Of a DNA stretch of 64,000 nucleotides, positions 1 to 64,000 are shown one piece after another. Positions within the stretch are counted from its first letter, which is position 1; each line of letters starts with the position of its first letter. Source of the stretch: a virus (lineage: Duplodnaviria > Heunggongvirae > Uroviricota > Caudoviricetes); the IMG/VR virus record IMGVR_UViG_3300020576_002722, positions 1-64,000 of that record; one strand, 5' to 3'. The notes below the pieces were generated by a model. The model was not told the origin of the DNA, ran no database searches, and saw only the letters and a program-made list of their open reading frames with translations. Made by a program: the position numbers and the translations under genes.

Positions 1-3000
1 ACGGCCTTCACCAAGAAGATCGTCAAGAACATCGATGGTAATGAGGTGCCTGACGGGTACTTCAATCCGAAGGTGTCGGCGACCATGATGAAGTACATGA
101 GCGGAGAGAAGTATGGGTTCGGCATCTTGCCGTGGACCGGGTCTCTCGGACGAGCCCCGGTGGTCGAGCTTGCCCAGTCGTTCCAGTTCCCGAACAGGCG
201 CGACGTAAAGGGTGCCGCAGGTCAGTACGGACAAGAGAGTCTCGACTACTCCGATGACGCGTGCTATGCCGCAGACGTGAACAACGTTGTCGGGGAGACG
301 TTCGAGTGCATGACACAGGGATCCGTGGCAAAGGACCCTGATGGTGGCCCGATCAACTTCATTCCCAACTACGGATCGTACTCGCCGTGGCGTCCGAACG
401 ATGTACCCGGTTCGGCAGCCGATAGCTACGGCATCTCGCCAGTATTCACACGACTTCTGAGTGAGTCGGGAATTGCTCCTGCAAACATCCAGACGAATAC
501 GGGTGCCGCATTCGCTCCAACGTATCATTCGCTCGGCGTGCTCGTTGGGCCTGTGACGAACATACCCGAGTGGGTGAAGGCTATTACGGTTGTTCGTACC
601 GCTCCCGCTGAGACGGTAATCTGTGAGGGCGTAGGCGTGTACAACATTCGGAGCTTTGGGTTTGGAGGAGTAGCCGGAAAGGATAAGAACTCCCTGGTGT
701 GCAACTTCCCAGACATGGACAAGGGTATCGTTCCGCTGGCTACGCAGAACGACATCATACAGAATCCAGGACTGTACAAGGTAAGGTTCGTGTCGCCGCA
801 AGGGATATACACGGAGCCGTACGCGTTCTCCGGCGAACAGATCACCATCAATGAGCTTGGAGGGCACTCGGACGCACCGAGCAACACGACCGTTCCCTGG
901 CTCCAGCTCAACCTTGTATCGAGTGGGCTGACCGGAACGTCGGCCGCCTGGTGTCTCGACATGATCTCTTACGCCAGGGTAATGCACGACTCTGGTGATG
1001 TGAATGTTGGGGATACCGGTGTTCACGGGTTCCAGCCAGCATTCGGAGTTCCAGCGGCAGCGAACCAGACAGGGTATGCCGCATGGAGGAACAACGGAGC
1101 TACGTTGAATGGCATACCAACAGATGGGGATGACTACTCATTCTGGCTTCAGGGTGGAAACAACGGTAACACGTTGCTCGACATCGATTCATTCACACCG
1201 AGGACGAGCGAACAGCGCGGTCAGTCGTGGGTGCTGAAGACGGCGCAGGATATCTACTACAATAACGGTCAGATCACGGCCAACAGGACAGCGTTCACGG
1301 ATCCACTGGTAAAGAAGTTCCACCAGCCCGTGTACATGATCCAGCTGATCAAGACGGGTGCCGTAATTCATGACAGCAACACTCAGCCGTACATCAATAC
1401 CGGCGCAACGGTTCTGATGGATTCGTGCATCGGCATCTATAACGGTGTCGACACGCAGTTCGAGTTGATCGATGAAAGGTGGGAGGACTGCTCCAATTAT
1501 CTTCCATCCGACTTCAGGTACATCTACATTGTCGAGCCAGGTGGTGCGAAGAAGATCTACGTGGCACTCAACGGGAACGTGTACTTCACCTTCCCAGCCA
1601 ACCTGACGAACGCGCTGAACAACATAGCCGCCAACGGATTCTGGGTGGCCCCAGACGGAACACAGGTGAACGGATTCTATCAGACGTCGACGACTGGAGA
1701 CAGCCACTTCGTGAACATTGGAGTGTTCGGATTCCTTCCGGCTGTCGGATCCAGGATCAGTGTCCGGTACGATCCAGATGCCCCGATCCGTGCGTTCGGC
1801 GGCGACACCACGATCGCGCCATCGACGTTCGCGCCTATCGACAGGTATACGTCCAGGGATCTCGTGAACATCCTGGACGACGGAAATAAGGGGCTCGCGA
1901 TCGGTGGACTACCTCTGCCGTACGCTGGGTTCGGCATGAACCCAAACTACTTCATGCCAGAGAACGGATCACAGATCGAGGCGATACCTGTGGCCGACTG
2001 GGTGCCGGCGATCCGCCAGTGGGTGATCATGTCTGACTGCGAGACCAGACAGAACCAGGCGTTCGCTGTAACAGAGAACTCGACGACAGAGGCGCTTGAC
2101 AACGCGCAGACGTTCCCGGCCATCCACTACATCAACAGGTCGTTCCATGTAGACTCGACGTACACGACCGCCGTGCAGTACGGGTGGTACAACAACTACG
2201 ACAACGACTACCCCGGAGAGGTGGCGATATGGAGGCTCGGCGGACTCAGGTTCATACCGGAGATCAACTACGACTACCCTAAGAAGCAGGACCCGAACTA
2301 TGTTGGCATCCCGCAGAGCGGATACGTCGAGAGGACCGACTGGTGTACATCGATCGCCGCATCCAACAAGTTCGATCCGTCGCAGCAGGATGTCCCGAAC
2401 CTGAGGACGTTCACCTTCATCAATGTGAAGGATCTGTCTGAGGAGACCGGAGAGATCAAGGTGATCAAGAGTGGTCGTGGACCAGATGCGAACTACATCT
2501 ACGCGTGGACGCAGGATGGAGTGTGCAAGATCCCGACCGACAGGTCCGTGATCAGCAACGTGGACGGAACCGTTCTCGGGACACAGGTCGTTGACGGGTA
2601 CTGGGGCCAGGAGCAGTGGCTCACAAGGAACATCGGGCTTCCTGACGAGATGTGGAGGCTGTGGACGTTCGGGCCCACGCCACCTACATACCAGGACAGC
2701 TTCCTGTGGCCCAACCGGGAGGGATTCTTCATCATGACCGGAGACCAGATCAGGGACATAACCAGGAATCGCATCCTGTCGAGGGTGCGCCCGATCCTTT
2801 CGGTGTCGTCCATTGGCACCGGATACGATGAAAGGCTGGCGTCGGTGTACGATCCCAAGTACAACGAGGTGCTGTTCTCGATCAACCCCAAGGGTGACTC
2901 CGGGCAGTCTAGGACGGTCCTGGTGTACAACGCCCTGAATGGGGAGTGGACGGCCGAGTATACGTACCAGTTCGATGAGTATCTTTGCCACGATAGCAGT

Positions 3001-3396
3001 CTGCTGGGAATGAGGAACTTGACTACATACACGCTGGACGCCGGAACCACCATAGGTGGTAACCTGGTCACCGGGTACGTGGAGGTTCCGATGACCGACG
3101 GATCCGGCGACTACCAGGAGTTCTGTCGCTTCAAGGTGTACGGAGACAAGCCGCACGCCGTGGACATCCTGGACCAGAACGGCATCGTCATGTGCCACAT
3201 GGACCAGACCAACTACGGGATCAACTGGGTCAAGGACTACAACGGCTGGGAGAACTGGGTGGCCAGGTGTGACTTCAATTACGACGTGAACAACCGACTC
3301 GTCCAGGACAACCTGTTCTTCATGAGGATCTACTTCCGTGGAGGAAACAGGACCACGTTCAAGTTCGCTGCCGGTCAACTCAAAAAGATCAAGTGA
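1..3396 (+). CDS. Large virion structural protein, 5'-partial (frame open from base 1; first ATG at 46; >1116 aa)
   Basis: Uninterrupted ORF running off the window start. First gene of a co-directional structural block with ATGA-coupled neighbours. Confidence 0.5.
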   Translation, partial: TAFTKKIVKNIDGNEVPDGYFNPKVSATMMKYMSGEKYGFGILPWTGSLGRAPVVELAQSFQFPNRRDVKGAAGQYGQESLDYSDDACYAADVNNVVGETFECMTQGSVAKDPDGGPINFIPNYGSYSPWRPNDVPGSAADSYGISPVFTRLLSESGIAPANIQTNTGAAFAPTYHSLGVLVGPVTNIPEWVKAITVVRTAPAETVICEGVGVYNIRSFGFGGVAGKDKNSLVCNFPDMDKGIVPLATQNDIIQNPGLYKVRFVSPQGIYTEPYAFSGEQITINELGGHSDAPSNTTVPWLQLNLVSSGLTGTSAAWCLDMISYARVMHDSGDVNVGDTGVHGFQPAFGVPAAANQTGYAAWRNNGATLNGIPTDGDDYSFWLQGGNNGNTLLDIDSFTPRTSEQRGQSWVLKTAQDIYYNNGQITANRTAFTDPLVKKFHQPVYMIQLIKTGAVIHDSNTQPYINTGATVLMDSCIGIYNGVDTQFELIDERWEDCSNYLPSDFRYIYIVEPGGAKKIYVALNGNVYFTFPANLTNALNNIAANGFWVAPDGTQVNGFYQTSTTGDSHFVNIGVFGFLPAVGSRISVRYDPDAPIRAFGGDTTIAPSTFAPIDRYTSRDLVNILDDGNKGLAIGGLPLPYAGFGMNPNYFMPENGSQIEAIPVADWVPAIRQWVIMSDCETRQNQAFAVTENSTTEALDNAQTFPAIHYINRSFHVDSTYTTAVQYGWYNNYDNDYPGEVAIWRLGGLRFIPEINYDYPKKQDPNYVGIPQSGYVERTDWCTSIAASNKFDPSQQDVPNLRTFTFINVKDLSEETGEIKVIKSGRGPDANYIYAWTQDGVCKIPTDRSVISNVDGTVLGTQVVDGYWGQEQWLTRNIGLPDEMWRLWTFGPTPPTYQDSFLWPNREGFFIMTGDQIRDITRNRILSRVRPILSVSSIGTGYDERLASVYDPKYNEVLFSINPKGDSGQSRTVLVYNALNGEWTAEYTYQFDEYLCHDSSLLGMRNLTTYTLDAGTTIGGNLVTGYVEVPMTDGSGDYQEFCRFKVYGDKPHAVDILDQNGIVMCHMDQTNYGINWVKDYNGWENWVARCDFNYDVNNRLVQDNLFFMRIYFRGGNRTTFKFAAGQLKKIK

Positions 3397-3397
3397 T

Positions 3398-4159
3398 ATG
3401 GCATTCTCAGACCTTCTGATGCACTCGCTGCCGGCCGTAGGGCAGATCGCCGGCGGACCTGTTGGTGGTGCCGTCGGTACACTGGCCGCAGGAGTACTCG
3501 GGCAGTTCGCGGCTGACGGTCAGCAAAAGGCGGCCGACGCCGCTGTGAACGCCATCCCGATGTACGACCCGAAGCAGCTGTCGTACATGAACGACGTGCA
3601 GCGTACCGAGCGTGCGTTCCGTGCAGGCACCGATCCCAATACCACTAACGCTATCAGGCAGGCGGTTCAGGCTGGCGGCCAGGTAGGTGCCAACCTTGTT
3701 CGTGCCGGTGGTACGGACGTGTTCAGCAACCTCCTTCGTGGCCAGGCAGCTACGCAGCAGGCGATCGGAAGGTACTCTGCTGCCGCAGGCGCGGAGGCCA
3801 ACAACGTCATGAACATGCGTGGTCGTCTGGTGGACAACATGGCCGGGAGGGTCTACTCCCAGCAAAGGATGAGGGCCGACGATCTGATGGCTAAGGTTGC
3901 CAGGACGCGCCAAGACGCGAACAACAACATGCTCGCAGCGGTCCCACTTCTTCCGCAGGTTGGACTCAAGAAGAGCACTACTCCGTTTCAGGACATCTTC
4001 GGGCAGCCGGATGGTGCTCTTGGTGGGTCGTGGCGTTCTGAGGGAACCAATGGAGCGATCCCTTCTTCTCCGACAGAAGCAATACAATACCCAATGATCG
4101 ACGGATCGGTGCAATCACCCACATCCGGCTACGACATGGGGCAACAAGTGATAATCTGA
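3398..4159 (+). CDS. Gly/Ala-rich hypothetical virion protein (253 aa)
   Basis: ATG 2 nt after the upstream stop. Low-complexity G/A-rich protein. The 3338 start in the ORF track would overlap gene 1. Confidence 0.5.
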   Translation: MAFSDLLMHSLPAVGQIAGGPVGGAVGTLAAGVLGQFAADGQQKAADAAVNAIPMYDPKQLSYMNDVQRTERAFRAGTDPNTTNAIRQAVQAGGQVGANLVRAGGTDVFSNLLRGQAATQQAIGRYSAAAGAEANNVMNMRGRLVDNMAGRVYSQQRMRADDLMAKVARTRQDANNNMLAAVPLLPQVGLKKSTTPFQDIFGQPDGALGGSWRSEGTNGAIPSSPTEAIQYPMIDGSVQSPTSGYDMGQQVII

Positions 4160-5823
4160 TGGCAACTGGAGGACCAGAGACACCGCTGGCTACTGGCCAG
4201 CCTGACATTGAGTCGGCCATCTCTGGTGCGGCGGCAACGTCAGTTGCGCCAACCCCAGAGGTTCCGGCGGCCGTAGATCCGTCCGCTGTTGATGCTGCCA
4301 ATGCGCAGGCGCAACAGGGTAGTGGCATCAGGCCGACACTCAAGGAGCCCACGATGCCGAACGCCCGTCTCGGCCCTCTGCGTCTCACCCAGGCGGACTT
4401 CTACGGGCAGCCGAACCCGGATACGATCCAGACCAGGACTGGCCCAACCACTGTGGCCAGCTTCGGTCAGGTGCCGCTCGCTATCTCCGGTATGCAGCTG
4501 GCCGAGATCCAGAAGCAGAGGGCCGAGACGCAGAAGGCCATCAAGGACTTCGACATCAACTCCGGAATCGGTAACGCCCCGAGCCCGTATCAGCGGAACT
4601 TCAAGAACCTGGCCATGACCGACATGGATACCTTCCTTCAGAAGGCGATCCAGCTGCACGGTGGCAACAAGGCAGAGGCCGTGAAGGAGCTGATGGACCC
4701 GACCAGCGAACTGAACGCTGCATGGCGGAAGAGGTCTACCCAATGGGAGGCCATCGGCCAGCAGGCGCAGTTCAAGTTCAAGCAGGCCAGCGACCTGTTG
4801 GATGCGGCCAAGACCGGAAAGATCCAGGTATCCCCGGATGCGATGAAGGTGGCCCAGGAGGCGCTCAATGGTATCGGTGAGTTCGGCGGCCCCAAAGGAG
4901 GCGACGTCATGGAGCTGACAGATACGCTGAAGCGCTTCGATCAGATCATGTCCCGCGAGGCGTACATCCAGGACTTCGCAATTCCCGGAATTGAAGCCCA
5001 CATGGCCGAGAAAGGAATCGCGCCCAAGACCACGCGCAACAAGTACGGCCAGCTGATCACTACCTACGGAAAGGAGAAAGACCTGTCTTTGTTCAGGGAG
5101 CAGGCAGCGAAAGACATGGCGTGGCGCGGCATCGGAGAGGGGAACACGATGGAGGAGCGCATCAAGAACAACAAGAAGGCTCTCGATGCTGCTCTTCCGA
5201 GCGACCAAGAGGTTCAGATCGCGATCACCAACCCTCACGCACCGTCCAGTTCCTCTTCGTCCGCAGACGTAAGGCCGAAGCCGGCCATCAGCACAGGCAT
5301 GTCTCCTGCGTCCAGGTACGACCTTGGCAATACAGGATCGGCTGGACAGGGTGTTCCGTCGACGATGGTTCCAACGCTATCCTTCTCAGAGAAGGTCGGC
5401 GACAAGATGGTCCCTATGGCCCCTCGTGAGTTTGACGGACCAAGTGGCCAGGTCAAGATACAGGCACCCGAGTTCAAGTACATCAGTGGCCACTGGCGGA
5501 TCGTTGGACGCGGTACCGGTACCACCAACGAGGCCAGGGACGTTGTTGGCGCAGCACCGACAAGGGGTTCCATCAGTAGCGCTAAGGGCCGGTCGAACGG
5601 CTCGACCGAGTACGAGGTTACCAAGCAGCGCGAGGGACGAATGGAGTTCCTCGACTACGAAAAGAACATACCCAGGGTAAAGAGTTACTTTGGCGAGGAT
5701 TTCGATATCTGGAATGTCGTCAAGGAGAAGGCGCAACAGAAGGGCCAGGCATGGGATCAGGCCGCATTCGATGCGCTTCCTAACGGTACCCGCCAGAAGG
5801 TAATGGACTACCTGTTCCAATGA
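4159..5823 (+). CDS. Hypothetical structural protein (554 aa)
   Basis: TGATG overlap with the upstream gene. Ser-rich linker (PSSSSSSADVRPKP). Sits in the structural block. Confidence 0.55.
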   Translation: MATGGPETPLATGQPDIESAISGAAATSVAPTPEVPAAVDPSAVDAANAQAQQGSGIRPTLKEPTMPNARLGPLRLTQADFYGQPNPDTIQTRTGPTTVASFGQVPLAISGMQLAEIQKQRAETQKAIKDFDINSGIGNAPSPYQRNFKNLAMTDMDTFLQKAIQLHGGNKAEAVKELMDPTSELNAAWRKRSTQWEAIGQQAQFKFKQASDLLDAAKTGKIQVSPDAMKVAQEALNGIGEFGGPKGGDVMELTDTLKRFDQIMSREAYIQDFAIPGIEAHMAEKGIAPKTTRNKYGQLITTYGKEKDLSLFREQAAKDMAWRGIGEGNTMEERIKNNKKALDAALPSDQEVQIAITNPHAPSSSSSSADVRPKPAISTGMSPASRYDLGNTGSAGQGVPSTMVPTLSFSEKVGDKMVPMAPREFDGPSGQVKIQAPEFKYISGHWRIVGRGTGTTNEARDVVGAAPTRGSISSAKGRSNGSTEYEVTKQREGRMEFLDYEKNIPRVKSYFGEDFDIWNVVKEKAQQKGQAWDQAAFDALPNGTRQKVMDYLFQ

Positions 5824-8800
5824 GCACACAGACACCTCCAACATTCGCCGACCTGGTAAAGGCGGCGACATCTTCCGATGCGCCACAGGTTCCGCCTGCC
5901 GGCAACCCTGCGTCGTCCGGATCTTTCGATGACCTGGTAAAGGCTGCCACCTCCCCAAAGGAGTCGACCCAGTCTCCCGAGAAAGCTCCGGTAGTCGGGG
6001 CGGAGGCTGGGCTTACTGGATCGGGTACGCGGTCGGATCTGCCAGCGCAGCGGCCGCCAGGTATGCCCGAACTTGTGCGGCCGGATATGCCGCAGGCAAG
6101 CACGCCCGAGCAAGACGCGGCGCTTGATAACATCGGAGGTCCGCCGCAGGAAGGCCAGCAGATCGGAGGTGTATCGCTTATCCAGCAGCCAAAACGCGGG
6201 ATGCGAATGACGCTCCCTACGTACACGATAGGCCAAGACCTGAAGGTGCGAGAAGTGCGTAAGCCATCAATGGCCGAGGACTCATTTGTCCGCACACAGC
6301 AGCGGGAGAGTGAGCGCGCAAAGGAGGCGATGGCCAAAGAACAGGCGGCGAGTGAATGGCGCAGGCAGCTTGATCCGACCAAGGAGGATGACCCGCAGGT
6401 GCGCGATCGCATCATGGGCGAGAAGCAGGCCCTTGATGAGCAGCTATCGCTTGCCAACCAGTATGATCCGGTCGCCCCTGATCAGCGGGGAGTCTTTGCC
6501 GGGTATTTTGAGCAGCCACAGCCGCACGATATGGGGGGCTATGTCTTTGACCAGCGGGACGACAAGATCCTGAAGGATTACGTGCAGCACTTGCAAATGC
6601 ACGGAGATGGCCAATACAAGACCTCGACGACACTCGGTGCATTGCAGGCCGGAAGAGAATCGGCCATCGACCGCTTTGCGGATTACTACAAAGACGCACT
6701 TCAGACCCAGACGGATGCGCTCAACGGCCGCGTGACGCGATTGTACCAGATGCGCGAGCGGGGTGCCGACCCACAAATGCTTCAGCAGGAGGCTGCCGAC
6801 ATTGAGGCCGGATACGAGTTCGTGCAGGCGCGCATGGACGACTGGGTGAAGAATGCGCCGAAGAGCGAAGTGCGCAAGGCTATTGAGCAGCGGCAGAAGG
6901 AGACGAATGAGGAGTATGACCGCATCAAGGATGACTGGTTCACGCCATTGTATGCCACAAAGAAGGGATTGCATGCGGCGCAGCTTGGATGGAATGAGAT
7001 GCTCTTCGGGTCGGCGGCAGGCATAGCTCGCGCCTTCGGAGACAAGGAGAACTACGATTGGTCGGATGACGTGTCCGACTACGTGGATCGCGCCACCAAG
7101 ATGAACGAATCGGCGCTGCCTACCGAATGGCAACAACCGTTTTCGCGAACGGTGAAGAGCCCGATCAGCGGTAAGGAGACGACCAAATACAACATCTTGC
7201 CGAGCCTGATTCGTGGCGGCGGCGGCATGGCCGCACTGATGGCTACGGGCAATCTTGCGGCGGCTGGTGGTCGTGCGCTCGGTATGGCACTGGGACGCGG
7301 AGTAGTCGGGGCTGCCGGAGGTGGCGCGAACGTAGCGCTATCCGAAGCCACCATGACGGGAGTGGGCCGAGCGTCCGCCCTGGCAGGAGAGCTTCCTGGA
7401 TATGGACAGAATGCAGGCTTCACCGCAGGCATGTTCTTTCCGGAATACGAGAGCTATGTGCGACAGGCAATGGATGGTGGCGTACCCGAGAAACTCGCCT
7501 CGGATGCTGGCCTGTTCTATGCCCTTGGATCCGCGTACATCGAACGCCTGAACCCACAGTTGTATGTAGGCGGAAAAAAGGCATTCCGCACCGCATTTAC
7601 GCAGGCTATCAGGGATGGGAAAGGTCCGAAGGCCGCGCTCGGTGATGGGCTGCGGCAAATCGGGATACAGGGCGGGAAGGAGGGAACTGAGGAGTTGATG
7701 CAAGGTGAGTTGATGCGCAAGACGAACCTTGCCGTGAATATGCTGACGGGGGCGGACCTCGAATCAGCGACCACACTTCGCGAGAAGATGAACGAGTTCG
7801 GTACCGGTGCCATCCTCGGCAGCATCGCCGCACTACCCAGCAATGGCGTTGCGCGACAGAAGCGCACGTTGGCGGAGAAGGAATCGCTCGCCTTTGCTGC
7901 GGAGTATCCCGAGTTCGCCGCTGAAGTCATCCGCAGGGACGTTCCTGAGGCGCAGCAGAAGGAGTTCCTCGACAAGCTGGAGAAGCTGAATAAGCTGTAC
8001 GTTGGCAATGGACTGACGGACCTTCCTGTCGATAATGCCGATCGCGTTGCTCAGGCGCTTGCCAAGAAGAAGGATCTACAGGAGCAGATCAAGAAGGCTC
8101 CTATCGCTGATGCGCTGCGTTCAGCCAAGGGTGACCCAAGGGAGGTTGAGGTCAACAAGTTGAATGTTGATGTGCTCCGTGAAATGAATGTTCCAGAGGA
8201 TGACATCGCACTGGTCTTGGCGAGCGAAGGTGTGATAAACCTTCCTGACGGAGCCAAGGTCACAAAGGGTGCTGACGGCAAGCTGACCCTTGACATAAAG
8301 GAGCCCAAGGAGGGAGAGCCGGCCGTCAGTAAGGAGGACGTTCTGTCGGGCCTGGTGAAGCAGGTTCATGGTATCGCTGGAGAGAGGACGACTGCTGCCG
8401 CCAAAGAAGCCAAGAAAGCTCCTGACAAAGATCCTGACGAAGAGGTAGAGATCGCACCGGTTGGTGACGCCACTGATCTGGATGCCGCGCTAGCATCGGT
8501 TACCCCAGGAATGAACAAGGCCCTTGACTCCGAAGTGGAGGCCGCAGCCAAGTCGCTATCCGGGGTTGGCGTCAAGGTTGTTGTGCATGATGACATCAAG
8601 TCATTCGCTTCTGCATTCGAGCAGGCCGGCGGATCGAAGTCGGTCGACCACCTGAACCACGAGGGATTCTACGATCGAGGTGGCCGTACTATCCACATCA
8701 ATCGCACCAATAACAGGTCTGGACTTGCCGCTCACGAGGGTGTTCACGCCCTGTTCATGGGCGCACTGTCGGATGTTGCTAACGGCAGGCAGATCATTGC

Positions 8801-11800
8801 GGAGGCCGCCAGGCAGGTAATGAACGAGTCGCCAGAAACGAGGTCATCTATTGCCAGGTTCCTTGAGTCGTACGGTGGGGCCATTCGTAAAGAGGATGGA
8901 TCGATCGATATCGAGGCTACCGTAGCGGACCCGAAACTGGCGCACGAGATATACGCAGAGTTCGTTTCCAGCGTGGCCAATGGTACCATCAAGCTGAACG
9001 GTGGACTTCGCACCTGGCTCAAGGACATGTACAACAAGATCATGGCCACGCTCGGTGTGTCCATGAAGTTCGACCCGAAGAGCGACGACGACTACATCAA
9101 GCTGGCTGCTGATCTTGCGAGCGCCATGAAGACCGGTCGCGTGATCAGGGCTGCGGAGAATGTTGCGGAGAATACAGCACCGGCACTCAGCGTACGTCGT
9201 GCATCAGACCTCGCCCAGCAACTAAACATCGCATCCACCGGGGCCGAGAAGGAGTTCTTCGGGAAGACGTGGCCTGGCTTGCTCAGGCAAGTAGGCAATG
9301 TATTCAAGCCTACCAAGGCTGGGTTTGAGGCTGCTGCCGATCTGGCCGTGAAGGACGTTGAAGAGTTCACCAGGGAGAATCCGAAGTACCAGGACTTCTA
9401 CAACAAGGATTGGGCACTTGCTGTGGCTATGCTCAATGATGCGTTCCCGATAACCAAGGAGCAGCCTGATCTGGTTCTTGCGTTCAGGGCTATGTCCGGA
9501 CTTACGAGTCCACAGACGTCACTTGGCCAGAATATGGTTGAAGCTGTATCTGCATTCGATCACTGGCTGAATAACGGAAGCTTCGATGCTGTAAAAGTAG
9601 TACCAACAGAGAAGGGTAATTTCTCACTCAAGAAATCACCGTTCAGTCTTGGTGGAAAGACAGCAACGAACAAGGCCAGGTCCCTCAAGGGTCTCGGCAA
9701 GCTGATAGATGAGAACGGAGTTGGAAAGGCTATTGAGATACTGAAGGAGCCTGTGTCCGCAAAGGAACTCAATGAGTTCAACGGGAGCCTTGGGTACAAG
9801 AGCGCTGTCGGAGGCATGAAGGCCGTGAAGAACGTGGTCTTGTCTGCTACTGGGCAGAGCGATAAGGTGCCAAGGATGTTCGTGTTCGGACCAAAGCTCG
9901 GTGCCTACACACTGAACTCGCTTGGTGATGGAAGGTTTACGACTATCGACATCTGGGAGAGCAGGTTTATTCGTTCATACTTCCCGAGGATGTTCGCGAG
10001 CGCCGGAGGAAAGATCCTTAACAACAGCACTGATAGCGATATCTTTACCGAGTTCATAGAACAATTCGCAAAGGCTTTCAGGGAAAGGAACGGATTTGAC
10101 CTTGACCCGTCGGCGTATCAAGCGATGCGCTGGTACACTATGATCGACGCTGCCCAGAAGGCAGGGTACACAAAAGCACTCACAGATGGAACAGTCTCAG
10201 ACTACACAGCAGAGGCCCTCGGAAGGGTTAAAGGACACGTTGTTCCTGGATATGCTGGCCGAGGTGGCTTCGACAGCTATCAAAGCAATGATCCAGAAGC
10301 AGAAAACTATGTACCATTCAGTATCCGCCGAGGATCTCCCGGTGGCGACACAGGAGGGAGGGCCGAGCCAGGAAAGAACCTGATACCTAAGGATATCAGG
10401 AAAAACCTCACCAGCGATGGCGACGGTAGCTACTTGTTCTACCATTACGGTGAAGACCTGAATGGCGGACGCATCAATCCAAAGTATGCTGGAACCGGGG
10501 CTGATAAAGGTACCAGGAACGAAGGAAGGAACAACAATGTATCCATGTACTACACGAAGCCTGACGAGCGGGAGTCGATGGTATCTGGAGATGTTCACGT
10601 TGTCAAGGTTCCCGAATACAAGGTGTATCCGTTCAATACCGATCCACTTGGCCTGTACGACAAGGCAGAGAGGATGTTCAGGAAGGACTACGGAGACTAC
10701 ATCGACTTCAGCCCCGTGAAGCAGGCTGACTACATGGGCCCGCTGGCTGCGAAGGCCGGATTCGACATGATGGTGGCCCAGTGGTCAAAGTTCCCGTTGC
10801 GCGGTGAGACGACCAAGGCGCTCAAGTGGGATCGCGAAGCTACCGACAAGGCGCGTGATCCAGCGTTGTCCACCGGATCACAGAAGTTCAACGACATCGC
10901 CCGCGCACTGATCGCTGCCGGCCACAACACCAAGGCCAAGGCCAAGGCGTATCTGAAATCGAAGGGGCAGGACGGGATCATTGATGCTGTCATCGAAGAG
11001 ATGGGGCGCATCCTTGAGGCGCAGCGCGAGATCCGCAAACGCAATGCGGCCGACAATAAACTGTCTGGAGAAACGACCACTCCGTTGCAGAAGCAGATCA
11101 TCGACGACTCTGGACCCGGACAGAACAGGTCTATGATCACTGTCGATGAGCGTATGCTGCTGAAGGACCGCATCAAGCGTGAGGCGCAGCTCGCTGCACA
11201 GTCAGCCCGCAAGGCAGCGACGGCCGCTCGCAATGCAGCCGACCTGGCGCAGACGCACACCGATCAAGGGTACAGGCAGGGCCTCGCCGAGGGTCAGCTT
11301 GCCGGCGAGATATCGGGCAAGGCTCAGGGTCGCAAGGAGGGTGCCCGTGAGGGAGCGGCAGAGGCCGCCCGTCAGCGTGACCTGTTCGTGAAGAGCGTAC
11401 GCGCCCATCTATCGGAGCTTGGCACCAAGTTTACGGAGGCCAAGACGAAGGCCATCATGACCAGGGCCGTGTCGGTGAACCCGACAAACAGGAACCAGGT
11501 CGAAAGATTCTTGGCCTATCTGGATGCGAAGATCGACGAGGCCAACGAGGCGGCACTCGGCAGCGCCGTGGACAGGATCATCGAGCTGACCAACCCGTCA
11601 CGGTACAAGCAGACCAACGAGTCTGGCATCCTGAAGGGGAAGATCGATGACCGCGTTCGCAAGCTGCTCGGGGTGATCCACTCGGCAGTCAAGGGAATGA
11701 CGCTCGAAGAGGTGTCCGACAAGATCGACGCCATCGACGCAGCGCTTTTCTCTCCAGACGCTGATGTGGCCCTTCTGGAGGACCAGCTGGAGGCGTATCG

Positions 11801-14081
11801 GATCGCCCACGGTGCCCTGTCCGGTGATCCGGAAGGCGTGGCCGGTGCGGAGGAGGCAGTGAAGCAGATCATCGCAGAGGGTCGCAGCAAGTTCCGCGAG
11901 GTGCTGGCCGCCAAGCACGAGCGTTACGTGGCCATGAGGCAGGATGCCATCTCGGCCATCACTGGCGACAAGGGTATCAAGTCAGGGTTCGAGGAAGTGA
12001 AGCTGGAGGAGAAGAAGCGCAACTTCCTAAATCACATGCTCGACGGGATCGGATCGTACCTCGACATGAACGAGGGACTCCGTACGCTGCTCGACAAGAT
12101 CGACAAGTCAGCTAGGGGCGGAGATCCTTGGAGCGGCAAGCTGGACCAGTTCTATCGCAAGGTGGCCAACAGCCGCAACACGATGAACACCAGGGCCATC
12201 TCCACGCTCGACGAGATGCGTGCGAAGCTGGAGGACATCTACGGCGGGAAGAAGGAGGTTGCTCGCGCCGTGAACGAGAACTCAAAAGTGAAGTCTCTCG
12301 GGAACTTCACCGACCTGAATGGCAACAACGTGGAGATGCTGCTGTCACAGAACAGGGCATACTACCTGTACAACCTGATGAAGAGCCCGGAGAACGAGGC
12401 TACATTCAGGGAGATGGGATTCACGGACGAGATGAAGAACGCCGTCGTTGACTTCATGACACCGGAAGTGAAAGAGTGGGCCGACTGGCAGACCGACGTG
12501 TTCTACAAGAACATGTACAATGATGTCAATGAGGTGTACAAGGGACTCAACTACATTGATCTACCGAAGAACAAGTACTTCACGCCTATCAGGCGCGTTG
12601 GCGTTGATGACTCTGCACCTGTTGAGGTGGGAAAGTTCCAGCGCAGCGCTGCCGGTGTAGTGAACGGATCACTGAAAGAGAGGACCGGATCCACGAAGCC
12701 GTTCGATCTGACGACGGATGGAGACAGCGTACTGTACCAGTACGTCGCTGCGATGAATCACTACATCGCATTCGCTGAGACTGTGCGCGATCTTAACGCA
12801 ACGTTCGGATCATCTGATGTGCGCAAGGCTATCTCGCAGAACGCCAACTCCAAGGATAACGATATAATCTCAGGGTTCATTGACGCGCTTGCGAATGACG
12901 GAAGGAATAGGGCGCTGTCGATAGGATTCTGGCAGAAGATACGCGGACTGCACGCAACAGCAAAGCTGTCACTGAACATGGTGGTCGCACTGAAGCAGCT
13001 GTCAGCGATGCCGGCGTACATGACCGATCTGTCGCCGAAGGACTTCGCTGTCGGCCTGATGGACTTCATGCGCCACCCGATCGAGGCGTCCAATATCCTG
13101 ATGGAGAGTTCGTACATCCAGGAGCGATACAAGAGCGGGTTCGATCGCGACATGGCCATAGCTATGGCTCGCGACTACCAGAAGGCGTTCTCTGGAAAGA
13201 GCACCCTGATGGACAAGCTGATGTTCAACGTGCGCTGGGGCGACAAGGCCGCAGTGTTCTCCGGCGGATGGGCGGTGTACAAGTACCATCACGATAAGGA
13301 GATCAAGGCTGGAAAGAGTGAGGCAGAGGCCAAGCGCATAGGTCTGTCCGAAATGGACGAGGCCACCAAGATGTCGCAGCAGTCTACCGGCACCGAGGAC
13401 TTGAGCGCATTTCAGAGGGCTGGAGAGGCATTCAAGTGGTTCACGATGTACAAGACGAACCCTATGGCTTTCTTCCGCCAAGAGCGCAAGGGCGTCAGGG
13501 ATATGGTTCGCGGTCTCAAGTCCGGTGACAAGACGCTGGCCGGAGATGGGTTCCGAAGGTTTATCGTGTACCACTTCGTACTCCCGGCCGTATTCCAGTT
13601 CGTGGTCAATGCACTTCCAGGCGTACTTACGTCTTCGGACGATGACGACGACAAGGATATGCTCAGGGCCCTAGCTCTTGGATCCATGAATGGATTGTTC
13701 ATAATGGGAGACTTCATGGAATGGATAGGCGATCGACTAACTGGTAAGCCGTGGGCTACCCACAAGGGGTCGCAGGCGGTGGAGGTTCCTATCTTCAAGT
13801 CCATGTCAGACATGATAGCGTCCATAGGCGATGTCATTGAGAGTTGGAAGAATGACGACGATGAATTGACCAAGAACATCATGGAGACGCTTCTTGAGGC
13901 TGGCGATGCGTCAGGCATACCAGCCAAGAGGGCGGCCAAGATGATGGAGAATGGAAGGTTCACGATGGAGTACTGGGACCAGTTGACGCCTGGCGAGCGT
14001 GCGGCCCTGATTTCGGGGTACGATCCACGGGAGATGGGCGACGGATACGGAGGACACCTGCAAAACCCTGAGAATCAGTAA
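5820..14081 (+). CDS. Giant 2753-aa virion protein with zincin-like HExxH motif (possible tape-measure, ejection or polyvalent protein)
   Basis: Single 8.3 kb ORF with ATGA start overlap. Has LAAHEGVHAL (HExxH), long coiled-coil A/Q/K-rich stretches and a DDDDDKD acidic patch. Directly upstream of the tail fibres. Confidence 0.7.
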   Translation: MSTQTPPTFADLVKAATSSDAPQVPPAGNPASSGSFDDLVKAATSPKESTQSPEKAPVVGAEAGLTGSGTRSDLPAQRPPGMPELVRPDMPQASTPEQDAALDNIGGPPQEGQQIGGVSLIQQPKRGMRMTLPTYTIGQDLKVREVRKPSMAEDSFVRTQQRESERAKEAMAKEQAASEWRRQLDPTKEDDPQVRDRIMGEKQALDEQLSLANQYDPVAPDQRGVFAGYFEQPQPHDMGGYVFDQRDDKILKDYVQHLQMHGDGQYKTSTTLGALQAGRESAIDRFADYYKDALQTQTDALNGRVTRLYQMRERGADPQMLQQEAADIEAGYEFVQARMDDWVKNAPKSEVRKAIEQRQKETNEEYDRIKDDWFTPLYATKKGLHAAQLGWNEMLFGSAAGIARAFGDKENYDWSDDVSDYVDRATKMNESALPTEWQQPFSRTVKSPISGKETTKYNILPSLIRGGGGMAALMATGNLAAAGGRALGMALGRGVVGAAGGGANVALSEATMTGVGRASALAGELPGYGQNAGFTAGMFFPEYESYVRQAMDGGVPEKLASDAGLFYALGSAYIERLNPQLYVGGKKAFRTAFTQAIRDGKGPKAALGDGLRQIGIQGGKEGTEELMQGELMRKTNLAVNMLTGADLESATTLREKMNEFGTGAILGSIAALPSNGVARQKRTLAEKESLAFAAEYPEFAAEVIRRDVPEAQQKEFLDKLEKLNKLYVGNGLTDLPVDNADRVAQALAKKKDLQEQIKKAPIADALRSAKGDPREVEVNKLNVDVLREMNVPEDDIALVLASEGVINLPDGAKVTKGADGKLTLDIKEPKEGEPAVSKEDVLSGLVKQVHGIAGERTTAAAKEAKKAPDKDPDEEVEIAPVGDATDLDAALASVTPGMNKALDSEVEAAAKSLSGVGVKVVVHDDIKSFASAFEQAGGSKSVDHLNHEGFYDRGGRTIHINRTNNRSGLAAHEGVHALFMGALSDVANGRQIIAEAARQVMNESPETRSSIARFLESYGGAIRKEDGSIDIEATVADPKLAHEIYAEFVSSVANGTIKLNGGLRTWLKDMYNKIMATLGVSMKFDPKSDDDYIKLAADLASAMKTGRVIRAAENVAENTAPALSVRRASDLAQQLNIASTGAEKEFFGKTWPGLLRQVGNVFKPTKAGFEAAADLAVKDVEEFTRENPKYQDFYNKDWALAVAMLNDAFPITKEQPDLVLAFRAMSGLTSPQTSLGQNMVEAVSAFDHWLNNGSFDAVKVVPTEKGNFSLKKSPFSLGGKTATNKARSLKGLGKLIDENGVGKAIEILKEPVSAKELNEFNGSLGYKSAVGGMKAVKNVVLSATGQSDKVPRMFVFGPKLGAYTLNSLGDGRFTTIDIWESRFIRSYFPRMFASAGGKILNNSTDSDIFTEFIEQFAKAFRERNGFDLDPSAYQAMRWYTMIDAAQKAGYTKALTDGTVSDYTAEALGRVKGHVVPGYAGRGGFDSYQSNDPEAENYVPFSIRRGSPGGDTGGRAEPGKNLIPKDIRKNLTSDGDGSYLFYHYGEDLNGGRINPKYAGTGADKGTRNEGRNNNVSMYYTKPDERESMVSGDVHVVKVPEYKVYPFNTDPLGLYDKAERMFRKDYGDYIDFSPVKQADYMGPLAAKAGFDMMVAQWSKFPLRGETTKALKWDREATDKARDPALSTGSQKFNDIARALIAAGHNTKAKAKAYLKSKGQDGIIDAVIEEMGRILEAQREIRKRNAADNKLSGETTTPLQKQIIDDSGPGQNRSMITVDERMLLKDRIKREAQLAAQSARKAATAARNAADLAQTHTDQGYRQGLAEGQLAGEISGKAQGRKEGAREGAAEAARQRDLFVKSVRAHLSELGTKFTEAKTKAIMTRAVSVNPTNRNQVERFLAYLDAKIDEANEAALGSAVDRIIELTNPSRYKQTNESGILKGKIDDRVRKLLGVIHSAVKGMTLEEVSDKIDAIDAALFSPDADVALLEDQLEAYRIAHGALSGDPEGVAGAEEAVKQIIAEGRSKFREVLAAKHERYVAMRQDAISAITGDKGIKSGFEEVKLEEKKRNFLNHMLDGIGSYLDMNEGLRTLLDKIDKSARGGDPWSGKLDQFYRKVANSRNTMNTRAISTLDEMRAKLEDIYGGKKEVARAVNENSKVKSLGNFTDLNGNNVEMLLSQNRAYYLYNLMKSPENEATFREMGFTDEMKNAVVDFMTPEVKEWADWQTDVFYKNMYNDVNEVYKGLNYIDLPKNKYFTPIRRVGVDDSAPVEVGKFQRSAAGVVNGSLKERTGSTKPFDLTTDGDSVLYQYVAAMNHYIAFAETVRDLNATFGSSDVRKAISQNANSKDNDIISGFIDALANDGRNRALSIGFWQKIRGLHATAKLSLNMVVALKQLSAMPAYMTDLSPKDFAVGLMDFMRHPIEASNILMESSYIQERYKSGFDRDMAIAMARDYQKAFSGKSTLMDKLMFNVRWGDKAAVFSGGWAVYKYHHDKEIKAGKSEAEAKRIGLSEMDEATKMSQQSTGTEDLSAFQRAGEAFKWFTMYKTNPMAFFRQERKGVRDMVRGLKSGDKTLAGDGFRRFIVYHFVLPAVFQFVVNALPGVLTSSDDDDDKDMLRALALGSMNGLFIMGDFMEWIGDRLTGKPWATHKGSQAVEVPIFKSMSDMIASIGDVIESWKNDDDELTKNIMETLLEAGDASGIPAKRAAKMMENGRFTMEYWDQLTPGERAALISGYDPREMGDGYGGHLQNPENQ

Positions 14082-14093
14082 CTTCGCACCCAC

Positions 14094-17000
14094 ATGTTCG
14101 CCCTCAACGTATCCCTCTGCGGATCCTGTAACCAGCTATCGTTCGAGGATTCGACCGGGCTCTTCTCCATTGACAACTCTGGAGGCTACAACTCCGGGGA
14201 CGCCGACACCCCGCAGTCGCCCAGCGACTTCGACACGTATGTGCTGACCATCTGGAAGCCTGGTGCCGACCTGGATGGGCCACCGACATACACTCTGGAC
14301 CTACTGGCCAACGTGCCGAACCCGGACTCTGACTACCACTTCACCTGGACCATTACGGCGTCTGCCCTGGGGATCGATCCGATCGTGTCCGGCATCTGGA
14401 ACGCCCACGTTGAGGCGGCCTACGATCAGGTGACCTATACGGCCGACTACGCCGGCTTGATCGACAGCGATATCCTGGACAAGCTGGACGTGGAGATCAT
14501 GCGTGCCGGTCCCGTTCGTGGCCACCTGACCAAGTGCCAGATCAAGCTCATGAACCTCAAGTCCCTCCTGTGCGCAGCGCACTCCGCTGCTGGCTGCAAC
14601 AAAGCCGACATCGCTCAGGAGATCATCAATTACCTGTATCAAAACTTCCGTCGCTGCTGCGGCTGGCCGAGGGCCGGTAACAACTGTGCATCTGCGCCGT
14701 GTGGATGCGGTAGTCGCGCGCTCCCCGCTGGCCGTCCCCGTCGCAACGGATCGGTGTGGTATTCTGGTATCGGAGCACCGTCTGCTTCCCTCGGCTCTAC
14801 CAGCGACTGGTACGTCGACACCGAGCACAACGCCGACACGCCCGTTGGGTTCGACACCTTCTACCAGAAGGTGGCCGGCGTGTGGACGCTCAAGTTCGTC
14901 ATCGAAGACGGTGCCCCAGGTAATGATGGACCTGCCGGGGCTGATGGCGCTCCTGGGTTCACTACTCTCCTGGCCAGCTCACTAAATCCGGCTATCGGGT
15001 TTACGCAGCCAGCAGCTGATGGATTCAGCTATACACTCGCCAACGTAGCTGACAATAGCTGGATCGCCATCGGTGCCCCGCTATTCATTGGTAACGGCGG
15101 CCAGTACATCGTGGTCGGGAAGGCCGGTGCCAACCAGATCTCGATCGTCAACCTCCAGAACACCGCCATCATCGGATCGTATCCAGGAAACGTTCCTCCC
15201 GGAAGTACGGTCCCTATCGGAGCTATCGTGGCCGCAAGTGGATTCCAGGGCCCAGCTGGTCCAGGATCTTCCTTCAGCGGAGCCTACTCCGATCTGACCG
15301 GAATCCCGTCCAGCTTCAACCCGTCCGCTCACGCTCCAACGCACACCGCAGGAGGCAGCGATCAGATCACCGTTGTCGAGTCGATGATGTCCCTGTCGGA
15401 CAACACGCTCAACAACGCAAGCACGACCAAGCATGGCTTCCTTCCGAAGCTGTCCGGCAATGCAGCGCAGGCGCTTCTCGGTAACGGAACCTGGGGCGCG
15501 AGCGCAGGGTATACGGACGAGCAGGCGCAGGACGCTGTCGGAAACAACATGTTGGACACCAGCACGGTGGATGCTGTGTATACCGACGGTGCTCCATCGA
15601 ACCAGTTCAGCTGGAACGTGAAGCCTGCCGGGATCGCGCTCGACACCCTGGGCAGTCCGACCGACAACACGAACCTGAACGCGACCACCACGTACCACGG
15701 CCTCCTGCCCAAGCTGAATGGATCCACCGGTCAGTATCTGCGCGGCGACGGTACATGGGGTACCCCGGCCGGCAGCGGGTCGGTGACCAACTACCCGGAC
15801 CTGGCTGACGTGGAGGCGATCGCCACTGCGTACAATGAGACGATCCAGGTGAACGGAGATGGCACCGGACTGGTGAACCGCTTGGTCAGCAACCCGACGA
15901 TCGATCTCGGTGCGATGTTCAACATCCGCCCGAAGACGTACGCCAACATGAACAACATCGATCAGTGTGGCCCGGACCTGGGCATGGTGATCGCCGACTT
16001 CATCGACCTGTTCCCGAACTACTACGACGTGCTCAGTGTTGAGCTTGGGTGGTCCGATGCGGACATCCTCAGGCTGACCTACTTCACGGCCGCCTTCAAT
16101 GAGATCGGATTCCTCGCATGGAACGGCGGATCCGGCTACGCGTACACGCGCTACAAGATCGCCCTCCCCGCTGGCAAGCTCTGGTACAACTCCGAGCTTC
16201 GCATGGGGCAGAACATCGTAGAGGGACAGGGTTCCTTCTACTACGGCGGATACGGCAACACGGAGGTGGCCTGCACGCACACCGACTGGAAGAGCCTGTA
16301 CGGATCACAGAACGACGGCACATACCTCGGATTCTGCCCGTGGACCTACGCCGGTGAAGAGGGCGCATCGATCGATCCGGTGGCCACACTCGGTGGATCC
16401 AGCTGGTGCCACAGCACCATGATCAAGGATCTCTGCATGTCTGGCACATGCACCGACTTCAACGACTACCGCTATCGCGAGGCCGGGTTCAACTATTGGG
16501 GTCCTGGTGAGAACTCCGGTGCGGAGAACTGCCTGTTCGTACACTTCAATGACTCGGGCATCGTAGTCAGGGCCCAGTGCGCCTATGCGTACGCCAACCA
16601 CTGCTCCTTCTTCTCGAACGGGGTCAGCGGCTACGGCATCGGTGGTATCTCTCGCGCTACGTTGAGTCTTAGCGCTTCGGGTGACCTGAACCCGTTCATG
16701 TACTACACCTATCGTTGCGGAGAGACGAACACGGCACCCAACGCAAGGGCTGCCGTCACTGCGACGACAGCGAACTTCATTCAGCCGGCCGTATCCGGAA
16801 CGGTGGCAGTTGCCGTAGCGGATACTGGAACCCTGCGTATCGGGCAGCCGTTCTATGTGACCGGTGGAGGATACTATGAGATCACCAACATCGTTGGACT
16901 CACGCTGACGCTGGAGAACACTGGTGACTACCAGAACGCAGCTCCTGGTGCATCGATCCTGTCCGGAGCAGTGTGCAACTTCCCATACTGGCCCAACACG

Positions 17001-17573
17001 TTGTCCGGAAACCCTGGTGGGAACATCACGGTCCCATACCTGAAGCTGGAGTCGTTCGCCTGCGGCACCCTGATCGGAACGTACAGCCCATGCCCGAATG
17101 GCGCAGAGGGCAAGGGTCAGATGCTGGCCCGCCTGACCGGTCGATTCCACTTCGCTGTACTTGGCGGAACAGCCACGTCGGAGGGCGGAAAGTGCGACAG
17201 CCTGATCCGCGTGGAGAACGATGGCGATACCGGCGGAACGATCCCACTGTCGAACTCGTCCGTGTACGTGGCCAACCTCGGCTCCATCAGCTGGGCCCAC
17301 TGGCTGCACGACGTGAAGAACGACACCAAGTACGTGGCCAACGTGGTCGACGACGACACCCACGGAAGCGGGATCATGTGGACCTATGGGTATCCGTCAG
17401 CTCCTGCTGACGCGTTCGACCCACTGAAGGTTGGCGTTACGCTATCGACCATCACCGCCACCTACAAGGGCATCCAGCCGTTCATCAACGACGCCGATCC
17501 TATCGTGTGGAACCAGTCTACTGGTCCATCTGCCGGAGATGGATGGGACGCTGTAACCGGAATCCTGAACTGA
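14094..17573 (+). CDS. Tail fibre protein with collagen-like Gly-X-Y tract (1159 aa)
   Basis: GAPGNDGPAGADGAPGF collagen-like run. Repeated TTKHGFLPKL...LLGNGTWGA and TTYHGLLPKL...LRGDGTWGTPAG motifs typical of phage fibres. Cys-rich C-terminal region. Confidence 0.7.
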   Translation: MFALNVSLCGSCNQLSFEDSTGLFSIDNSGGYNSGDADTPQSPSDFDTYVLTIWKPGADLDGPPTYTLDLLANVPNPDSDYHFTWTITASALGIDPIVSGIWNAHVEAAYDQVTYTADYAGLIDSDILDKLDVEIMRAGPVRGHLTKCQIKLMNLKSLLCAAHSAAGCNKADIAQEIINYLYQNFRRCCGWPRAGNNCASAPCGCGSRALPAGRPRRNGSVWYSGIGAPSASLGSTSDWYVDTEHNADTPVGFDTFYQKVAGVWTLKFVIEDGAPGNDGPAGADGAPGFTTLLASSLNPAIGFTQPAADGFSYTLANVADNSWIAIGAPLFIGNGGQYIVVGKAGANQISIVNLQNTAIIGSYPGNVPPGSTVPIGAIVAASGFQGPAGPGSSFSGAYSDLTGIPSSFNPSAHAPTHTAGGSDQITVVESMMSLSDNTLNNASTTKHGFLPKLSGNAAQALLGNGTWGASAGYTDEQAQDAVGNNMLDTSTVDAVYTDGAPSNQFSWNVKPAGIALDTLGSPTDNTNLNATTTYHGLLPKLNGSTGQYLRGDGTWGTPAGSGSVTNYPDLADVEAIATAYNETIQVNGDGTGLVNRLVSNPTIDLGAMFNIRPKTYANMNNIDQCGPDLGMVIADFIDLFPNYYDVLSVELGWSDADILRLTYFTAAFNEIGFLAWNGGSGYAYTRYKIALPAGKLWYNSELRMGQNIVEGQGSFYYGGYGNTEVACTHTDWKSLYGSQNDGTYLGFCPWTYAGEEGASIDPVATLGGSSWCHSTMIKDLCMSGTCTDFNDYRYREAGFNYWGPGENSGAENCLFVHFNDSGIVVRAQCAYAYANHCSFFSNGVSGYGIGGISRATLSLSASGDLNPFMYYTYRCGETNTAPNARAAVTATTANFIQPAVSGTVAVAVADTGTLRIGQPFYVTGGGYYEITNIVGLTLTLENTGDYQNAAPGASILSGAVCNFPYWPNTLSGNPGGNITVPYLKLESFACGTLIGTYSPCPNGAEGKGQMLARLTGRFHFAVLGGTATSEGGKCDSLIRVENDGDTGGTIPLSNSSVYVANLGSISWAHWLHDVKNDTKYVANVVDDDTHGSGIMWTYGYPSAPADAFDPLKVGVTLSTITATYKGIQPFINDADPIVWNQSTGPSAGDGWDAVTGILN

Positions 17574-17575
17574 CC

Positions 17576-17794
17576 ATGAGCATCAACAACAAGATCCCAG
17601 GAAAGCAAGACTTCATCCGTGCCGGCATCAGCTGGGACCGGGTGGAGCTTGCACGTAAGGCGGTAGCCGAGTCCGAGGCGAAGCTCGCCGAAGTGAGGGC
17701 CGACGACAAGCTGTCCAAGGAAGAGAAGACGGCCAAGATCAAGGCCATCAAAGACGCCCACACCGAGTACATCCTTTCGATCCGGAACAAGTGA
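17576..17794 (+). CDS. Small hypothetical protein (72 aa, coiled-coil)
   Basis: ATG 2 nt after the fibre-gene stop. Charged helical K/E-rich sequence. The 17507 start in the track would overlap. Confidence 0.4.
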   Translation: MSINNKIPGKQDFIRAGISWDRVELARKAVAESEAKLAEVRADDKLSKEEKTAKIKAIKDAHTEYILSIRNK

Positions 17795-19095
17795 GCATCG
17801 TTATCCCCGACAACGCGATCCTTTCCCGCAGGATCAACTACTCCTGCTGTGTAGCCGACCTGGCGCACCAGTTCATCGTGGCCGACCGCTACGGTGAGGC
17901 GTGCGCAGAGGAGCTTCTTTACAAGATGGAGTGGATGCAGAACGCGCTCGGGGTAATGAACCGCACGCCAACGTCCACGGAGGAAGGGTGCGTGACGCAC
18001 GCATACGCGTGCAAGATCATGCAGTGGGCCGACCCAATGTGCGGACACTGCGAATGCTGCCCTCCGTTCTACCAGCAGGACCCGTGCGCCACACTGCCGT
18101 TCATGCAGGTAGCCTCGGCCGAGGACGCCGGACAGCAGAACGCGCTGGTCGGCAACACCGGTATGCAGTACCTGATCGTGAGCAACAGCCCTCCCGCCGG
18201 AAACGAATGGGCCTCTCATGTTGGCGACATCGCAACGACCAACGGTACCACCTGGTCCTATGTGACGCCTCCGGCCGGATCATTGATCCTGTCGATCAAC
18301 GGTTCAAGCTACTGGATCACCTACTCCGGCGGTGCAGGTACCCAGTACCCTGTCGTTGATGGACAGCTCGCCGGTGCATCCATCTTCCTGTCGTCCGTAT
18401 TCCCGCAAGTGAACGCTATCGCTGCCAGGAACGTAGTCGTACAGGTCAGCAATAACAGCACTGACTGGGTCACCGTATTCGTAGGATCCGAGTCTGCCCT
18501 ATCTACGATCCTGATCGTGGACGCCATCGTACTGGATGCCACGTACATCAGGTCGTACTACTACGTCAACGAGTGCCAGTATGGCCCATCGAACGGAACC
18601 GTTCAGCCTGACGCGTGCGCCGTTGCCCGCACCATCGCCTACGGGGCCGACGCGTCCGAACAGGGAACACTGCCGAACACGCTGGGCATCGAATACCTGA
18701 TCATCTCGGATGAGACAGGTGCCGGAAACGCCTGGGCTTCACAGGTGGGTGACATCGCTACCGGTGACGGCGTCGGCGGGTGGACATACACTACGCCGGC
18801 CGATCTGTCCACCAGCCGTACTACCACGGACTTCTTCGGAGGATCGAACGTCATCTGGATCACATCTGGTGGCGGAACCATCACCCCGTACTTCCCGCCA
18901 TTGTTGGCCAATGTTCTCTGGAACACGGCCACGATCACGACGGACTGGACCCCGAGCGGACACGACATCATCACTCGTCCGGTAACGATCGAGCAGAGCA
19001 ATGACGGCGGAACAACGTGGACGACCGCGTTGGACCAGAGTCGGACCTTGGGGACTCGCTCGACATCACGATCATCCCAGGCGTGGATCCGCTGA
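17791..19095 (+). CDS. Tail fibre-like protein with internal duplication (434 aa)
   Basis: GTG start overlapping the upstream stop. Two ~40-aa repeats: GMQYLIVSNSPPAGNEWASHVGDIATTNGTTWSYVTPPAG and GIEYLIISDETGAGNAWASQVGDIATGDGVGGWTYTTPAD. Cys-rich N-terminus. Confidence 0.6.
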   Translation: MSIVIPDNAILSRRINYSCCVADLAHQFIVADRYGEACAEELLYKMEWMQNALGVMNRTPTSTEEGCVTHAYACKIMQWADPMCGHCECCPPFYQQDPCATLPFMQVASAEDAGQQNALVGNTGMQYLIVSNSPPAGNEWASHVGDIATTNGTTWSYVTPPAGSLILSINGSSYWITYSGGAGTQYPVVDGQLAGASIFLSSVFPQVNAIAARNVVVQVSNNSTDWVTVFVGSESALSTILIVDAIVLDATYIRSYYYVNECQYGPSNGTVQPDACAVARTIAYGADASEQGTLPNTLGIEYLIISDETGAGNAWASQVGDIATGDGVGGWTYTTPADLSTSRTTTDFFGGSNVIWITSGGGTITPYFPPLLANVLWNTATITTDWTPSGHDIITRPVTIEQSNDGGTTWTTALDQSRTLGTRSTSRSSQAWIR

Positions 19096-20075
19096 TGCGT
19101 GTATTGTACGGTGGCCTCTGCCCAGGACAGTCCACTGTGATGGTGTCCGTGGTACCGGCAAGGTCGCTCAGGATATCGTCAGGTGCCCAGATGTCGTACG
19201 GTTCCCCTACCGTCGGGTTGATAGTCCCGGTGCGTCAGCAGACATTCACGTTCGGAACGTACATGAAGGCAGCTGGCGCTCTTGATGTGAACGCGTTCTA
19301 CTTCGACTACACCGTGAGCCGAAGCAATGGATACGTATCCGTTCGTGCCGCCCCCGGCCCCCCGGCATCCCCTCCGGCGCTTCCCGAAAACTATCAGCCG
19401 ATCATCATTTCACTGATCAAGGATAGTACCGATCCTCGCTGGCTTGGTAACCACAACATCATACTGAGCTGTTCTTGCCGTAGCAATGTGCAGCCACTTG
19501 ACTACGACGTATACAGCAGGGCGTACGAGATACCTGGATTGCGTGCGCTTTTGGAGGATGGAAACTGGCACAGCATTGATATCGTCAGGTCCACGGTCAC
19601 TGTGAACAGCTTCGACTTCGCCGACTGGAAGGTTTACGTTGACGGGTCTCCAGTCGTGTTGAACGAGATCTACACGGTAGGGTCTGTCGACCTTCTGGTA
19701 GGATATACTAATGTTGCCGGAAACTTCGCCCCTAAACTCACGGCAGATGGACTCACCGGTGGACGCGATCTCCTATGGAAGAACACCTATTGGTGTACCG
19801 GTGCCTTGACACAGTCGCAGATCACCAACGTGGCCAGGACCGGATCTTGGAGCGGAGCGATAGTTGGCCTTCAGGCCATGTTCGGGTACGATCTTCCGGC
19901 AACATGCAGCTGGCCGCCCACGCTGCCGTACATGGGAGAGCGGTACAACCCGGCCATACCGAACGATCCGGCCGGAGGCGGCCTGATTCCAGGAGGAATG
20001 ACCCTGGTTCGATCTGGCCCGACCGGTAACGGGGAGTTCGTGAACGATGTTCCGTCAACCCTCCTGTTCCCGTAG
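19095..20075 (+). CDS. Hypothetical tail-associated protein (326 aa)
   Basis: TGATG overlap with the upstream gene. Start refined from 19017 to the in-frame ATG at 19095. Confidence 0.5.
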   Translation: MRVLYGGLCPGQSTVMVSVVPARSLRISSGAQMSYGSPTVGLIVPVRQQTFTFGTYMKAAGALDVNAFYFDYTVSRSNGYVSVRAAPGPPASPPALPENYQPIIISLIKDSTDPRWLGNHNIILSCSCRSNVQPLDYDVYSRAYEIPGLRALLEDGNWHSIDIVRSTVTVNSFDFADWKVYVDGSPVVLNEIYTVGSVDLLVGYTNVAGNFAPKLTADGLTGGRDLLWKNTYWCTGALTQSQITNVARTGSWSGAIVGLQAMFGYDLPATCSWPPTLPYMGERYNPAIPNDPAGGGLIPGGMTLVRSGPTGNGEFVNDVPSTLLFP

Positions 20076-20113
20076 AACATGTACAACCGGATGACAATCA
20101 GTACCTTCGCATA

Positions 20114-20407
20114 ATGGAAGTCACCGTAAGCACAGGCTACCTGACCGTCGATCAGAACCCAGGGGTGACAGCTCCTGTCGTGCTGAACGGGGGCACCATC
20201 ATAAGGTTCACTCCGGTCAACAGCAAGAAGTTCGGGGTCAGCCTTTCCGGGTACACATCAGTTGACGACTGGGAGATCGTGATATCCCCCAACGATCTGG
20301 CCATCGACAAGATCCGCCTCGGGGACGTGACGAACCAGGCTGGATGGACCAATGACCTTGCCGGCGCACAGCAGGCTGCCGCAGACCTTTCAGTAGCACT
20401 TCAATGA
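20114..20407 (+). CDS. Small structural protein, paralogue of the N-terminus of the next gene (97 aa)
   Basis: MEVTVSTGYL...WTNDLAGAQQAAADLSVALQ parallels MEVVVTTGQV...WTNDLAGTIQAATDLSVAFQ of the adjacent gene. Confidence 0.5.
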   Translation: MEVTVSTGYLTVDQNPGVTAPVVLNGGTIIRFTPVNSKKFGVSLSGYTSVDDWEIVISPNDLAIDKIRLGDVTNQAGWTNDLAGAQQAAADLSVALQ

Positions 20408-20408
20408 C

Positions 20409-21521
20409 ATGGAAGTAGTAGTAACGACAGGCCAGGTAGCCATCTACGAGGACACGGTAGCGACCAGCGCACCGGTGATCCTGAACGGGAAGTGCATCAT
20501 CCGCATCGAGTCGATCGACGGGAACAAGTACCAGAACGGTGCGTCCGTTTCCGATCCAGCGCTTCCGTACGACGGAGCGCCGTATACCAGCAACCCGCAA
20601 TGGGTCATCGTGCTCGTGCAGAACGATCGCGCCATCGAGAAGCTGGAGATGGGCAAGATTACCAACCACCTGGGCGACTGGACCAACGACCTGGCTGGCA
20701 CCATTCAGGCAGCCACTGATCTCTCTGTCGCGTTCCAGTCCCCTGGAGGAGGTGGTGGCGGCATCGATACAATAGACGGTGGAACCACTGGATACTCATT
20801 CTCGGCTGGTCCAAACAGCGTTATGACCGGGTCTCCGGTCGTACCAATACCGTACGGACGAACGATATTCGTTGACAACGAATTAGGGTCTGATACCACT
20901 GGGACGCCATACCGATTCGACCTGCCTTATGCTACATTCGCAGCCGCCATCGAGGACGCCTCAAATGGTGACACTGTCGTTCTGCGCCCATCATGCTCGG
21001 ACACGATAGCTGACTCTGTTTCGTCTCCAGGAAGCCTCCATATCGTTATAGAACCAGGGATACATAACAGCTCCATCATCGTGGCTATCACAGAGAGTGC
21101 TACCACGTGGAGCATATACGGTCCAGGTTGTACGATAAACACTGTGACCATCAATGGAGGTTCGAGACTGATAATGACCGTCAGGGGCACGAGCAATGTT
21201 ACTATCCTGGGCTCGTCTATACTTGATCTATACGGAAACGTGGATGGGTACGTTGTCGTATCTGGAACGGTAACCCTGAACAATGGAGTAGCCGGTTCGG
21301 CTATCCAAATAAATGACGGGTCTACCACTACTTTGACCAACTACCACGCAGCGGGTGGCATCGACTGCCCCGGCATAGGCGTTAACGTAGATGCTCGTTC
21401 ATCCAGTACCACAGCCATCACTGGACCTGTCTCTATCAATGGCGACATGTTCACCATAGCATCAGGTGGGGCTGGCTCTGTGGCCACGCAGTCGGCTGAC
21501 GGAAGTTGGACTTGGGTATAA
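20409..21521 (+). CDS. Tailspike-like protein with predicted right-handed beta-helix (370 aa)
   Basis: N-terminal domain shared with the 20114 gene. Gly linker GGGGGG. Repetitive G/T/V/N-rich segments (NVTILGSSILDLYGNVDGYVVVSGTVTLNNG) typical of pectate-lyase-fold depolymerases. Confidence 0.55.
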   Translation: MEVVVTTGQVAIYEDTVATSAPVILNGKCIIRIESIDGNKYQNGASVSDPALPYDGAPYTSNPQWVIVLVQNDRAIEKLEMGKITNHLGDWTNDLAGTIQAATDLSVAFQSPGGGGGGIDTIDGGTTGYSFSAGPNSVMTGSPVVPIPYGRTIFVDNELGSDTTGTPYRFDLPYATFAAAIEDASNGDTVVLRPSCSDTIADSVSSPGSLHIVIEPGIHNSSIIVAITESATTWSIYGPGCTINTVTINGGSRLIMTVRGTSNVTILGSSILDLYGNVDGYVVVSGTVTLNNGVAGSAIQINDGSTTTLTNYHAAGGIDCPGIGVNVDARSSSTTAITGPVSINGDMFTIASGGAGSVATQSADGSWTWV

Positions 21522-21543
21522 TTACAGCACCATCTATCGCAAC

Positions 21544-22017
21544 ATGAGCGTACGACGCATTGAACAGGTCATGATGCAGGTGTTTTCCTTTGGGGACAAC
21601 ACTGTATCCAAGGTGATCACTGTGATCCTGTCGGCGGCAGCTGGATTCATCGCCCCCATCTGGCCTTTCCTGGCCCTGTCGTTCGTGCTTTCCGGATTCG
21701 ACCTGTACACTGGTTGGCGCAAGAGTAAGAAGCTGACCGGATCATCAGTAACATCCAAGGGGCTCGGAGGAACAGTAGAGAAGATTGTCCTGTACAGTCT
21801 GGCCATCCTGCTGGCCGAGGGCGTGCGAGTGGTGTTCGGCCTGGATGACATTTGGGGTCTCAATAAGATGACCTACGTGGTGGCTGGACTGATCGCGTGG
21901 CGTGAGCTTCTGAGTTGTTTTGAGAACATCTCCATAGTGATAGGTTGGGACCTTGTCGGTGAGTTCAAGGAGGCTATAAGGAATGGCGTGGCATCCATCT
22001 TCAGGAGCAAGTCTTAG
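21544..22017 (+). CDS. Holin (toxin-secretion/phage-lysis holin family-like, 157 aa)
   Basis: Two TM helices followed by FDLYTGWRKSKKLTGSSVTSKGLGGTVEKIV, resembling the conserved core of TIGR01593-type holins. Start refined to the first ATG after the upstream stop. Confidence 0.55.
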   Translation: MSVRRIEQVMMQVFSFGDNTVSKVITVILSAAAGFIAPIWPFLALSFVLSGFDLYTGWRKSKKLTGSSVTSKGLGGTVEKIVLYSLAILLAEGVRVVFGLDDIWGLNKMTYVVAGLIAWRELLSCFENISIVIGWDLVGEFKEAIRNGVASIFRSKS

Positions 22018-22543
22018 CGAACTCTTTGTGTAGCCTTTTGGCTGCATCAACGTATGCCTCATGAGCCTTTTGTGGATCGTCAAACACGCCCAGGTAGTAG
22101 TGCTTTTTGTTGGCTCCTATCTGGGCGACCCATTTGTTGCACTCCTTACTCCACGACACCCCTTTGAATCCGCTCTTGTTCCTGGAGTCCATGCTTCGAT
22201 TCATGTTGTTTTGACTCCTAGTAGCGAGCCTGAGATTGGACAGGGAGTTATTCCAGGGGTTATTGTCGATGTGATCAATGACCATTCCTTTGGGGATCAC
22301 CCTCCCCAGCATGGACCAGATGACATGATGCGCCGCCATCCTTTTGTAGTCAACACATACGGTTACCTGAAGGGCGGATCCATCTGGTTTTGTGCTTTTG
22401 CTTCCGGCCACCTTTCCGAGGTCGCGAACAAGGAACGTGTTGTAAGCCTGATTGCTTCCAAAGGACTCTCTTGGGCGCATCTTGAACGTAAGGTCCCCAG
22501 AGATGGGATCATAGTTGAATCGGTCAGAAAGGTTGGTGGTCAT
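22001..22543 (-). CDS. HNH homing endonuclease (HNH_3/AP2-like, 180 aa)
   Basis: Real frame starts MTTNLSDRFNY. HIDNNPWNNSLSNLRLATRSQNNMN HNH_3 motif plus FKGVSWSKECNKWVAQI...YLGVFDDPQKAHEAY AP2-like domain. The longer ORF-track frame is GC-rich read-through. Confidence 0.75.
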   Translation of the reverse strand: MTTNLSDRFNYDPISGDLTFKMRPRESFGSNQAYNTFLVRDLGKVAGSKSTKPDGSALQVTVCVDYKRMAAHHVIWSMLGRVIPKGMVIDHIDNNPWNNSLSNLRLATRSQNNMNRSMDSRNKSGFKGVSWSKECNKWVAQIGANKKHYYLGVFDDPQKAHEAYVDAAKRLHKEFAKTCS

Positions 22544-22765
22544 GCTTGTTTGTAATTGCAATATGCAAACATACGACAAAGTCTTGACGCCACCCCAGCA
22601 AGAAGGCTTGATTTGCATGTTCCGGAAATCGTTGTACATTCGCCGCCGTGGAGCGTAGGTCTGTCTACCATCCCGAGGGGAGAAAGTCTTCGTCAGCCCT
22701 GTCGGTAGGTCTTCGGCAGTACCACCACATCGAGCCCGCTCCCATTCCAACGAAACCACCCACAC

Positions 22766-23770
22766 ATGGCAGGAAAGCAAAGCGTTGCAGGGCAGATCGT
22801 AGAGCAGTATTGCAAGGACTTCCCGAAGATCAACAACGGAAGGCTGGCAAGAAAGATCGCAGAGGAACACCCACAGCTGGGGACCAGTGAGAAGATCCGA
22901 TGGCAGGTAAGGTTCTACCGTCTCCAGGCCGGGAAGACGCACCGCGACACCAGGAAGAAGAACGGTCACGCTCACATGGAGAAGGAGTCCGCTTCGAGCA
23001 ATGTGTACGAGCTTCCTGAGCCACGCATCATTGAGCGGGTCCCGTTCAAGATGCCAAGCTCGATCCGCAAGCTGCTTGTGTTCTCGGACATCCACGTACC
23101 GTACCACGACATGGACGTGGTCAAGCGTGGCATCGAGTTCGGCAAGAGCGAGGGGTGCGATGGGATTCTGCTGAACGGCGACACAATGGATATGTGTGGG
23201 CCATCGTCGCATGATCCGGATCCACGCAGCCTGGACCTTCCGTCCGAGCTGGAGGATGGACGCCAGTTCCTCAGGCACCTGAGGAATAAGTTCCCTAACA
23301 TCCCCATCTACTTCAAGGACGGGAATCACGAGAATAGGCTGGAGCGATATCTGATCAAGCAGGCACCCGTCCTGCTTGGCGTGGATGATTTCGAGCTGCG
23401 CAGCCTGCTCCGCATGGGCGAAGTGGGCATCCAGTGGATCGGCGACAAGCGCCTGTTCCTGGCCGGCAAGCTGGTCATCATACATGGCCACGAGTACAAG
23501 GGCGCGGGTGGTGTCAATCCGGCCAGGTGGCTCTCGCTGCGCACGTCCGGATCGATCATGTGTGGTCACTTCCACCGAAGCTCCTCGCACTTCTCCAAGT
23601 CCATCATGGACGAGATCTCTGGTGCCTGGTCTACCGGATGCATGTGCCACATGAGTCCCGACTACTCACCGTACAACCAGTGGAACCACGGGTTCGCGAT
23701 GGTCCACGTCAACAAGGACAAGACCTTCGAGGTTGAGAACAAGATGATGATCGGTGGCAAGGTACGATGA
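22766..23770 (+). CDS. Calcineurin-like metallophosphoesterase (334 aa)
   Basis: Canonical motifs in order: FSDIHVPYHD, NGDTMD, DGNHENR, IIHGHEY, CGHFH. Confidence 0.8.
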   Translation: MAGKQSVAGQIVEQYCKDFPKINNGRLARKIAEEHPQLGTSEKIRWQVRFYRLQAGKTHRDTRKKNGHAHMEKESASSNVYELPEPRIIERVPFKMPSSIRKLLVFSDIHVPYHDMDVVKRGIEFGKSEGCDGILLNGDTMDMCGPSSHDPDPRSLDLPSELEDGRQFLRHLRNKFPNIPIYFKDGNHENRLERYLIKQAPVLLGVDDFELRSLLRMGEVGIQWIGDKRLFLAGKLVIIHGHEYKGAGGVNPARWLSLRTSGSIMCGHFHRSSSHFSKSIMDEISGAWSTGCMCHMSPDYSPYNQWNHGFAMVHVNKDKTFEVENKMMIGGKVR

Positions 23771-24294
23771 TCGAGAAGCTGCTGGAGATGGCCGTCGAGT
23801 TCGCCGAGAGGCTGACGCCTGTGTACTTCGTCAAGGAGTACCAGCGAGGGGTCATGTTCCGTGGCGGCAGGTTTAAGGGAGAGATCACGCCAGGCACCCA
23901 CTTCAAGTGGCCGATATTCGATGACATCGAAGTGTTCCTGGTGGCCACTACAACGATGGCTCTTCCAGCGCAGAGCGTCACCACCCGTGACGGCCGCAAT
24001 GTAGTGATCAAGTCCAGGATCAAGTACAGGGTAAGCAACGTCAAGGTGTTCGGTGTCGAGGTGGCCGACGCGCTCGATGCACTCAGCGACATGGTGTGCG
24101 GGATCCAGTTCGACCTGATCCGATCGATGACATGGGAGGAGTCGTGCCTGGCCAACCTGGACGAGGTGATCACAGCCGACGCCAAGAAGGAGGCCAAGAA
24201 GTGGGGCATCACCATCGAGAAGGTGACCGTGACCGACTACTCCGAGATGCGATCGATACGCCTGTTCAACGAGGGCGGCAAGGTGACCGACTAA
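23767..24294 (+). CDS. SPFH/band-7 (stomatin/prohibitin-like) domain protein (175 aa)
   Basis: ATGA-coupled to the phosphoesterase. YFVKEYQRGVMFRGGRF...GTHFKWPIFD matches the SPFH fold signature. Confidence 0.7.
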   Translation: MIEKLLEMAVEFAERLTPVYFVKEYQRGVMFRGGRFKGEITPGTHFKWPIFDDIEVFLVATTTMALPAQSVTTRDGRNVVIKSRIKYRVSNVKVFGVEVADALDALSDMVCGIQFDLIRSMTWEESCLANLDEVITADAKKEAKKWGITIEKVTVTDYSEMRSIRLFNEGGKVTD

Positions 24295-24378
24295 CGATTC
24301 GTCACAAAGTACTTGACGTATCAGGAATCTCTCTTACATTTGGGGCGTCATTGTCAATGGGGGTTGGGTTTTGATGGA

Positions 24379-24448
24379 GGCCGTGTAGCTCAGTTGGTAG
24401 AGCAGCCCCGACCGGGGTTGGTCGCAGGTTCGAGTCCTGCCACGGGTT
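24379..24448 (+). tRNA. Aberrant tRNA-like gene (possible pseudo-tRNA)
   Basis: Canonical D-arm (TAGCTCAGTTGGTAGAGC) and T-arm (GCAGGTTCGAGTCCTGC). The anticodon arm is 3 nt short (GCCCC-GACC-GGGGT, a 4-nt loop) and the acceptor has a G-G clash. Confidence 0.3.
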
Positions 24449-24570
24449 CAGGGAGTTCTTTTCTTCATGGTAGCAAAGGCGGGGTGATCACCGCCGAACT
24501 GGTAGTCGGAAGGCCGCAAGCCGGAGACGTTGTACCACATACGGCCTGTTATAGGACTTGGGGCCGTGCC

Positions 24571-24642
24571 GGACGGGTAGCTCAGATGGTAGAGCAGCCG
24601 CCTGAAAAGCGGTGGCCGGTCGTTCGAGTCGACCCCTGTCCA
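24571..24642 (+). tRNA. tRNA-Phe (anticodon GAA)
   Basis: Manual cloverleaf: acceptor GGACGGG/CCTGTCC, D-arm GCTC-AGATGGTA-GAGC, anticodon stem GCCGC/GCGGT with loop CTGAAAA, T-arm GGTCG-TTCGAGT-CGACC. No encoded CCA. Confidence 0.8.
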
Positions 24643-24757
24643 CTATATGGCGGCGTAGCTAACCGCAAAGCTGGCAGATGTTGGGATGAACGCATATACT
24701 CCCGGCCCACGTTCAGAGATGCCACACAGCGCTGCTTTATTGACTCGGGCGCGAAAT

Positions 24758-24829
24758 TGGACAGTAGCACAGCGGTAGTGCAGCTCCCTGTTAAGGAGCA
24801 GGTCGGTGGTTCGATCCCATCCTGTTCAG
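24758..24829 (+). tRNA. tRNA-Asn (anticodon GTT)
   Basis: Acceptor TGGACAG/CTGTTCA, D-arm GCAC-AGCGGTA-GTGC, anticodon stem GCTCC/GGAGC with loop CTGTTAA, T-arm GGTGG-TTCGATC-CCATC. Confidence 0.8.
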
Positions 24830-25069
24830 CAAACAAGCGTGTGCCCTGGCAAGGGTTTTGCTCCACGCCCGAAGTCACACACCCTTCAAGTGTGGCCTAT
24901 GTTTATGGGTGACGCGCCGGAGAGACGGCACCATTAGTAGCCAATGGTCCTGACGGGTAAAGCCGTGGGTAAAGCTACCATCCCGTGGGTGGAAACACGT
25001 GCAATGTGAACCGGCACATGACAGTGTATAAAACAACGGTGACTTGGTGCTTCAGAGAAAGTACCGCCT

Positions 25070-25141
25070 GCGCGGATGGTGTAATTGGTAGCATGTCAGC
25101 CTTCCAAGCTGAGGGTGCGGGTTCAAGTCCCGCTCTGCGCT
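25070..25141 (+). tRNA. tRNA-Gly (anticodon TCC)
   Basis: Acceptor GCGCGGA/TCTGCGC, anticodon stem TCAGC/GCTGA with loop CTTCCAA, T-arm GCGGG-TTCAAGT-CCCGC. Confidence 0.8.
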
Positions 25142-25142
25142 C

Positions 25143-25535
25143 ATGGTGCGAATCGTATCCCATACCAGGATCAAGAAGCTCAGTGGCAAGGGCTACTGGA
25201 TATCGAAGATCTGTGTGCTCGATGAGCGCGGAAACACCGTGTTCGATTGCTACGCCCTGGAGGATGCGGCTGAGTGCCCTCCGGTAGGTACATGGGAGCT
25301 TGTCCTGGAGTACTCGCCCAAGTTCGGCAGGAAGCTGTACGAGATGAAGGGGATACCTGGCAGGGCCGAGATCAAGTACCACGTCGGAAACACCTTGGCC
25401 GACACCGACGGGTGCCCGCTACTCGGAGCCAACTACATCGGCAACACTGTCAATGGATCACGCCTAGCGCTTGATCGATTCATGAGGGCCATGCGTGGCG
25501 TCGACTGCACGACGGTCACCATATCGATCCAATAG
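25143..25535 (+). CDS. Hypothetical protein with H-x-G-N...D-x-G-C motif (130 aa; possible L,D-transpeptidase-fold or cell-wall hydrolase)
   Basis: Starts 2 nt after tRNA-Gly. Has KYHVGNTLADTDGCPLLGANY. Followed by a terminator hairpin. Confidence 0.45.
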   Translation: MVRIVSHTRIKKLSGKGYWISKICVLDERGNTVFDCYALEDAAECPPVGTWELVLEYSPKFGRKLYEMKGIPGRAEIKYHVGNTLADTDGCPLLGANYIGNTVNGSRLALDRFMRAMRGVDCTTVTISIQ

Positions 25536-25571
25536 TCGTACCTTCGCACTCGTGTTCATGTGTGGTCAAGG

Positions 25572-25604
25572 CTCCAGGTCTGAAAGGATCTGGAGTTCTT
25601 GTTT
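25572..25604 (+). terminator. Rho-independent terminator-like hairpin
   Basis: CTCCAG-(12 nt)-CTGGAG followed by TTCTTGTTT. Confidence 0.5.
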
Positions 25605-25637
25605 ATGTGGGCACCAATGCCTATGTTTGACACCCCT

Positions 25638-26354
25638 ATGAGGATCCTGTTCGCTGCCCTGATGCTCGTATCCTTGTTGGTACGCGGGCAATCCACATGC
25701 TCGACGGCAGCTCAGTTCTCGTACGGATGCGAGAACTTCCCACCACTGTATCCGGTTCAGGTGACCAGGTGCTACACCTTCCAGACGGGAGGATCGTCGG
25801 CCTACTACAACTTCTTGGTCACGGCCAACTGCTCCAACGACGTCATCTATTCCTTGTACAACCAAGAGTGCGATGTGCTGATCGACCAGAACATCTCCGG
25901 CGTCTTCAGCCTGATTCCGAATCAGGTGTACGTCGTGTGTGTGGACGTGGCCTGTACCAGCTCGGGCGGTATCAGGGCCATCTGTCCGTACGAGGAGTTC
26001 ACTCTTCCGATCGAGCTGCTCCGCTTCGATGCGCGTGCTGCGCAGGACGGTGTATCGGTGTCGTGGTCCACGGCCACCGAGCAGAACTCCTGGTACTTCA
26101 CCCTGTCCAGGTCCAATGACACGGAGCATTGGAGCCAAGAGGCCCAGATCCAGGCGGCCGGCAACAGCCAGAACACCATCAGGTACCAGTTCGTTGACCA
26201 TGAGCCCGCACTCGGCATCAGCTACTACAAGCTGGAGAGCGTTGACATCGACGGCAGCGCCCGCTTCATCGGCGTGGCCTCGGCCATCATGGTGTCGGGT
26301 GGAATTACATCATCCATTGATCCATACGACCTGATCGGTCGCCAAGTGAAATGA
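25638..26354 (+). CDS. Secreted protein with N-terminal signal peptide and C-terminal beta-rich domain (239 aa from MRILFAAL)
   Basis: Signal peptide MRILFAALMLVSLLVRGQS. Cys-rich mature region. C-terminal ~80 aa (YQFVDHEPALGISYYKLESVDIDGSARFIG...) loosely resembles a Bacteroidota type-IX secretion C-terminal sorting domain. Start set after the terminator. Confidence 0.5.
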   Translation: MRILFAALMLVSLLVRGQSTCSTAAQFSYGCENFPPLYPVQVTRCYTFQTGGSSAYYNFLVTANCSNDVIYSLYNQECDVLIDQNISGVFSLIPNQVYVVCVDVACTSSGGIRAICPYEEFTLPIELLRFDARAAQDGVSVSWSTATEQNSWYFTLSRSNDTEHWSQEAQIQAAGNSQNTIRYQFVDHEPALGISYYKLESVDIDGSARFIGVASAIMVSGGITSSIDPYDLIGRQVK

Positions 26355-26824
26355 AGAACGACCTATTCCCAATGCCCAAGTGGTTCTTTCCGATACTCGT
26401 CACTGCGCTCATTGTGGTGCTGTCCGGGCTTCTCACTTCCTGCTCCCCAGAGAAGAAGCTGAACAGGCTTCTGATGAAGTACCCCGAGCTGCGCACCACC
26501 GACACGATCCATGACACCGTCGAGGCGATCGTGTCGTACGTACACACGGACACCGTATTCAAGCCGACCACGGGTGACACCGTTCGCCTGAGCGATGGCC
26601 GCCTGCGCGTGAAGTACGTGCGGATGCCGGGTGACACCGTATACCTGGCCGGAGAGTGCCTGGCTGACACCGTGCGCGTTCCGGTGGAGACCATCGTCGA
26701 ACGCGTGGCCCCCAAGGAGTTCGTAGACCGGACCCCCTGGTGGATCTGGCTGATCATCGCTGTGCTCGCCGCATTGGTAGCGCTGCCAAGGGTAACACAA
26801 TCGATCGCTATCCTGAGGAAGTGA
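26351..26824 (+). CDS. Lipoprotein with DTV repeats and C-terminal TM helix (157 aa)
   Basis: ATGA overlap with the upstream gene. Lipobox LLTSCS. DTV recurs every 8-10 residues (HDTVEAIV..HTDTVFKP..GDTVRLSD..GDTVYLAG..ADTVRVPV). C-terminal hydrophobic helix. Confidence 0.55.
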   Translation: MKNDLFPMPKWFFPILVTALIVVLSGLLTSCSPEKKLNRLLMKYPELRTTDTIHDTVEAIVSYVHTDTVFKPTTGDTVRLSDGRLRVKYVRMPGDTVYLAGECLADTVRVPVETIVERVAPKEFVDRTPWWIWLIIAVLAALVALPRVTQSIAILRK

Positions 26825-26965
26825 GAGGATACGTAGCGCGGATACAGTACACGGTATCCGAACGGATGGGCGAGTTCCCTCCACTGGACAAACAAGAACC
26901 ATACACATACGAACATGGCAAGACCAAGGCAGGAGGCATCGACATCACAGTCGAGCCGGGAGAAG

Positions 26966-27133
26966 ATGGACAGGAGCATGACGCTCGTGTTCAGGAACGG
27001 AGCGAGGCATGTAGTCCACCCGACCAAGGCGTTCGAGGGTGACTGGAGGGGCCTGGCCGACTACATCGCCGGTGGCGAGCCGTACCAGATCGAGCGCCAA
27101 GTGAAACACGAAACACCTGAACCGAAGCAATGA
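26966..27133 (+). CDS. Small hypothetical protein (55 aa)
   Basis: ATG preceded by GGGAGAAG. Ends 3 nt before the next gene. Confidence 0.35.
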   Translation: MDRSMTLVFRNGARHVVHPTKAFEGDWRGLADYIAGGEPYQIERQVKHETPEPKQ

Positions 27134-27474
27134 GCACACAGATGGAGTTCCCTGGAGAGGGGCAATTCAAGGCCGAAATTCCCAAGGACTTCGACCCCAA
27201 GCAGATGATCGCTGACGCGGTCGATAAGCTGGAGGAGGAGATCCAACTCCCAAGGTCATTCCCAGGGATCCTGATGGTGGACCACAAGTTCACCGATGAC
27301 CCGGCCGTCAAGTACGAGCGTGCTCACGAGAAGAGGCGACTGAAGGCGTACCTCAAGGGACACCAGCGGTTCCAGCACGGGTGGCAGCCGGCCTATCCGA
27401 TCGGCCGCAGGCCCATCATGTTCCCCATGTACGAGGGACCCAAGAACGACAAACCAACACAAGCAAAAGCATGA
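27130..27474 (+). CDS. Hypothetical protein (114 aa)
   Basis: ATGA-coupled on both sides. Confidence 0.5.
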   Translation: MSTQMEFPGEGQFKAEIPKDFDPKQMIADAVDKLEEEIQLPRSFPGILMVDHKFTDDPAVKYERAHEKRRLKAYLKGHQRFQHGWQPAYPIGRRPIMFPMYEGPKNDKPTQAKA

Positions 27475-27692
27475 GAGAGCTGACCATTGGAGAGAAGCGG
27501 GTTCGCATTGAGTTCAACCCGAGCAACCAGGATAATGTCTTCCGGGTGAAGACCAAGATCGCAGAGCTGATCAATGAAGCAGAGGCCATCAAGGCTACGG
27601 TAACTGATCCTGAGGCAAAGCGTCTCGCAGCTCTCGCCTCCACTGATCTTGAGAACGCGGCCATGTGGCTGGTGAAAGCACTTACGGCATGA
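27471..27692 (+). CDS. Small hypothetical protein (73 aa)
   Basis: ATGA overlap at both ends. Start refined from 27381. Confidence 0.45.
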   Translation: MRELTIGEKRVRIEFNPSNQDNVFRVKTKIAELINEAEAIKATVTDPEAKRLAALASTDLENAAMWLVKALTA

Positions 27693-28117
27693 GCAACGGA
27701 AGGATCATCGCCATCGATTTCGATGGCACATGCGTAACGCATGAGTACCCGAAGGTCGGAAAGGACATCGGCGCTGTGCCCGTCCTGAAGGCGCTGGTAG
27801 AGGCTGGACATGCCCTGATCCTGTACACGATGCGATCAGGTCAGACGCTCAATGATGCAGCCGACTGGTTCCGAAGGAACGGGATAGGGCTGACGGCCGT
27901 AAACGTGAACCCGTTCCAGTCTACCTGGTCCAGCTCGCCCAAGGTGTACGCTCAGTTGTACATCGATGACGCAGGGTTCGGGGCACCACTGGTGCTTCCG
28001 GATGGAGAACAGCGTCCGCACATTGATTGGGCGTTGGCTGAGAACTGGCTACGCCTGGCCGGGTACCTTCCCCAAGTCAAGGAAGCCAAGCAAGAAGAAC
28101 AAACCACCGAAGTATGA
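27689..28117 (+). CDS. HAD-superfamily phosphatase-like protein (142 aa)
   Basis: IIAIDFDGTCV carries the DxDGT HAD motif I, as in polynucleotide kinase 3'-phosphatase and deoxynucleotidase domains. Start refined to the ATGA overlap. Confidence 0.5.
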   Translation: MSNGRIIAIDFDGTCVTHEYPKVGKDIGAVPVLKALVEAGHALILYTMRSGQTLNDAADWFRRNGIGLTAVNVNPFQSTWSSSPKVYAQLYIDDAGFGAPLVLPDGEQRPHIDWALAENWLRLAGYLPQVKEAKQEEQTTEV

Positions 28118-30618
28118 TGAAGAAACTGTTACTGATCCTGTCACTGCTGGTCACCTCACTGTGCCCCGCCCAATACCCGGCGCAGACCGCGTCGGTACCC
28201 ATCTCTGCGGTGGCCAACGTGAGTCCCGCCAAGATCACGTTGACGTGGACCGCGTTCTCCGGGACGACCGGGTTCACCCTGTACCGCAAGACCAAGGCGC
28301 AGACCACCTGGACCCAGATCGCTACCCCGGCCAGCAATGCCACTACGTATGAGGACGCCACCGCAGTGGTCGGCACCTATTACGAGTACAAGCTGGTACG
28401 AACGGCGTCGGCCGGTACGGGTTACGGTTACATCGCCGCCGGGATCACGCTTCCTGTGGTCGACAGCCGTGGCAAGATGGTTCTCCTGGTGGCCGACAAC
28501 ATGACCACGCCGTTGGCAACTCCGCTATCGCAGCTTGTCGCTGACCTTCGCGGTGACGGATGGGTGGTACTGAGGCACGACGTCAGCACGAGCGCGTCAC
28601 CAACCACGATCAAGGCCGTGATCCAGTCCGACTACAACGCGGATCCAACGAACGTGAAGGCGGTGTTCATCTTCGGGCACGTCCCGGTACCCTACTCCGG
28701 CAACATCAACCCGGACGGGCACGGCAACCACCAGGGCGCTTGGCCCTGCGACGGCTACTACGGTGACATGGATGGAGTGTGGACCGACAGCACGGTCAAC
28801 AACACGTCGTCCAGCGCTGACGGAACCAGGAACGACAATGTACCGGGTGACGGCAAGTTCGATCAGAGCAGCTACCCGAGCGCACTTGAACTCCAGGTGG
28901 GTCGCGTTGACCTGTACAACATGGAGTCGTTCTCGTTCTACGCTGGACTCAGCGAGACGCAGCTGCTGACCAACTACCTGACCAAGCTGCACAACTTCAA
29001 GATCAAGCAGTTCACTCCGACGTTCAGGGGTGGCGTGTTCGACAACTTCGAGGACGTGTCGCAGCCATTGCTAGCTGGCGGATACCGCAGTGTGTTCTCC
29101 AATGTGGGCCCATCCAATACCACCGACTGGAACGGTAACGGTTCACCGTACAGCTCCTACATCAACGGGCAGAGCTACCTGTGGACGGCGACCGCCGGCG
29201 GTGGACAGTTCACCAGCTCGCAGAACGTGACCAGCACAGGTGAGCTGGCTCAGTCGGTGGTCAACGGTGCCATCTTCAACCAGATGATCGGCAGCTACTT
29301 CGGCGACTGGGACTGCATGAACAACTTCCTCAGGGCACCCTTGTGCAGCGGCAACGGTCTCACCAACTGCTACAACGGGCTCCCGGCCTTCTTCTGGTTA
29401 CACCACATGGGCATGGGCGACAATATCGGGTACGGTACCCTGGTCTCCATGAACAACGTGGCCACTACTGGGACCTATCAGCCACAGGGACCAGCCTACC
29501 AGGGGGTGAGCGCCGGCAATAACCGGGTGAACATGGGCCTCATGGGGGACCCCAGCCTCCGCCAGATCTCCGTGGCACCACCTTCCAACCTGGCCATCAC
29601 CAACTCAGGAGGGTTCGCCTCGTGGTCTTGGACGGCGGCAAGCGGATCACCGCTCGGCTACCACGTATACGACCTGGGTACCGGATCTACTGCACCGGTG
29701 AGGCTTACGACGGATCCAGTGAATGCCACCAGCTGGAGCCCTGGCACCGTCCCTTTCGTCGCGGCCCGTCAGTACATGGTACGAGCGGTCGTCCTCACGA
29801 CCGGGGCCACCGGCACTTACTACAACATGTCCCTGGGGGCACTGGGGACATCGGCATCTACTCCGACCATCCTTGTCAGCCCGCGTGCATTCCTGGAGGG
29901 ACCATACGTCAGCGGCGTAGGCACAATGTCCGACGGGCTCCGCACCCTGTCCACGTTTCCCCTCAGCGATCCATATCCAGCGCTCGGCTACGTACACGTT
30001 GGGACCGGCGCTACTGGAACCATCAACGCTTCGGCTCTCACTGTTACCGGCAACAACGCCATCGTTGACTGGGTTGTCGTTGAGATACGATCCAACGCTT
30101 CCCCGTATGCTGTCGTTGCAAGCAAGAGTGTCCTCGTCCAGCGCGACGGTGACGTTGTGGATCGGGATGGTACCTCGGCGGTATCGTTCCAGGTCGCGGC
30201 GGCTACATATCGGGTTGCGGTGAGGCATCGGAACCACCTGGGTATCATGTCTGGTGCCGGTATCGCGCTCACCACGACGACCACTGCCGTCAACTTCACG
30301 TCGACCAACACATCGATGTATGGAACCAGCCCGCGCAAGCAGATCATTGGATCATTCACCACCTGGGTCATGTACGCCGGCGATGTGAACTTCAACCGCC
30401 AGATCAAGTACGTGGGATCGGCCAACGACAACGACCCGATCCTCGTGGCCGTGGGTGGAACCACACCGAACAACACGATCACCAACACGTACAGCGGTGC
30501 CGACACGAACATGGACGGCCTGATCAAGTACACGGGCAGCCTGAACGATCGCGACATCGTCCTGGTGAACGTTGGCGGAACGACACCGAACGCAGTGCGT
30601 AACGCGCAGTTACCGTAA
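28114..30618 (+). CDS. Large secreted multidomain protein: signal peptide, FN3-like domain, His/Cys-containing central domain, two C-terminal dockerin-like repeats (834 aa)
   Basis: MMKKLLLILSLLVTSLCPAQ signal. FN3-like PAKITLTWTAFSGTTGFTLYRKTK...YEYKLV. GHVPVPYSGNINPDGHGNHQGAWPCDGYYGD. Paired ~40-aa repeats GDVNFNRQIKYVGSANDNDPILVAVGGTTPN and GADTNMDGLIKYTGSLNDRDIVLVNVGGTTPN. Confidence 0.65.
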   Translation: MMKKLLLILSLLVTSLCPAQYPAQTASVPISAVANVSPAKITLTWTAFSGTTGFTLYRKTKAQTTWTQIATPASNATTYEDATAVVGTYYEYKLVRTASAGTGYGYIAAGITLPVVDSRGKMVLLVADNMTTPLATPLSQLVADLRGDGWVVLRHDVSTSASPTTIKAVIQSDYNADPTNVKAVFIFGHVPVPYSGNINPDGHGNHQGAWPCDGYYGDMDGVWTDSTVNNTSSSADGTRNDNVPGDGKFDQSSYPSALELQVGRVDLYNMESFSFYAGLSETQLLTNYLTKLHNFKIKQFTPTFRGGVFDNFEDVSQPLLAGGYRSVFSNVGPSNTTDWNGNGSPYSSYINGQSYLWTATAGGGQFTSSQNVTSTGELAQSVVNGAIFNQMIGSYFGDWDCMNNFLRAPLCSGNGLTNCYNGLPAFFWLHHMGMGDNIGYGTLVSMNNVATTGTYQPQGPAYQGVSAGNNRVNMGLMGDPSLRQISVAPPSNLAITNSGGFASWSWTAASGSPLGYHVYDLGTGSTAPVRLTTDPVNATSWSPGTVPFVAARQYMVRAVVLTTGATGTYYNMSLGALGTSASTPTILVSPRAFLEGPYVSGVGTMSDGLRTLSTFPLSDPYPALGYVHVGTGATGTINASALTVTGNNAIVDWVVVEIRSNASPYAVVASKSVLVQRDGDVVDRDGTSAVSFQVAAATYRVAVRHRNHLGIMSGAGIALTTTTTAVNFTSTNTSMYGTSPRKQIIGSFTTWVMYAGDVNFNRQIKYVGSANDNDPILVAVGGTTPNNTITNTYSGADTNMDGLIKYTGSLNDRDIVLVNVGGTTPNAVRNAQLP

Positions 30619-30643
30619 CCAGATAGGAGGCCGGTCAATGAAA

Positions 30644-30682
30644 GGGGCTAAGGAGGTTGCACTCCGAGGCCCCTTTCGATTT
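30644..30682 (+). terminator. Rho-independent terminator
   Basis: GGGGC-(20 nt)-GCCCC followed by TTTCGATTT, directly after the 834-aa gene. Confidence 0.6.
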
Positions 30683-30709
30683 ACCTGGAATACGTATCTT
30701 TGATTCCAA

Positions 30710-31105
30710 ATGGATATCAACTGTACTAAGTGTGGTTCCCTGATCAGGGCCGACAACAGAAGGTCAAAGAGTCGCTGGTGCAAGGAGTGTCACAAGGAGT
30801 ACGACAGAGCCAGGTATGCGCAGAACGCAGACTCAAGAAAGGCAGCGATCAAGGCACAACGCATATCTGTTCAAGAGTTTGTAGACGAGATCAAGAGAAC
30901 GTCTCCATGCACTGACTGCGGGGGATATTTTCATCCGGCCGTAATGGAATACGATCATCTGCCAGGAAGCAAGAAGACGGAGACTCCGTCAAACCTTGCC
31001 AGGACAGGAAGGAAGAACAGGTTCATTGAAGAGATCAAGGGGTGCGAACTGGTGTGCGCAAACTGCCACAGGATGAGGACCGTTCTACGCAGGAGGAAGC
31101 GCTAG
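30710..31105 (+). CDS. HNH endonuclease (131 aa)
   Basis: CxxC...CxxC zinc knuckles (CTKCG, CKEC, CTDCG). HNH core EYDHLPGSKK...CANCHRMRT. Sits in a low-GC island. Confidence 0.7.
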   Translation: MDINCTKCGSLIRADNRRSKSRWCKECHKEYDRARYAQNADSRKAAIKAQRISVQEFVDEIKRTSPCTDCGGYFHPAVMEYDHLPGSKKTETPSNLARTGRKNRFIEEIKGCELVCANCHRMRTVLRRRKR

Positions 31106-31581
31106 AGCTTCAGTCCGGCCAGGTCGAAGATACCGATGCACTCCAGTAGCATCTGGTGCCCTCTGGTAGTGAGCGAGCAGTCGGACACGTCGCCGTTGTG
31201 CTCGATGAATCCTTCGCGATCGAGCATGGCCAGGATCGTATCCAGGTGGCCGGATGGGAACATCCTTCGGAGCACGCCGTCCCACTTGATCCAGTGACAG
31301 AACCCCTGCTGGGGGTCGTCGCGCTCGTCGATGATGTAGAGGGCTGACGCGATGTGCGACAGGACTACCATAGAGGAGTCGCCGGCCGCCATACCCATCA
31401 GCCTGATCATGGCCAGCGGCTCATTGATGAACTGGTCAGACTCGTTGCCGTACAGCTCGATCTGTTCAGACAAGGTCCACAGGTCCGGATAGAGCGGATG
31501 CGGGATGATCAGCGGCTGCGACTCGATCTCTATGATGTTGAGCTGGTCCTCAAGCAGGGATACGGTATCTGACATGGCCAT
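31102..31581 (-). CDS. Hypothetical protein (159 aa)
   Basis: First gene of the long minus-strand block. ORF only. Confidence 0.45.
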   Translation of the reverse strand: MAMSDTVSLLEDQLNIIEIESQPLIIPHPLYPDLWTLSEQIELYGNESDQFINEPLAMIRLMGMAAGDSSMVVLSHIASALYIIDERDDPQQGFCHWIKWDGVLRRMFPSGHLDTILAMLDREGFIEHNGDVSDCSLTTRGHQMLLECIGIFDLAGLKL

Positions 31582-31606
31582 CTATTCGATACAGCTAAGG
31601 TACGGA

Positions 31607-31990
31607 TCAGCGCCCGGATCGAGGGTAGAAGACCCCTTTCATGTAGTCGTTCACGTCTGTCATGAACTCCTCTAGGGAGCGGCATTCATAGACTATCCAT
31701 CCAGCCTCTGAGAACCTGATCTGCATCTCTTTCTGTGACTCGGATAGCTTGCCTTTGTCAGACTTCATCTCGATGGCCATGCCGCAGACGTGCGTATCTC
31801 CATACGTCCTGGGATGGCACACCAGGATATCAGGGACTCCGGCCAGTACCCCCATGTCCTTCCACAATTTCCCCATGTGTGGACTCCCGGCATCTCTGCC
31901 ATTGGGAGGGTGGAACGCCAGGACGTTAGGGTACTGTAACCGGAGCCACTTGATACACGCCTTCTGGAGCGCTTGTTCTGGACGCTTCAT
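31607..31990 (-). CDS. VRR-NUC domain nuclease (127 aa)
   Basis: Start refined to MKRPEQALQK (ATGA overlap with the RNA ligase stop). AIEMKSDKGKLSESQKEM and VLAGVPDILVCHP fit the PD-(D/E)xK VRR-NUC fold. Confidence 0.6.
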   Translation of the reverse strand: MKRPEQALQKACIKWLRLQYPNVLAFHPPNGRDAGSPHMGKLWKDMGVLAGVPDILVCHPRTYGDTHVCGMAIEMKSDKGKLSESQKEMQIRFSEAGWIVYECRSLEEFMTDVNDYMKGVFYPRSGR

Positions 31991-33063
31991 TCCTCGTACT
32001 TGAGAAGGAACTGAGGATTGATCGCCTTGAACGATATGCGTCCACGGGTCACCGTCTTGCCGGTGATGAAGGTCTCGGTCATCTCTTCCAGGCTGCGCAC
32101 CACGATCCCCTCGGCCCATACGTCGGGGTTGATGGCGCTCTTGCGGGTGGCGAAACCAACCAGCTCGTCAACACTGAGGGCACCAAGGGTGAGGCAGTCG
32201 ATGTACGGGACCATCTTCAGGTCCATCGATCCGAATGCGACTGCGGCATCGCTAGGCAGGTACGGCTTGCCGGCATCGATGTCGAACACGTTGAAGAAGA
32301 GAACCTTGCGGCCGGTCAGCTTGTACTTGTTGCCCTGGATCCCTTCGCCGATCAGCTCGCCCTGGATGGCGATGTTCTTGCCGTAGTCGCGGAGCTTCTG
32401 CTCGACGTTCATCTCTCGGGCGTACTGCCAGAACGCATTCCTTTCGTCCTCCTTCAGCTCCAGGTTGCGCGAGCAGACCCCGAACTCCCCGTTGTACAGG
32501 TAGAAGGTAGCGCTGCTGCCGTCCATCTTCTCGCGGATCTCCACCTGCGCTGCGGCGTACTTGTCCAGGATGCCTGGCATGTTCTGGATCCGCTCCTCGT
32601 CCGTCTTGTGGATGAAGGATGGGAAGTAGCCGCGCACGGTACCGCCCAGGCAGGCCGGGATGGCGGGCTCGTACTTGATGATGCCGAGCAGCTCTGTCAC
32701 ATCGTACCCTTCTGCTGACAAGCCCAAGGCTGCGAACAGCTCGTGCTCGGCCGTGATAACATCGGCAAGGATCGACACCGGCATCATCAGGCCCTGGGAT
32801 ACCTGTCCCTTGAGTTTGATGGTGCGCACACGCATGTGGCGTGGCTTCATGAACTCGAACTCTGGTCGGTCAGGAAGGATGCTGTCCGGCTCTATGAATA
32901 CGATCGAATCGCCAATTCTGTGTCCGGCATCGTTCCTGATCACGCACTTCCACCCCAATACGCTGGCTACGGACACTTCGTCGGCTCCGGGTATTGGCTG
33001 GATGTCAGAGATCGTCTGTATGCTTGCAAGTTTTCTGCTCATGATTTTGTGTTTGAGAGCCAT
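31987..33063 (-). CDS. ATP-dependent RNA ligase, DraRnl/Rnl5-like (358 aa)
   Basis: N-terminal MSRKLASIQTISDIQPIPGADEVSVASVLGWKCVI OB-like module and KMDGSSATFY nucleotidyltransferase motif I (KxDG). Confidence 0.65.
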   Translation of the reverse strand: MALKHKIMSRKLASIQTISDIQPIPGADEVSVASVLGWKCVIRNDAGHRIGDSIVFIEPDSILPDRPEFEFMKPRHMRVRTIKLKGQVSQGLMMPVSILADVITAEHELFAALGLSAEGYDVTELLGIIKYEPAIPACLGGTVRGYFPSFIHKTDEERIQNMPGILDKYAAAQVEIREKMDGSSATFYLYNGEFGVCSRNLELKEDERNAFWQYAREMNVEQKLRDYGKNIAIQGELIGEGIQGNKYKLTGRKVLFFNVFDIDAGKPYLPSDAAVAFGSMDLKMVPYIDCLTLGALSVDELVGFATRKSAINPDVWAEGIVVRSLEEMTETFITGKTVTRGRISFKAINPQFLLKYEE

Positions 33064-33458
33064 TCGATCGCTGATCGTAGGCGGTTAACGTCATCTTTCA
33101 AGTGGCCTATTCCCTTATTACAGGCAGAGCACAGGAGTCCCCTGACCCTACCGGTCTTGTGGTCGTGATCTACTGTCACTGTATCCATTGCTTGACCCTT
33201 GGTCTTTGTGGGCATCTTCATCTTGCACTTGCATATACCACACTCTCCGCGAAACGCCATCCACATGGCGTCAAACTCGCCCGGATCAAGCCCATACTTC
33301 TTGCTCAGGTGCCAGTTCCTGCGATATATGGATATGTCTGCATGTATGCGTCTATGCGATCCATTGCATTTGTAACAACGGACTGACTTATTTCCAGCCG
33401 TACCGGTTCCGCAGTCAATGCAGTGGCCTCTGATCCTACGCGTCTTGACTAACTCCAT
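33039..33458 (-). CDS. Endonuclease VII-like Holliday-junction resolvase (139 aa)
   Basis: GECGICKCKM...VTVDHDHKTGRVRGLLCSACNKGIGH matches the T4 endonuclease VII family signature. Low-GC island. Confidence 0.75.
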   Translation of the reverse strand: MELVKTRRIRGHCIDCGTGTAGNKSVRCYKCNGSHRRIHADISIYRRNWHLSKKYGLDPGEFDAMWMAFRGECGICKCKMKMPTKTKGQAMDTVTVDHDHKTGRVRGLLCSACNKGIGHLKDDVNRLRSAIEWLSNTKS

Positions 33459-33906
33459 TTGCTTCGTTGCGTAATGTATCCCTTCTCATGAACATGATGA
33501 TCCACGACTCCTGATCACCGTGCTTGCCAGATTCAAGATCCTCCCGGTTATTGTCATGCCAAGACTGGTGACAATGGCCGCAAACGATGCGGATATTCCG
33601 AGGATCCGTCTTGTAGTTCCTATACGTTCCCCTCTCAAGGAGGTGGGAGAAGTTGATCGGCTGCGGTGGATCGGATATTGGAATGCCGCATACCTCACAG
33701 CAGTGTTCCCGTAGGCCAAGATCATCACCGGTCTCCCAGATCTCCAGGGCTGCTTTCCACCAGCCCTTGTTTGATGGTGCCCTCTTCCGAAGTGGCTTCC
33801 TCTTGCTCTCCAGCTTCGACGCCTTCGTCACCAGGCCCCTCTTCATCATCTCCGTCAACGATGGCTTGGTGAACGGCTTCCTTGCGAGCTGCTTTTTCCT
33901 GAGCAT
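33436..33906 (-). CDS. HNH endonuclease (up to 156 aa; true start uncertain)
   Basis: CCEVCG...IVCGHCHQSWH HNH core. The N-terminal ~60 aa overlap the upstream gene out of frame. Confidence 0.55.
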   Translation of the reverse strand: MLRKKQLARKPFTKPSLTEMMKRGLVTKASKLESKRKPLRKRAPSNKGWWKAALEIWETGDDLGLREHCCEVCGIPISDPPQPINFSHLLERGTYRNYKTDPRNIRIVCGHCHQSWHDNNREDLESGKHGDQESWIIMFMRRDTLRNEANGVSQDA

Positions 33907-34183
33907 TGGTGGTGAGTTCGTTGAACAGTGTGTCGGCGGACTCCTGGTCCATGCGGATCCAGGCGATCTGGCCGACCATCTCGTTGGACCAGAGCCGTTC
34001 GCCGGCCGGGATCACGTTGCCTGCGATTGTTCCGCCTTTGTCGCGGTGGATGTAGCCAACCTCGAAGGCTACCTGCCTTCCCTTGTCGCGCTGGATGAAC
34101 ATGGCGACATGCTCGTTGCGCTTGACCAGGTCGTAGTCGTACCCGTTCTTGCGGTAGTGTTCCTTGAGTGGGTTCATGATCAT
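33725..34183 (-). CDS. Hypothetical protein (152 aa) with acidic low-complexity C-terminus
   Basis: Protein-like N-terminal 90 aa. The C-terminal EEGPGDEGVEAGEQEEATSEE tail overlaps the HNH gene by 180 nt in another frame. Confidence 0.45.
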   Translation of the reverse strand: MIMNPLKEHYRKNGYDYDLVKRNEHVAMFIQRDKGRQVAFEVGYIHRDKGGTIAGNVIPAGERLWSNEMVGQIAWIRMDQESADTLFNELTTNAQEKAARKEAVHQAIVDGDDEEGPGDEGVEAGEQEEATSEEGTIKQGLVESSPGDLGDR

Positions 34184-34488
34184 GCGTCTACGAGTTGAAG
34201 TTCATCTTCGTTCACTGTGTCCTTGTCGAGTACCTTGTCGGTGGGCGCGAACAGCTGCTCCAGGATCCAGGTCTGCGGATCATTGTGCCGCTCCATGCCG
34301 CAGATACATCGGCCGGCCGGCCTCATTCCTGGTGGCACCTGTTGTGTCACGCCGACATCAACGGACATCGTGCCGCAGTTGAGGCATCTGGTCTGGTCGA
34401 TCACATGGTAGTGTTTGCCTACCTGTACCAGGTTCTGGGAGTGCCGCTTGATGCAGACCACCTCCGATCCGATGTGTATCCCGCTCAT
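34180..34488 (-). CDS. Zinc-ribbon hypothetical protein (102 aa)
   Basis: ATGA overlap with the next gene. CLNCG...CICG cysteine pairs. Confidence 0.45.
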   Translation of the reverse strand: MSGIHIGSEVVCIKRHSQNLVQVGKHYHVIDQTRCLNCGTMSVDVGVTQQVPPGMRPAGRCICGMERHNDPQTWILEQLFAPTDKVLDKDTVNEDELQLVDA

Positions 34489-34661
34489 AGCACAGACAGT
34501 ACTGGTGACAGTATTGCGGCGATGATCGCGATCATGATCACCCTGGCTACAAGCGACACGACGACGGGCTTATCGGCGTGCGATCTCCTTGCCCTCCTGG
34601 CATCCGATGCACCATGATGTACCTTGATGGATGCGTGCCTGGTAACGTTGTTCGTCTTCAT
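34485..34661 (-). CDS. Small predicted membrane protein (58 aa), not in the ORF track
   Basis: Found through an ATGA overlap with the 34488 start. Hydrophobic VVVSLVARVIMIAIIAAILSPVLSVL. Confidence 0.3.
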   Translation of the reverse strand: MKTNNVTRHASIKVHHGASDARRARRSHADKPVVVSLVARVIMIAIIAAILSPVLSVL

Positions 34662-34673
34662 GAGGCTGCAATG

Positions 34674-35057
34674 TTACTCACCGTTAGGGTTCCATCCAAG
34701 TCCTTGTGACGGAACGTTGGGCTTAGGCTCCTCGTCCGGGAACAAGCCTGGGATCTCGGGTGGCTTCTGCATGGTCGGCTGCCTCTTGATAGACTTCTTC
34801 CGGTCGATCATGTCGCACGCCTCTTGGATGGTGATCGGGTCTCCGCTGGCCGACCTGCACACGATGCGCTTGATTCCGCTCTCTGTGCCGACGACCTGCT
34901 TCCTGCCGGCCTTCTTGTCGTTCTCGTCACGGGGTACCTCGTCCCGGCCCGTGGTCCTCCACGCCTCGAACGACCCGTCAGGGTGCCGGTACACCGCGTA
35001 CCCGTTCCAGTGCATCACGTACTCAGGCTGACTTGGTGGGATCGATAATTGGTTCAT
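34674..35057 (-). CDS. Hypothetical protein (127 aa)
   Basis: ORF only. Confidence 0.45.
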   Translation of the reverse strand: MNQLSIPPSQPEYVMHWNGYAVYRHPDGSFEAWRTTGRDEVPRDENDKKAGRKQVVGTESGIKRIVCRSASGDPITIQEACDMIDRKKSIKRQPTMQKPPEIPGLFPDEEPKPNVPSQGLGWNPNGE

Positions 35058-35244
35058 TGATGAAGTGGTCTTTTGCTGTGTTGACTGCGCTTACGAACAG
35101 GGTGGCCTCGTGCAGTGATCGGCCAGGCATCACCTTGACGTTGAACTTCTTCTTGGCCAGGATGTACTGCTCGATCAGCCAGATGCCTTCCGGGATGGAT
35201 GTCTCGGCCTTGTGCGCCATCTCCTTGGCCATGAAGTTGGTCAT
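35023..35244 (-). CDS. Small hypothetical protein (73 aa)
   Basis: Start refined to MTNFMAKE, giving an ATGA overlap with the primase-like gene stop. Confidence 0.35.
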   Translation of the reverse strand: MTNFMAKEMAHKAETSIPEGIWLIEQYILAKKKFNVKVMPGRSLHEATLFVSAVNTAKDHFINEPIIDPTKSA

Positions 35245-36410
35245 GATATGGTGATGTTGTTGACGTCCAGGTCCAGTTCCTTGATCATGTGATCGATGGC
35301 TGGATTGATCTCGATCAGCTTGTCGATGGCCGGTATCCCGCAATTATCCCCCACATTCTGCGGGATGAGCGTGGGCTTGATCATCTCCTTGGCCTCTGGC
35401 GTCACCTCGATCCCTTCCATCTCACCCTTGAGGATGAGCGTCGGAGTGCCACTATTTGGCTTCGGGTCCTCGAACTCGTCATCGATGGCGTGGCCCTCGA
35501 TCAGAAGGTCAGCAATGTCGATCCCGATCTCGCGCTCGGCGTCACTGGCCACCGTCTCCACGTAGGAGCTGACGTGCATCGACAGGAACAGTGGCTCATA
35601 CTGGTCGGCCAGCTTGTTCCACTCGACGAACCCCTTGCCGGCGTCCGGGAAGATGTACACCCTGCGCCCGTTGAGCGGAAGCATCTTGCGTCCCGACATG
35701 TTTCCGCTGCCGCCCGTGGCTACCCATACGATGTCCGGGTAGAAGAAGCGACCGACCAGTGCGGTCTTCTCGCTCTCTACCAGGGCCACCTTGGCGTCGG
35801 GGTACGCGGCCAACAGGTGCTCACCGAAGAGGCATTGGATAGCCCCGATCTCGCTCCCCTTCTTGCCAGTGATGATGCGGCTGATCCAGGTAGGGGTCAC
35901 ATCCTTGTCCCGGCGGAACCCCTTGTACTGCATCAGCTTGCCGTTGAGCAGTTCGCCTTTGGCATTGAACTGCCAGAACACGGTGGCGTTCTCCCACTTC
36001 TCGCTGCCCTTGATCTTGGGGAAGGTGCCGACACAGTACTCGGACCAGATGGGCTCGATCGCCTCTCCGAACTTCGCCCGCAGATCCCTCCACAGGGGGT
36101 TCATCCCGTGGCTGCGGGTCTTCTCGTACTTACCAGCCGGCACCCTCCAGTCGTCGCGCACCGGCTCCGGTGGCGGCAGAGGCTTCCGTTCAACCTGGCC
36201 GAAGCCACCCTTCGATCTTATGTAGTCCATCGCTGTGTACAGGTATCCGCAACTGTTCTCCCGATCGCACACACCCACCTCTTCGGGAAGAAGCTCTCCA
36301 GACACCGTGTCCATGTACCGGCGGAACCTCTTTCGACCACACTGTGGACACTGGGTCTTCTCTGTTCCGTGGGCCAGTCGGTAGCGTGCGGCCGGGTTCT
36401 TCAGACTCAT
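35241..36410 (-). CDS. Primase-like protein with N-terminal zinc finger and TOPRIM-like core (389 aa)
   Basis: Start refined to MSLKNPAARYR (ATGA overlap with the dnaB stop). CPQCGRKRF zinc ribbon. ALVESEKTALVGRF...VWVATGGSGNMSG...IFPDAGKG acidic motifs. Adjacent to the helicase. Confidence 0.55.
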   Translation of the reverse strand: MSLKNPAARYRLAHGTEKTQCPQCGRKRFRRYMDTVSGELLPEEVGVCDRENSCGYLYTAMDYIRSKGGFGQVERKPLPPPEPVRDDWRVPAGKYEKTRSHGMNPLWRDLRAKFGEAIEPIWSEYCVGTFPKIKGSEKWENATVFWQFNAKGELLNGKLMQYKGFRRDKDVTPTWISRIITGKKGSEIGAIQCLFGEHLLAAYPDAKVALVESEKTALVGRFFYPDIVWVATGGSGNMSGRKMLPLNGRRVYIFPDAGKGFVEWNKLADQYEPLFLSMHVSSYVETVASDAEREIGIDIADLLIEGHAIDDEFEDPKPNSGTPTLILKGEMEGIEVTPEAKEMIKPTLIPQNVGDNCGIPAIDKLIEINPAIDHMIKELDLDVNNITIS

Positions 36411-37642
36411 TCCTGCCAGATGATTCGTTGGGTAGGGAGATCGTAGTGGAGCTGTCCCTCGTACCGGTCCCCGTACCTGTTCTTCCACATGGTGAAGTCG
36501 ATCAAGTACTTGTTATCAGGGTTGGTCAGGATGGATAGTCCGGAGGTGGCGTCGTTGGCCGGCACAGAGGACCCGTATACGTCGTCAGCCTCTGGCATGG
36601 ACGTCGGGGTCTCCAGCTTGCGCGGCTGCGCCAGTGCCATGATGGCCACGTCGCAAGCCAAAGAGATCCTGGTTATCTCATTGGAGACAGCCTCGATCCG
36701 ATCCACGGTAGACATCTGAGTGGCCGTCCGGACCCGTTGCAGATAGTCGATCACGATGAACTGTACGCCGTGCTCCTGTACCATCTCGCGGATGATCGGG
36801 TGCAGCATCTCCAGGTACAGGGAGTGGCCAGGTTGCCAGTGGATCTTGCCCCAGTGATCAGGCTTCGGTGTCCTCTTGTGCTTGTCCACGGTCTCCCGTT
36901 CCAGGTGGGACATGCGGCCGCTCTTGATGTGATTCCCGTTCACGCCGGTGTCCATCGAGATCAGCCTGTTCATGAGATCCTCTACCCGCATCTCGAACGA
37001 GAGGAACCCGCTCGATATGCCCTGCATTCGTAGGTTCCTCACGGCGTTCAGGGCGATGGCCGTCTTGCCCTGGCCCCTCTTGCCCATGACGATGTTCATG
37101 GTGCCCGGATAGTGCTCCCACACGTCGTCAAGGGGGCCGAACCCGAGCCTCAGTCCAGGCTTGTCGACCTTCCCGATCGATGCGGCCATGTCGAAGTCGT
37201 AGTCGGTCATCAGGTGACCGGACAGGTTGCTGTGCTTGGCGGCGAACGAGGTGATCGCCAGGATGGCAGGAGAGATATCGCCCGGCCTGGACGAGAGGAT
37301 CAATGTCTCCTCCAGCTTCTTCTGGAAGTCCTTCCGCAGCTTGATCCTGGCCACTACCGATACGGTGTGCTCCAGGTTCAATGCATCGGGAACCTCCATG
37401 ATAGCGGCAACAATCCTGTCGGCGTGCTCGTCGCTCCAAGCCTGTGCCCGGAACTCCTCACGCAGGGTGTCGACCGTGACATCGAACGACTCCCGATAGA
37501 TGCAGTCGCCCATGTCGAAGGCAAGCCGCATGTATGGATCCTCGAAGTGATCAGAGGTGACCGACCTGACGACGTATCCTGCCCTGCCGGTGACCATCGC
37601 CTTGATGATCTGTGCCTCGGCAACTACTGGTTCGTAGCTCAA
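36407..37642 (-). CDS. dnaB: DnaB-family replicative helicase (411 aa)
   Basis: Walker A GKRGQGKTAIALN, Walker B FIVIDYLQ, RecA-fold C-terminal domain, N-terminal DnaB-like helical domain. Confidence 0.8.
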   Translation of the reverse strand: MSYEPVVAEAQIIKAMVTGRAGYVVRSVTSDHFEDPYMRLAFDMGDCIYRESFDVTVDTLREEFRAQAWSDEHADRIVAAIMEVPDALNLEHTVSVVARIKLRKDFQKKLEETLILSSRPGDISPAILAITSFAAKHSNLSGHLMTDYDFDMAASIGKVDKPGLRLGFGPLDDVWEHYPGTMNIVMGKRGQGKTAIALNAVRNLRMQGISSGFLSFEMRVEDLMNRLISMDTGVNGNHIKSGRMSHLERETVDKHKRTPKPDHWGKIHWQPGHSLYLEMLHPIIREMVQEHGVQFIVIDYLQRVRTATQMSTVDRIEAVSNEITRISLACDVAIMALAQPRKLETPTSMPEADDVYGSSVPANDATSGLSILTNPDNKYLIDFTMWKNRYGDRYEGQLHYDLPTQRIIWQE

Positions 37643-37941
37643 AGTTTTCTGAGCCCAGGGCTCGTGTTGTTCGGGTCAAACATACCCTTTTTAGGCTCCG
37701 GTACAAAGAACTTTTTCTCCTGGAAGATGCCGTTCCAGTTCTGCGACATCGAGTACTCGATCGCGGCGATCACGTCAGCCTCGCTGGTGAAGTCCCTGAA
37801 CAGGCGCTTGATCAGCATGTGTTCTCCGATCGGCTTGTATGCCTGCTTCTTCTCCTTCTTGTAGGCGATCCACAGGTCGAATGCGTCCCAGAATGCATTC
37901 GTCACCCACAGTGGATTAGGTACTGGCTTCAGCTCTTTCAT
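37639..37941 (-). CDS. Hypothetical protein (100 aa)
   Basis: ATGA-coupled to dnaB. Confidence 0.45.
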   Translation of the reverse strand: MKELKPVPNPLWVTNAFWDAFDLWIAYKKEKKQAYKPIGEHMLIKRLFRDFTSEADVIAAIEYSMSQNWNGIFQEKKFFVPEPKKGMFDPNNTSPGLRKL

Positions 37942-37946
37942 GGCGG

Positions 37947-38687
37947 CTATCCGTTGTATGATCGACCGACATCTTGCGATGAGTCGTCTGACCTTGTGGG
38001 TATGTATTGGCCTCCGTCCGACTTGATGGACCCCTTCACGGTTCCATTGGTCTTCATGAAGTGCCTGAATCGTTCCCTATCTTCGGGCTTCCAGTCCATC
38101 TCCGGCTTGACCGGCCCCAGGTCATCCTCCATCTTCAGATCCTCCACATACTCCTCCAGTTGCTTGGGTTTCGCTGCAACGAAGGAGAACCAGTCGGGCT
38201 TCTCGTACTTGTTGGAGCCCTTCATGCCGGCGTTGATAGAGCTGGCTGCCATGAGCCACTTGATGTCGTCGTATACCTCGGAGGATGTCTGTATCCTGCG
38301 CACGCCATAGATGATCGTAGCGTGGTCCCTGCTGTACGCTGCGGCGATCGATACATAGGTCAGCCCCATCTTGCGCAGCAGCCACCAGGCCACCATGCGT
38401 GCATTGGCCGCCGTGGCATTGTACCTGAGACCGGATCGCATGATCTCGTCGGTCAGCCCGTGGCACAGTACCTCGCTCATGGCCGACAGTACAGCCTCGT
38501 TCGCCTTGGTAACGAACTCGGGCGAAGACATCGATTGCGACATCTTCTGTGAGGCACGCAGCTGCTTGTCCCGAAGGATGCAACCTGCCACGACTCCATC
38601 GATGTCCTTTGTCCCGAGGGACGCCCTCTGTCTGATGTACTTGGCCAGGTGGCCAGGTACCGTGATCGTCATCATCTCTGCTTCCAT
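37947..38687 (-). CDS. DnaA C-terminal domain (domain IV)-like HTH DNA-binding protein (246 aa)
   Basis: ARMVAWWLLRKMGLTYVSIAAAYSRDHATIIYGVRRIQ resembles the DnaA domain IV helix-turn-helix. Start codon abuts tRNA-Arg. Confidence 0.55.
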   Translation of the reverse strand: MEAEMMTITVPGHLAKYIRQRASLGTKDIDGVVAGCILRDKQLRASQKMSQSMSSPEFVTKANEAVLSAMSEVLCHGLTDEIMRSGLRYNATAANARMVAWWLLRKMGLTYVSIAAAYSRDHATIIYGVRRIQTSSEVYDDIKWLMAASSINAGMKGSNKYEKPDWFSFVAAKPKQLEEYVEDLKMEDDLGPVKPEMDWKPEDRERFRHFMKTNGTVKGSIKSDGGQYIPTRSDDSSQDVGRSYNG

Positions 38688-38688
38688 G

Positions 38689-38760
38689 AGGCCCCGCCAG
38701 GAGTCGAACCTGGATCTAGCGTTTAGGAAACGCTCGTTCTGTCCATTGAACTATGAGGCC
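38689..38760 (-). tRNA. tRNA-Arg (anticodon CCT)
   Basis: Reverse complement folds as a cloverleaf: acceptor GGCCTCA/CGGGGCC (one A-C mismatch at the stem base), D-arm GTTC-AATGGACA-GAAC, anticodon stem AGCGT/ACGCT with loop TTCCTAA, T-arm CCAGG-TTCGACT-CCTGG. Confidence 0.7.
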
Positions 38761-38845
38761 AAGTGGTGTCGGGTGTGAAACAGGATACCTGTCGTCGAAC
38801 CAGGTAAACGCCCCTGCGTTGCCTTCGGGGCACCCGACACCGGGA

Positions 38846-39238
38846 CTACTTCTCTTTCTTGTCCAGGTCGTCCAGATCCTGGAGCTTGTCCTTGAGCTGC
38901 TTGTTCAGCATGTCCATACGCCACGCGTAGTAGTCCTTGAAGCTCTGGAATCCACTGGGCTGCTTCTCCCAGGTGCGGTACAGGATGTTCTTCATCCGCT
39001 TGCTCTTGCTTACCGGGTTGTCGTTCAGATCCGTGTCGAGGGCATCCAGCTCACTCTTCTCGGCCTGGGTCAATTCGGTCTCGGCCTTGAAGTACATGTA
39101 GCCGAAGGTGTCGATCATCCCGTGGATCTTGGCGATGTCCTCGGGAGTCATCTCCTGGGTCACGAACTTCAGCATCACGGTCCTGTCCTTCCGGTTGCTG
39201 TAACCGTCGAACTGTGCTGGTAGAAGGATCTTGCCCAT
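38846..39238 (-). CDS. Hypothetical protein (130 aa)
   Basis: Charged, coiled-coil C-terminus. Confidence 0.45.
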   Translation of the reverse strand: MGKILLPAQFDGYSNRKDRTVMLKFVTQEMTPEDIAKIHGMIDTFGYMYFKAETELTQAEKSELDALDTDLNDNPVSKSKRMKNILYRTWEKQPSGFQSFKDYYAWRMDMLNKQLKDKLQDLDDLDKKEK

Positions 39239-39241
39239 CGA

Positions 39242-39967
39242 TCAGAAGGCTTCATCTTCTTCACCGATCCCTGATCCCGGCACATTGCGTACGCCTTCAG
39301 CCACCTCCGCTGTTACGGGAGCCGTTCCGCCTGCCGCGATCAGCCGCTCCTTGGCCTGGGCCAGCACCACGTCACGCAGGAACTCGTTGCGCTCCAGGAA
39401 GGTCCACTCCATCTTCCCGGTCTTCGGGTTCTTGGCCTGGGTCGCCTCTGGCAGCCCATCGATATTCCCGGCCATCACCTTCTCGTCGTCCTGGTAGATG
39501 GCGATACCCTGCTTCAACGACGTCTTCCCTGTCTCCTTGTTGGTGGCCTCGAAGGAGTATGGGCTCAACTTGACGTCCTTTGTGAAGTCGATACCAGGTG
39601 AACGCATCAGGAAGTTCTCCCAGTGGCGCTTGAACTCAGGCAGGTCGACCCGGTACTTGGTACCATCAGCAGCCGTCAGGTGTACCGACAGGAACACGGT
39701 CTCCTCTCCATCGTACAGCTGTGCCTTGCGCTCGCTGAACGAGGTGATCCGTCCTTCCAGATTCTCGTGCTCGGTTCGGTACTTGTGGTTGCCATCCTTG
39801 TCGGTGGCCGGTTCGTCATGGTTCTTGCCCTTCATGACCTGCACCGCTCCTGGCGCTCCCTTCTCTGCCGGCAGCGTGAATACTCCGCCGCTGACCCCTA
39901 CCCACGTCTCGTTTCCCTTGCGACCTTCGTCGCCTCCTGTGCCTTTCGGCTTGCTCAATCCGCTCAT
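39242..39967 (-). CDS. Putative single-stranded DNA-binding protein (241 aa)
   Basis: Acidic C-terminal tail ...GSGIGEEDEAF ending in Phe, like SSB partner-binding tails. Located in the replication module. Inference only. Confidence 0.4.
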   Translation of the reverse strand: MSGLSKPKGTGGDEGRKGNETWVGVSGGVFTLPAEKGAPGAVQVMKGKNHDEPATDKDGNHKYRTEHENLEGRITSFSERKAQLYDGEETVFLSVHLTAADGTKYRVDLPEFKRHWENFLMRSPGIDFTKDVKLSPYSFEATNKETGKTSLKQGIAIYQDDEKVMAGNIDGLPEATQAKNPKTGKMEWTFLERNEFLRDVVLAQAKERLIAAGGTAPVTAEVAEGVRNVPGSGIGEEDEAF

Positions 39968-39982
39968 GTTGTTGGTTGTTGT

Positions 39983-40357
39983 TTACTTGGTTCGTGTGAC
40001 CCACTCGTAGATCGAGTCGGCGTAGTCCTTGAAGTTGTCGAAGCTGGCTCCCAGAGCTGCCGCCGAGTTGACGCAGGCCATCCTGGTGATCCGCTCCTCG
40101 CGATCGAACTCGGCCACATCGAAGGGGCGGATCTTGGTCTCTTTGCCCTCGGCCTCGATCACAATGAAAGCGCAGTGCTTTCCGACCGTGAACGGTGGCG
40201 GGAACTGGCTTCCTTTTTCGTCCTGGTCCGGGGTCCAAGTGAGCCCCTGTGAACCGTCCGTGAATCGGACGAACCACTTGTGCCAGATAGCGCCCCCGCT
40301 CATACGGGTCGTGCCACGGTCCTCTACCGTGAGAGGTGTCGACTTGTGGACTTGCAT
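39983..40357 (-). CDS. Hypothetical protein (124 aa)
   Basis: ORF only. Confidence 0.4.
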   Translation of the reverse strand: MQVHKSTPLTVEDRGTTRMSGGAIWHKWFVRFTDGSQGLTWTPDQDEKGSQFPPPFTVGKHCAFIVIEAEGKETKIRPFDVAEFDREERITRMACVNSAAALGASFDNFKDYADSIYEWVTRTK

Positions 40358-41010
40358 CAGCAGTCGAATTTGATGGTGGCCTCCTCTTCGAGCGTGTTCA
40401 TCTCGGCCTGCGCCTCCTTGATGCGCTTGCCCAGGTCTGCGCCCTTCTCGCGGATGTGGCGAGCCTTCGCTTTGGCCGCCAGGTTCTCCAGCGTGTCACG
40501 TTCGGCACCCCAGCGTGCGATCAGGAACCGGTCCTTCGGCTGGAATCCGATCGTGTGGCCGGCTGCGCGAACCTCTTCGATCTTCTCCGGGCTTTCGATC
40601 TCCTGCCAGTCGACCACGCCGGGGATCTTTCCACCGGTACCGTACGTGTACCGGTGCCCAACCTCTCCGATAGCCACCGGATTGGGTGCCTTGTCATCGT
40701 AGCGGATCATGATCCGGCTGAAATGGCCCCCACGAAGCGCCAGCTTGATGTGTTCCAGTGCCTCCAGCGGGATAGCTCCGGACCTGTACTCCTTCAGCTC
40801 CATCTCGCGGGGGCACAGTGTCTCGAATGTGGCCACCATCGACGGGGTCATGTGCAGGTATGGGACAGGCGACTTTTCCGGCTTGGCGATGGATCCCTGT
40901 CCGGTGAGACCCAGCTCAGCCACCGTGGAGTGCCACTTGTCGAGAGCTTCCGGGTCGGTCACCAGATCGACCAGCTCTTCCTGGAGGTACGATTCAACTT
41001 GTGTGCTCAT
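40357..41010 (-). CDS. Hypothetical protein (217 aa)
   Basis: ORF only. Start preceded by the CTCAAACCAA leader motif. Confidence 0.45.
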   Translation of the reverse strand: MSTQVESYLQEELVDLVTDPEALDKWHSTVAELGLTGQGSIAKPEKSPVPYLHMTPSMVATFETLCPREMELKEYRSGAIPLEALEHIKLALRGGHFSRIMIRYDDKAPNPVAIGEVGHRYTYGTGGKIPGVVDWQEIESPEKIEEVRAAGHTIGFQPKDRFLIARWGAERDTLENLAAKAKARHIREKGADLGKRIKEAQAEMNTLEEEATIKFDC

Positions 41011-41077
41011 GTTTGTTGGTTTGAGGTTGCGAATCTAGTGTGCGTTGTCGACTTGTCAACATTCGTGTGACGAATAG

Positions 41078-41275
41078 TTAGCCCACGATCTCGGTAGACA
41101 CGATCGTTGCCCCCGTGGCCGACTCGATGAATTTCTGTGCCGTATGCTCGGCCATCTCTTCGGTCTGGTATACCGGGTAGTCGATCACCAGGCGAACGGT
41201 CCTGTACTTGGCGAAGTCTGTTGCGTTGGCCGGGTTGCGCGGATCTGTGTCGGCCCCTTCTGGTATGTTGTTCAT
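41078..41275 (-). CDS. Small hypothetical protein (65 aa)
   Basis: Stop codon embedded in a 16-nt repeat. Confidence 0.3.
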   Translation of the reverse strand: MNNIPEGADTDPRNPANATDFAKYRTVRLVIDYPVYQTEEMAEHTAQKFIESATGATIVSTEIVG

Positions 41276-41865
41276 GATCTTGGTTGCTGTTTTAGTTCAC
41301 CTCTAAGGGCTGACAGCGCGGCCACAAGCGCCTCAATAGCCAAGTCCCGTGCTTCGGAGGACAGGGGGGAAGGACCGTAGACCGGGAACATTCTCACAAA
41401 GTCGCGTACTTCGGAGTAGGGGAACATCGCATCGTATGGGTAGCCTTCGGGAAGTGTGTCCTCGTAGATCCACGCCACCGGGGTCTGCTCACCTATCGCC
41501 TGCGACGGACGGAGGTAGCCGTGGTCGCGGGCGTAGCGCAAACCGGCACGGAAAGAAGCCCTACCTCGCGATCCCAATCCAAGGGCATCGGTCACTCGAT
41601 CTATCTCATCATCCGTGAGCATCTTCGGAGCACTCGCTTTGGTTTTTTCGCCGCGCCATTCCATCAGGGAAGCATTGTTACGCGCCAGCGCAATGGATAC
41701 GGGATCGCGCCCGACTTCATACTCCCCTGCCTGCGCCTCCTGTGCTTCGGCTTGGGCGATGCACTGGTCGAGCATCTTGGTAATGGGGTCGTGTTCGTCG
41801 CACGCCTTTGGCACGACAGCTTCGCGCAACTCGCGCAGTCTCTGGGATAGGGTCTTGTCGCTCAT
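41272..41865 (-). CDS. Hypothetical protein (197 aa)
   Basis: Start refined to MSDKTLSQRL (ATGA overlap with the upstream stop). Confidence 0.45.
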   Translation of the reverse strand: MSDKTLSQRLRELREAVVPKACDEHDPITKMLDQCIAQAEAQEAQAGEYEVGRDPVSIALARNNASLMEWRGEKTKASAPKMLTDDEIDRVTDALGLGSRGRASFRAGLRYARDHGYLRPSQAIGEQTPVAWIYEDTLPEGYPYDAMFPYSEVRDFVRMFPVYGPSPLSSEARDLAIEALVAALSALRGELKQQPRS

Positions 41866-42185
41866 GGGAAAAGGGTTTTGAGGCGGGCGCGGAGGTCGTC
41901 CATCGTTGCGTTCCAATTTGGATGGCCGCGATCGTATTGCCATCCGTGATCGCTGCTATGGTCGTGCATCTCTTCAATGCCTTCCTCGATGTAATCTTCG
42001 AGAAACTCCATCAACTCATCAACCGTTTCCTCCACCGTAGGGGCCACCTCCTTGGGATGGGCGTCCTGCTGGCCACGGGTGTAGCCATTGATGAATCCTT
42101 CGGCACGGAACACGTCCGGGTGGATACGGTTGTCGCCCTTGCTCTTCGGGTACTCCTCCATCGCTATCTGTTCTGCTGTGGTCAT
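41862..42185 (-). CDS. Hypothetical acidic protein (107 aa)
   Basis: Start refined to MTTAEQIAMEE by ATGA coupling. Confidence 0.35.
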   Translation of the reverse strand: MTTAEQIAMEEYPKSKGDNRIHPDVFRAEGFINGYTRGQQDAHPKEVAPTVEETVDELMEFLEDYIEEGIEEMHDHSSDHGWQYDRGHPNWNATMDDLRARLKTLFP

Positions 42186-42400
42186 GGCTTGGTGAAGAAT
42201 TTGGGTTCCTTCTTTCGCAGCTCGTCTGTTGCCGGGAATACGGTACCACGGAAACGATTGGACAACGGGTCGCGCCTTCCTTGCGTAATCTGAACTTTTC
42301 GCGCCTGACACTTGGCCTTGCTCGTGAACCTGCCTTCGCTAGTGAGTTCGCGCTGGTTAACGCAGTCCCAGAGATACCACTTGTCCTTGGTCTGTTCCAT
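42182..42400 (-). CDS. Small hypothetical protein (72 aa)
   Basis: Start refined to MEQTKDKWYLWD. The upstream part of the ORF-track frame is Arg/Ser junk. Confidence 0.3.
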   Translation of the reverse strand: MEQTKDKWYLWDCVNQRELTSEGRFTSKAKCQARKVQITQGRRDPLSNRFRGTVFPATDELRKKEPKFFTKP

Positions 42401-42425
42401 GTGTTCAGGGGAGTTTGATTCCGCC

Positions 42426-42944
42426 TTACCGGGGCTTCTCGAACTTGATCGAGTCCTTCTTGTAGGTCTTGATGGCCGGGATGATCTCTTCCCCATCAGC
42501 CGTCCCGGTCACCATCCCCTTGTCGGCGAGCTGGGACGCTGTCTTGGCCTTGTCCTCGATCTCCTTCATCCTGGCCTTCAGATCTGCCCACTCAGGGATG
42601 TGGTCGTACTTGTACTCGGCCGCACCCTGCTGCGCCGACACCTTCCACCCCTGCATCTCTGCTACCCTTTTCGGATACGCTTCGAGTGCGGACTCCAGTG
42701 TCGGTGTCAGCCGCTTCAGCAGATCCTCAGCATGGTCCTTCACGCTCCTGATGGCGATGGCCACCGATATGACATCAGCTTCTCCCTGCATTGCGGCGTC
42801 GAACGCCTCGTTGATGTCTCCGATATTCGTGTCTGCCATCTCTTGTGGTTTGTTGAAGTGCTTGTCTTCGAGATACCGTTGGCGTGTGGTGTCGCCGCGC
42901 AGGTCATCCTGCTGTTGTTCCCACAGTTGCTTGCTTGCTCCCAT
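42426..42944 (-). CDS. Hypothetical protein (172 aa)
   Basis: Start refined to MGASKQLWEQ (ATGA overlap with the small membrane gene stop). Confidence 0.45.
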   Translation of the reverse strand: MGASKQLWEQQQDDLRGDTTRQRYLEDKHFNKPQEMADTNIGDINEAFDAAMQGEADVISVAIAIRSVKDHAEDLLKRLTPTLESALEAYPKRVAEMQGWKVSAQQGAAEYKYDHIPEWADLKARMKEIEDKAKTASQLADKGMVTGTADGEEIIPAIKTYKKDSIKFEKPR

Positions 42945-43144
42945 CACCTCTTCGGTGTCAACAGTTGAAGGGCGAAAGATAGGGCCACGATGCCACCGGC
43001 GATCCACAGGATGCTGACCAGCTTGTCGGGCGTACGCACGGACGTGAAGAACGACCACGCGCTCATGAGGGCCAACAGGACTCCGATGATGGCGGGTCCG
43101 CCGCCCTGTTGCGACGGACCCCTGGCCACAGGTACCTGGATCAT
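42944..43144 (-). CDS. Small two-TM membrane protein (66 aa), embedded in a longer ORF-track entry
   Basis: ATGA overlaps at both ends (parB-like stop 43141, next start 42944). AIIGVLLALMSAWSFF and LVSILWIAGGIVALSFALQLL helices. Confidence 0.35.
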   Translation of the reverse strand: MIQVPVARGPSQQGGGPAIIGVLLALMSAWSFFTSVRTPDKLVSILWIAGGIVALSFALQLLTPKR

Positions 43145-43941
43145 TGGGCGACCGGGAATTTCTCGCCGTCCACAGAACGCATCCTCTGGATGTTCTTCTT
43201 CCCACGGAACGCGTTCCACGTCTTGATAGTGAGACCCAGCAGCTCCCCTCGGTACATCTTCTTGCTGGAAGAGGCGTTCTGGATCAGCACCGCTTGCAGC
43301 TTCTGGAGGGCACTTCCACGGGTGATACCGGTCCCTGTCAGCAGGGACGTCATGAAGGCGTCTGCATCGCTTCGGCTGTGCCGTGAGAAGATGAAGTGGC
43401 ACGCCGCTGCGATGGATGGCTGAAGTACGGCCGTCTTGTGATTGATGGCCACGGCCACGCTCTCACGGATCTTCGGATACTTCTCCAGCCACTTTTCGTA
43501 ATCCTGGTTGGTGGCACCTTCTGCGGTCAGGCGCGACCCGTAGGAAACGTTCCCGTCATCGTACAGCTTGACGATGACCAATGCCGCCGCAAGGGCCGCG
43601 TAGTTCTTCTCTTCGCGTACGGCGAAGGTGTCGGCCGCACCACGGCGGCGTCCGCAGTCGATCGTATCGAACGCCTCGGCATCGAGACCCGTGGACACGA
43701 GCGTGTCGAACGGAACATTGGCAGCCACGCAGGCGGCCAATCGGTGCTGTCCATCGATCAGCCGGTCCTGTCCAGCGAACTTGATGGACTCACCGTTCAT
43801 CTTCCAGCGCTCTTCGGTCATATCCTTGGCGTAGAGCCCTACCTGTTTGGGGCTCAGTGGCCTGTTGCGCTTGTTCATCAGCAGCCACCTCTGTGCCATT
43901 GCGGGAGTGACCCGCATCTTCTCTGTCCTTACCTGTGCCAT
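43141..43941 (-). CDS. ParB-like nuclease domain protein (266 aa)
   Basis: ParB/sulfiredoxin-fold signature QDRLIDGQHRLAA. (CA)7 tract immediately 5' of the start. Confidence 0.7.
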   Translation of the reverse strand: MAQVRTEKMRVTPAMAQRWLLMNKRNRPLSPKQVGLYAKDMTEERWKMNGESIKFAGQDRLIDGQHRLAACVAANVPFDTLVSTGLDAEAFDTIDCGRRRGAADTFAVREEKNYAALAAALVIVKLYDDGNVSYGSRLTAEGATNQDYEKWLEKYPKIRESVAVAINHKTAVLQPSIAAACHFIFSRHSRSDADAFMTSLLTGTGITRGSALQKLQAVLIQNASSSKKMYRGELLGLTIKTWNAFRGKKNIQRMRSVDGEKFPVAQ

Positions 43942-43970
43942 GTGTGTGTGTGTGTTGAGGATTGTACCTC

Positions 43971-44014
43971 GCGGGCCTCCCGGTCTCGAACCGGGAAGAC
44001 TGCCTGTGGCCCCG
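43971..44014 (-). ncRNA. tRNA-like minihelix element TL1
   Basis: T-arm CCCGG-UUCGAGA-CCGGG flanked by acceptor-like complementary ends. Sits between the 44019 stop and the parB-like start. Confidence 0.4.
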
Positions 44015-44018
44015 TTGA

Positions 44019-44288
44019 TCAGCTGAACAGCTCGTTCTTCAGCTCTTTGAGCATGGTCAGCCCCTTCTCCAAGCTGGCCACCTCGTCGAGCGCATCAATG
44101 ATGGCCGCCCCGGACAACGGCACGGCGGACTTCAGCGTGTTCACTTTGCGCTTCGCCGATGTGAGCGCCTTTTGGGTGGCCAGGATATCGCTGTCCAGTT
44201 GCAACGCTTGCTCGGCGTCCGTCTGAGCGAACTGCTCTGCCTCCACCACCGCCTTGTCCTTTGTCAGACTTTCCAGATACTTGCCCAT
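44019..44288 (-). CDS. Coiled-coil hypothetical protein (89 aa from MGKYLESL)
   Basis: Protein-like K/E-rich helical sequence. The frame opens exactly where the upstream gene's protein-like sequence degrades (see findings). Confidence 0.4.
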   Translation of the reverse strand: MGKYLESLTKDKAVVEAEQFAQTDAEQALQLDSDILATQKALTSAKRKVNTLKSAVPLSGAAIIDALDEVASLEKGLTMLKELKNELFS

Positions 44289-44751
44289 GTTGGGTTGTTG
44301 TTTGTTTGGTGGATGCAGGTCCACCGGCCTTTATCTTCTTGAAGCGTTCGGCAAACATACGCACACCGTTGCTTATCTCTATCAGAGACGGATCTCCGTT
44401 CACTCCGACACGAATGACGATGTCCATGTGTCCGACCACAGCCCTGCTATCCCCTGACTTATCAATGACTTCCACGGTATCGCCCACCCGTATCACGTCG
44501 TCCGTCTGATGGACGCCGATGCAGAAATGGGCCAACATCTGCTCCTTGGTCACCATAGGTCTGCTGTTCTTGGCGCAGTTCTCGATGGAGTCACCAGAAA
44601 GGCCGGCTGCCCACAGCATGAATATCGGATACGTTCCATCGGCGGTAATCGAGGTCATCGATGCCCCGGCGGCCTTGATCTGTCGGATGAACTCCATCCG
44701 CTCGGCCATATCGTCGATGCGTACGGCGCATCCATCGGGTAGCTTGCTCAT
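44095..44751 (-). CDS. Hypothetical protein (218 aa from MSKLPDGCAV); C-terminal ~60 aa look like out-of-frame junk
   Basis: N-terminal 150 aa are protein-like (..DDVIRVGDTVEVIDKSGDSRAVVGHMDIVIRVGVNGDPSLIEI..). Overlaps the 44019 gene by ~190 nt. Confidence 0.4.
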   Translation of the reverse strand: MSKLPDGCAVRIDDMAERMEFIRQIKAAGASMTSITADGTYPIFMLWAAGLSGDSIENCAKNSRPMVTKEQMLAHFCIGVHQTDDVIRVGDTVEVIDKSGDSRAVVGHMDIVIRVGVNGDPSLIEISNGVRMFAERFKKIKAGGPASTKQTTTQHGQVSGKSDKGQGGGGGRAVRSDGRRASVATGQRYPGHPKGAHIGEAQSEHAEVRRAVVRGGHH

Positions 44752-45096
44752 GTTCCTTGTGTGTGGGCACAAAAATGGGGAACCGTTTCCGATTCCCCAA
44801 ATCTGTGTGACGAATAGTTAAGGGCGGCCGCTCACTTCGCCCTCAGAAGGACATGCGCTTTCCGTACAGGACCAGATCGCCATTGTTGCGGATCAGGTTG
44901 CGCATGATCTCCTTCATGCGACCGGTGGGTGACTTTTTGCCATGCGTGCCAGTCCATTGTTCTACATGCCGCGCCCCGAACAGGTGCTATGACCTGTTCG
45001 CGAGCGAATGGATCCCTGACGGGGCGCGGGCTTATTGTAAGTTACGGCATTCACGAAGTACGGTCATAGCTCGGCAAATGTATGAACTATTCCGAA

Positions 45097-45432
45097 TCAG
45101 TCGTTGGGGTGTTTGAACGCGTTAGGGTCCTGTCCGGGACGTGTGATCGTATTGGTGCGCAGCACGAAGGCGTACACCGCACAGCCACCCACCGGAGTAA
45201 TGATGCCGTGCGACGTTATGGTGTACCCGTGGTCGAATGCCCACCGATAGATCACATCCAGTGAGTTCTCGTCCTCCGGGGTGAACGGAACCACCTCGCT
45301 GTACTCGAACCGGGCTACCTTGATGCGGACGCGCATCCCACGGCGTTCGGTCGGCTGCATGTACGTGCCGGTGGCCACCAGTGCGTTATTCTGGTGGTTG
45401 GCCCCTCGTTGTGTCATCCTGTTCTTTCTCAT
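45097..45432 (-). CDS. Hypothetical protein (111 aa from MRKNRMTQ)
   Basis: Start placed 10 nt downstream of the ATGTGA-loop hairpin, as for other genes in this cluster. Confidence 0.45.
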   Translation of the reverse strand: MRKNRMTQRGANHQNNALVATGTYMQPTERRGMRVRIKVARFEYSEVVPFTPEDENSLDVIYRWAFDHGYTITSHGIITPVGGCAVYAFVLRTNTITRPGQDPNAFKHPND

Positions 45433-45442
45433 TGTCGTTGAT

Positions 45443-45456
45443 GGCGATGTGACGCC
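45443..45456 (-). promoter_or_regulatory. Conserved-loop hairpin H1 (GGCG-AUGUGA-CGCC on + strand)
   Basis: 10 nt upstream of the 45432 start. Confidence 0.5.
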
Positions 45457-45459
45457 ATG

Positions 45460-45500
45460 TGCGCGTCCCGGAATCGAACCGGGACGTGAACCGTTCGCGC
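45460..45500 (-). ncRNA. tRNA-like minihelix element TL2
   Basis: GCGCG-AACGGUUCACGU-CCCGG-UUCGAUU-CCGGG-ACGCGC. No D or anticodon arm. Abuts the 45504 stop. Confidence 0.45.
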
Positions 45501-45503
45501 TTA

Positions 45504-45752
45504 CTATTCTTCGCCCTGAGCGATGACAGGGAGTCCGTGGAACGCTATGTCGTTCCGGTATGTTTCGAGCGCCTCTGCTATCGACCTGCATTCAGCGACG
45601 ACCCCCTCGGGGGTGTGCATGATAACGCGTCGGAAGCCCCTGGTGATGGCGATGCCTCGTAGCTGGCAGGCCAGCGACAGGGTGTCCCATTTGGTCCGGC
45701 GCGGGTCCTGCTGGGACTGGTGCCGGGTCATCGAGTGGTGCGCTGTGTACAT
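45504..45752 (-). CDS. Hypothetical protein (82 aa)
   Basis: TGATG coupling to the upstream gene. Stop abuts a tRNA-like element. Confidence 0.35.
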   Translation of the reverse strand: MYTAHHSMTRHQSQQDPRRTKWDTLSLACQLRGIAITRGFRRVIMHTPEGVVAECRSIAEALETYRNDIAFHGLPVIAQGEE

Positions 45753-45961
45753 CACTTTTCCTCGTTGTAGTGTGACTGTGCCCGTCGCAGCGCATCAGCG
45801 AAGTCCGTCTGAGCCTCATTGGTATCGCAGTAGTGCATCAGGTCGGCCAAGATGTCGCAAACCGTGTTGGCGTTGTCGTCGGCACCAAGTTCGGCCACAT
45901 ACGCATCGACCAGCTTGGCACCCATTGCCGCCCGGTCCTTGTTCGTTCTTTCGATGTCCAT
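45752..45961 (-). CDS. Small acidic hypothetical protein (69 aa from MDIERTNKD)
   Basis: Start preceded by the AACCAAUACCCAAAACAAC leader. Confidence 0.4.
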   Translation of the reverse strand: MDIERTNKDRAAMGAKLVDAYVAELGADDNANTVCDILADLMHYCDTNEAQTDFADALRRAQSHYNEEK

Positions 45962-45980
45962 GTTGTTTTGGGTATTGGTT

Positions 45981-46027
45981 TGAGCCTGCGGGCGGAATCG
46001 AACCGCCCTGAGTACTCCATTGCAGGC
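45981..46027 (-). ncRNA. tRNA-like minihelix element TL3
   Basis: GCCUGC-AAUGGAGUACUCA-GGGCGG-UUCGAUU-CCGCCC-GCAGGC-UCA. Confidence 0.45.
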
Positions 46028-46035
46028 TGCCGGGT

Positions 46036-46461
46036 CTACGACCACTCGGTGATCAGCGCCACTTTGTCGGCGTTCAGTCCCCACGTATTCGCCCGGTCGC
46101 GGAGCCTCGACTGGACCCCTTCTACCGTGCGCGACTGTTCGTATTCCTCGCCGGGTCCATCGTGCGCCGTTTGCATGTCCACGAAGAAATTCTGCGGCAA
46201 CACCGGCAGATAGTCCTTCGCAGCTTCATACACATCATCGTTGCGTATGAATGATGTGCCGCCGGAGTTCAACATCGAATCCAGCTTGACGGCCACATTA
46301 TCCGGCAACATGCAGCCGACGGCGCAGCTTGTTCCGCCCGGTCCACGATAGGCGCACCCTGTTGCTGGTGCCATTGCCCGACGCCTCTGCTTGGCCATGT
46401 GTTCGACGATGAAGTCGAACGTTTGCTGCATGTCCATCTTCTTGATATCCTCCGTGTTCAT
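46036..46461 (-). CDS. Hypothetical protein (141 aa)
   Basis: Start 11 nt after the hairpin (GCACAUGAACA-AUG). Confidence 0.5.
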   Translation of the reverse strand: MNTEDIKKMDMQQTFDFIVEHMAKQRRRAMAPATGCAYRGPGGTSCAVGCMLPDNVAVKLDSMLNSGGTSFIRNDDVYEAAKDYLPVLPQNFFVDMQTAHDGPGEEYEQSRTVEGVQSRLRDRANTWGLNADKVALITEWS

Positions 46462-46472
46462 TGTTCATGTGC

Positions 46473-46488
46473 GGGCAATGTGATGCCC
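46473..46488 (-). promoter_or_regulatory. Conserved-loop hairpin H2 (GGGCA-AUGUGA-UGCCC)
   Basis: 11 nt upstream of the 46461 start. Confidence 0.5.
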
Positions 46489-46491
46489 TGT

Positions 46492-46530
46492 GCTGCCCCC
46501 GGAATCGAACCGGGGGAGAACCATTGCAGC
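46492..46530 (-). ncRNA. tRNA-like minihelix element TL4
   Basis: GCUGC-AAUGGUUCU-CCCCCGG-UUCGAUU-CCGGGGG-CAGC. Abuts the 46531 stop with a 0-nt gap. Confidence 0.45.
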
Positions 46531-47022
46531 TTACAGGTCGAGTGCGTCGATGCGCCCCACCATCTTGCGGGCCTTGGCGATGTCGCCCACCGTGGCCGTG
46601 CAGTGTACCAGATGCTCGGTGAGCACCTCGATCATGTCGCGGGCCTCGCGCAGCACACCGGACACCGTCTCGAAGTCCACGGGGACATCTTCGGACTCTT
46701 CCATCCATGCCGTCTCCACATACTGCTGCTGGCCGTACGTGATCACGCCCAAGCTCACCAAGAGCTTCAGCGCGTCGTGGATGTTGTTGAAGCCCCTGAT
46801 GGCCTGCACTCGTCCATCCACGCTGCCGTACACGGTCCAGAACACGCTGTTTGCTGGCGCATCCTCTGGAGGCTCGACGCCGTTGAGCGGTTGCGTATCG
46901 GTGCCGTCATCCATGCACAGGGAAAGCTCGTACGAGTTGAATGTACCGACATTGGAGGTGTCCTTCGTGAACAGCCACCGGTCGGGGCGCTTCTCGTCGT
47001 GCATCCGTTCTACTTTGGTCAT
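46531..47022 (-). CDS. Hypothetical protein (163 aa from MTKVERMHDE)
   Basis: Start refined using the hairpin-spacer rule. Stop directly abuts a tRNA-like element. Confidence 0.5.
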   Translation of the reverse strand: MTKVERMHDEKRPDRWLFTKDTSNVGTFNSYELSLCMDDGTDTQPLNGVEPPEDAPANSVFWTVYGSVDGRVQAIRGFNNIHDALKLLVSLGVITYGQQQYVETAWMEESEDVPVDFETVSGVLREARDMIEVLTEHLVHCTATVGDIAKARKMVGRIDALDL

Positions 47023-47034
47023 TGGTTCATGGTA

Positions 47035-47052
47035 GCGCAATGTGATGCGCTG
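47035..47052 (-). promoter_or_regulatory. Conserved-loop hairpin H3 (AGCGCA-AUGUGA-UGCGCU)
   Basis: 12 nt upstream of the 47022 start. Confidence 0.5.
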
Positions 47053-47121
47053 GTGGAGCCGGGGGAATCGAACCGCCCGCGAATGCGCTCTACTTGCTGC
47101 GCAAGGGTACCATAGCTCCAC
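47053..47121 (-). ncRNA. tRNA-like element TL5 (near full length, non-canonical)
   Basis: Perfect 7-8 bp acceptor GUGGAGC/GCUCCAC, 3' CCAG, T-loop GGUUCGAUUCC. The 35-nt insert does not fold into canonical D and anticodon arms. Confidence 0.4.
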
Positions 47122-47128
47122 GCCTTCT

Positions 47129-47884
47129 TCACGATAGCCTGTTGGCGCTCGATGTTGCACCGGACACCGGCCTATTGAAATTCACATTGTCTCCAGCAGA
47201 ACGACCGGAGTTGTAGGCATCCCTGCTTCCTGCGTGTCTGCGGCTTGTCGTGGTCCGCAGCTTCACCCCAAGGTCGCCCAGATACTTCTTGTACTTCTGG
47301 ACGGTCACATTGCTCTTCACGACCATAATGGCCGTGCATGAGTTGCCCTCTGCCGCCTTTCGCTCTGCCACCATGCGACGTAGTCGTTCGGCGATACGTG
47401 ATCCCATGCCGAGCATGAACGAGGCACGCAGAGTACGACCGTGCATACTGGTACCGCCATCTCGTTTGAGGCGCTTCAATTCAGCCTGCTTCAGCTTCCA
47501 CGCCTGCTCCATAGCTCCCTGTATCATGTCGCACAGGTAGAAGGCCATCTCGGTGTCTTTGGCGGTTCCGAAGTATAGCATTTCGCCGTTGTACCACTTC
47601 GTCACCTTGGTATCGGTGAACTCGGAAATGGCAACGGAGCACGAGTTTACCACCTCAGGCCACCTGTTCATATTCACGCCCGTGGCGTACGGACGCTTTC
47701 GGGCACCGTACTGGTCACCCATGATGGACGCCTCGTCCATAGTGATGTTGTATTCGCGGATAAGGGAGTCCAACTTCTGTGCTGCCGCGATGGCCTCTGC
47801 CTCAGTGCAACCGTTGCTAACGGTACGCGCCTGAAGCTCCCGGATGATGCGGGCTATCCGCTCCCGATTAACGTTCTGTTCCAT
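47129..47884 (-). CDS. DUF2786-like phage protein (251 aa)
   Basis: N-terminal IARIIRELQARTVSNGCTEAEAIAAAQKLDSLIREYNI pattern typical of the DUF2786 family. Inference from memory. Confidence 0.45.
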   Translation of the reverse strand: MEQNVNRERIARIIRELQARTVSNGCTEAEAIAAAQKLDSLIREYNITMDEASIMGDQYGARKRPYATGVNMNRWPEVVNSCSVAISEFTDTKVTKWYNGEMLYFGTAKDTEMAFYLCDMIQGAMEQAWKLKQAELKRLKRDGGTSMHGRTLRASFMLGMGSRIAERLRRMVAERKAAEGNSCTAIMVVKSNVTVQKYKKYLGDLGVKLRTTTSRRHAGSRDAYNSGRSAGDNVNFNRPVSGATSSANRLS

Positions 47885-47895
47885 TGTTCATGTGT

Positions 47896-47913
47896 ATACC
47901 CATGTGAGGGTAT
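47896..47913 (-). promoter_or_regulatory. Conserved-loop hairpin H4 (AUACCC-AUGUGA-GGGUAU)
   Basis: 11 nt upstream of the 47884 start (ACACAUGAACA-AUG). Confidence 0.5.
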
Positions 47914-47916
47914 TGG

Positions 47917-47971
47917 AACGGTGGATGGTGTCGATCCATCAGCACGCGTGCTCACCGGCCGGGGCACCGTT
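47917..47971 (-). ncRNA. tRNA-like element TL6 (variant T-loop AUCGACA)
   Basis: 7-bp acceptor AACGGUG/CACCGUU followed by CCA. T-arm GAUGG-AUCGACA-CCAUC. 23-nt insert with palindromes. Confidence 0.35.
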
Positions 47972-47977
47972 CAGGTA

Positions 47978-48370
47978 TTACATTAGGCCCAGACCACGCA
48001 GGGCGCTCATATCCTTGTCGAAGCTCGCCGGCCACTTCACCGTGGACAGGTCGCGCACGAACGTCGACGCCTCCGCGTCAAGGAACAGGCACCCACCGAT
48101 GGACACCTTGAATGGGTTCGGTTGCAGCCCGTTCCACGCTGCGAACGCCAGAGGGTCACTCATGGCGCTCGGAGCCTTCTTCAGTAGCCGCATGTGCTTC
48201 TGTGGCCCGACCTTGTAGAAGGCCCTCTGGATGGCGTCCAGATGCGTCTGCGGGATGTCGCACCCGTGCTGCGCCTTGTGGATGTCCTTGGCCACGTTCT
48301 GGGCCAGTTGCAGTGCGGTCATACGTTGGACCTTGTCGGCGTGCTCTGCGTACGCCTTCGCTGTGCTCAT
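47978..48370 (-). CDS. Hypothetical protein (130 aa)
   Basis: Start preceded by the ACAAACCAAUACAACCACAGAACA leader. Confidence 0.5.
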   Translation of the reverse strand: MSTAKAYAEHADKVQRMTALQLAQNVAKDIHKAQHGCDIPQTHLDAIQRAFYKVGPQKHMRLLKKAPSAMSDPLAFAAWNGLQPNPFKVSIGGCLFLDAEASTFVRDLSTVKWPASFDKDMSALRGLGLM

Positions 48371-48394
48371 TGTTCTGTGGTTGTATTGGTTTGT

Positions 48395-48434
48395 GCCCGC
48401 CGTGGAATCGAACCACGGCGTGAACCGTTCGGGC
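48395..48434 (-). ncRNA. tRNA-like minihelix element TL7
   Basis: GCCCG-AACGGUUCAC-GCCGUGG-UUCGAUU-CCACGGC-GGGC. Overlaps the 48434 stop by 1 nt. Confidence 0.45.
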
Positions 48435-48538
48435 TACTGGTCGGCCAGTGTCTGGTCGTCGGGCCGCTGTTGCGACCGCTTCTGTTCAGCCTTGCGGCGT
48501 TCGTGCTCTTCGCGGAGCACCTGTGTGTAGTGCGTCAT
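48434..48538 (-). CDS. Possible micro-ORF (34 aa, MTHYTQVLREEHERRKAEQKRSQQRPDDQTLADQ)
   Basis: ATG 2 nt after the upstream stop. The longer ORF-track frame is GC junk. Weak. Confidence 0.2.
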   Translation of the reverse strand: MTHYTQVLREEHERRKAEQKRSQQRPDDQTLADQ

Positions 48539-48540
48539 AG

Positions 48541-48765
48541 TCAGTTCAGGGTGAGTCGTGGTACTACAACGAAGGCCCCCAGTTCCCGGTGGAACACGTA
48601 GCGTGCCCCGATAGTGGAGCACAGGCATACACGGCCCTCGGCCATCAGTACCCGTGCATAGGTGGGCACCTTGTCGATGGGGTCGAGTCGTAGGCACCCG
48701 TCTATCAGGTGCCCGTCAAGGTCGTGGGCCAGCGCTGCGGCCCGCTCTTGGTCCTTGGTATTCAT
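48541..48765 (-). CDS. Small hypothetical protein (74 aa)
   Basis: Start 10 nt after hairpin H5. Confidence 0.4.
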   Translation of the reverse strand: MNTKDQERAAALAHDLDGHLIDGCLRLDPIDKVPTYARVLMAEGRVCLCSTIGARYVFHRELGAFVVVPRLTLN

Positions 48766-48775
48766 TCGTCAGTGG

Positions 48776-48793
48776 ACGGCAATGTGATGCCGT
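48776..48793 (-). promoter_or_regulatory. Conserved-loop hairpin H5 (ACGGCA-AUGUGA-UGCCGU)
   Basis: 10 nt upstream of the 48765 start. Confidence 0.5.
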
Positions 48794-48796
48794 TGT

Positions 48797-48838
48797 GCGC
48801 GGGCAGGGAGTCGAACCCCGCCCTCGGACCATCCGCGC
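48797..48838 (-). ncRNA. tRNA-like minihelix element TL8
   Basis: GCGCGG-AUGGUCCGA-GGGCGGGG-UUCGACU-CCCUGCCC-GCGCA. Confidence 0.4.
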
Positions 48839-48840
48839 TG

Positions 48841-49122
48841 TTACTTCCACACTTCCGCCACCACCTCAGGTGGCGCATCCTCGGTCGCCCTGCACATTTC
48901 CCAACCAGTGGTGCTCAGGATGGCTTGGCCGTACTTCTCGTCGCACTTGACACTGACCACTTGCCCTTGGTGTACCGGGTTGGACCCATAGGCCGACGGA
49001 TACGCCTCAAAAGCCTCGCCATCGCGAGCTATCAGGATGGCGTGCCTCAGGCCGAACGAATTGGTGTTGGTGGACAAGATGGCCACCTTGAACTCCTTAC
49101 GGAGCATGGATGTCTGGTTCAT
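48841..49122 (-). CDS. Hypothetical protein (93 aa from MNQTSMLRKE)
   Basis: ATGA overlap with the upstream zinc-ribbon gene. The N-terminal part of the ORF-track entry is out-of-frame junk. Confidence 0.45.
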   Translation of the reverse strand: MNQTSMLRKEFKVAILSTNTNSFGLRHAILIARDGEAFEAYPSAYGSNPVHQGQVVSVKCDEKYGQAILSTTGWEMCRATEDAPPEVVAEVWK

Positions 49123-49268
49123 CGCTTTGCTGGTGTTGGTTTCTTCTCGGTGTAGAACATCATCCCGCACTGGTAGCAGCGGAAATGGATGATGGTGCCC
49201 ATGAGTCCCATAGGCGCGTTGGTCGTGCTGCACATGGGGCAGCTACGGCGTACTCGTTGCCATGCCAT
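49119..49268 (-). CDS. Zinc-ribbon micro-protein (49 aa, MAWQRVRRSCPMCSTTNAPMGLMGTIIHFRCYQCGMMFYTEKKPTPAKR), not in the ORF track
   Basis: CPMC...CYQC. Start exactly 10 nt after hairpin H6. ATGA overlap with the next gene. Confidence 0.4.
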   Translation of the reverse strand: MAWQRVRRSCPMCSTTNAPMGLMGTIIHFRCYQCGMMFYTEKKPTPAKR

Positions 49269-49278
49269 TGTCTGTTGG

Positions 49279-49294
49279 TCGCAATGTGATGCGA
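49279..49294 (-). promoter_or_regulatory. Conserved-loop hairpin H6 (UCGCA-AUGUGA-UGCGA)
   Basis: 10 nt upstream of the 49268 micro-ORF start. Confidence 0.5.
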
Positions 49295-49296
49295 TG

Positions 49297-49342
49297 ATCG
49301 CTGTCTGGACTCGAACCAGATGTCCCGCCTATCGGGCAGCGA
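49297..49342 (-). ncRNA. tRNA-like element TL9 (acceptor + mini-hairpin + T-arm)
   Basis: UCGCUG-CCCG-AUAGG-CGGG-ACA-UCUGG-UUCGAGU-CCAGA-CAGCGA. Confidence 0.4.
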
Positions 49343-49376
49343 AGGGTGCGCTACGTCCTTGGTGGCGCGGTATTGG

Positions 49377-49763
49377 TCAGCCTTGGTTCACCGGCTGAAG
49401 GTGTGCGTTCAGTGTGCGGCCATCGGGCATCAGGAAGAATTGCGGGTTGAACTCGCCCCACTTCTCAGCTTGCGGGCCAACGAGGTAGCCCTTGCCGCCC
49501 CGGTTCCAGTACACGGCGATGGCCTCTTGTCCGAGGGTTTCAGACAACCGGTGGACAAGTGTCTCTTCAACGGCATTCCACCCGGCAGCGCCAACCTCCA
49601 CTACCATCGTCGGTTCGGTGTTGCTGTTTATCGGGCCGTGAAAGGTGAGCGGAGCGTGGATGCCTGTGTCGGTCGGATACGTCCTTCGCACCGCATCCAT
49701 TACCTGTTCTACGGTATTGGTTCCGCCGTCCGGCCTGTTGAGGCCGATGTTGAGTGTGAACAT
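49377..49763 (-). CDS. Hypothetical protein (128 aa from MFTLNIGLNR)
   Basis: Start set by the hairpin H7 + 11-nt spacer rule. The longer frame would run through the hairpin and tRNA-like element. Confidence 0.45.
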   Translation of the reverse strand: MFTLNIGLNRPDGGTNTVEQVMDAVRRTYPTDTGIHAPLTFHGPINSNTEPTMVVEVGAAGWNAVEETLVHRLSETLGQEAIAVYWNRGGKGYLVGPQAEKWGEFNPQFFLMPDGRTLNAHLQPVNQG

Positions 49764-49774
49764 TGCTTGGGGAT

Positions 49775-49788
49775 GTCCATGTGAGGAC
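49775..49788 (-). promoter_or_regulatory. Conserved-loop hairpin H7 (GUCC-AUGUGA-GGAC)
   Basis: 11 nt upstream of the 49763 start. Confidence 0.5.
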
Positions 49789-49794
49789 ATTGTG

Positions 49795-49868
49795 GACCGT
49801 ACGGGAGTCGAACCCGCCGTCAAACCCCACCCGGGGCGGCCCTGTATTGCTCCACGGCTCAGTACGTC
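49795..49868 (-). ncRNA. tRNA-like element TL10 (near full length, non-canonical)
   Basis: Acceptor GACGUAC/GUACgGUC, T-arm GCGGG-UUCGACU-CCCGU. The 42-nt insert has irregular arms. Confidence 0.35.
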
Positions 49869-49877
49869 TTTTGAGGG

Positions 49878-50114
49878 TCAAGCTGCGTCGGGCCCTGAAG
49901 GCATTTCTACCACTTCCTCGTCCCATGTTTCTACCTCGGCCTCGGTGTCTTGGGTGAACTTACCCACGTCTGCAAGGTATTCCGCGCCTGCGGCAAGATT
50001 CTCCTTCAGTTCTTGGATGGATGCCCCGTTCATGGTGTATTCCACCTCGATAGTCAGTCTCAGTTTAGCGGTCTTCATGTTCGTGCTATGCTTAGCGCTT
50101 GTCTTGATATCCAT
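49878..50114 (-). CDS. Acidic hypothetical protein (78 aa)
   Basis: Start 9-10 nt after hairpin H8. Confidence 0.45.
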   Translation of the reverse strand: MDIKTSAKHSTNMKTAKLRLTIEVEYTMNGASIQELKENLAAGAEYLADVGKFTQDTEAEVETWDEEVVEMPSGPDAA

Positions 50115-50123
50115 GGCCTTGAT

Positions 50124-50141
50124 AGCGCAATGTGATGCGCT
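50124..50141 (-). promoter_or_regulatory. Conserved-loop hairpin H8 (AGCGCA-AUGUGA-UGCGCU)
   Basis: 9-10 nt upstream of the 50114 start. Same stem sequence as H3. Confidence 0.5.
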
Positions 50142-50659
50142 GCCTGTCCACCGGGCATCGCTCCCGGACCTCGTTGGCGGTTAATTACTCCGCCACGTTG
50201 CGCTTCATTAGCTGAACAGGTTGTGCGATGTTTCCGTTATCGTGCATCGCCTCACTGGCCCTTTCATGAGGTGGAGCCATACCCGGTGGCGCATTACGGT
50301 GCGCTCTACCTGCGCCCCCTATCCCGCATCGAAGCGGGTGGCCACGTAGTGACGGTGGTCGCGTCCTGCTAGGGGGTATAGTTCCAAGATGTCAAAGAAC
50401 GCGCTCTAGGTCACACCGCACCGTGTTTCTCGGTACAGTCCCGTTCCCAGCGGCCTTCCTACGGGCCATCGCGGCTAGTAGTTTCGGCACCACATCATGT
50501 GGCTGCTGGTCAGTGCGTTACGTGTGAAAGAACGACGCCTAGCTTGGTGGCCCTCACGGGTGACTGTTGCCGAACGCGATGCAAGTGTAGGCTGCCGCAT
50601 GGCCACCGACCTAATTTCCAGTGACGAACGGTTGGGAACGGGACGAACGGTTGGCCAGA

Positions 50660-50890
50660 CTAGGTGGCTTGATCGCCTGGAGGCCGCGATACTGTAGGCC
50701 AGAACGACATCTTGTAGCCAAGTAGCTGCAAATAGGCTTGGAGCGTAGACATGGACGTGGTAAGCACGTTGGCTTCGAGCCTGGCCACGGTCACTGGCTT
50801 CACCCCGATGCGTTCGGCCACGTCCGCTTGTGACCACCCGAGCCGCCTGCGTTTGGCGATCACAAAGTTGTCCATCTTGCGCCTGGCCAT
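50660..50890 (-). CDS. XRE/Cro-CI-family helix-turn-helix transcriptional regulator (76 aa from MARRKMDNF)
   Basis: LGWSQADVAERIGVKPVTVARLEANV is a classic HTH_3 motif. The upstream part of the ORF-track entry is junk. Confidence 0.6.
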   Translation of the reverse strand: MARRKMDNFVIAKRRRLGWSQADVAERIGVKPVTVARLEANVLTTSMSTLQAYLQLLGYKMSFWPTVSRPPGDQAT

Positions 50891-51159
50891 GCCCCAAAGG
50901 TAAGCGGCCACGCGGATACGGTGATCACGCTGCCCATGCGATAGCGATAGGAGCGGATAGCCCGCAGCCCGAAGGGCGAGGACTATGAGCGGATAGCGCG
51001 GGCCGAAGGCATCGCCCAAAGGATGGAAGCACTCTACTACAAGAGAGAGAACATGCTGGTGATCAGGCTGTTGGACCGGTAACACGTAGACACATAGCCA
51101 TATCACTATGTGTAAGCCCTTTCTCGGGGACAATAGGTGAACGCGTGCGCGTGGTGATC

Positions 51160-51390
51160 TGGTGGCTGATCTTGGGTAGTGGTGGCCATGTTGGGGACTA
51201 TCCCCACGCCCACGACATTAAAAGGCCCACCAGTCAAGGCTTTCCACTCAAACGCGTGCCCATACACGTACACCCCTCAAAGGGCTCACCCCTCACACAC
51301 TGGTGGCCAGAGACAAGGTGGCCAGTGATCAGGTTTGACCTGTTATTGGTGGCCCAGACTAGGATCCCTTTTCACTTTGTGGCCCCGATC
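51160..51390. repeat. Cluster of (T)GGTGGCC(A) direct repeats plus CACCCCTCA x2 in the large intergenic control region
   Basis: GGTGGC at 51161, 51181, 51302, 51317 and 51349, and GTGGCC at 51379. CACCCCTCA at 51271 and 51288. G8 tract near 51411-51443. Confidence 0.5.
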
Positions 51391-51592
51391 GAGGCGACCC
51401 GTTTCCCTTTTTGGGAGGCCAGGGGGGAGGGCAAGGGGGGGGAGTCCCCCAAATTCAGATATACCGGGCACCCCTTTTCAGGCAAGCCAGGGGGTATCCG
51501 CCCCATACCGGTACCTGCTTGTATCGAATTTCATGATCAAAGCGAAACACATCCCAGGAGTTGTATTACATTTGCGGGCATAAACGATACAC

Positions 51593-51820
51593 ATGACTAT
51601 AGACACACTGATCATCGCAGCCTGGGCCACCGCCTCCCTTGGTGTGTTCGCCTATGGCGTGCAGGAGATCCTCTTGGATGGGGGCGAGGATGACTTCGGG
51701 AACAAGATGAGGCACCGGATCGACATCCCTCTGCTCATGGCTACCACCTGGCCACTATGGTGCCTTGTCGTGTGGCCGGCTGAGGCTATCACATGGATCT
51801 GGAAAAAGCTGGTACGATGA
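51593..51820 (+). CDS. Small membrane protein (75 aa)
   Basis: Two hydrophobic helices. First plus-strand gene after the control region. Confidence 0.4.
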   Translation: MTIDTLIIAAWATASLGVFAYGVQEILLDGGEDDFGNKMRHRIDIPLLMATTWPLWCLVVWPAEAITWIWKKLVR

Positions 51821-52035
51821 GCCCAGTATCACGAGCAGCCTACCAGAGGTACCTCAGGTGGGACAAGAACCCGATCGCCAAGAGAACGGTCGGCCGCCTG
51901 TCGGTCTGCTTCATCCGTGGCCTGGATGACGAGGCCAAGAAGTTCGTGCCAGCCACCCGGTACCGGAACCTGGAGAACGAGGTGGCCACACTGAACGGAT
52001 GGAACCTCGGCCCGGTCCAACCATCCATCACTTAG
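51817..52035 (+). CDS. Small hypothetical protein (72 aa)
   Basis: ATGA-coupled refinement of the 51793 start. Confidence 0.35.
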   Translation: MSPVSRAAYQRYLRWDKNPIAKRTVGRLSVCFIRGLDDEAKKFVPATRYRNLENEVATLNGWNLGPVQPSIT

Positions 52036-52052
52036 CACTTGCACTATCAGAA

Positions 52053-53063
52053 ATGGCGCTTACATTTGCGGGCATGAGTCTGAACGAGTACCTGCGACAG
52101 AAGGTCCATTACATCCGCAAACAACGGAAACAGCTTCCGAACGACGCCTGGCACATGGACGATAGCACTCGTCAACAGATGCGCGACATCATCAGTGACC
52201 TTGGGGCACTGCAAGATATTCAGGCCGGCAGGCGCAAGGTGCTTCCTGGTGTCGTCGACAGGACCAAGAGTGGACCTATTGCGCACCCGGATGAATACGG
52301 ACCCGTGATCTATCGGTACGACGGGGTCGTCTATCGCCGGAAGAACGGAGTCACCACCGCCCTTGTTGAGCTGGATGAGACGATCAAGTGCGACGGATGC
52401 AACGTCTACCCAAACCAAGAAACCAACAACACACACATGGTAAGCCAAAGCAAGATCGATGAGGCCAAGTCCAGGGGTATTGTACCTGGAGCAACGATCA
52501 AGTGCGCATCGGTTCCCGACAGGTACGGCGTGGTCATGCCCACCTCGTACTGGAGGACAACGAGTGGCGGGGCTATCGATGTCGGCCTCGACAACAAGGG
52601 CACACAACTGTTCGCCTACTCCGGAGTGTTCAACAAGTGGTCCGAAGTGATCACCCTGGCACCGCCACCCATCGGGCTCCAGCCACAGGACGCCGTGAAG
52701 GCATCAGGGGCAATGCTCGCCGCCATCGCCGACAGGGCCGCCGAACTCGGGCTTCTCGACAGGAAGTTCGCGGGTGAGAACGGATCCGACTACCTGAATA
52801 GCGTGTCGGTACACTGGGACCCGACATGCTATTGCCCACTCCAGGTCGGCCACACACACGTCAAGCATAACCTTCTGACGCCGGACGAGTTCCTCCGTCG
52901 CCTGGAGAGCACGGTGTTGCAGCCTGTCACCAAGATCACAGAGCCGCGCATTGGCCGCGATCTTGAGCACACGGTCAAGTTCAACAAGGGCTCCATCACC
53001 GTTGGACGCACGACCGTTCCCAATGAAACCGTCCGCAAGATCGCGGCAAACCTCAAGGACTGA
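52053..53063 (+). CDS. Hypothetical protein (336 aa from MALTFAGMSL)
   Basis: ORF. Start set after the upstream stop. Confidence 0.5.
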   Translation: MALTFAGMSLNEYLRQKVHYIRKQRKQLPNDAWHMDDSTRQQMRDIISDLGALQDIQAGRRKVLPGVVDRTKSGPIAHPDEYGPVIYRYDGVVYRRKNGVTTALVELDETIKCDGCNVYPNQETNNTHMVSQSKIDEAKSRGIVPGATIKCASVPDRYGVVMPTSYWRTTSGGAIDVGLDNKGTQLFAYSGVFNKWSEVITLAPPPIGLQPQDAVKASGAMLAAIADRAAELGLLDRKFAGENGSDYLNSVSVHWDPTCYCPLQVGHTHVKHNLLTPDEFLRRLESTVLQPVTKITEPRIGRDLEHTVKFNKGSITVGRTTVPNETVRKIAANLKD

Positions 53064-53248
53064 TGACCTACCACATCGTTCAAGCGCTTGCCCTGGCCGT
53101 GGCCCTGTGGCTATCCGGTAACTACGTCGGCAACCTGGCTGTGGCTATCAAGGAGCACAGCAATGTTGCTGTGTCAAAGGCCAATATCAGCCTGCGGCTA
53201 TCAGCCATAGCGTGGGCCATATTCTGGTACATGTCATGGGGACACTGA
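53063..53248 (+). CDS. Small membrane protein (61 aa)
   Basis: Hydrophobic helix. Overlap-coupled. Confidence 0.35.
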   Translation: MTYHIVQALALAVALWLSGNYVGNLAVAIKEHSNVAVSKANISLRLSAIAWAIFWYMSWGH

Positions 53249-53439
53249 GACTGTTCCTCCTGTGCGTGGCCGGGTTCTCGCTCATCCTGTGGCTGGCAGA
53301 GTCTATCGATCAGCGGGCCACTATGGGCAGGAATCGCGTATACGTAGACCGAAGTACGTACGAGCCTGCCATAATGAGACCCATCTGGTGGGCAGCGGTA
53401 GCCATTGTGTCGACCTGCGCAGCCTATGCGCTTTCATGA
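53236..53439 (+). CDS. Small membrane protein (67 aa)
   Basis: Two TM helices. Start refined. Confidence 0.3.
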   Translation: MGTLRLFLLCVAGFSLILWLAESIDQRATMGRNRVYVDRSTYEPAIMRPIWWAAVAIVSTCAAYALS

Positions 53440-53645
53440 GCTGATCCTCGTGGCCCTGGCGGCTGCATCGATCGGATACCAGCTGACGGATTTCGGGATC
53501 ATGTGGGAGGACGAGTTCCACATGATCCCGCCCGCTCGTCTATTGATACACGAGCCCCGTCGAACTTCATTGCCGTTCTACCATCCAGAGGCTACCTTTG
53601 TGAGGAGGAGATCTATCAGAAGGTCTTCTGTCCGAAAAAACGAGG

Positions 53646-54026
53646 ATGAAATACTGGATCGCGTTCATCGTTGCTCTCTTCTGCCTGGACTCGTGCGCCC
53701 AGAGGTTGATGAGGAGCCACCTGGTTGGTGACTCTACCTCCAAGTGCATCCTGGTGATCAGGGACATGGACTCCTATGGCGATCCGAAGGCGTACGAGTT
53801 CCGCAAGTACAACGCCTTCAACCTGAAGCCCGGTGACTACCTGATCGGGTACTTCATCGACACCGGCTTCGTACACACCGAGATCATGCACGTCTCCCAC
53901 GAGAAGAGCGTGCAGGACCAGTTCATCCTGATCCGTCCGGTTCCACTCCACAAGGTGCGCTTCGCGCCTGCTGACAACGGGGACTCCACATCGTTCTTCT
54001 TTGATCTCGATTACCTGGACCCATGA
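53646..54026 (+). CDS. Lipoprotein (126 aa)
   Basis: Lipobox ALFCLDSCAQ. A-rich leader (CGAAAAAACGAGGATGAAAT). Confidence 0.55.
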   Translation: MKYWIAFIVALFCLDSCAQRLMRSHLVGDSTSKCILVIRDMDSYGDPKAYEFRKYNAFNLKPGDYLIGYFIDTGFVHTEIMHVSHEKSVQDQFILIRPVPLHKVRFAPADNGDSTSFFFDLDYLDP

Positions 54027-54119
54027 AACGAATGACCCTCTTCATCAACGAGGGGTTCGCCACTGCGGTAGCGATCCTTCTGATGGTTCTGTTCTGCTGA
54101 CAGTGGGTACCTTTGCGGT

Positions 54120-56063
54120 ATGGCAACCCGCACCGGTACGATCTTCGTCCTGAACTTCGACCCAAGGCCAGTGCCATCGGGTGACATCTGGATCGAGGTT
54201 CCGGGTGAGTACGACCAGGCCACCAACACCCGCAGGTTCAAGTTCAAGGTCGGCACCGGGCAGACCGCTTACAAGTATCTCCCGTACGGGCTGATCGGAG
54301 AGGAGACCGCCGCGCCGGCATCGACCGGCGGCAACATGGTCGGTCCCGCGTCGAGCACCGACAACGCACTGGTCCGATGGGACGGCACCACCGGTAAGCT
54401 GACCCAGAACTCGGTCATCGTCGTCTCTGACCTGGGAGCCATCACCGGGATCCTGTCGCTGAACGGGAACACGTTCGGGCCTACCCCAGGGGTACTGATC
54501 GTCCAGGGCAACGCGCTCACCCTCCTGTCGTCCGGGGCAGCCGCCGCAGGCCAGGTGGCTACCGCCGATGGGGCCGGCAACATCACATGGGTAACACCGA
54601 CAGCTGGGACAGGAGACGTCGTTGGACCGGCATCCGCCGTAGATGGCCACATCGTACAGTTCGACGGGGTAACCGGTAAGCTGATCAAGGACGGCCTGGC
54701 GACGTCCGCCGGCGGGAACGGTACGGCCGACTCCGGGAAGGTCCCTGTGTTCGGCGCTGACGGAAGCCTGTCAGTGGCCAATACAGGAGGCTCCGGATCA
54801 GCTCTGCTGGCCACGTCCGACGTTGCCTTCTTGCCCGCCGTGAACGCACTCAGCAATGGGAGCGGGCCGGCCGGCGCATTCTACAACAGCTCCACCGGCG
54901 ACGGGGTCAACGCATCGGTGAACGACGGGTACGCCGTATTCGGACTGAACGACTCGATAACGGCACCCGCTGGCCACTTCCAGAACGTGGACCCCACGAA
55001 GACTGGGGACCTTGGGCAGTTCCACAATGCCGATGACGACGGGCTCATCATCGAGAACGACGGTGGCCTCGACTGGACGACCCCTACTGGAGCGCAGTCA
55101 ACGGCCACCAATCTGCCCGTGTTCAGTGCTCTCAAGAAGGGAGTCGTGCCGGCGGCCGGCGCAGTACCATCGGCCACCAAGTTCCTGGACGAGACCGGGG
55201 CCTGGGCAGTTCCTCCGGACACCGATACCGGGATCACCCAGCTCACTGGAGATGTCACGGCTGGGCCTGGAAGTGGATCGCAGGCAGCTACGCTCGCCTC
55301 CGTCATCACGGCTGGTGGGCCGACGGGTAGCGCTTCGGTCGTCCCGGTCATCACCTATGACGCCAAGGGGAGGTTGACCGCCGTGTCCACGGCAACCATT
55401 ACACCTGCCGCTATCGGCGCTCCGGCCGGGTCAGGTACAAGTACAGGAACGAATACCGGGGACCAGACCAACATCTCCGGGAACGCGGCAACCGTTACCA
55501 CCAACGCCAACCTCACCGGCCCGGTCACGTCGGTAGGTAACGCCACCACGATCGCGGACCCAGAGCTGGCGGCTATCGCAGCCCTGACAAGCGCAGCGGA
55601 CAAGACCATCCAGTTCACTGGATCCGGAACGGCGGCACTGGTGAACTTGAAGGAGGGTCCGGAAGCGGCCTACACTGGAACGATCACATGGACAGCCGGA
55701 GCGGCCCCGTCTGGAGCGTCGTCACTCAGGCAGTTCTATACACAGGTCGGCAACCAGGTGTCGTGGCAGATCAGCTTGACGTACGCCAACACCGGAACTA
55801 CCGTAACGAACGTAGTGTTGACCTTCCCCACTGAATTCCCGACACCCGCGATACCATCAGGCTTCACGGGTGCCAGCGTTCGCCTGTACAGTTGCGACAA
55901 CGTACGCTTGTTGAGTACGCCCACCGGCTCGCTCGCTAATGCAACGGGCTTCTTCGTGATGCGGAACGCGGCTGATACCGGGTTCGATATCAAGAGCACT
56001 GGTACGTTCGCATCCGGATCCTATCGCACGTTCATCTTCGGTGGAACATATTTCACCTCCTGA
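54120..56063 (+). CDS. Second tail fibre-like protein (647 aa)
   Basis: Repeats STDNALVRWDGTTGKLTQNS and SAVDGHIVQFDGVTGKLIKDG, and KFLDETGAWAVPP, all common in phage fibre and host-specificity proteins. G/T/A-rich beta-sheet repeats. Confidence 0.65.
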   Translation: MATRTGTIFVLNFDPRPVPSGDIWIEVPGEYDQATNTRRFKFKVGTGQTAYKYLPYGLIGEETAAPASTGGNMVGPASSTDNALVRWDGTTGKLTQNSVIVVSDLGAITGILSLNGNTFGPTPGVLIVQGNALTLLSSGAAAAGQVATADGAGNITWVTPTAGTGDVVGPASAVDGHIVQFDGVTGKLIKDGLATSAGGNGTADSGKVPVFGADGSLSVANTGGSGSALLATSDVAFLPAVNALSNGSGPAGAFYNSSTGDGVNASVNDGYAVFGLNDSITAPAGHFQNVDPTKTGDLGQFHNADDDGLIIENDGGLDWTTPTGAQSTATNLPVFSALKKGVVPAAGAVPSATKFLDETGAWAVPPDTDTGITQLTGDVTAGPGSGSQAATLASVITAGGPTGSASVVPVITYDAKGRLTAVSTATITPAAIGAPAGSGTSTGTNTGDQTNISGNAATVTTNANLTGPVTSVGNATTIADPELAAIAALTSAADKTIQFTGSGTAALVNLKEGPEAAYTGTITWTAGAAPSGASSLRQFYTQVGNQVSWQISLTYANTGTTVTNVVLTFPTEFPTPAIPSGFTGASVRLYSCDNVRLLSTPTGSLANATGFFVMRNAADTGFDIKSTGTFASGSYRTFIFGGTYFTS

Positions 56064-56375
56064 TCACTGGTCCTCCCAGCTGATCACCTGGCCGATCGGA
56101 AGGCCGTCAGCGTACGACCTGAACTCCCAGCTTGAGTCCAGGTAGGCCACGTAGGTCTGGTCGTGCGTATAGGCAACGACGATCTGATCGGGCTCCGGAA
56201 GCTCCATGACGTGGCTGGATCGAAACGACAGCAGGTACCCGATCGCTACGCCGGCTGCCAGCGCTACGGATGCCCACACCTTCACATTGGAGATGTACTC
56301 GTCCTTGGCCTGCTTCAACTCCAGGCGATGGCGCTCAAGCGCTGCGTTCCTGGCCTCCCTTGCTGTGCTGTTCAT
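56064..56375 (-). CDS. Hypothetical single-TM protein (103 aa)
   Basis: Central hydrophobic helix VWASVALAAGVAIGYLL. Confidence 0.45.
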   Translation of the reverse strand: MNSTAREARNAALERHRLELKQAKDEYISNVKVWASVALAAGVAIGYLLSFRSSHVMELPEPDQIVVAYTHDQTYVAYLDSSWEFRSYADGLPIGQVISWEDQ

Positions 56376-56950
56376 ATTTTGGTCCTTGTTGATGGCATGT
56401 ACATGTTGACCGGGTATCCGTAGTCGTACTTGCGTCCATTGACATCAACCAGGTACCTGTATTCATCCTTTGCGACGATCTCCAGGTGCCTGTCGCTGTA
56501 TCCATTAGGAGCCGGCTTGATCTCCCATCCATGGTACATGATCTTTCCGCCAACGTTTCCATGATTCTTTCGCACGATACCGCGACGATCAAGCTCACTG
56601 GCGAGTTCATGGATATTCCTTGCACCCATCATGAGGTAGAAAGACTGCGGATCCAGGGCCAACGCATAGATCTTCATATCGATCGCGCTGATGATGTCGA
56701 ATGGCTTCGACTCGGCAACTCTGATCGGAAGTGGATTCCTGCTGACCAGGTCATCCACGTCACGATGTGTGCAGCTCCCGAACATCTCAGAGTACTTGTC
56801 GGCAGAGATCTTCTCCTCTGCGAACAGCTTCTTGAGCCTCTGGTCAGGTGACTCCTCTTTTTTCATTTCGCTCCAGAATGTCCGGTAATCAATATACTGT
56901 TCACTGAAAATCATCACCATCTCATCGACGGCCCTAATATGCTTTTCCAT
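56372..56950 (-). CDS. Hypothetical protein (192 aa) in a low-GC island
   Basis: ORF. AT-richer than its neighbours. Confidence 0.5.
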   Translation of the reverse strand: MEKHIRAVDEMVMIFSEQYIDYRTFWSEMKKEESPDQRLKKLFAEEKISADKYSEMFGSCTHRDVDDLVSRNPLPIRVAESKPFDIISAIDMKIYALALDPQSFYLMMGARNIHELASELDRRGIVRKNHGNVGGKIMYHGWEIKPAPNGYSDRHLEIVAKDEYRYLVDVNGRKYDYGYPVNMYMPSTRTKI

Positions 56951-57347
56951 GCTTGTGCGGCCTCGTTTCGTTGTAGGCCATCTTCAGCTCGATGTGGCGC
57001 TCCAGGTCGATACCCATCGCTCCGCACATGTCGGCGATCCTGATCACTGCATCGGCCAGCTCATCCTCGAAGGTGTCCTTGATGTGCTCAGTGAACGCCT
57101 CTTTGAAGATAGGGCTCTCAATGCGCTGCACGATCTCTCCGCGCTCATCCACCTTGAGCATGGTTGGACGTACCTCTATGTCGAAGGCACCAATAGATGC
57201 CCTCCTGTTATTCCTGTCAGCCTCCAGCGCCTCGCTCAGTTCACTGACCACGAGCATCAGGCGCTCGCCTACGTTCTGCTCGCGCTCGTAGAAGCCCTTG
57301 GCCACTGCGTTCGCGTGAGCCATCTTGATCAGATCCTTGATGTTCAT
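56934..57347 (-). CDS. MazG-like nucleoside triphosphate pyrophosphohydrolase (137 aa from MNIKDLIKMA)
   Basis: LMLVVSELSEALEADR and EDELADAVIRIADMCGAMGIDLE match the MazG/NTP-PPase EExxE/D helices. Confidence 0.6.
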   Translation of the reverse strand: MNIKDLIKMAHANAVAKGFYEREQNVGERLMLVVSELSEALEADRNNRRASIGAFDIEVRPTMLKVDERGEIVQRIESPIFKEAFTEHIKDTFEDELADAVIRIADMCGAMGIDLERHIELKMAYNETRPHKHGKAY

Positions 57348-57640
57348 AGCGAAAGCGTAAGCGTGTCTCCGCACATTCTGGTATTGAATGTTGCGCTATC
57401 TACGCGCACGCATCGAACACCGGAACGATTGGCGATGAACCAGTTCCATTCCGGATACTTCCATACGTGATGATGTACGACCACGACCGGTACGTATGCG
57501 TACGAATAAGTCCTTGTGCCATCGTGACACATGTGCCCAGGTGTATACTCCTTGGCCACCAGGTATCCGTGGAACGGCTCAGGGTCACACCCCGACAGGA
57601 GCGCTGTCAGGAACAGCAGCGCCATCATCTTTCGTTTCAT
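57344..57640 (-). CDS. Lipoprotein (98 aa)
   Basis: MKRKMMALLFLTALLSGCD signal and lipobox. ATGA overlap with the mazG-like start. Confidence 0.5.
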   Translation of the reverse strand: MKRKMMALLFLTALLSGCDPEPFHGYLVAKEYTPGHMCHDGTRTYSYAYVPVVVVHHHVWKYPEWNWFIANRSGVRCVRVDSATFNTRMCGDTLTLSL

Positions 57641-57899
57641 TTGTCATGACCTGTTTTACGTACTCTTCGATCGGTACTCCTTCCGGTTTCTCCTTCATGA
57701 TGCGCTCGTTCACGGCGAGCAACTGCTTCCATTGTGCCCCGGTCATCGACTTGCCGGCGATCGGGCCGTCCTCGAATGTGTAGACGACCTTGTCGTTCAT
57801 GGCCGCTACCACCTCGCCGAACGTGTGCTTCTTCTCGATGACCCGTTTGCTCTTGCGACGGGCCGCCCTTCCTGGGCTGCGTGGGTTACTCTTGCTCAT
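57585..57899 (-). CDS. Hypothetical basic protein (104 aa)
   Basis: ORF. Overlaps its neighbour by 56 nt. Confidence 0.4.
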   Translation of the reverse strand: MSKSNPRSPGRAARRKSKRVIEKKHTFGEVVAAMNDKVVYTFEDGPIAGKSMTGAQWKQLLAVNERIMKEKPEGVPIEEYVKQVMTNETKDDGAAVPDSAPVGV

Positions 57900-58036
57900 C
57901 GTGACAGGTCTTTCAGGTGCTTGATCCGCTTGTGGCCTACCTCATACCTGCGATTGTGCGGGGCATCCATCAGGTAGCACAGGATCCCGTACGAGATCAC
58001 TGCAACGACCAGATGCGCTATCAGGTACGTGATCAT
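57896..58036 (-). CDS. Small membrane protein (46 aa), not in the ORF track
   Basis: ATGA overlaps on both sides. MITYLIAHLVVAVISYGILCYLM. Confidence 0.3.
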   Translation of the reverse strand: MITYLIAHLVVAVISYGILCYLMDAPHNRRYEVGHKRIKHLKDLSR

Positions 58037-58326
58037 TGGTCGATCTTCGTCAATGCGTTCGGCTTCACGAACTGGGCGATGTCGATCCGCTCGTTCAGCT
58101 TCTTCACCTCGTCGGCCAGCGTGTCGTGCAGCGCTACGATGGCACCATCGACGGTTCCGGCCGTATTCGACAGGGTTGTGATCTGCTTCTTGATCGACCT
58201 CGACAACTCTTGCTGGGAGCCTCCCCAGTACTCGAACGCAGATTCAACGTCCTTTGCGGTCTTCTTGTCCTTGCGCAACTTCCACAGGAATGCCGCAGTG
58301 AGCAGTGTTAGCCAGATGGTGTTCAT
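58033..58326 (-). CDS. Membrane-anchored coiled-coil protein (97 aa from MNTIWLTLLT)
   Basis: N-terminal TM helix then a coiled coil. Upstream part of the ORF-track entry is junk. Confidence 0.4.
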   Translation of the reverse strand: MNTIWLTLLTAAFLWKLRKDKKTAKDVESAFEYWGGSQQELSRSIKKQITTLSNTAGTVDGAIVALHDTLADEVKKLNERIDIAQFVKPNALTKIDQ

Positions 58327-58487
58327 GAGTTGTTGGGTTTGTACTTGCGGGTGAGGAGGACGTGGTACGTTCCATTGGGTCCAGGAAGTACGGCAATGGC
58401 GATAGTCGCCTTGCCGTGACTGGTCACAAGGCTCTCGATCAGGTCCGGTAGGCCCTGGAGGTCGGTGTCGAATTGGACTGTTTCCAT
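58323..58487 (-). CDS. Small hypothetical protein (54 aa, METVQFDTDLQGLPDLIESLVTSHGKATIAIAVLPGPNGTYHVLLTRKYKPNNS), not in the ORF track
   Basis: ATGA overlap with the 58326 start. Confidence 0.3.
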   Translation of the reverse strand: METVQFDTDLQGLPDLIESLVTSHGKATIAIAVLPGPNGTYHVLLTRKYKPNNS

Positions 58488-58615
58488 GATTGGAGGAGGC
58501 AAGGGTAAGAGGTATCACTGAGTAATGCAAGAGGAATTTTCGCCTCACAGGTCAACTCGCTGATACTCAGGTGGAAAATTTCCTACCTTCGCATGTTCAA
58601 ACGAGAGAACGTTAC

Positions 58616-58969
58616 ATGGAAATCACTTTCGCACCCACCGGCCAGGTCGTTGATACGGCTTTCGCCACGCCCCAGAAAGGCACCGTCATCGCCCCGGTAG
58701 GTATCCCCTATCTGAATGTCCCCGACACCGATCCTCCGACCACCCCGTACGACGGAGTGATCGTGGACGGTGGAAGCTCCCTGTACCCGATCATGGGTGG
58801 ACCGGTGTACAACCTGTCCTTCTATGGCCCCGGTGGGACCCTGAAGGTGGCCGACTTCGCTATGGAAAGCGAGGCCGCTATCGCCACCGCTCAGGCTACC
58901 ATCGCTACCGCCCTGAACGCGACTACCGCTGCCATCACGCTGAACGCGGACGGAACGCTCGGTTCCTAA
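58616..58969 (+). CDS. Hypothetical protein (117 aa from MEITFAPTGQ)
   Basis: Lone plus-strand gene between two minus blocks. Start after an A-rich leader. Confidence 0.45.
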   Translation: MEITFAPTGQVVDTAFATPQKGTVIAPVGIPYLNVPDTDPPTTPYDGVIVDGGSSLYPIMGGPVYNLSFYGPGGTLKVADFAMESEAAIATAQATIATALNATTAAITLNADGTLGS

Positions 58970-58993
58970 GGATCCTGCCCGACAAGGCCGAGA

Positions 58994-60508
58994 TCAGCCC
59001 TGAGAGGGGCTTTTCTTGTTTGCCATCCTCTCTGCCACTTCTGCCCTGATCCGGTCGAACTTGGCCTTGTCCTCCTCGGCCTTCCTGTTTATGTAGGCGG
59101 CCGTACCTCTCTCCGGAGGGGACTTCATGATGATCGTATTGACCCTGTCGACCCAGTTGATATCGAGCATCTTGGCCAGATCCCTGATCACGCGGTAGTC
59201 CCCCCTGCGCCAGGGCTCCCACTCGACCGACCCAAGGTGCTGCGAATGGAAGGCGAACGAGATCCCGCTGATATCGCCGGCCACGATCTTGCCCCAATTC
59301 TCGTTTGACGGTATCAGCTTCTGTCCGGACATGGTCCTCCAGATCGTCGTCTGGTCAGGATGCAGCTCGCTGGCGATGTTGGCCAGGCCATTCGGCGCAA
59401 TGATATCGTCGTCGTCCAGGTACATGACATACCCGGATCGCACATGTCTGGCCAGCTCATTCAGGTACCTGTTGGCAGCCAGTGGTGCCGCGTAGTCTGG
59501 CCCACCTGGTGGTGCACCGACTGCGTACGGATGCACGCGCACCTTGTAGAACGGGTATTTGCAGATGAACCTGAATGTGTCGTCATCATGGTACGACGCG
59601 ATGACGTTCCAGTTGCGGTACAGCTGACCCTTCAAGCTGCTGTACAGCCTCTCGATCCCCTGCTCCCTGCGGTGGCATCGGACCAGGATGTTGATCAGCG
59701 GATCCTTGGCCACCCACTTGGAGAACACGATGGCGCACAGGTCGTCGTATGTATGTACAACCTTTATGATCGATCCACCCAGGTCCGGGTACCAGTTGTT
59801 GAAGCTGTTGATGTTGGGCCACAGCTCTCGGCACTCCTTGGAGTAGATGATGTTCTCGCCCCCGAAGTAGCTGCACAGGATCGAGTGGCCACCGTTCATG
59901 GTGATAAATCGCTCGCAGCCGGCGAACACTCGGCACTGTACCTCATTGAAGTCGCCCCCATGCGAGTCGACCAGGTCGTTCATGAACACGACCTCAGGGT
60001 ACTCCCTGGCGATCATGTCGTAGTCTCCAAGGTCCATCGAGTGGGCCGTATCCTCAAGTTCCTCGTTCCCGCGCACGTTCACGTACACGACCGTGTGGTC
60101 CGGGATCAGCATGTCGAACAACCTGCGCAGCGTCGGCAGGTCGAAGTAGTTGATCGGGCCACGACCCCACTCGCTATTGTAGCGGTTGCAGATGCATACG
60201 GTAGGCTTCTCGAACGTGATCGCGTCGGCCGAGAAGTGCTCCTTCAGCGGAGGTGGACGCCACTTGTCCTTGTCGAGGATTGGCTTATGGATCCTCATGT
60301 TGGGGATCTCCTTCACCGCCTCATTCGTGGCCTCGAAGCTGCGCTGCTTCGGATTGATCTGGTGGTCCGGCGAGAACCAGTATAGTGGCTCGCTACCTGG
60401 GCCACTGATGGTCCCCTCCAGGGTCCCGTTCAGGAAGTGGTAGTACGCGTACGGGAGCGTAGCGATCAGCTCGTACCCGAACTCAGTGTTGTGGCTGTTG
60501 ACTCTCAT
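58994..60508 (-). CDS. Two-domain protein with C-terminal GT-A-type (DxD) glycosyltransferase-like domain (504 aa)
   Basis: YVMYLDDDDIIAPNGL DxD motif in the C-terminal ~200 aa. N-terminal ~290 aa are of unknown function. Lower GC. Confidence 0.5.
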   Translation of the reverse strand: MRVNSHNTEFGYELIATLPYAYYHFLNGTLEGTISGPGSEPLYWFSPDHQINPKQRSFEATNEAVKEIPNMRIHKPILDKDKWRPPPLKEHFSADAITFEKPTVCICNRYNSEWGRGPINYFDLPTLRRLFDMLIPDHTVVYVNVRGNEELEDTAHSMDLGDYDMIAREYPEVVFMNDLVDSHGGDFNEVQCRVFAGCERFITMNGGHSILCSYFGGENIIYSKECRELWPNINSFNNWYPDLGGSIIKVVHTYDDLCAIVFSKWVAKDPLINILVRCHRREQGIERLYSSLKGQLYRNWNVIASYHDDDTFRFICKYPFYKVRVHPYAVGAPPGGPDYAAPLAANRYLNELARHVRSGYVMYLDDDDIIAPNGLANIASELHPDQTTIWRTMSGQKLIPSNENWGKIVAGDISGISFAFHSQHLGSVEWEPWRRGDYRVIRDLAKMLDINWVDRVNTIIMKSPPERGTAAYINRKAEEDKAKFDRIRAEVAERMANKKSPSQG

Positions 60509-60749
60509 TCTCGCAAGCTATGACCTGCGTATTGTCCAGGGTCTCGCAGTGCCGGCATCCGGATGTCGTGGACTCGATCCACTCGTGGCCGTTGGTACAC
60601 TGGAACACCTTGATCGATACGGTTCGATCGTGGAAGTGATAGCCGTCGTCATCGTTGATCCTGAGGAGGGGCCCCTCTTGCTCGGTCTCCTCCATCAACT
60701 GTGGCCTGCTTCTCAGACCATCCCTCTTGCACACCGGACATTCGCTCAT
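60483..60749 (-). CDS. Zinc-ribbon protein (88 aa)
   Basis: CPVC...CTNGHEW...CRHC. Confidence 0.45.
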   Translation of the reverse strand: MSECPVCKRDGLRSRPQLMEETEQEGPLLRINDDDGYHFHDRTVSIKVFQCTNGHEWIESTTSGCRHCETLDNTQVIACENESQQPQH

Positions 60750-61204
60750 AGTTTCCAGAGATTCTTCTCAAAGGTATCAGGAATCCTGAAGTCGATGATC
60801 TCTCGGACCACGTTCCAGTTGAGGCCACCCAGGTGGCATCCGATCAATGGGAAGTTGATCGCAAGTGTTCCGTCGATCGCAGCCAAGACGGCTACCTGTT
60901 GCATACACGCATCCATCGCATCGTAACTCGCATACTTCCTCCCGTCCTTTCCGTAGAACTCCTGCGTGAAGCAGTTCATGACGATCGTGTTGTCGCTGCC
61001 GAACAGATGTACCTCTTGAACGTCACCAAGCAAGTGGCCTCCAGGTCTCTTGGACGCAACATGCTTCAAGTACTCAGTGAACACTTTGGGCCACTTGTTC
61101 CGGATGGCGAGCGCCACACCAGATCCCATCACGCCTTGGGTATTAACCCCGTGCAGGATGATGCCTTTCGCGGTGAGAAGGTCACCCTTGATCTCGTTGA
61201 TCAT
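60746..61204 (-). CDS. Macro domain protein (ADP-ribose-binding or ADP-ribosylhydrolase-like, 152 aa)
   Basis: GDLLTAKGIILHGVNTQGVMGSGVALAI matches the macro-domain G-rich phosphate-binding motif. Confidence 0.7.
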   Translation of the reverse strand: MINEIKGDLLTAKGIILHGVNTQGVMGSGVALAIRNKWPKVFTEYLKHVASKRPGGHLLGDVQEVHLFGSDNTIVMNCFTQEFYGKDGRKYASYDAMDACMQQVAVLAAIDGTLAINFPLIGCHLGGLNWNVVREIIDFRIPDTFEKNLWKL

Positions 61205-61986
61205 TTGAAGTAGGAGTCGATGCGTTCGCGGATCTCCCTCATGCTTCCAGCCCTAGTGATCACCCCGTCAGCGAACACCACATCGAAGGCGCAGTCGTGA
61301 ACATCTTCCCATGATGCCTGCTCCTGCAATAGGAACCCGTGATCGTGGTCGTGGTGTACAGCCAGGAGCCCCTTGGCGCTGTTCTTTCCACCATTGTCGG
61401 TCTTCGGCTTCTTGAAGATCTCGCGAGGCTTGTAGTTCACCACTCCGTAGGTGGCCTTGATCGCCATGCCGTAGGTGTCACGGGTCACATACTGGTACGT
61501 GTAGCTGCCGATGCCGAACACGACATTGGTGCTGGCGAACCCTTTCGCGATCAGCCTGTCGACGATCTTCTGGGCACGCTCCGGGGTGATGCTGTCTCCG
61601 TAGATGGCACCGATATGCGGGTCGAGAACCTTGAATCCCTTCTCGTTCACGGTACCTCCGAAGGTGTTCCATAGGCACTCAATGAGCCCTTTGCCCTCTG
61701 GGGTCATCTTGGTAAAGGTTCTAGTACCAGGAAGATGGTATCCGCACAGGATGTCCACCGGATCCCCGCTGTCTGGCCTGATCACCACCTTGCCTTCACG
61801 ATTCATGATCTCTGATTTCAGGGCCGGCAGATACTCGGTGACCACCTTCCAGAAGTCCCATGTGTCGCTGACGATGCTGATGATCCCGGACGGATGTACC
61901 TCAGTGATCAGGCGCTTGAAGTGGAGAAATTCCCCTCTTGTAAGTCTCTCTTCTTCAGAGAGTTTCCTTGTCCGTGTTTTCTTCAT
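61201..61986 (-). CDS. nadV: Nicotinamide phosphoribosyltransferase, C-terminal half (separate ORF, 261 aa)
   Basis: IVSDTWDFW, VIRPDSGDP, IYGDSIT and VVFGIGSYTYQYVTRDTYGMAIKATYGVVN align with the C-terminal catalytic half of NAMPT. Confidence 0.8.
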   Translation of the reverse strand: MKKTRTRKLSEEERLTRGEFLHFKRLITEVHPSGIISIVSDTWDFWKVVTEYLPALKSEIMNREGKVVIRPDSGDPVDILCGYHLPGTRTFTKMTPEGKGLIECLWNTFGGTVNEKGFKVLDPHIGAIYGDSITPERAQKIVDRLIAKGFASTNVVFGIGSYTYQYVTRDTYGMAIKATYGVVNYKPREIFKKPKTDNGGKNSAKGLLAVHHDHDHGFLLQEQASWEDVHDCAFDVVFADGVITRAGSMREIRERIDSYFK

Positions 61987-62012
61987 ACTTTTGCTGTCGT
62001 TAACATGACCCT

Positions 62013-62675
62013 ATGATCGGGACAAAGATATGCTCCAGATGCAAGGATCGAAAGGTTCTTGACGAATTTCCAGTGAACTCCAGGTTCCCGGACGGAAGGA
62101 ACTCCAAATGCAAGCTCTGTACGAACGCACTGAACAAGGCTTACAGGGACTCCAATAAGGAGGCATTCTGCGCATCCAGGAGAAGGCACTACATAGCAAA
62201 CCTGGAGAAGATGCGATCTGGAAGGCGAAAGTACGCCGCATCCAACAAGGACAAAAAGAGCCAGTATGATGTATCGTACAGGGCTCAAAACAAATCCAAA
62301 ATAGCGGCCTACAAGAAACAGTGGGAAAGGAACCTCATGAGTGACCCTGTGTTCAGGATCAAGAGAAACCTTCGCCGCAGGATTAGTCACGTCCTTAACG
62401 GAAGACTGAAGACGGCAGATACGTTCAGCCTCGTTGGATGTACGCCGTCCGAGTTCAGGGACCACATTCAGTCCCAATGGACCGAAGGGATGTCCTGGGA
62501 TAACTACGGATACCGTGGATGGCATGTTGATCATGTGATACCGTGCTGCTCATTTGATCTGTCTACCGAGGATGGCCAGAGAAGGTGTTTTCACTTCAGC
62601 AACCAAAGGCCGCTATGGGCATTAGACAACCTTCGGAAGGGCAGGAAGATCCCTGACCCACTTCCATTGTCCTGA
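62013..62675 (+). mobile_element. HNH homing endonuclease gene (220 aa) on the strand opposite to the nadV gene it splits
   Basis: CSRCKDRK and CKLC zinc knuckles. GYRGWHVDHVIPCCSF...NQRPLWALDNLRKG HNH core. AT-rich relative to flanks. Its 3' end overlaps the nadV N-half tail by 54 nt. Confidence 0.75.
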
Positions 62676-63452
62676 CGCCTCGTCGTACTCCTCTTCAACC
62701 TCCAGCACCTCTTCTGCATAATCTGTTGATGCAAGGCAGCAGACAGCATGTTCTGTGGCCGGCACCGAGTATCCGTCTGCACCTCCGTAGTACTCGTCAC
62801 AGAAGTCGAGCGCAGCGAACGTATCGGTCCCAAGGAACGATGTCAGGTGCGCGGCACCGCTCATGATAGCGGCCTCCACTCCGAACATCCCGCGCATCGA
62901 GAAGTCGTGGCCCTGGAACTTGACGAAGAACTTGTCGCCGCCACTCATTTCTGCGGCCCCCTCCAGGATCTGCCGGTACCGGAACGCCGTAGTTGCTGAC
63001 GTGATCATCGGCCACAGGGTGACAGACATCAGGGTCTCCAGGTAGTTCGGCAGCCAGTAGGCGCTCGGGTGCGTGTTGTAGGTCACCAGGAACGGGACCT
63101 TTGTCCGGACCTTTGATCCTTCAGGCAGCGCCATGATCGTGATCGGCAGGTATCCTAGATCATGCAGCTCTTCGATATGCTTCATCGATACCTTGTCGGG
63201 CCCAAGGTACGCGTCGATGCGCTTCTTGTAGGCAGCGACCGCGTCAGCCTTCGGAACCCCGAAGAAGGATTCATTCCACTCCTTTATCAGGTAGCGCTTG
63301 ATGTAGTACTTGAGGCCAAAGAAGATGTTGTAGTCGACACCAGGAATGCGGCTGCTCCTTGATGTCATGTTGTTGAACACGAGCGACGTTCCTTCCGGGA
63401 ACATGGGCGCATGTCCCACCTTGTATCCGTCTGTCAGGTTGAGCGCTTTCAT
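62622..63452 (-). CDS. nadV: Nicotinamide phosphoribosyltransferase, N-terminal half (276 aa from MKALNLTDGYK)
   Basis: LNLTDGYKVGHAPMFPEG, FQGHDFSMRGMFGVEAAIMSGAAHLTSFLGTDT and GYSVPATEH align with the NAMPT N-terminal half. The last ~40 aa do not align and read into the spacer. Confidence 0.8.
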   Translation of the reverse strand: MKALNLTDGYKVGHAPMFPEGTSLVFNNMTSRSSRIPGVDYNIFFGLKYYIKRYLIKEWNESFFGVPKADAVAAYKKRIDAYLGPDKVSMKHIEELHDLGYLPITIMALPEGSKVRTKVPFLVTYNTHPSAYWLPNYLETLMSVTLWPMITSATTAFRYRQILEGAAEMSGGDKFFVKFQGHDFSMRGMFGVEAAIMSGAAHLTSFLGTDTFAALDFCDEYYGGADGYSVPATEHAVCCLASTDYAEEVLEVEEEYDEASGQWKWVRDLPALPKVV

Positions 63453-64000
63453 ATCTCTGTGCGGTTGATGCGTGATTCGTCGATACTGTCGAGCATGAAC
63501 GAGTTGGTCGTGTAGATGGCGTCGATTCCGTCGTTCAGCAATACGTCTAGGCCGTGCGTGAAGAGGCCGTGCGTGGCGCATAGGATGACCTTCTGGGCTC
63601 CGGCGTACTTCAGCTTCTTGGACAGCTCGATGAACGTCCTTCCTCCGTCGCAGATGTCGTCGACGATGATGACATCCTTATTGAGTAGGTCTGCTCCCAT
63701 GATCGCACCTGGGATCACTTTTCCGTCCTCCCTCCTCTTCGTCGTGAAGCAGATGCCATTGGTGTTGCCAACTGCGGCCGACATCAGGTCCACGCGCTTC
63801 ATGGCACCCAAGTCTGGTGCGCAGAACACAGCGTCAGGATACGCGGCCTTCGCAGCCATGACGTGGCCGACGAACCGCATGGTCGTGTAGTTGTCGATCA
63901 GCGCCGGCATCACATCGCTGTGCGGATCCAATGACATCACGCTCGTGTACCCCTGCGCATTGATCAACTTAGCCATGACCGACGCCGACAGGGCCTCCCC
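63449..64000 (-). CDS. prs: Ribose-phosphate pyrophosphokinase (PRPP synthetase), 5'-partial at the window edge
   Basis: VIIVDDICDGGRT PRPP-binding loop. Aligns with the C-terminal two-thirds of Prs. Frame stays open to the window end. ATGA-coupled to nadV. Confidence 0.8.
   Translation of the reverse strand, partial: GEALSASVMAKLINAQGYTSVMSLDPHSDVMPALIDNYTTMRFVGHVMAAKAAYPDAVFCAPDLGAMKRVDLMSAAVGNTNGICFTTKRREDGKVIPGAIMGADLLNKDVIIVDDICDGGRTFIELSKKLKYAGAQKVILCATHGLFTHGLDVLLNDGIDAIYTTNSFMLDSIDESRINRTEI

Follow-up and report, generated by a model that had tools for sequence, protein, structure and literature searches.

The 8.3 kb gene at 5820..14081 (+) of the window, the 64,000-nucleotide stretch of viral DNA analyzed here, probably encodes a giant cargo protein of the polyvalent type, carried by a podovirus-like phage and belonging to the class of Iyer et al. 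2017 that includes N4 gp50 and crAss001 gp47. The ORF call and translation give an ATG start and 2753 codons followed by a stop, and hence the 2753-aa protein that the first-pass annotation had reported for a gene of this length; the start codon shares bases with the stop codon of the gene before it (ATGA). The same annotation had suggested that the product might be a polyvalent or internal-virion protein that is ejected and carries a metallopeptidase domain. This suggestion is supported by the swapping of modules between relatives, by the Foldseek matches of the C-terminal module and by annotated podovirus homologues, all described below.

When the whole 2753-aa protein was compared with Pfam, PHROGs, NCBIfam and PDB sequences, nothing meaningful was found. 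Megablast against phages gave no match, and a scan of IMG/VR with peptide patterns from the protein found nothing. Its domain map is a string of modules, namely a probably disordered N-terminus, an N-terminal module, the metallopeptidase, two exchangeable middle domains, a helical linker and a C-terminal module of ~870 aa. The features are as follows.

5820..6209, + strand: Pro/Ala/Ser/Gly-rich N-terminus, aa 1-130, probably disordered (translation, composition)
6465..8312, + strand: N-terminal module, aa 216-831, found in few giants only, e.g. P0004 of 4322 aa (BLASTP, jackhmmer)
8511..9149, + strand: zincin-like (gluzincin-type) metallopeptidase domain of ~210 aa, aa 898-1110
8733..8747, + strand: HEGVH, containing H972, E973 and H976, the predicted metal-binding and catalytic motif (100% in 153 representatives; model helix 72-87)
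8946..8948, + strand: E1043, predicted third metal ligand, on the second conserved helix (99% conserved; model helix 141-156)
9198..10208, + strand: middle domain 1, aa 1127-1463 (32% identity to P0005 aa 2617-2961, E 3.5e-45)
10401..10889, + strand: middle domain 2, aa 1528-1690, conserved and common to Flavobacterium podophage elemoA gp21 (tblastn)
10917..11456, + strand: Ala/Gly/charge-rich helical linker with GxxxG/AxxxG-type repeats, aa 1700-1879 (composition)
11457..14078, + strand: conserved all-alpha C-terminal module of 874 aa, aa 1880-2753 (BLAST, AF2, Foldseek)
13551..13730, + strand: two hydrophobic helices and an acidic loop (SSDDDDDKD), aa 2578-2637, a putative membrane-inserting hairpin (hydropathy)

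The HExxH motif occurs once in the 2753 aa, at aa 972-976, as had been noted earlier, where 0.023 occurrences are expected by chance from the protein's own composition; it lies within LAAHEGVHALFMGAL, encoded at nt 8724-8768. Because H972, E973 and H976 are invariant in all 153 family representatives, the motif is not a chance match. Conservation is also high for E1043 (99%, and invariant within alignments A1-A3), Y1018 (93%) and H959 (90%). The AF2 model of the domain (pLDDT 85) has a canonical zincin core composed of helix 3-19, strands 22-26, 52-55 and 60-64, and helix 72-87, in which model residues 75-79 correspond to H972-H976. This is the layout of the zincin MPTases, with an N-terminal helix, a three-stranded sheet, the HExxH helix and the Glu helix. 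In a PDB profile search IrrE was matched across the strand and the HExxH helix, and the best solved-structure matches were to M34-type gluzincins, anthrax lethal factor and PPEP-1/2/3. The M34 residue pattern consists of HExxH followed by a Tyr and then a Glu, and the conserved residues of the window family are in the same arrangement. A zincin fold around the motif, on which the earlier interpretation depended, is thus predicted by the AF2 core with its Glu helix, in agreement with the matches to peptidase structures. These data support the assignment of aa 898-1110 as a conserved zincin-like metallopeptidase domain with predicted activity.

An exhaustive search with the profile of this domain returned 1115 representatives at E≤1e-3, of which 550 also reached E≤1e-10. 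The domain thus occurs in >1100 protein clusters, and nearly every one of these consists of phage giants 2000-4300 aa long. Word-index homologue searches with the HExxH region alone or with alignment A3 returned zero, a limit of the index rather than absence, since the profile search found these 1115 relatives. Despite its size, the clade escapes detection by Pfam and PHROGs. The window protein has no Pfam match to MPTase-PolyVal, ART-PolyVal or LPD1-39 (E≤1), and 23 domain sequences compared with Pfam gave scattered weak matches only (DUF6782, DUF5700, M78, SprT and Tox-MPTase2/4).

In the polyvalent proteins, MPTase is a hub domain, and aa 2130-2448 of N4 vRNAP have been unified with lethal factor (PMC5512222). 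The window protein is alike in being a multi-domain phage protein of >2000 aa encoded in a late-gene block; it has the same MPTase core of N-terminal helix, three strands, HExxH helix and Glu helix, and its family likewise has exchangeable partner domains. It differs from the MPTases of Iyer et al. 2017 in that conserved histidines are found in strands 1 and 3 (H923 and H959), while the Asp located three residues after HExxH in one of their phage clades is absent from the window family. That study divided the MPTases into 12 clades.

Two roles can be envisaged for such a peptidase. In the mechanism that we propose, it is part of a cargo polyprotein and would cut its own chain or partner cargo proteins into functional pieces, inside the head or after ejection. 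As an effector it would act instead on the host, where peptidoglycan cross-links, envelope proteins or defence proteins could be its targets. Both roles have been raised in the literature (PMC5512222; bioRxiv 10.1101/2020.03.07.982082). The lethal factor and PPEP folds nearest to the domain are those of secreted toxin and adhesin-cleaving endopeptidases, as an effector would have, and single family members weakly match the Tox-MPTase2/4 models. However, the HExxH domain is the sole constant element among otherwise shuffled giants, and polyprotein housekeeping therefore fits better than a host-specific target; nor is there a peptidoglycan-binding or lytic domain alongside it. We consider the effector role somewhat unlikely. 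Self-processing is itself a hypothesis even for the archetypes, because N4 vRNAP is reportedly packaged unprocessed (PMC5512222) and protease activity of its HExxH domain has not been reported (PMC13434306).

It is unlikely that the domain is catalytically silent or not a peptidase, for instance an HExxH oxygenase-type domain or a metal site with a structural or regulatory function. All 153 of 153 representatives have the general-base Glu, E973; the downstream Glu is conserved at 99%, and a Tyr placed as in lethal-factor-type gluzincins at 93%. This is the pattern expected of an active hydrolase, and the structure matches are peptidases. H972, E973, H976 and E1043, together with the bounded C-terminal module, provide concrete targets for tests of self-processing and delivery.

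The segments around the peptidase vary among relatives. No homologues cover aa 1-130, in which the motif F(A/D)DLVKAATS is duplicated at aa 9-18 and 36-45. The N-terminal module matches P0004 with 32% identity (E 4e-56, BLASTP) and is present in 6 of the 153 representatives (jackhmmer); hydropathy and composition reveal Gly/Ala-rich hydrophobic stretches within it at about aa 455-560 and 655-680. Comparison of the N-terminal region with those of Bacteroidota-type giants gave nothing significant. Middle domain 1 is found in 7 of the 153, and the corresponding segment of P0005 has a sub-threshold match to DUF7178. Middle domain 2 is present in 19 of the representatives and has tblastn matches in 68 elemo phages; its alignment (A5) contains invariant Y, E, D, Q, W and R residues, and its profile has no match in Pfam or among PDB sequences.

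A recurrent layout, in which a variable N-terminal region, the HExxH domain and a variable middle are followed by the terminal C-module, was seen in 50 representatives. The partner domains of the giant are modular and are swapped between relatives. In two syntenic relatives the giants are 2753 and 4322 aa long while the neighbouring genes are otherwise homologous, and the 4322-aa giant has an SNF2 helicase where the window protein has its middle and C-terminal parts. The 2753-aa version and the longer helicase-bearing version in the same slot constitute a natural experiment in effector swapping. An LPD match was found in only one of 17 relatives (LPD23).

The C-terminal module (aa 1880-2753) shows 26% identity to P0002/P0003 across ~830 aa and is located at the extreme C-terminus in 50 of the 153 representatives. 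Its AF2 model (pLDDT 73.7, pTM 0.71) is nearly all helix, with helices of 35-45 residues. The first-pass annotation had predicted long coiled coils; these C-terminal helices are partly in line with that prediction, and the linker (aa ~1700-1880) gave only sub-threshold Yae1_N and FliH matches, i.e. repeats of the Yae1/FliH type. A fold search of the PDB with the module found nothing beyond generic helical bundles, and no Pfam family was found for it. Foldseek against BFVD, on the other hand, returned 93 matches at E≤1e-3, the highest TM being 0.83, bearing names such as ART-PolyVal-like, Large polyvalent protein associated domain, PolyVal ADP-ribosyltransferase and Phage MuF C-terminal domain, and including the Gundel_1 structural protein. 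In the viral proteins named ART-PolyVal, LPD and MuF-C in UniProt, it is the C-terminal parts that match the module. Judged by predicted structure, the C-terminal module is therefore akin to that of other polyvalent proteins. Of the remaining clusters of C-terminal modules, the P0004 type alone has a stretch in common with it (~190 columns, probability 96.7%).

The putative hairpin corresponds to helices 692-717 and 729-746 of the AF2 model and has the family consensus YHxxxPxxFQ...GLPG...DEDxxD...GNxNxLF. We propose that aa 1880-2753 are a packaging and delivery module. More tentatively, the module with its hairpin and acidic loop may be an undescribed but widespread device for delivery into podovirus capsids and through the envelope, a functional equivalent of the C2 domain of N4 vRNAP, for which the HExxH peptidase would be the device that releases interchangeable effectors; we regard this as possible, with the odds somewhat against it. 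If it is true, the peptidase and the delivery module would form a general, engineerable protein-injection cassette that occurs in hundreds of lineages of uncultured phages and is not represented in Pfam.

Two cultured phages carry true homologues. Gundel1_74 (2482 aa) of Tenacibaculum phage Gundel_1 shares the C-terminal module (E 2e-99) and has HEFGH in the same context; gp21 (3694 aa) of Flavobacterium phage elemoA shares the HExxH domain (E 7e-67), and its aa 2072-2249 match middle domain 2 (E 1e-67). Both are annotated in their records as structural proteins of podoviruses (PMC8776804), and the gene order is similar to that of the window. The identity to the window protein is just 22-30% in the shared parts, and each homologue has a different subset of the modules. 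The hosts of the two phages are low-GC Flavobacteriia, whereas the GC content of the window is 57%. The window adds a high-GC member to a known class, and it overturns nothing known.

The gene had previously been placed between virion proteins and tail fibres. The downstream side of this statement has some support: ORF 17791..19095 has a DUF2793 match above the Pfam cut-off, and its homologue on a related contig carries Laminin_G_3. The upstream genes have no family matches, and the label 'virion' for the neighbours is based on a gene order that also occurs in a crAss-like contig and in the cultured podoviruses. No capsid, portal or terminase was identified when another 20 ORFs of the window were compared with PHROGs and Pfam.

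The crAss-like phages offer a second comparison. The giant proteins phi14:2 gp65 and its orthologues are virion proteins with a zincin-like protease domain (bioRxiv 10.1101/2020.03.07.982082), and crAss001 gp47 is carried in the virion as a cargo protein (PMC10172136). Both gp47 and gp65 are giant and packaged in the virion, and each has a single HExxH in the same context as that of the window protein. In the crAss-like block the gene for the giant follows a gene for a tail-tip (muzzle) protein of ~1400-1600 aa and at least one smaller cargo gene, and the giant gene of the window may hold a comparable position; the gene for the relative P0003 is downstream of crAss001 gp44-like genes (Pfam crAss_MUZ_C; gp44 N-terminus, BLAST E 1.7e-7). 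The HExxH of gp47 is near the C-terminus (aa 2157 of 2341), unlike that of the window protein. When the C-module and HExxH profiles were compared with crAss001 gp43-50, only the HExxH motif of gp47 was matched, weakly, with nothing significant outside the motif, and hhalign comparison of the 1503-aa and 554-aa neighbours in the window with crAss001 gp44, gp45 and gp46 gave no significant match.

The C-terminal domain of N4 gp50 consists of an HExxH domain, C1, and an alpha-helical C2 of ~110 kDa without structural homologues (PMC13434306). The window protein, with an HExxH domain ahead of a very large, mostly alpha-helical C-terminus without a solved homologue, may have a comparable layout, and the strand and HExxH context are the same (KTIYLVSPSMETLIHELVHA vs RTIHINRTNNRSGLAAHEGVHA), although the match between the two HExxH domains is marginal (hhalign probability 46%) and the C-module profile did not match gp50. 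Like the podoviral homologues above, gp50 belongs to a podovirus, from which it is ejected. In the window protein, unlike gp50, ~770 aa of other domains separate the HExxH domain from the C-terminal module, and no polymerase domain was found in it by comparison with Pfam and PDB sequences.

If one of the unassigned regions concealed a polymerase, the protein could be a virion RNA polymerase like those of N4 or the crAss phages. It would share the overall logic of gp50, in which HExxH is followed by a helical C-terminus, and of the crAss gp47-gp50 block (PMC13434306, PMC10172136), and the N-terminal module and middle domain 1, ~950 aa together, could accommodate the polymerase. These regions, however, are rare exchangeable modules (6-7 of the 153 representatives) and not a conserved core. 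No match to any polymerase was found among PDB sequences (E≤1) or in Pfam, PHROG or NCBIfam, and neither DFDxD nor DxDGD occurs in any of the large + strand ORFs of the window, which covers 64 kb of the 78 kb contig. We rejected the polymerase as very improbable on the PDB and motif results.

By analogy with these systems, we infer that a polyvalent-type cargo protein of this kind is packaged in the virion and ejected. It would be synthesized late and enter the capsid, most probably by means of the conserved C-terminal module. On infection it would be extruded through the short tail as a partly unfolded chain of domains, like beads on a string, ahead of the DNA or with it, and the hydrophobic segments may aid its entry into or passage across the envelope. 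In N4-like, crAss-like and many uncultured podoviruses, giant virion-packaged proteins are a means of host control before the phage DNA is expressed.

A tape measure protein whose own length dictates that of a very long tail is hardly credible, even though the protein is very long, has long helices and is encoded in the late/structural block, and large enzyme-fused tape measures exist, such as the 5002-aa TMP of P23-45 with its RNAP (bioRxiv 10.1101/2022.12.01.518664): Gundel_1, with a 2482-aa homologue containing the same C-module, has a podoviral tail of only 22.7 ± 3.2 nm (PMC8776804), which contradicts this reading; the elemo phages, named as podoviruses (vB_FspP), carry the 3694-aa homologue; syntenic relatives tolerate giants as different in length as 2753 and 4322 aa; globular domains make up much of the protein; and neither the gene nor its neighbours have tape-measure, tail-tube, sheath, distal tail or assembly-chaperone matches in Pfam, PHROGs or NCBIfam.

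The giant protein itself recurs unchanged in the metagenomes. An identical protein (P0001) is present on 3-4 metagenome contigs, and in one such locus (L002) the gene has 0 nucleotide differences from that of the window along its entire length, while the flanks differ.

The giant gene lies at 5820..14081 on the + strand (ATG start in the ORF listing), and its 2753-aa translation contains no internal stop. The string quoted in the first-pass annotation, LAAHEGVHALFMGAL, is encoded at nt 8724-8768. HEGVH at aa 972-976 is the sole HExxH in the protein, for which the chance expectation is 0.023 because it has only 31 His; the ORF, translation and motif count thus confirm the single HExxH described earlier for a 2753-aa protein. 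The start codon overlaps the stop of the upstream gene (ATGA) and the next gene starts 13 nt past the stop, so the giant gene belongs to a dense block of genes read in one direction. Neither the giant gene nor the one after it is preceded by a Shine-Dalgarno-like sequence (window 5800-5822 and 14079-14096), which fits a host that uses such sequences little (e.g. Bacteroidota), despite 57% GC.

Searches of Pfam, PHROGs, NCBIfam and PDB sequences with the whole protein gave nothing meaningful, and a nucleotide search of 50,697 phage records found no match to the gene. A translated search recovered matches to parts of the protein only: a 2482-aa "structural protein" of Tenacibaculum phage Gundel_1 aligns with aa 1962-2606, and "structural proteins" in 68 Flavobacterium elemo podophages align with aa 1522-1681. 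In a large protein collection we found, beside an identical protein, four relatives that have different segments in common with the giant.

Relatives of the giant protein and the segments they share
P0002 and P0003: 2803 and 2969 aa; share giant aa 1880-2711
P0004: 4322 aa, with SNF2/ResIII helicase hits; shares giant aa 216-831
P0005: 4301 aa; shares giant aa 1127-1463

All five proteins contain one HExxH each, in the common context G-x-[FY]-x(5-7)-I-h-[IV]-N-x(8-9)-HExxH. A profile built from these five domains (aa 898-1110 of the giant) was searched against 1.84 billion cluster representatives and matched 1115 proteins at E<=1e-3 and 550 at E<=1e-10, nearly all of 2000-4300 aa and aligned across the full ~200 positions. 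Among the best 153 matches H972, E973 and H976 are 100% conserved, followed by E1043 (99%), Y1018 (93%), E1047 and H959 (90% each), N961 (89%) and H923 (88%). The domain falls within no Pfam family; single members gave stray weak Pfam matches to DUF6782, DUF5700, Peptidase_M78, SprT-like and Tox-MPTase2/4, and a PDB profile search found IrrE (M78; E 0.011), confined to the strand and HExxH helix. Scores for a zincin assignment are modest, but the hit list is coherent. AlphaFold2, run with a 23-sequence alignment, gave a model (pLDDT 85, pTM 0.75) with the order helix, strand, helix, strand, strand, HExxH helix (model residues 72-87), more helices and a helix bearing E1043/E1047 (141-156). This is the topology of the zincin core defined for polyvalent-protein MPTases (PMC5512222). 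The zincin fold suspected around the motif is thus present in the model, and we consider this prediction well supported.

In a model built with 28 homologues (pLDDT 73.7, pTM 0.71), the C-terminal module (aa 1880-2753) is helical almost throughout. Two hydrophobic helices, aa 2578-2599 and 2615-2637, flank an acidic loop in a hairpin kept in the family consensus. Foldseek against predicted viral structures returned 93 hits at E<=1e-3, with query-normalised TM-scores up to 0.83. From the endings _2 or _3 of their names we take the targets to be later segments of proteins that had been divided for prediction; the names include ART-PolyVal-like domain-containing, Large polyvalent protein associated domain-containing, PolyVal ADP-ribosyltransferase, Phage MuF C-terminal domain-containing, Nuclease, Type I restriction enzyme, N-acetyltransferase and the Gundel_1 Structural protein. 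We conclude from these matches that polyvalent proteins commonly end in this module, which is widespread; no Pfam family was found for it.

Fifty of the 153 representatives are built alike: 600-1500 aa of variable sequence at the N-terminus, then the HExxH domain, a middle that also varies, and a module of ~900 aa that reaches the C-terminus. Middle domain 2 (aa ~1528-1690) is present in 19 of the 153 plus elemoA gp21, with invariant Tyr, Glu, Asp, Gln, Trp and Arg residues, and has no Pfam or PDB sequence match; middle domain 1 (aa 1127-1463), in seven, and the N-terminal module (aa 216-831), in six, are rare. Against Pfam, 17 full-length relatives gave single hits only (LPD23, GNAT, methyltransferase, L5 gp82), which shows the middle parts to be exchangeable. 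LPD23 is a "large polyvalent protein associated domain". The probably disordered N-terminus, in a region covered by no homologue, carries a duplicated motif, FADLVKAATS / FDDLVKAATS (aa 9-18 and 36-45; window 5844-5873 and 5925-5954), that could be a docking or recognition peptide. A Gly/Ala-x3 repeat helix at aa 1785-1876 (window ~11172-11447), with sub-threshold Yae1_N and FliH hits, is probably a glycine-zipper-like linker.

The window is phage-like, encoding a DnaB-type helicase, a DUF6371/zinc-ribbon protein, RNA ligase, metallophosphoesterase and NAPRTase pieces; no capsid, portal or terminase was recognised among the ORFs scanned. One ORF downstream of the giant gene has DUF2793 above the Pfam cut-off. 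The contig of P0004 carries homologues of the upstream 250-, 1503-, 253- and 489-aa genes and of three genes downstream, yet its giant is 4322 aa, carries the SNF2/ResIII helicase and has only the N-terminal module and HExxH domain in common with ours; the contig's genes in this comparison lie at 2882-7702, 8259-10001 and 10001-22969. The pair looks like a natural effector-module swap in a fixed genomic slot. On the P0003 contig, genes before the giant resemble the crAss001 muzzle gp44 (Pfam crAss_MUZ_C; gp44 N-terminus E 1.7e-7). In elemoA a 1470-aa "virion structural protein" and three small genes precede the 3694-aa gp21, and the giant of Gundel_1 is encoded two genes ahead of the portal.

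Two - strand ORFs, 61201..61986 and 62622..63581, with ORF 61983..62534 between them, match separate portions of nicotinate/nicotinamide phosphoribosyltransferase: NAMPT_N and the beginning of NAPRTase in one ORF, the NAPRTase core in the other. They may represent an NAD-salvage gene that has been split or interrupted. The auxiliary gene at 27665..28117 (+) is phosphoheptose isomerase-like (phrog_1238, E 3e-28); crAss001 also has such an isomerase (gp60).

Polyvalent proteins have been defined with the zincin-like MPTase as their commonest hub domain, and N4 vRNAP aa 2130-2448 were unified with lethal factor (Iyer et al., PMC5512222). In a 2026 structure the N4 CTD comprises an HExxH domain (C1) and a ~110 kDa helical C2 without structural homologues (PMC13434306). 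Crass-like phi14:2 gp65 and its orthologues are virion proteins with a zincin-like protease domain (bioRxiv 10.1101/2020.03.07.982082), and crAss001 gp47, of 262 kDa, is carried in the virion as cargo (PMC10172136). The giant virion proteins N4 gp50 (aa 2228), crAss001 gp47 (aa 2157) and Gundel1_74 (aa 1337) have exactly one HExxH each, in a common strand-loop context, I/V-x-L/I-x(6-9)-T-x-x-HExxH; N4 gp50 and crAss001 gp47 agree with our giant in the strand plus HExxH context. Profile-to-sequence hhalign of the HExxH domain was weak (probability 46% for N4 gp50, 13% for crAss001 gp47), and the C-terminal-module profile was undetected in N4 gp50. The window order of ~1500 aa, small proteins, ~500 aa and giant recalls crAss001 gp44 (muzzle), gp45 and gp46 (cargo) and gp47 (PMC10172136); the synteny is by size only, since the neighbours have no significant similarity to gp44-gp46.

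The predicted zincin fold and the kinship of the C-terminal module with polyvalent proteins support the earlier proposal of a polyvalent or internal-virion protein with a metallopeptidase, here a new and divergent addition to the polyvalent virion-cargo class that would be packaged, ejected and proteolytically active. Self-processing was proposed by Iyer et al., who noted that N4 vRNAP is packaged unprocessed (PMC5512222). The peptidase may instead act on host targets, and our data do not separate the two roles; the domain is constant among shuffled partners, favouring a role tied to the polyprotein itself. A virion RNA polymerase could be accommodated in the ~950 aa without assignment, but is unlikely given the lack of polymerase hits (Pfam, PDB sequences) and of a DFDxD motif in the large + strand window ORFs. 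A non-catalytic HExxH domain is likewise unlikely, as the general-base Glu is invariant and further Glu and Tyr residues are conserved. A tape measure was rejected: Gundel_1, with a 2482-aa homologue, has a tail of 22.7 nm (PMC8776804), giants of syntenic relatives differ by 1569 aa, and family searches gave no tail-tube, chaperone or TMP signals in the giant or its neighbours. That the peptidase and C-terminal module of this putative cargo protein form a general protein-delivery cassette is a tentative idea, which we rather doubt.

The identical protein is present on other metagenome contigs. Compared with L002, a 99.75% identical contig, the giant gene has zero nucleotide differences across 8262 nt (5820-14081), against 57 in the surrounding 24 kb (region 1-24077), of which an even spread would put about 20 in the giant gene; the variation is mostly in downstream fibre-like genes. 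Directly downstream, ORF 14094..17573 is one 1159-aa ORF in the window. A substitution cluster at 14655-14675 (TGGCCGAGGGCC in the window, TAACCTATGGCT in L002) makes a stop and then an ATG in L002, splitting the gene into 190 aa and 967 aa, a fusion or fission polymorphism that distinguishes near-identical phages. At ~19000 one indel separates the single 762-aa DUF2793 gene of L002, a probable fibre or receptor-binding gene, from the overlapping window ORFs 17791..19095 (434 aa) and 19017..20075 (352 aa); it may reflect a frameshift mutation, an error of assembly or programmed frameshifting.

What the first reader, a model, noticed from the sequence alone, without database searches (positions are those of the whole stretch)
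25638..30618. Eight-gene coupled operon of secreted, lipoprotein and phosphatase-like products just downstream of the tRNA cluster
The genes are linked by ATGA overlaps. They encode a signal-peptide protein with a sorting-domain-like C-terminus, a DTV-repeat lipoprotein, four small proteins, a HAD (DxDGT) phosphatase-like protein, and an 834-aa secreted protein. The 834-aa protein has an FN3-like domain, a His/Cys-rich central domain and two dockerin-like repeats. The signal peptides and lipoboxes are Bacteroidota-style. Such a block could be a host-interaction or superinfection-exclusion (moron) cassette, or cell-envelope-acting lysis accessories.
Basis: partly seen in the sequence, partly recalled or inferred. 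Interest (0 to 1): 0.55.

Follow-up and report, generated by a model that had tools for sequence, protein, structure and literature searches.

The report
Mosaic accessory gene block in Flavobacteriales phage
This stretch of a phage that infects Flavobacteriales is a patchwork, not one machine: two exported proteins copied from host surface-protein parts, a likely lysis lipoprotein, and a small strain-variable insert with a probable immune-signal sponge next to a phosphatase.

Summary
The block is real, but it has seven supported genes, not eight. Five of the six junctions are ATGA overlaps. It sits in a large phage, probably of a high-GC uncultured Flavobacteriales host.

- **g1 and g7** carry Bacteroidota-style signal peptides with Gln at +1.
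- **g1** carries the domain that normally precedes a T9SS sorting domain, followed by only a 23-residue stub. g1 and g7 homologues co-occur in two otherwise unrelated phage lineages.
- **g2** has unimolecular-spanin architecture (lipobox plus C-terminal transmembrane helix). It lies beside a DUF5675 lysin-like gene, 4.3 kb from a holin.
- **g5 and g6** are an Acb2/Vs.4-family hairpin protein and a BT0820-type HAD phosphatase. They form a 638-bp indel, present in 7 near-identical contigs and absent from at least 11.

Verdict: a mosaic accessory region, new in its details and ordinary in kind. Every function is inferred.

The parts
25570..25597 (+). Terminator-like hairpin (12-bp stem followed by a T-rich tail) between the DUF5675 gene and g1. 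Likely the upstream boundary of the transcription unit.
   Evidence: This is a consensus scan only; the total count of such sites in the region is not above shuffled controls.
25638..26354 (+). g1, 238 aa. Signal peptide (cleavage VRG|Q), a Cys-rich beta-sandwich-like N-domain, an FN3-like 'pre-CTD' domain (about aa 120-215) and a 23-aa stub that resembles the first part of a T9SS sorting domain.
   Evidence: Homologues lie near g7 homologues in the phage loci L002/L008 and L006/L007.
26351..26824 (+). g2, 157 aa. Lipoprotein signal (lipobox LTSC, Cys31), a V/T-rich periplasmic domain with DT[VI] repeats, and a C-terminal TM helix (aa 127-155) followed by a basic tail. This is unimolecular-spanin-like architecture.
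   Evidence: Purifying selection: 65 substitutions, split 12/7/46 by codon position. No homologue in 50,697 phage records.
26915..27133 (+). g3, 72 aa. Small cytoplasmic protein with no detectable family.
   Evidence: Called in all relatives. Invariant among relatives.
27130..27474 (+). g4, 114 aa. Small cytoplasmic protein with no detectable family. Its last codons form the left junction of the g5-g6 indel.
27460..28097 (.). 638-bp strain-variable indel carrying g5 and g6. It is flanked by an imperfect direct repeat (AAGAACGACAAACCA / AAGAAGAACAAACCA).
   Evidence: Absent, with identical breakpoints, from 11 near-identical contigs with readable junctions. Present in 7 contigs; 4 places were shown, L021-L024.
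27471..27692 (+). g5, 73 aa. Acb2/Tad1-hairpin family protein, a probable sponge for cyclic-nucleotide immune signals.
   Evidence: PF24729 E = 1.3e-9, 38.5 bits against a cut-off of 27. The family profile hits T4 Vs.4 (7UQ2) at E = 0.0048. AF2 pLDDT 94 with two long antiparallel helices. Foldseek against the PDB was uninformative.
27689..28117 (+). g6, 142 aa. HAD-superfamily phosphatase of the BT0820 type (DFDGT motif I, DD motif IV).
   Evidence: PDB 2OBB E = 8e-17. NF046079 E = 8.7e-24, which is below the equivalog cut-off. phrog_1238 E = 2.8e-28. 56-61% identical to Ackermannviridae proteins.
28114..30618 (+). g7, 834 aa. Signal peptide (aa 1-19, CPA|Q), FN3 (aa 27-113), gingipain/C25-fold domain (aa 114-485), second FN3-like domain (aa 486-584), then a beta-sandwich and two Ca-loop-like repeats (aa 585-834).
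29197..29295 (+). The stretch of g7 that aligns with the gingipain catalytic dyad. G362-G364 align where RgpB has His211. S394 aligns where RgpB has Cys244.
   Evidence: hhalign of A1 against RgpB. Column counts: G362 in 60/62, G364 in 62/62, S394 in 62/62, and no His or conserved Cys. The RgpB sequence was checked against PDB 4IEF/1CVR.
30349..30615 (+). g7 C-terminal repeats (DVNFNRQIKYVGSANDNDPIL / DTNMDGLIKYTGSLNDRDIVL). This is the most variable part of g7 among near-identical phages.
   Evidence: 15 of 89 residues vary here, against 0 of 372 in the C25-like core. No Pfam hit; dockerin 3UL4 at E = 0.95 only.
30641..30676 (+). Strong hairpin (AAAGGGGC...GCCCCTTT) followed by CGATTT, just after the g7 stop codon. 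Likely terminator.
   Evidence: RNAfold of 30619-30715 gives -41 kcal/mol. Conserved in relatives.
25143..25535 (+). Context: DUF5675 protein (YkuD / C82-like, H...GC motif), a candidate endolysin immediately upstream.
   Evidence: PF18925 E = 5.5e-18. Called C82-like lysin domain in bioRxiv 10.64898/2026.04.11.717860. Homologues in crAss-like phages are annotated L,D-carboxypeptidase/transpeptidase, and homologues occur in 6-7-kb microviruses.
21544..22017 (+). Context: holin of the Phage_holin_4_1 family, 4.3 kb upstream of g2 on the same strand.
   Evidence: PF05105 E = 4.6e-6, 27.1 bits against a cut-off of 22.2.

Best explanation
The block is the distal, accessory end of the rightward late/lysis transcription region of a large phage. 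The host is probably a high-GC, uncultured Flavobacteriales lineage. The block is a mosaic of three functionally separate parts.

**(1) g1 and g7: exported, probably non-enzymatic envelope proteins.**
- Both are exported through Sec and cut by signal peptidase I, leaving an N-terminal Gln.
- Both are built from host surface-protein (type IX secretion cargo) modules, but both lack a complete T9SS sorting domain. g1 keeps only a stub. g7 carries a different C-terminal beta-sandwich plus Ca-loop module.
- g7 has the gingipain fold, but the catalytic His/Cys are replaced by Gly/Ser.
- I infer that the two proteins act by binding rather than cleaving, in the periplasm or on the outer membrane of the infected cell.
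- The most likely role is envelope remodelling, receptor masking or superinfection exclusion.

**(2) g2: a unimolecular-spanin-like lipoprotein.** It would be tethered to the outer membrane by its lipid and to the inner membrane by its C-terminal helix. It would complete lysis together with the upstream holin and the DUF5675 wall enzyme.

**(3) g5 and g6: a mobile 638-bp insert.** g5 is an Acb2/Vs.4-type sponge that would sequester cyclic-nucleotide immune signals (CBASS or Thoeris type). g6 is an active-looking HAD phosphatase of unknown substrate.

**Shown versus inferred.** Shown: gene structure, family and fold assignments, loss of the catalytic dyad, the indel polymorphism, and g1-g7 co-occurrence. 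Inferred: export, cellular location and every function.
For: **Phage identity.** HNH, RNA ligase, DnaB, VRR-NUC, a metallophosphoesterase and tRNAs.

**Host.** The closest g7 relatives are in Flavobacteriales MAGs with 58-63% GC; the window has 57.6%.

**Export.**
- Signal-peptide heuristics for g1, g2 and g7.
- Gln at +1 is invariant in 20/20 g1-family members, and the N-domain has 8 conserved Cys.
- The Q-rule is specific to Bacteroidota SPI substrates (PMC5837995).

**g7.**
- Dyad positions: Gly in 60-62 of 62 sequences, Ser in 62 of 62.
- 66-67% identity over residues 1-585 to chromosomal proteins. The closest chromosomal relatives continue into thrombospondin-like repeats. Other family members carry Ig/PKD domains and a Por_Secre_tail sorting domain.
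- Purifying selection: 19/17/72 substitutions by codon position.

**g1.**
- Its second domain lies directly before Por_Secre_tail in 6 of 6 large proteins checked.
- Two family members extend into a full CTD-like tail.

**g1-g7 link.** In L002/L008 (47% GC) and L006/L007 (31% GC), these are the only genes shared with the window.

**g2.**
- Lipobox plus C-terminal TM helix, which matches the u-spanin definition (PMC6139136).
- Substitutions in the TM helix are hydrophobic-for-hydrophobic.
- A DUF5675 lysin-like gene and a holin lie nearby.

**g5 and g6.**
- PF24729 above its cut-off; T4 Vs.4 at E = 0.0048; helical hairpin in AF2.
- Indel with identical breakpoints, present in 7 contigs and absent from 11 or more.
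- In another phage the same family sits as a lone insert between the tail chaperone genes and the tape-measure gene.
Against: - No dedicated signal-peptide or lipoprotein predictor could be run.
- There is no expression, localisation or activity data.
- The dyad assignment rests on a weak sequence alignment (hhalign E = 0.06) plus strand positions in the model, not on a 3D superposition. An alternative catalytic centre is not excluded: Ser394 with the invariant His203, or with the near-invariant His189 or His430.
- g2 has one conserved periplasmic Cys, whereas none of the 58 catalogued u-spanins has one. g2 is also separated from the holin by an HNH gene, two other genes and a tRNA cluster, and a terminator-like hairpin lies between DUF5675 and g1.
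- The Foldseek search with the g5 model did not retrieve Acb2 structures.
- g5 at 73 aa is shorter than characterised Acb2 proteins: T4 Vs.4 is 89 aa, and others are about 94 aa from memory.
- The g5-g6 pairing is not seen in sequenced phage isolates.
- The g1-g7 co-occurrence rests on only two independent extra lineages. One 7-kb contig with a g1 homologue shows no g7 homologue.
- The g7-type architecture with the same C-terminal module also occurs on large cellular contigs, so the module is not phage-specific.
Confidence: 0.55

Rival explanations
1. One coupled, co-functional host-interaction or superinfection-exclusion cassette, in which all the genes work together.
For: Same strand and five ATGA overlaps. 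Terminator-like hairpins on both sides.
Against: g5 and g6 are dispensable: they are absent from 11 or more near-identical genomes. g2 with its downstream spacer, and both ends of g7, are separate recombinant patches. Only g1 and g7 travel together in other phage lineages. Four of the seven products have no export signal.
Confidence: 0.08
2. g7 is an active secreted hydrolase that uses a non-canonical centre (for example the invariant Ser394 with His203, His189 or His430). It would degrade a host envelope or capsule component to help lysis, progeny release or receptor destruction.
For: Gingipain fold and PF01364 match. Ser394 and His203 are invariant, and His189 and His430 nearly so. In L002 the neighbouring secreted gene is a pectate-lyase-like beta-helix protein with the same C-terminal module, and some homologues are fused to such a helix.
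Against: No clan CD peptidase is known to work without the His/Cys dyad (my own knowledge). The general-base position is Gly in 60 of 62 sequences. No catalytic geometry could be examined.
Confidence: 0.15
3. g2 is not a spanin but a superinfection-exclusion or immunity lipoprotein of the Llp/Cor/Imm type that blocks a receptor or DNA entry.
For: A lipobox lipoprotein in an accessory region. It has a conserved periplasmic Cys, unlike the 58 catalogued u-spanins. A terminator-like hairpin separates it from the lysin-like gene. It is a divergent recombinant patch, as expected for a gene in an arms race.
Against: Known exclusion lipoproteins of this type lack a C-terminal membrane anchor (my own knowledge). 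The lipobox-plus-C-terminal-TMD topology is what defines u-spanins. No other spanin candidate was found in the window next to the holin.
Confidence: 0.3
4. g1 and g7 are virion proteins (adhesin, fibre or decoration) and their N-terminal hydrophobic segments are not export signals.
For: FN3 and Ig-like domains are common on phage fibres and capsids. There is a weak phrog_4971 'major tail protein' match at E = 0.004 over the FN3 domain, and FN3-level matches to tail proteins in BFVD. Large structural genes lie upstream.
Against: The signal peptides, with Gln at +1, are conserved in all phage and cellular homologues. g1 has eight conserved Cys. g7 is 66-67% identical to chromosomal secreted proteins. 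No BFVD protein shares the C25-like fold; TM-scores are about 0.1. The genes lie beyond the holin and the tRNA cluster, outside the structural module.
Confidence: 0.05

Closest known systems
Gingipains RgpB/Kgp and the T9SS sortase PorU (peptidase family C25, clan CD) of Porphyromonas gingivalis
   Different: The catalytic His211 and Cys244 positions are Gly362 and Ser394 in all or nearly all of the 62 family members. g7 has no prodomain and no T9SS C-terminal sorting domain. It has an N-terminal FN3 domain and a different C-terminal module. It is encoded by a phage.
Uncharacterised FN3 + C25-like + TSP3/Ig + T9SS-CTD proteins of uncultured Flavobacteriales. This family has more than 5,000 members and often several copies per genome.
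   Same: Up to 66-67% identity over g7 residues 1-585, with the same signal peptide, FN3 and C25-like core.
   Different: The closest chromosomal copies continue into thrombospondin-type repeats, and many family members end in a Por_Secre_tail sorting domain. g7 and about 30 full-length relatives, on both phage and cellular contigs, end instead in a 250-aa beta-sandwich plus two-repeat module finishing in QLP.
Unimolecular spanin gp11 of phage T1 (Kongari et al. 2018, PMC6139136)
   Same: [quoted passage not shown] It is of similar size, has a V/T-rich periplasmic domain that is probably beta-rich, and lies near holin and lysin-like genes.
   Different: No sequence similarity. One conserved periplasmic Cys. 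It is not contiguous with the holin. The host is Bacteroidota, a phylum I do not recall among hosts of phages with described u-spanins (not checked here). Function is untested.
Acb2 (PaMx33) and Vs.4 (T4) anti-CBASS sponges; the Tad1 hairpin domain
   Same: g5 matches Pfam PF24729 above its cut-off. The g5 family profile finds T4 Vs.4. The predicted core is two long antiparallel helices, as described for Acb2 protomers (PMC12393519). Like other members, it sits as a small insert in a phage late region.
   Different: g5 is shorter: 73 aa, against 89 aa for T4 Vs.4 and about 94 aa for others from memory. It lacks the roughly 30-residue segment between the helices that Vs.4 has. Oligomeric state, pocket residues and ligand are unknown. 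The Foldseek search did not retrieve Acb2.
BT0820 (PDB 2OBB) HAD phosphatase family / phrog_1238, annotated 'phosphoheptose isomerase' in many phage genomes
   Same: g6 aligns over residues 2-99 of 142, with HAD motifs I and IV intact. It is widespread in phages of many phyla: 277 records.
   Different: It scores below NCBIfam's equivalog cut-off (84 bits against 165). No substrate is known for the family. Here it forms a two-gene indel with an Acb2-like gene, a pairing not seen in the isolate collection.
Q-rule signal-peptide proteins of unknown function in Porphyromonas gingivalis prophages (PMC10367356)
   Same: These are also phage-encoded proteins with Bacteroidota-type SPI signal peptides that expose Gln at +1, proposed to modify the host envelope.
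   Different: No sequence relationship was tested. The present proteins have identifiable domains (C25 fold, pre-CTD domain) and a clear origin in host genes.

Membership tests
Peptidase C25 / clan CD (gingipain-like), for g7 | Caspase-haemoglobinase-type alpha/beta fold with two subdomains and a following Ig-like domain | tested here: met
Peptidase C25 / clan CD (gingipain-like), for g7 | Sequence match to Pfam PF01364 above the gathering score | tested here: met
   33.1 bits against a cut-off of 23 (E = 4.9e-8) when residues 110-490 are scanned alone. The best stretch covers profile positions 35-130 only. There was no hit with the full-length protein.
Peptidase C25 / clan CD (gingipain-like), for g7 | Catalytic His-Cys dyad (RgpB His211 and Cys244) | tested here: not met
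   hhalign places His211 opposite G362 and Cys244 opposite S394/Y395. G362 occurs in 60/62 sequences, G364 in 62/62 and S394 in 62/62. This rests on alignment and strand ends, not on a 3D superposition.
T9SS cargo (type A C-terminal sorting domain), for g1 and g7 | C-terminal Por_Secre_tail (PF18962 / TIGR04183) domain of about 75 aa | tested here: not met
   No Pfam or NCBIfam hit for g1 or g7. hhalign of the g1 family against a CTD profile gives 1.9% probability. Only 23 residues follow the last g1 domain.
T9SS cargo (type A C-terminal sorting domain), for g1 and g7 | Sec signal peptide and the domain types found in cargo proteins | tested here: met
   The g1 domain at aa 120-215 lies directly upstream of PF18962 in 6 of 6 large proteins checked. 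Many g7 homologues carry PF18962.
Unimolecular spanin (T1 gp11 type), for g2 | N-terminal outer-membrane lipoprotein signal with a lipobox | tested here: met
   LTSC with Cys31, h-region KD 3.4, by regex and hydropathy only. Conserved in all variants.
Unimolecular spanin (T1 gp11 type), for g2 | C-terminal transmembrane domain | tested here: met
   Residues 127-155, KD 2.1, followed by the basic tail ILRK. Variants differ only by hydrophobic substitutions.
Unimolecular spanin (T1 gp11 type), for g2 | Periplasmic domain mainly beta-strand and without Cys (as in all 58 catalogued members) | tested here: inconclusive
   Valine 15% and threonine 13% suggest beta-strand, but no structure prediction was run. 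One conserved periplasmic Cys is present, unlike the catalogued set.
Unimolecular spanin (T1 gp11 type), for g2 | Last gene of a lysis cassette; complements an Rz/Rz1 defect | not testable with these tools
   Context only: the DUF5675 lysin-like gene is 0.8 kb upstream and the holin 4.3 kb upstream.
Acb2/Tad1 sponge family, for g5 | Match to the Acb2_Tad1_hairpin profile (PF24729) above the gathering score | tested here: met
   38.5 bits against a cut-off of 27, E = 1.3e-9. 28 of the 29 proteins found as homologues (including an exact copy of g5) carry the same precomputed Pfam hit.
Acb2/Tad1 sponge family, for g5 | Similarity to a solved Acb2-family structure | tested here: inconclusive
   Profile A2 against the PDB: T4 Vs.4 (7UQ2) is the best hit at E = 0.0048. 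Foldseek with the AF2 model returns only generic helical hairpins, all with E > 1.
Acb2/Tad1 sponge family, for g5 | Homo-oligomer (hexamer) with nucleotide pockets that binds cyclic oligonucleotides | not tested
   No multimer prediction or binding assay was possible.
HAD phosphatase, BT0820 family, for g6 | HAD motif I DxDxT and motif IV acidic pair | tested here: met
   IAIDFDGTCV and YIDDAG align with 2OBB.
HAD phosphatase, BT0820 family, for g6 | NCBIfam NF046079 equivalog cut-off | tested here: not met
   84.4 bits against a cut-off of 165 (E = 8.7e-24). g6 is a relative, not an equivalog.
Dockerin type I, for the g7 C-terminal repeats | Match to a dockerin profile or structure | tested here: not met
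   No Pfam hit in any of the 14 domain copies scanned or in g7 residues 585-834. The profile against the PDB gives dockerin 3UL4 at E = 0.95.

The most novel reading that the evidence does not exclude
g1 and g7 may form a mobile phage module of sorting-domain-less mimics of host type IX secretion cargo. In other lineages the module also includes a roughly 205-aa secreted partner. Exported by Sec but unable to leave through the T9SS, these proteins would occupy or misdirect the T9SS or its surface-attachment machinery, or replace the host paralogues that serve as receptors. That would be a previously undescribed way for phages of Bacteroidota to shut down surface display and exclude superinfecting phages. 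A smaller variant of the idea is that the Acb2-like sponge and the HAD phosphatase act as a two-step unit that captures and then dephosphorylates immune signals.
Probability: 0.12. Interest if true: 0.75.

Novelty: new variant of a known kind. Interest (0 to 1): 0.45.

Why it matters
Phages of environmental Bacteroidota are poorly understood, and little is known about how they handle the host envelope and the type IX secretion system.

- **Testable candidates for envelope manipulation.** The phage carries a near-copy (up to 67% identity) of an abundant but uncharacterised Flavobacteriales surface-protein family. The copy has a gingipain fold without the catalytic dyad and without the sorting domain. 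It travels with a second truncated cargo-like protein across phage lineages from 31% to 58% GC.
- **A natural experiment on counter-defence.** The presence/absence polymorphism of the Acb2-like + HAD insert among 96-99% identical genomes could show the cost and benefit of a counter-defence gene in activated-sludge communities.
- **A possible first.** If g2 is a spanin, I know of no earlier unimolecular spanin from a Bacteroidota phage. I did not check the catalogue for this.

None of this changes a general principle. The region fits the familiar picture of phage morons and mosaicism.

Tried and rejected
**Searches that found nothing or were uninformative.**
- Megablast of 20000-34000, and tblastn of g7, g2 and g4, against 50,697 phage records: no match.
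- g1 against the same collection: only domain-level hits in four megaphage records.
- phmmer and profile searches of g7 against PDB sequences: only FN3 hits. The gingipain relation is visible only by fold and by Pfam on the isolated domain.
- Foldseek of the g5 model against the PDB: uninformative for a 73-aa hairpin.
- Foldseek of g7 against BFVD: only FN3-level hits, TM-score about 0.1.
- The g7 C-terminal 250 aa: no Pfam, NCBIfam or significant PDB match.
- Literature on BT0820/2OBB: nothing relevant.

**Tool failures.**
- Protein comparison (A1 against RgpB) failed; I replaced it with hhalign in a script.
The g1-g7 co-occurrence could therefore not be counted systematically.

**Ideas rejected.**
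- T9SS sorting domain in g1: rejected.
- An eighth gene at 26821-27042: not supported.
- An apparent larger deletion in L013 is a run of N in a scaffold, not a deletion.
- I first thought the HNH gene at 30710-31105 was missing from relatives. It is present at 99% identity but was not called there.
- g5-g6 adjacency in other phages: not seen. The organism lists of the two searches do not overlap, and P0125 contexts have the Acb2-like gene alone.

Full report
**What the window is.** The 64-kb window belongs to a large tailed phage. It encodes an HNH endonuclease, an RNA ligase, a DnaB-type helicase, a VRR-NUC nuclease, a metallophosphoesterase and five tRNAs. Very large ORFs on the + strand (up to 2,753 aa) precede the region of interest. 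GC content is 57.6%. Nothing in 50,697 GenBank phage records resembles the region at the DNA level.

**Gene structure.** Seven ORFs fill 25638-30618 on the + strand:
- g1 25638-26354
- g2 26351-26824
- g3 26915-27133
- g4 27130-27474
- g5 27471-27692
- g6 27689-28117
- g7 28114-30618

Five junctions are ATGA overlaps. g2 and g3 are separated by a 90-bp spacer. Independent gene calls on more than 20 closely related metagenomic contigs give the same genes. A 12-bp-stem hairpin with a T-rich tail lies at 25570-25597. A strong hairpin followed by CGATTT lies at 30641-30676. Together they suggest a discrete transcription unit, but this is inference from consensus patterns.

**Export signals.** SignalP and LipoP were not available, so I used hydropathy and pattern rules.
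- g1 (MRILFAALMLVSLLVRG|QS) and g7 (MMKKLLLILSLLVTSLCPA|QY) have classic n- and h-regions. Their cleavage sites expose Gln, which is the Bacteroidota-specific 'Q-rule' for signal peptidase I substrates (PMC5837995).
- The +1 Gln is invariant in 20 of 20 g1-family proteins. The g1 N-domain has eight conserved cysteines, as expected for an extracytoplasmic protein.
- At least 41 of 62 g7-family proteins have Gln at the aligned position.
- g2 has lipobox LTSC (Cys31) and a second hydrophobic segment at residues 127-155, followed by a basic tail.
- g3 to g6 have no export signal.

**g7.**
- *Distribution.* The 834-aa protein has more than 5,000 homologues, mostly on large cellular contigs of uncultured Flavobacteriales.
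- *Catalytic dyad.* I verified my copy of the RgpB sequence against PDB 4IEF/1CVR and aligned it to the family profile. The alignment runs from residue 114 to 498 and ends in the shared GDPSL motif. RgpB His211 falls on G362 in the motif GGG. Cys244 falls on the motif GSYFGDWD. Both sites sit at the C-terminal ends of predicted strands 355-362 and 386-393, as the fold requires. Across 62 phage and cellular members, G362 is Gly in 60, G364 in 62 and S394 is Ser in 62. No His or conserved Cys occurs there. The family has the gingipain fold without the canonical dyad. The alignment is weak by sequence (E = 0.06) and I could not superpose coordinates, so I hold this at about 75-80%.
- *Flanking domains.* The N-terminal FN3 domain is confirmed, and a second FN3-like domain follows the core.
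- *C-terminal module.* The last 250 residues are a beta-sandwich followed by two repeats (D-x-N-x-D-G...Y-x-G-x-x-N-D-x-D-x-x-L), ending in QLP. They match no Pfam or NCBIfam model. Their best PDB match is a type I dockerin at a non-significant E = 0.95. 'Dockerin-like' therefore remains a resemblance only.

**Origin of g7.** Residues 1-585 are 66-67% identical to chromosomal proteins of Flavobacteriales MAGs from activated sludge, whose loci have 58-63% GC. In the closest of those proteins the core is followed by thrombospondin-type repeats. Other family members carry Ig/PKD domains and a Por_Secre_tail T9SS sorting domain. The phage protein, and about 30 full-length relatives on phage and cellular contigs, carry the other C-terminal module instead. 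The same module ends a neighbouring secreted beta-helix protein in phage contig L002/L008 and in cellular arrays. No protein in the BFVD viral structure set shares the C25-like fold.

**g1.**
- *Homologues.* Word-indexed search found only identical copies. An exhaustive HMMER search found 59,833 cluster representatives at E <= 0.001.
- *Two classes of hit.* A few dozen are full-length g1-like proteins of about 240-250 aa at 30-42% identity. The rest share only residues ~120-215, an FN3-like domain.
- *Position of the shared domain.* In 6 of 6 large proteins examined, this domain lies immediately before a Por_Secre_tail sorting domain.
- *The tail.* In g1 only 23 residues follow, ending in a conserved Y-[DN]-x-[LI]-G-[RQ]-x-[VI]-K motif. 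In two family members the sequence continues into a full CTD-like tail.
- *Sorting-domain test.* Pfam, NCBIfam and an hhalign test against a CTD profile all fail to recognise a sorting domain in g1.
The defining domain is absent.

**The g1-g7 link.** Homologues of both genes lie within 2-7 kb of each other in two other viral lineages: L002/L003/L008 (47% GC, 132-kb contig) and L006/L007 (31% GC, 256-kb UViG). They are the only genes those loci share with the window. In cellular loci no g1 homologue lies within 3 kb of g7 homologues. Other g1 homologues sit in phage-like contexts, once 1.1 kb from a holin of the same family. In three lineages the g1 homologue is directly preceded by a ~205-aa secreted protein that the window lacks. 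I could not do a systematic count.

**g2 and the lysis context.**
- *Architecture.* g2 combines a lipoprotein signal with a C-terminal transmembrane helix. That topology defines unimolecular spanins such as T1 gp11 (PMC6139136).
- *Selection.* Among near-identical phages g2 has 65 substitutions, split 12/7/46 by codon position, so it is a gene under purifying selection. The amino-acid changes are concentrated in the TM helix and are hydrophobic-for-hydrophobic.
- *Neighbours.* A Phage_holin_4_1 holin lies at 21544-22017. The gene just upstream of g1 is a DUF5675 protein with an H...GC motif. A 2026 preprint groups DUF5675 with C82 (YkuD-like) peptidases as a lysin domain. Homologues are annotated L,D-carboxypeptidase/transpeptidase in crAss-like phages and occur in 6-7-kb microviruses.
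- *Against a spanin.* g2 has one conserved periplasmic Cys, whereas none of the 58 catalogued u-spanins has one. It is separated from the holin by an HNH gene, two other genes and the tRNA cluster. The hairpin at 25570 also intervenes.
- *Estimate.* I put the spanin reading at about 0.45 and an exclusion/immunity lipoprotein at about 0.3.

**g5 and g6.**
- *g5.* It matches Pfam Acb2_Tad1_hairpin above the cut-off. A profile of 29 family members finds T4 Vs.4 (7UQ2) as the best PDB hit at E = 0.0048. The AF2 model (pLDDT 94) has the two long antiparallel helices described for Acb2 protomers. Foldseek could not discriminate such a small hairpin. Homologues occur in 146 Flavobacterium phage records. 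In other phages the gene is a lone insert between the tail chaperone genes and the tape-measure gene.
- *g6.* It is a HAD phosphatase with motifs I and IV intact. It is related to B. thetaiotaomicron BT0820 (2OBB, E = 8e-17) and to phrog_1238, and it is 56-61% identical to proteins of Ackermannviridae. No substrate is known for the family.
- *The indel.* Window 27460-28097, which holds both genes, is missing from 11 contigs that are 96-99.9% identical on either side, always with the same junction. It is present in seven contigs. An imperfect 15-bp direct repeat flanks it. The C-terminus of g4 in cassette-less genomes (...TTEVR) matches the C-terminus of g6 (...TTEV). The direction of the event, insertion or deletion, cannot be decided.

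**g3 and g4.** These have no detectable relatives outside the lineage and no export signals. Their function is unknown.

**Mosaicism.** Divergence among near-identical phages is patchy:

| Segment | Variation among near-identical phages |
|---|---|
| g2 | 13.7% of nucleotides |
| g2-g3 spacer | 22% of nucleotides |
| g7 signal peptide and first FN3 | 7-21% of nucleotides |
| g7 last 125 residues (Ca-loop repeats) | 17% of amino acids |
| g1, g3, g4 | almost zero |
| g7 C25-like core | 0 of 1,116 nucleotides |

This is the signature of recombination patches. The variable g7 C-terminal module is the part most likely to contact a variable partner.

**Synthesis.** The block is best read as an accessory mosaic at the end of the late/lysis region. 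It is not a single system.
- *Firm points.* The gene structure, the family and fold assignments, the indel polymorphism, and the host-gene origin of g7 and of the second g1 domain.
- *Likely points.* Sec export of g1, g2 and g7; loss of the catalytic dyad in g7; and membership of g5 in the Acb2 sponge family.
- *Inferred points.* g1 and g7 act non-catalytically in the periplasm or outer membrane, with envelope remodelling or exclusion my preferred mechanism at about 0.35. g2 is a spanin. g5 blocks CBASS- or Thoeris-type signalling.

**Novelty.** Each component has a known category: moron, spanin, sponge, HAD enzyme. The new elements are the following:
- a phage-borne gingipain-fold protein without the dyad and without a sorting domain;
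- its travelling partner g1;
- the natural presence/absence polymorphism of the Acb2-like + HAD insert.

I rate it a new variant of a known kind, of moderate interest.

Noticed in passing
window 60746-61986 (- strand): A Macro-domain protein (60746-61204, PF01661 E = 9e-12) and a NAPRTase-family protein (61201-61986, PF04095 E = 2e-29) with overlapping stop and start. This may be an NAD+ salvage / ADP-ribose-processing counter-defence pair.
   Followed up: no
window 22766-25142 and 31987-33063: A metallophosphoesterase (phrog_221), an SPFH/Band-7 protein joined to it by an ATGA overlap, a cluster of four tRNAs (one with an odd anticodon loop) and an RNA ligase (phrog_968) on the other strand. 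This could be a tRNA repair or replacement set.
   Followed up: no
window 24470-25142 compared with L004 1725-3228: The tRNA cluster differs between near-identical phages. Relative L004 carries about 1.4 kb of extra sequence there, with further tRNA-like stretches and an HNH-type ORF.
   Followed up: partly
window 53063-54026 (+ strand): Two small membrane proteins (61 and 75 aa) and a 126-aa protein with a signal peptide exposing Gln at +1 (SCA|QRL). This is another exported phage product, or possibly a second membrane-acting cluster. No family hits.
   Followed up: partly
window 26825-26914: The 90-bp g2-g3 spacer is the most divergent stretch among near-identical phages (20 substitutions). 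Two small hairpins persist in both variants, one of them with paired changes (GGGC...TCCC against GGAC...GTCC).
   Followed up: partly
L002 6619-7245, L110 121-744, L113 33-647: A conserved ~205-aa secreted protein (Q-rule signal peptide) directly precedes the g1 homologue in three other phage lineages (25-47% GC) but is absent from the window.
   Followed up: partly
L002 12457-15600 and protein P0048: A secreted pectate-lyase-like beta-helix protein carries the same 250-aa C-terminal module as g7. In some homologues the beta-helix and the g7-like protein are fused into one 1,450-aa protein.
   Followed up: partly
window 22001-22543 (- strand) and 30710-31105 (+ strand): Two HNH-type endonuclease genes bracket the region. 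One has AP2 and HNH_3 domains and lies between the holin and the metallophosphoesterase. The other lies just after g7. The second is also present at 99% identity in relatives although it was not called there.
   Followed up: partly
window 5820-14081 (+ strand): A 2,753-aa ORF with no PHROG match, followed by an 1,159-aa ORF with only a weak match. These are unusually large, uncharacterised, presumably structural proteins.
   Followed up: no
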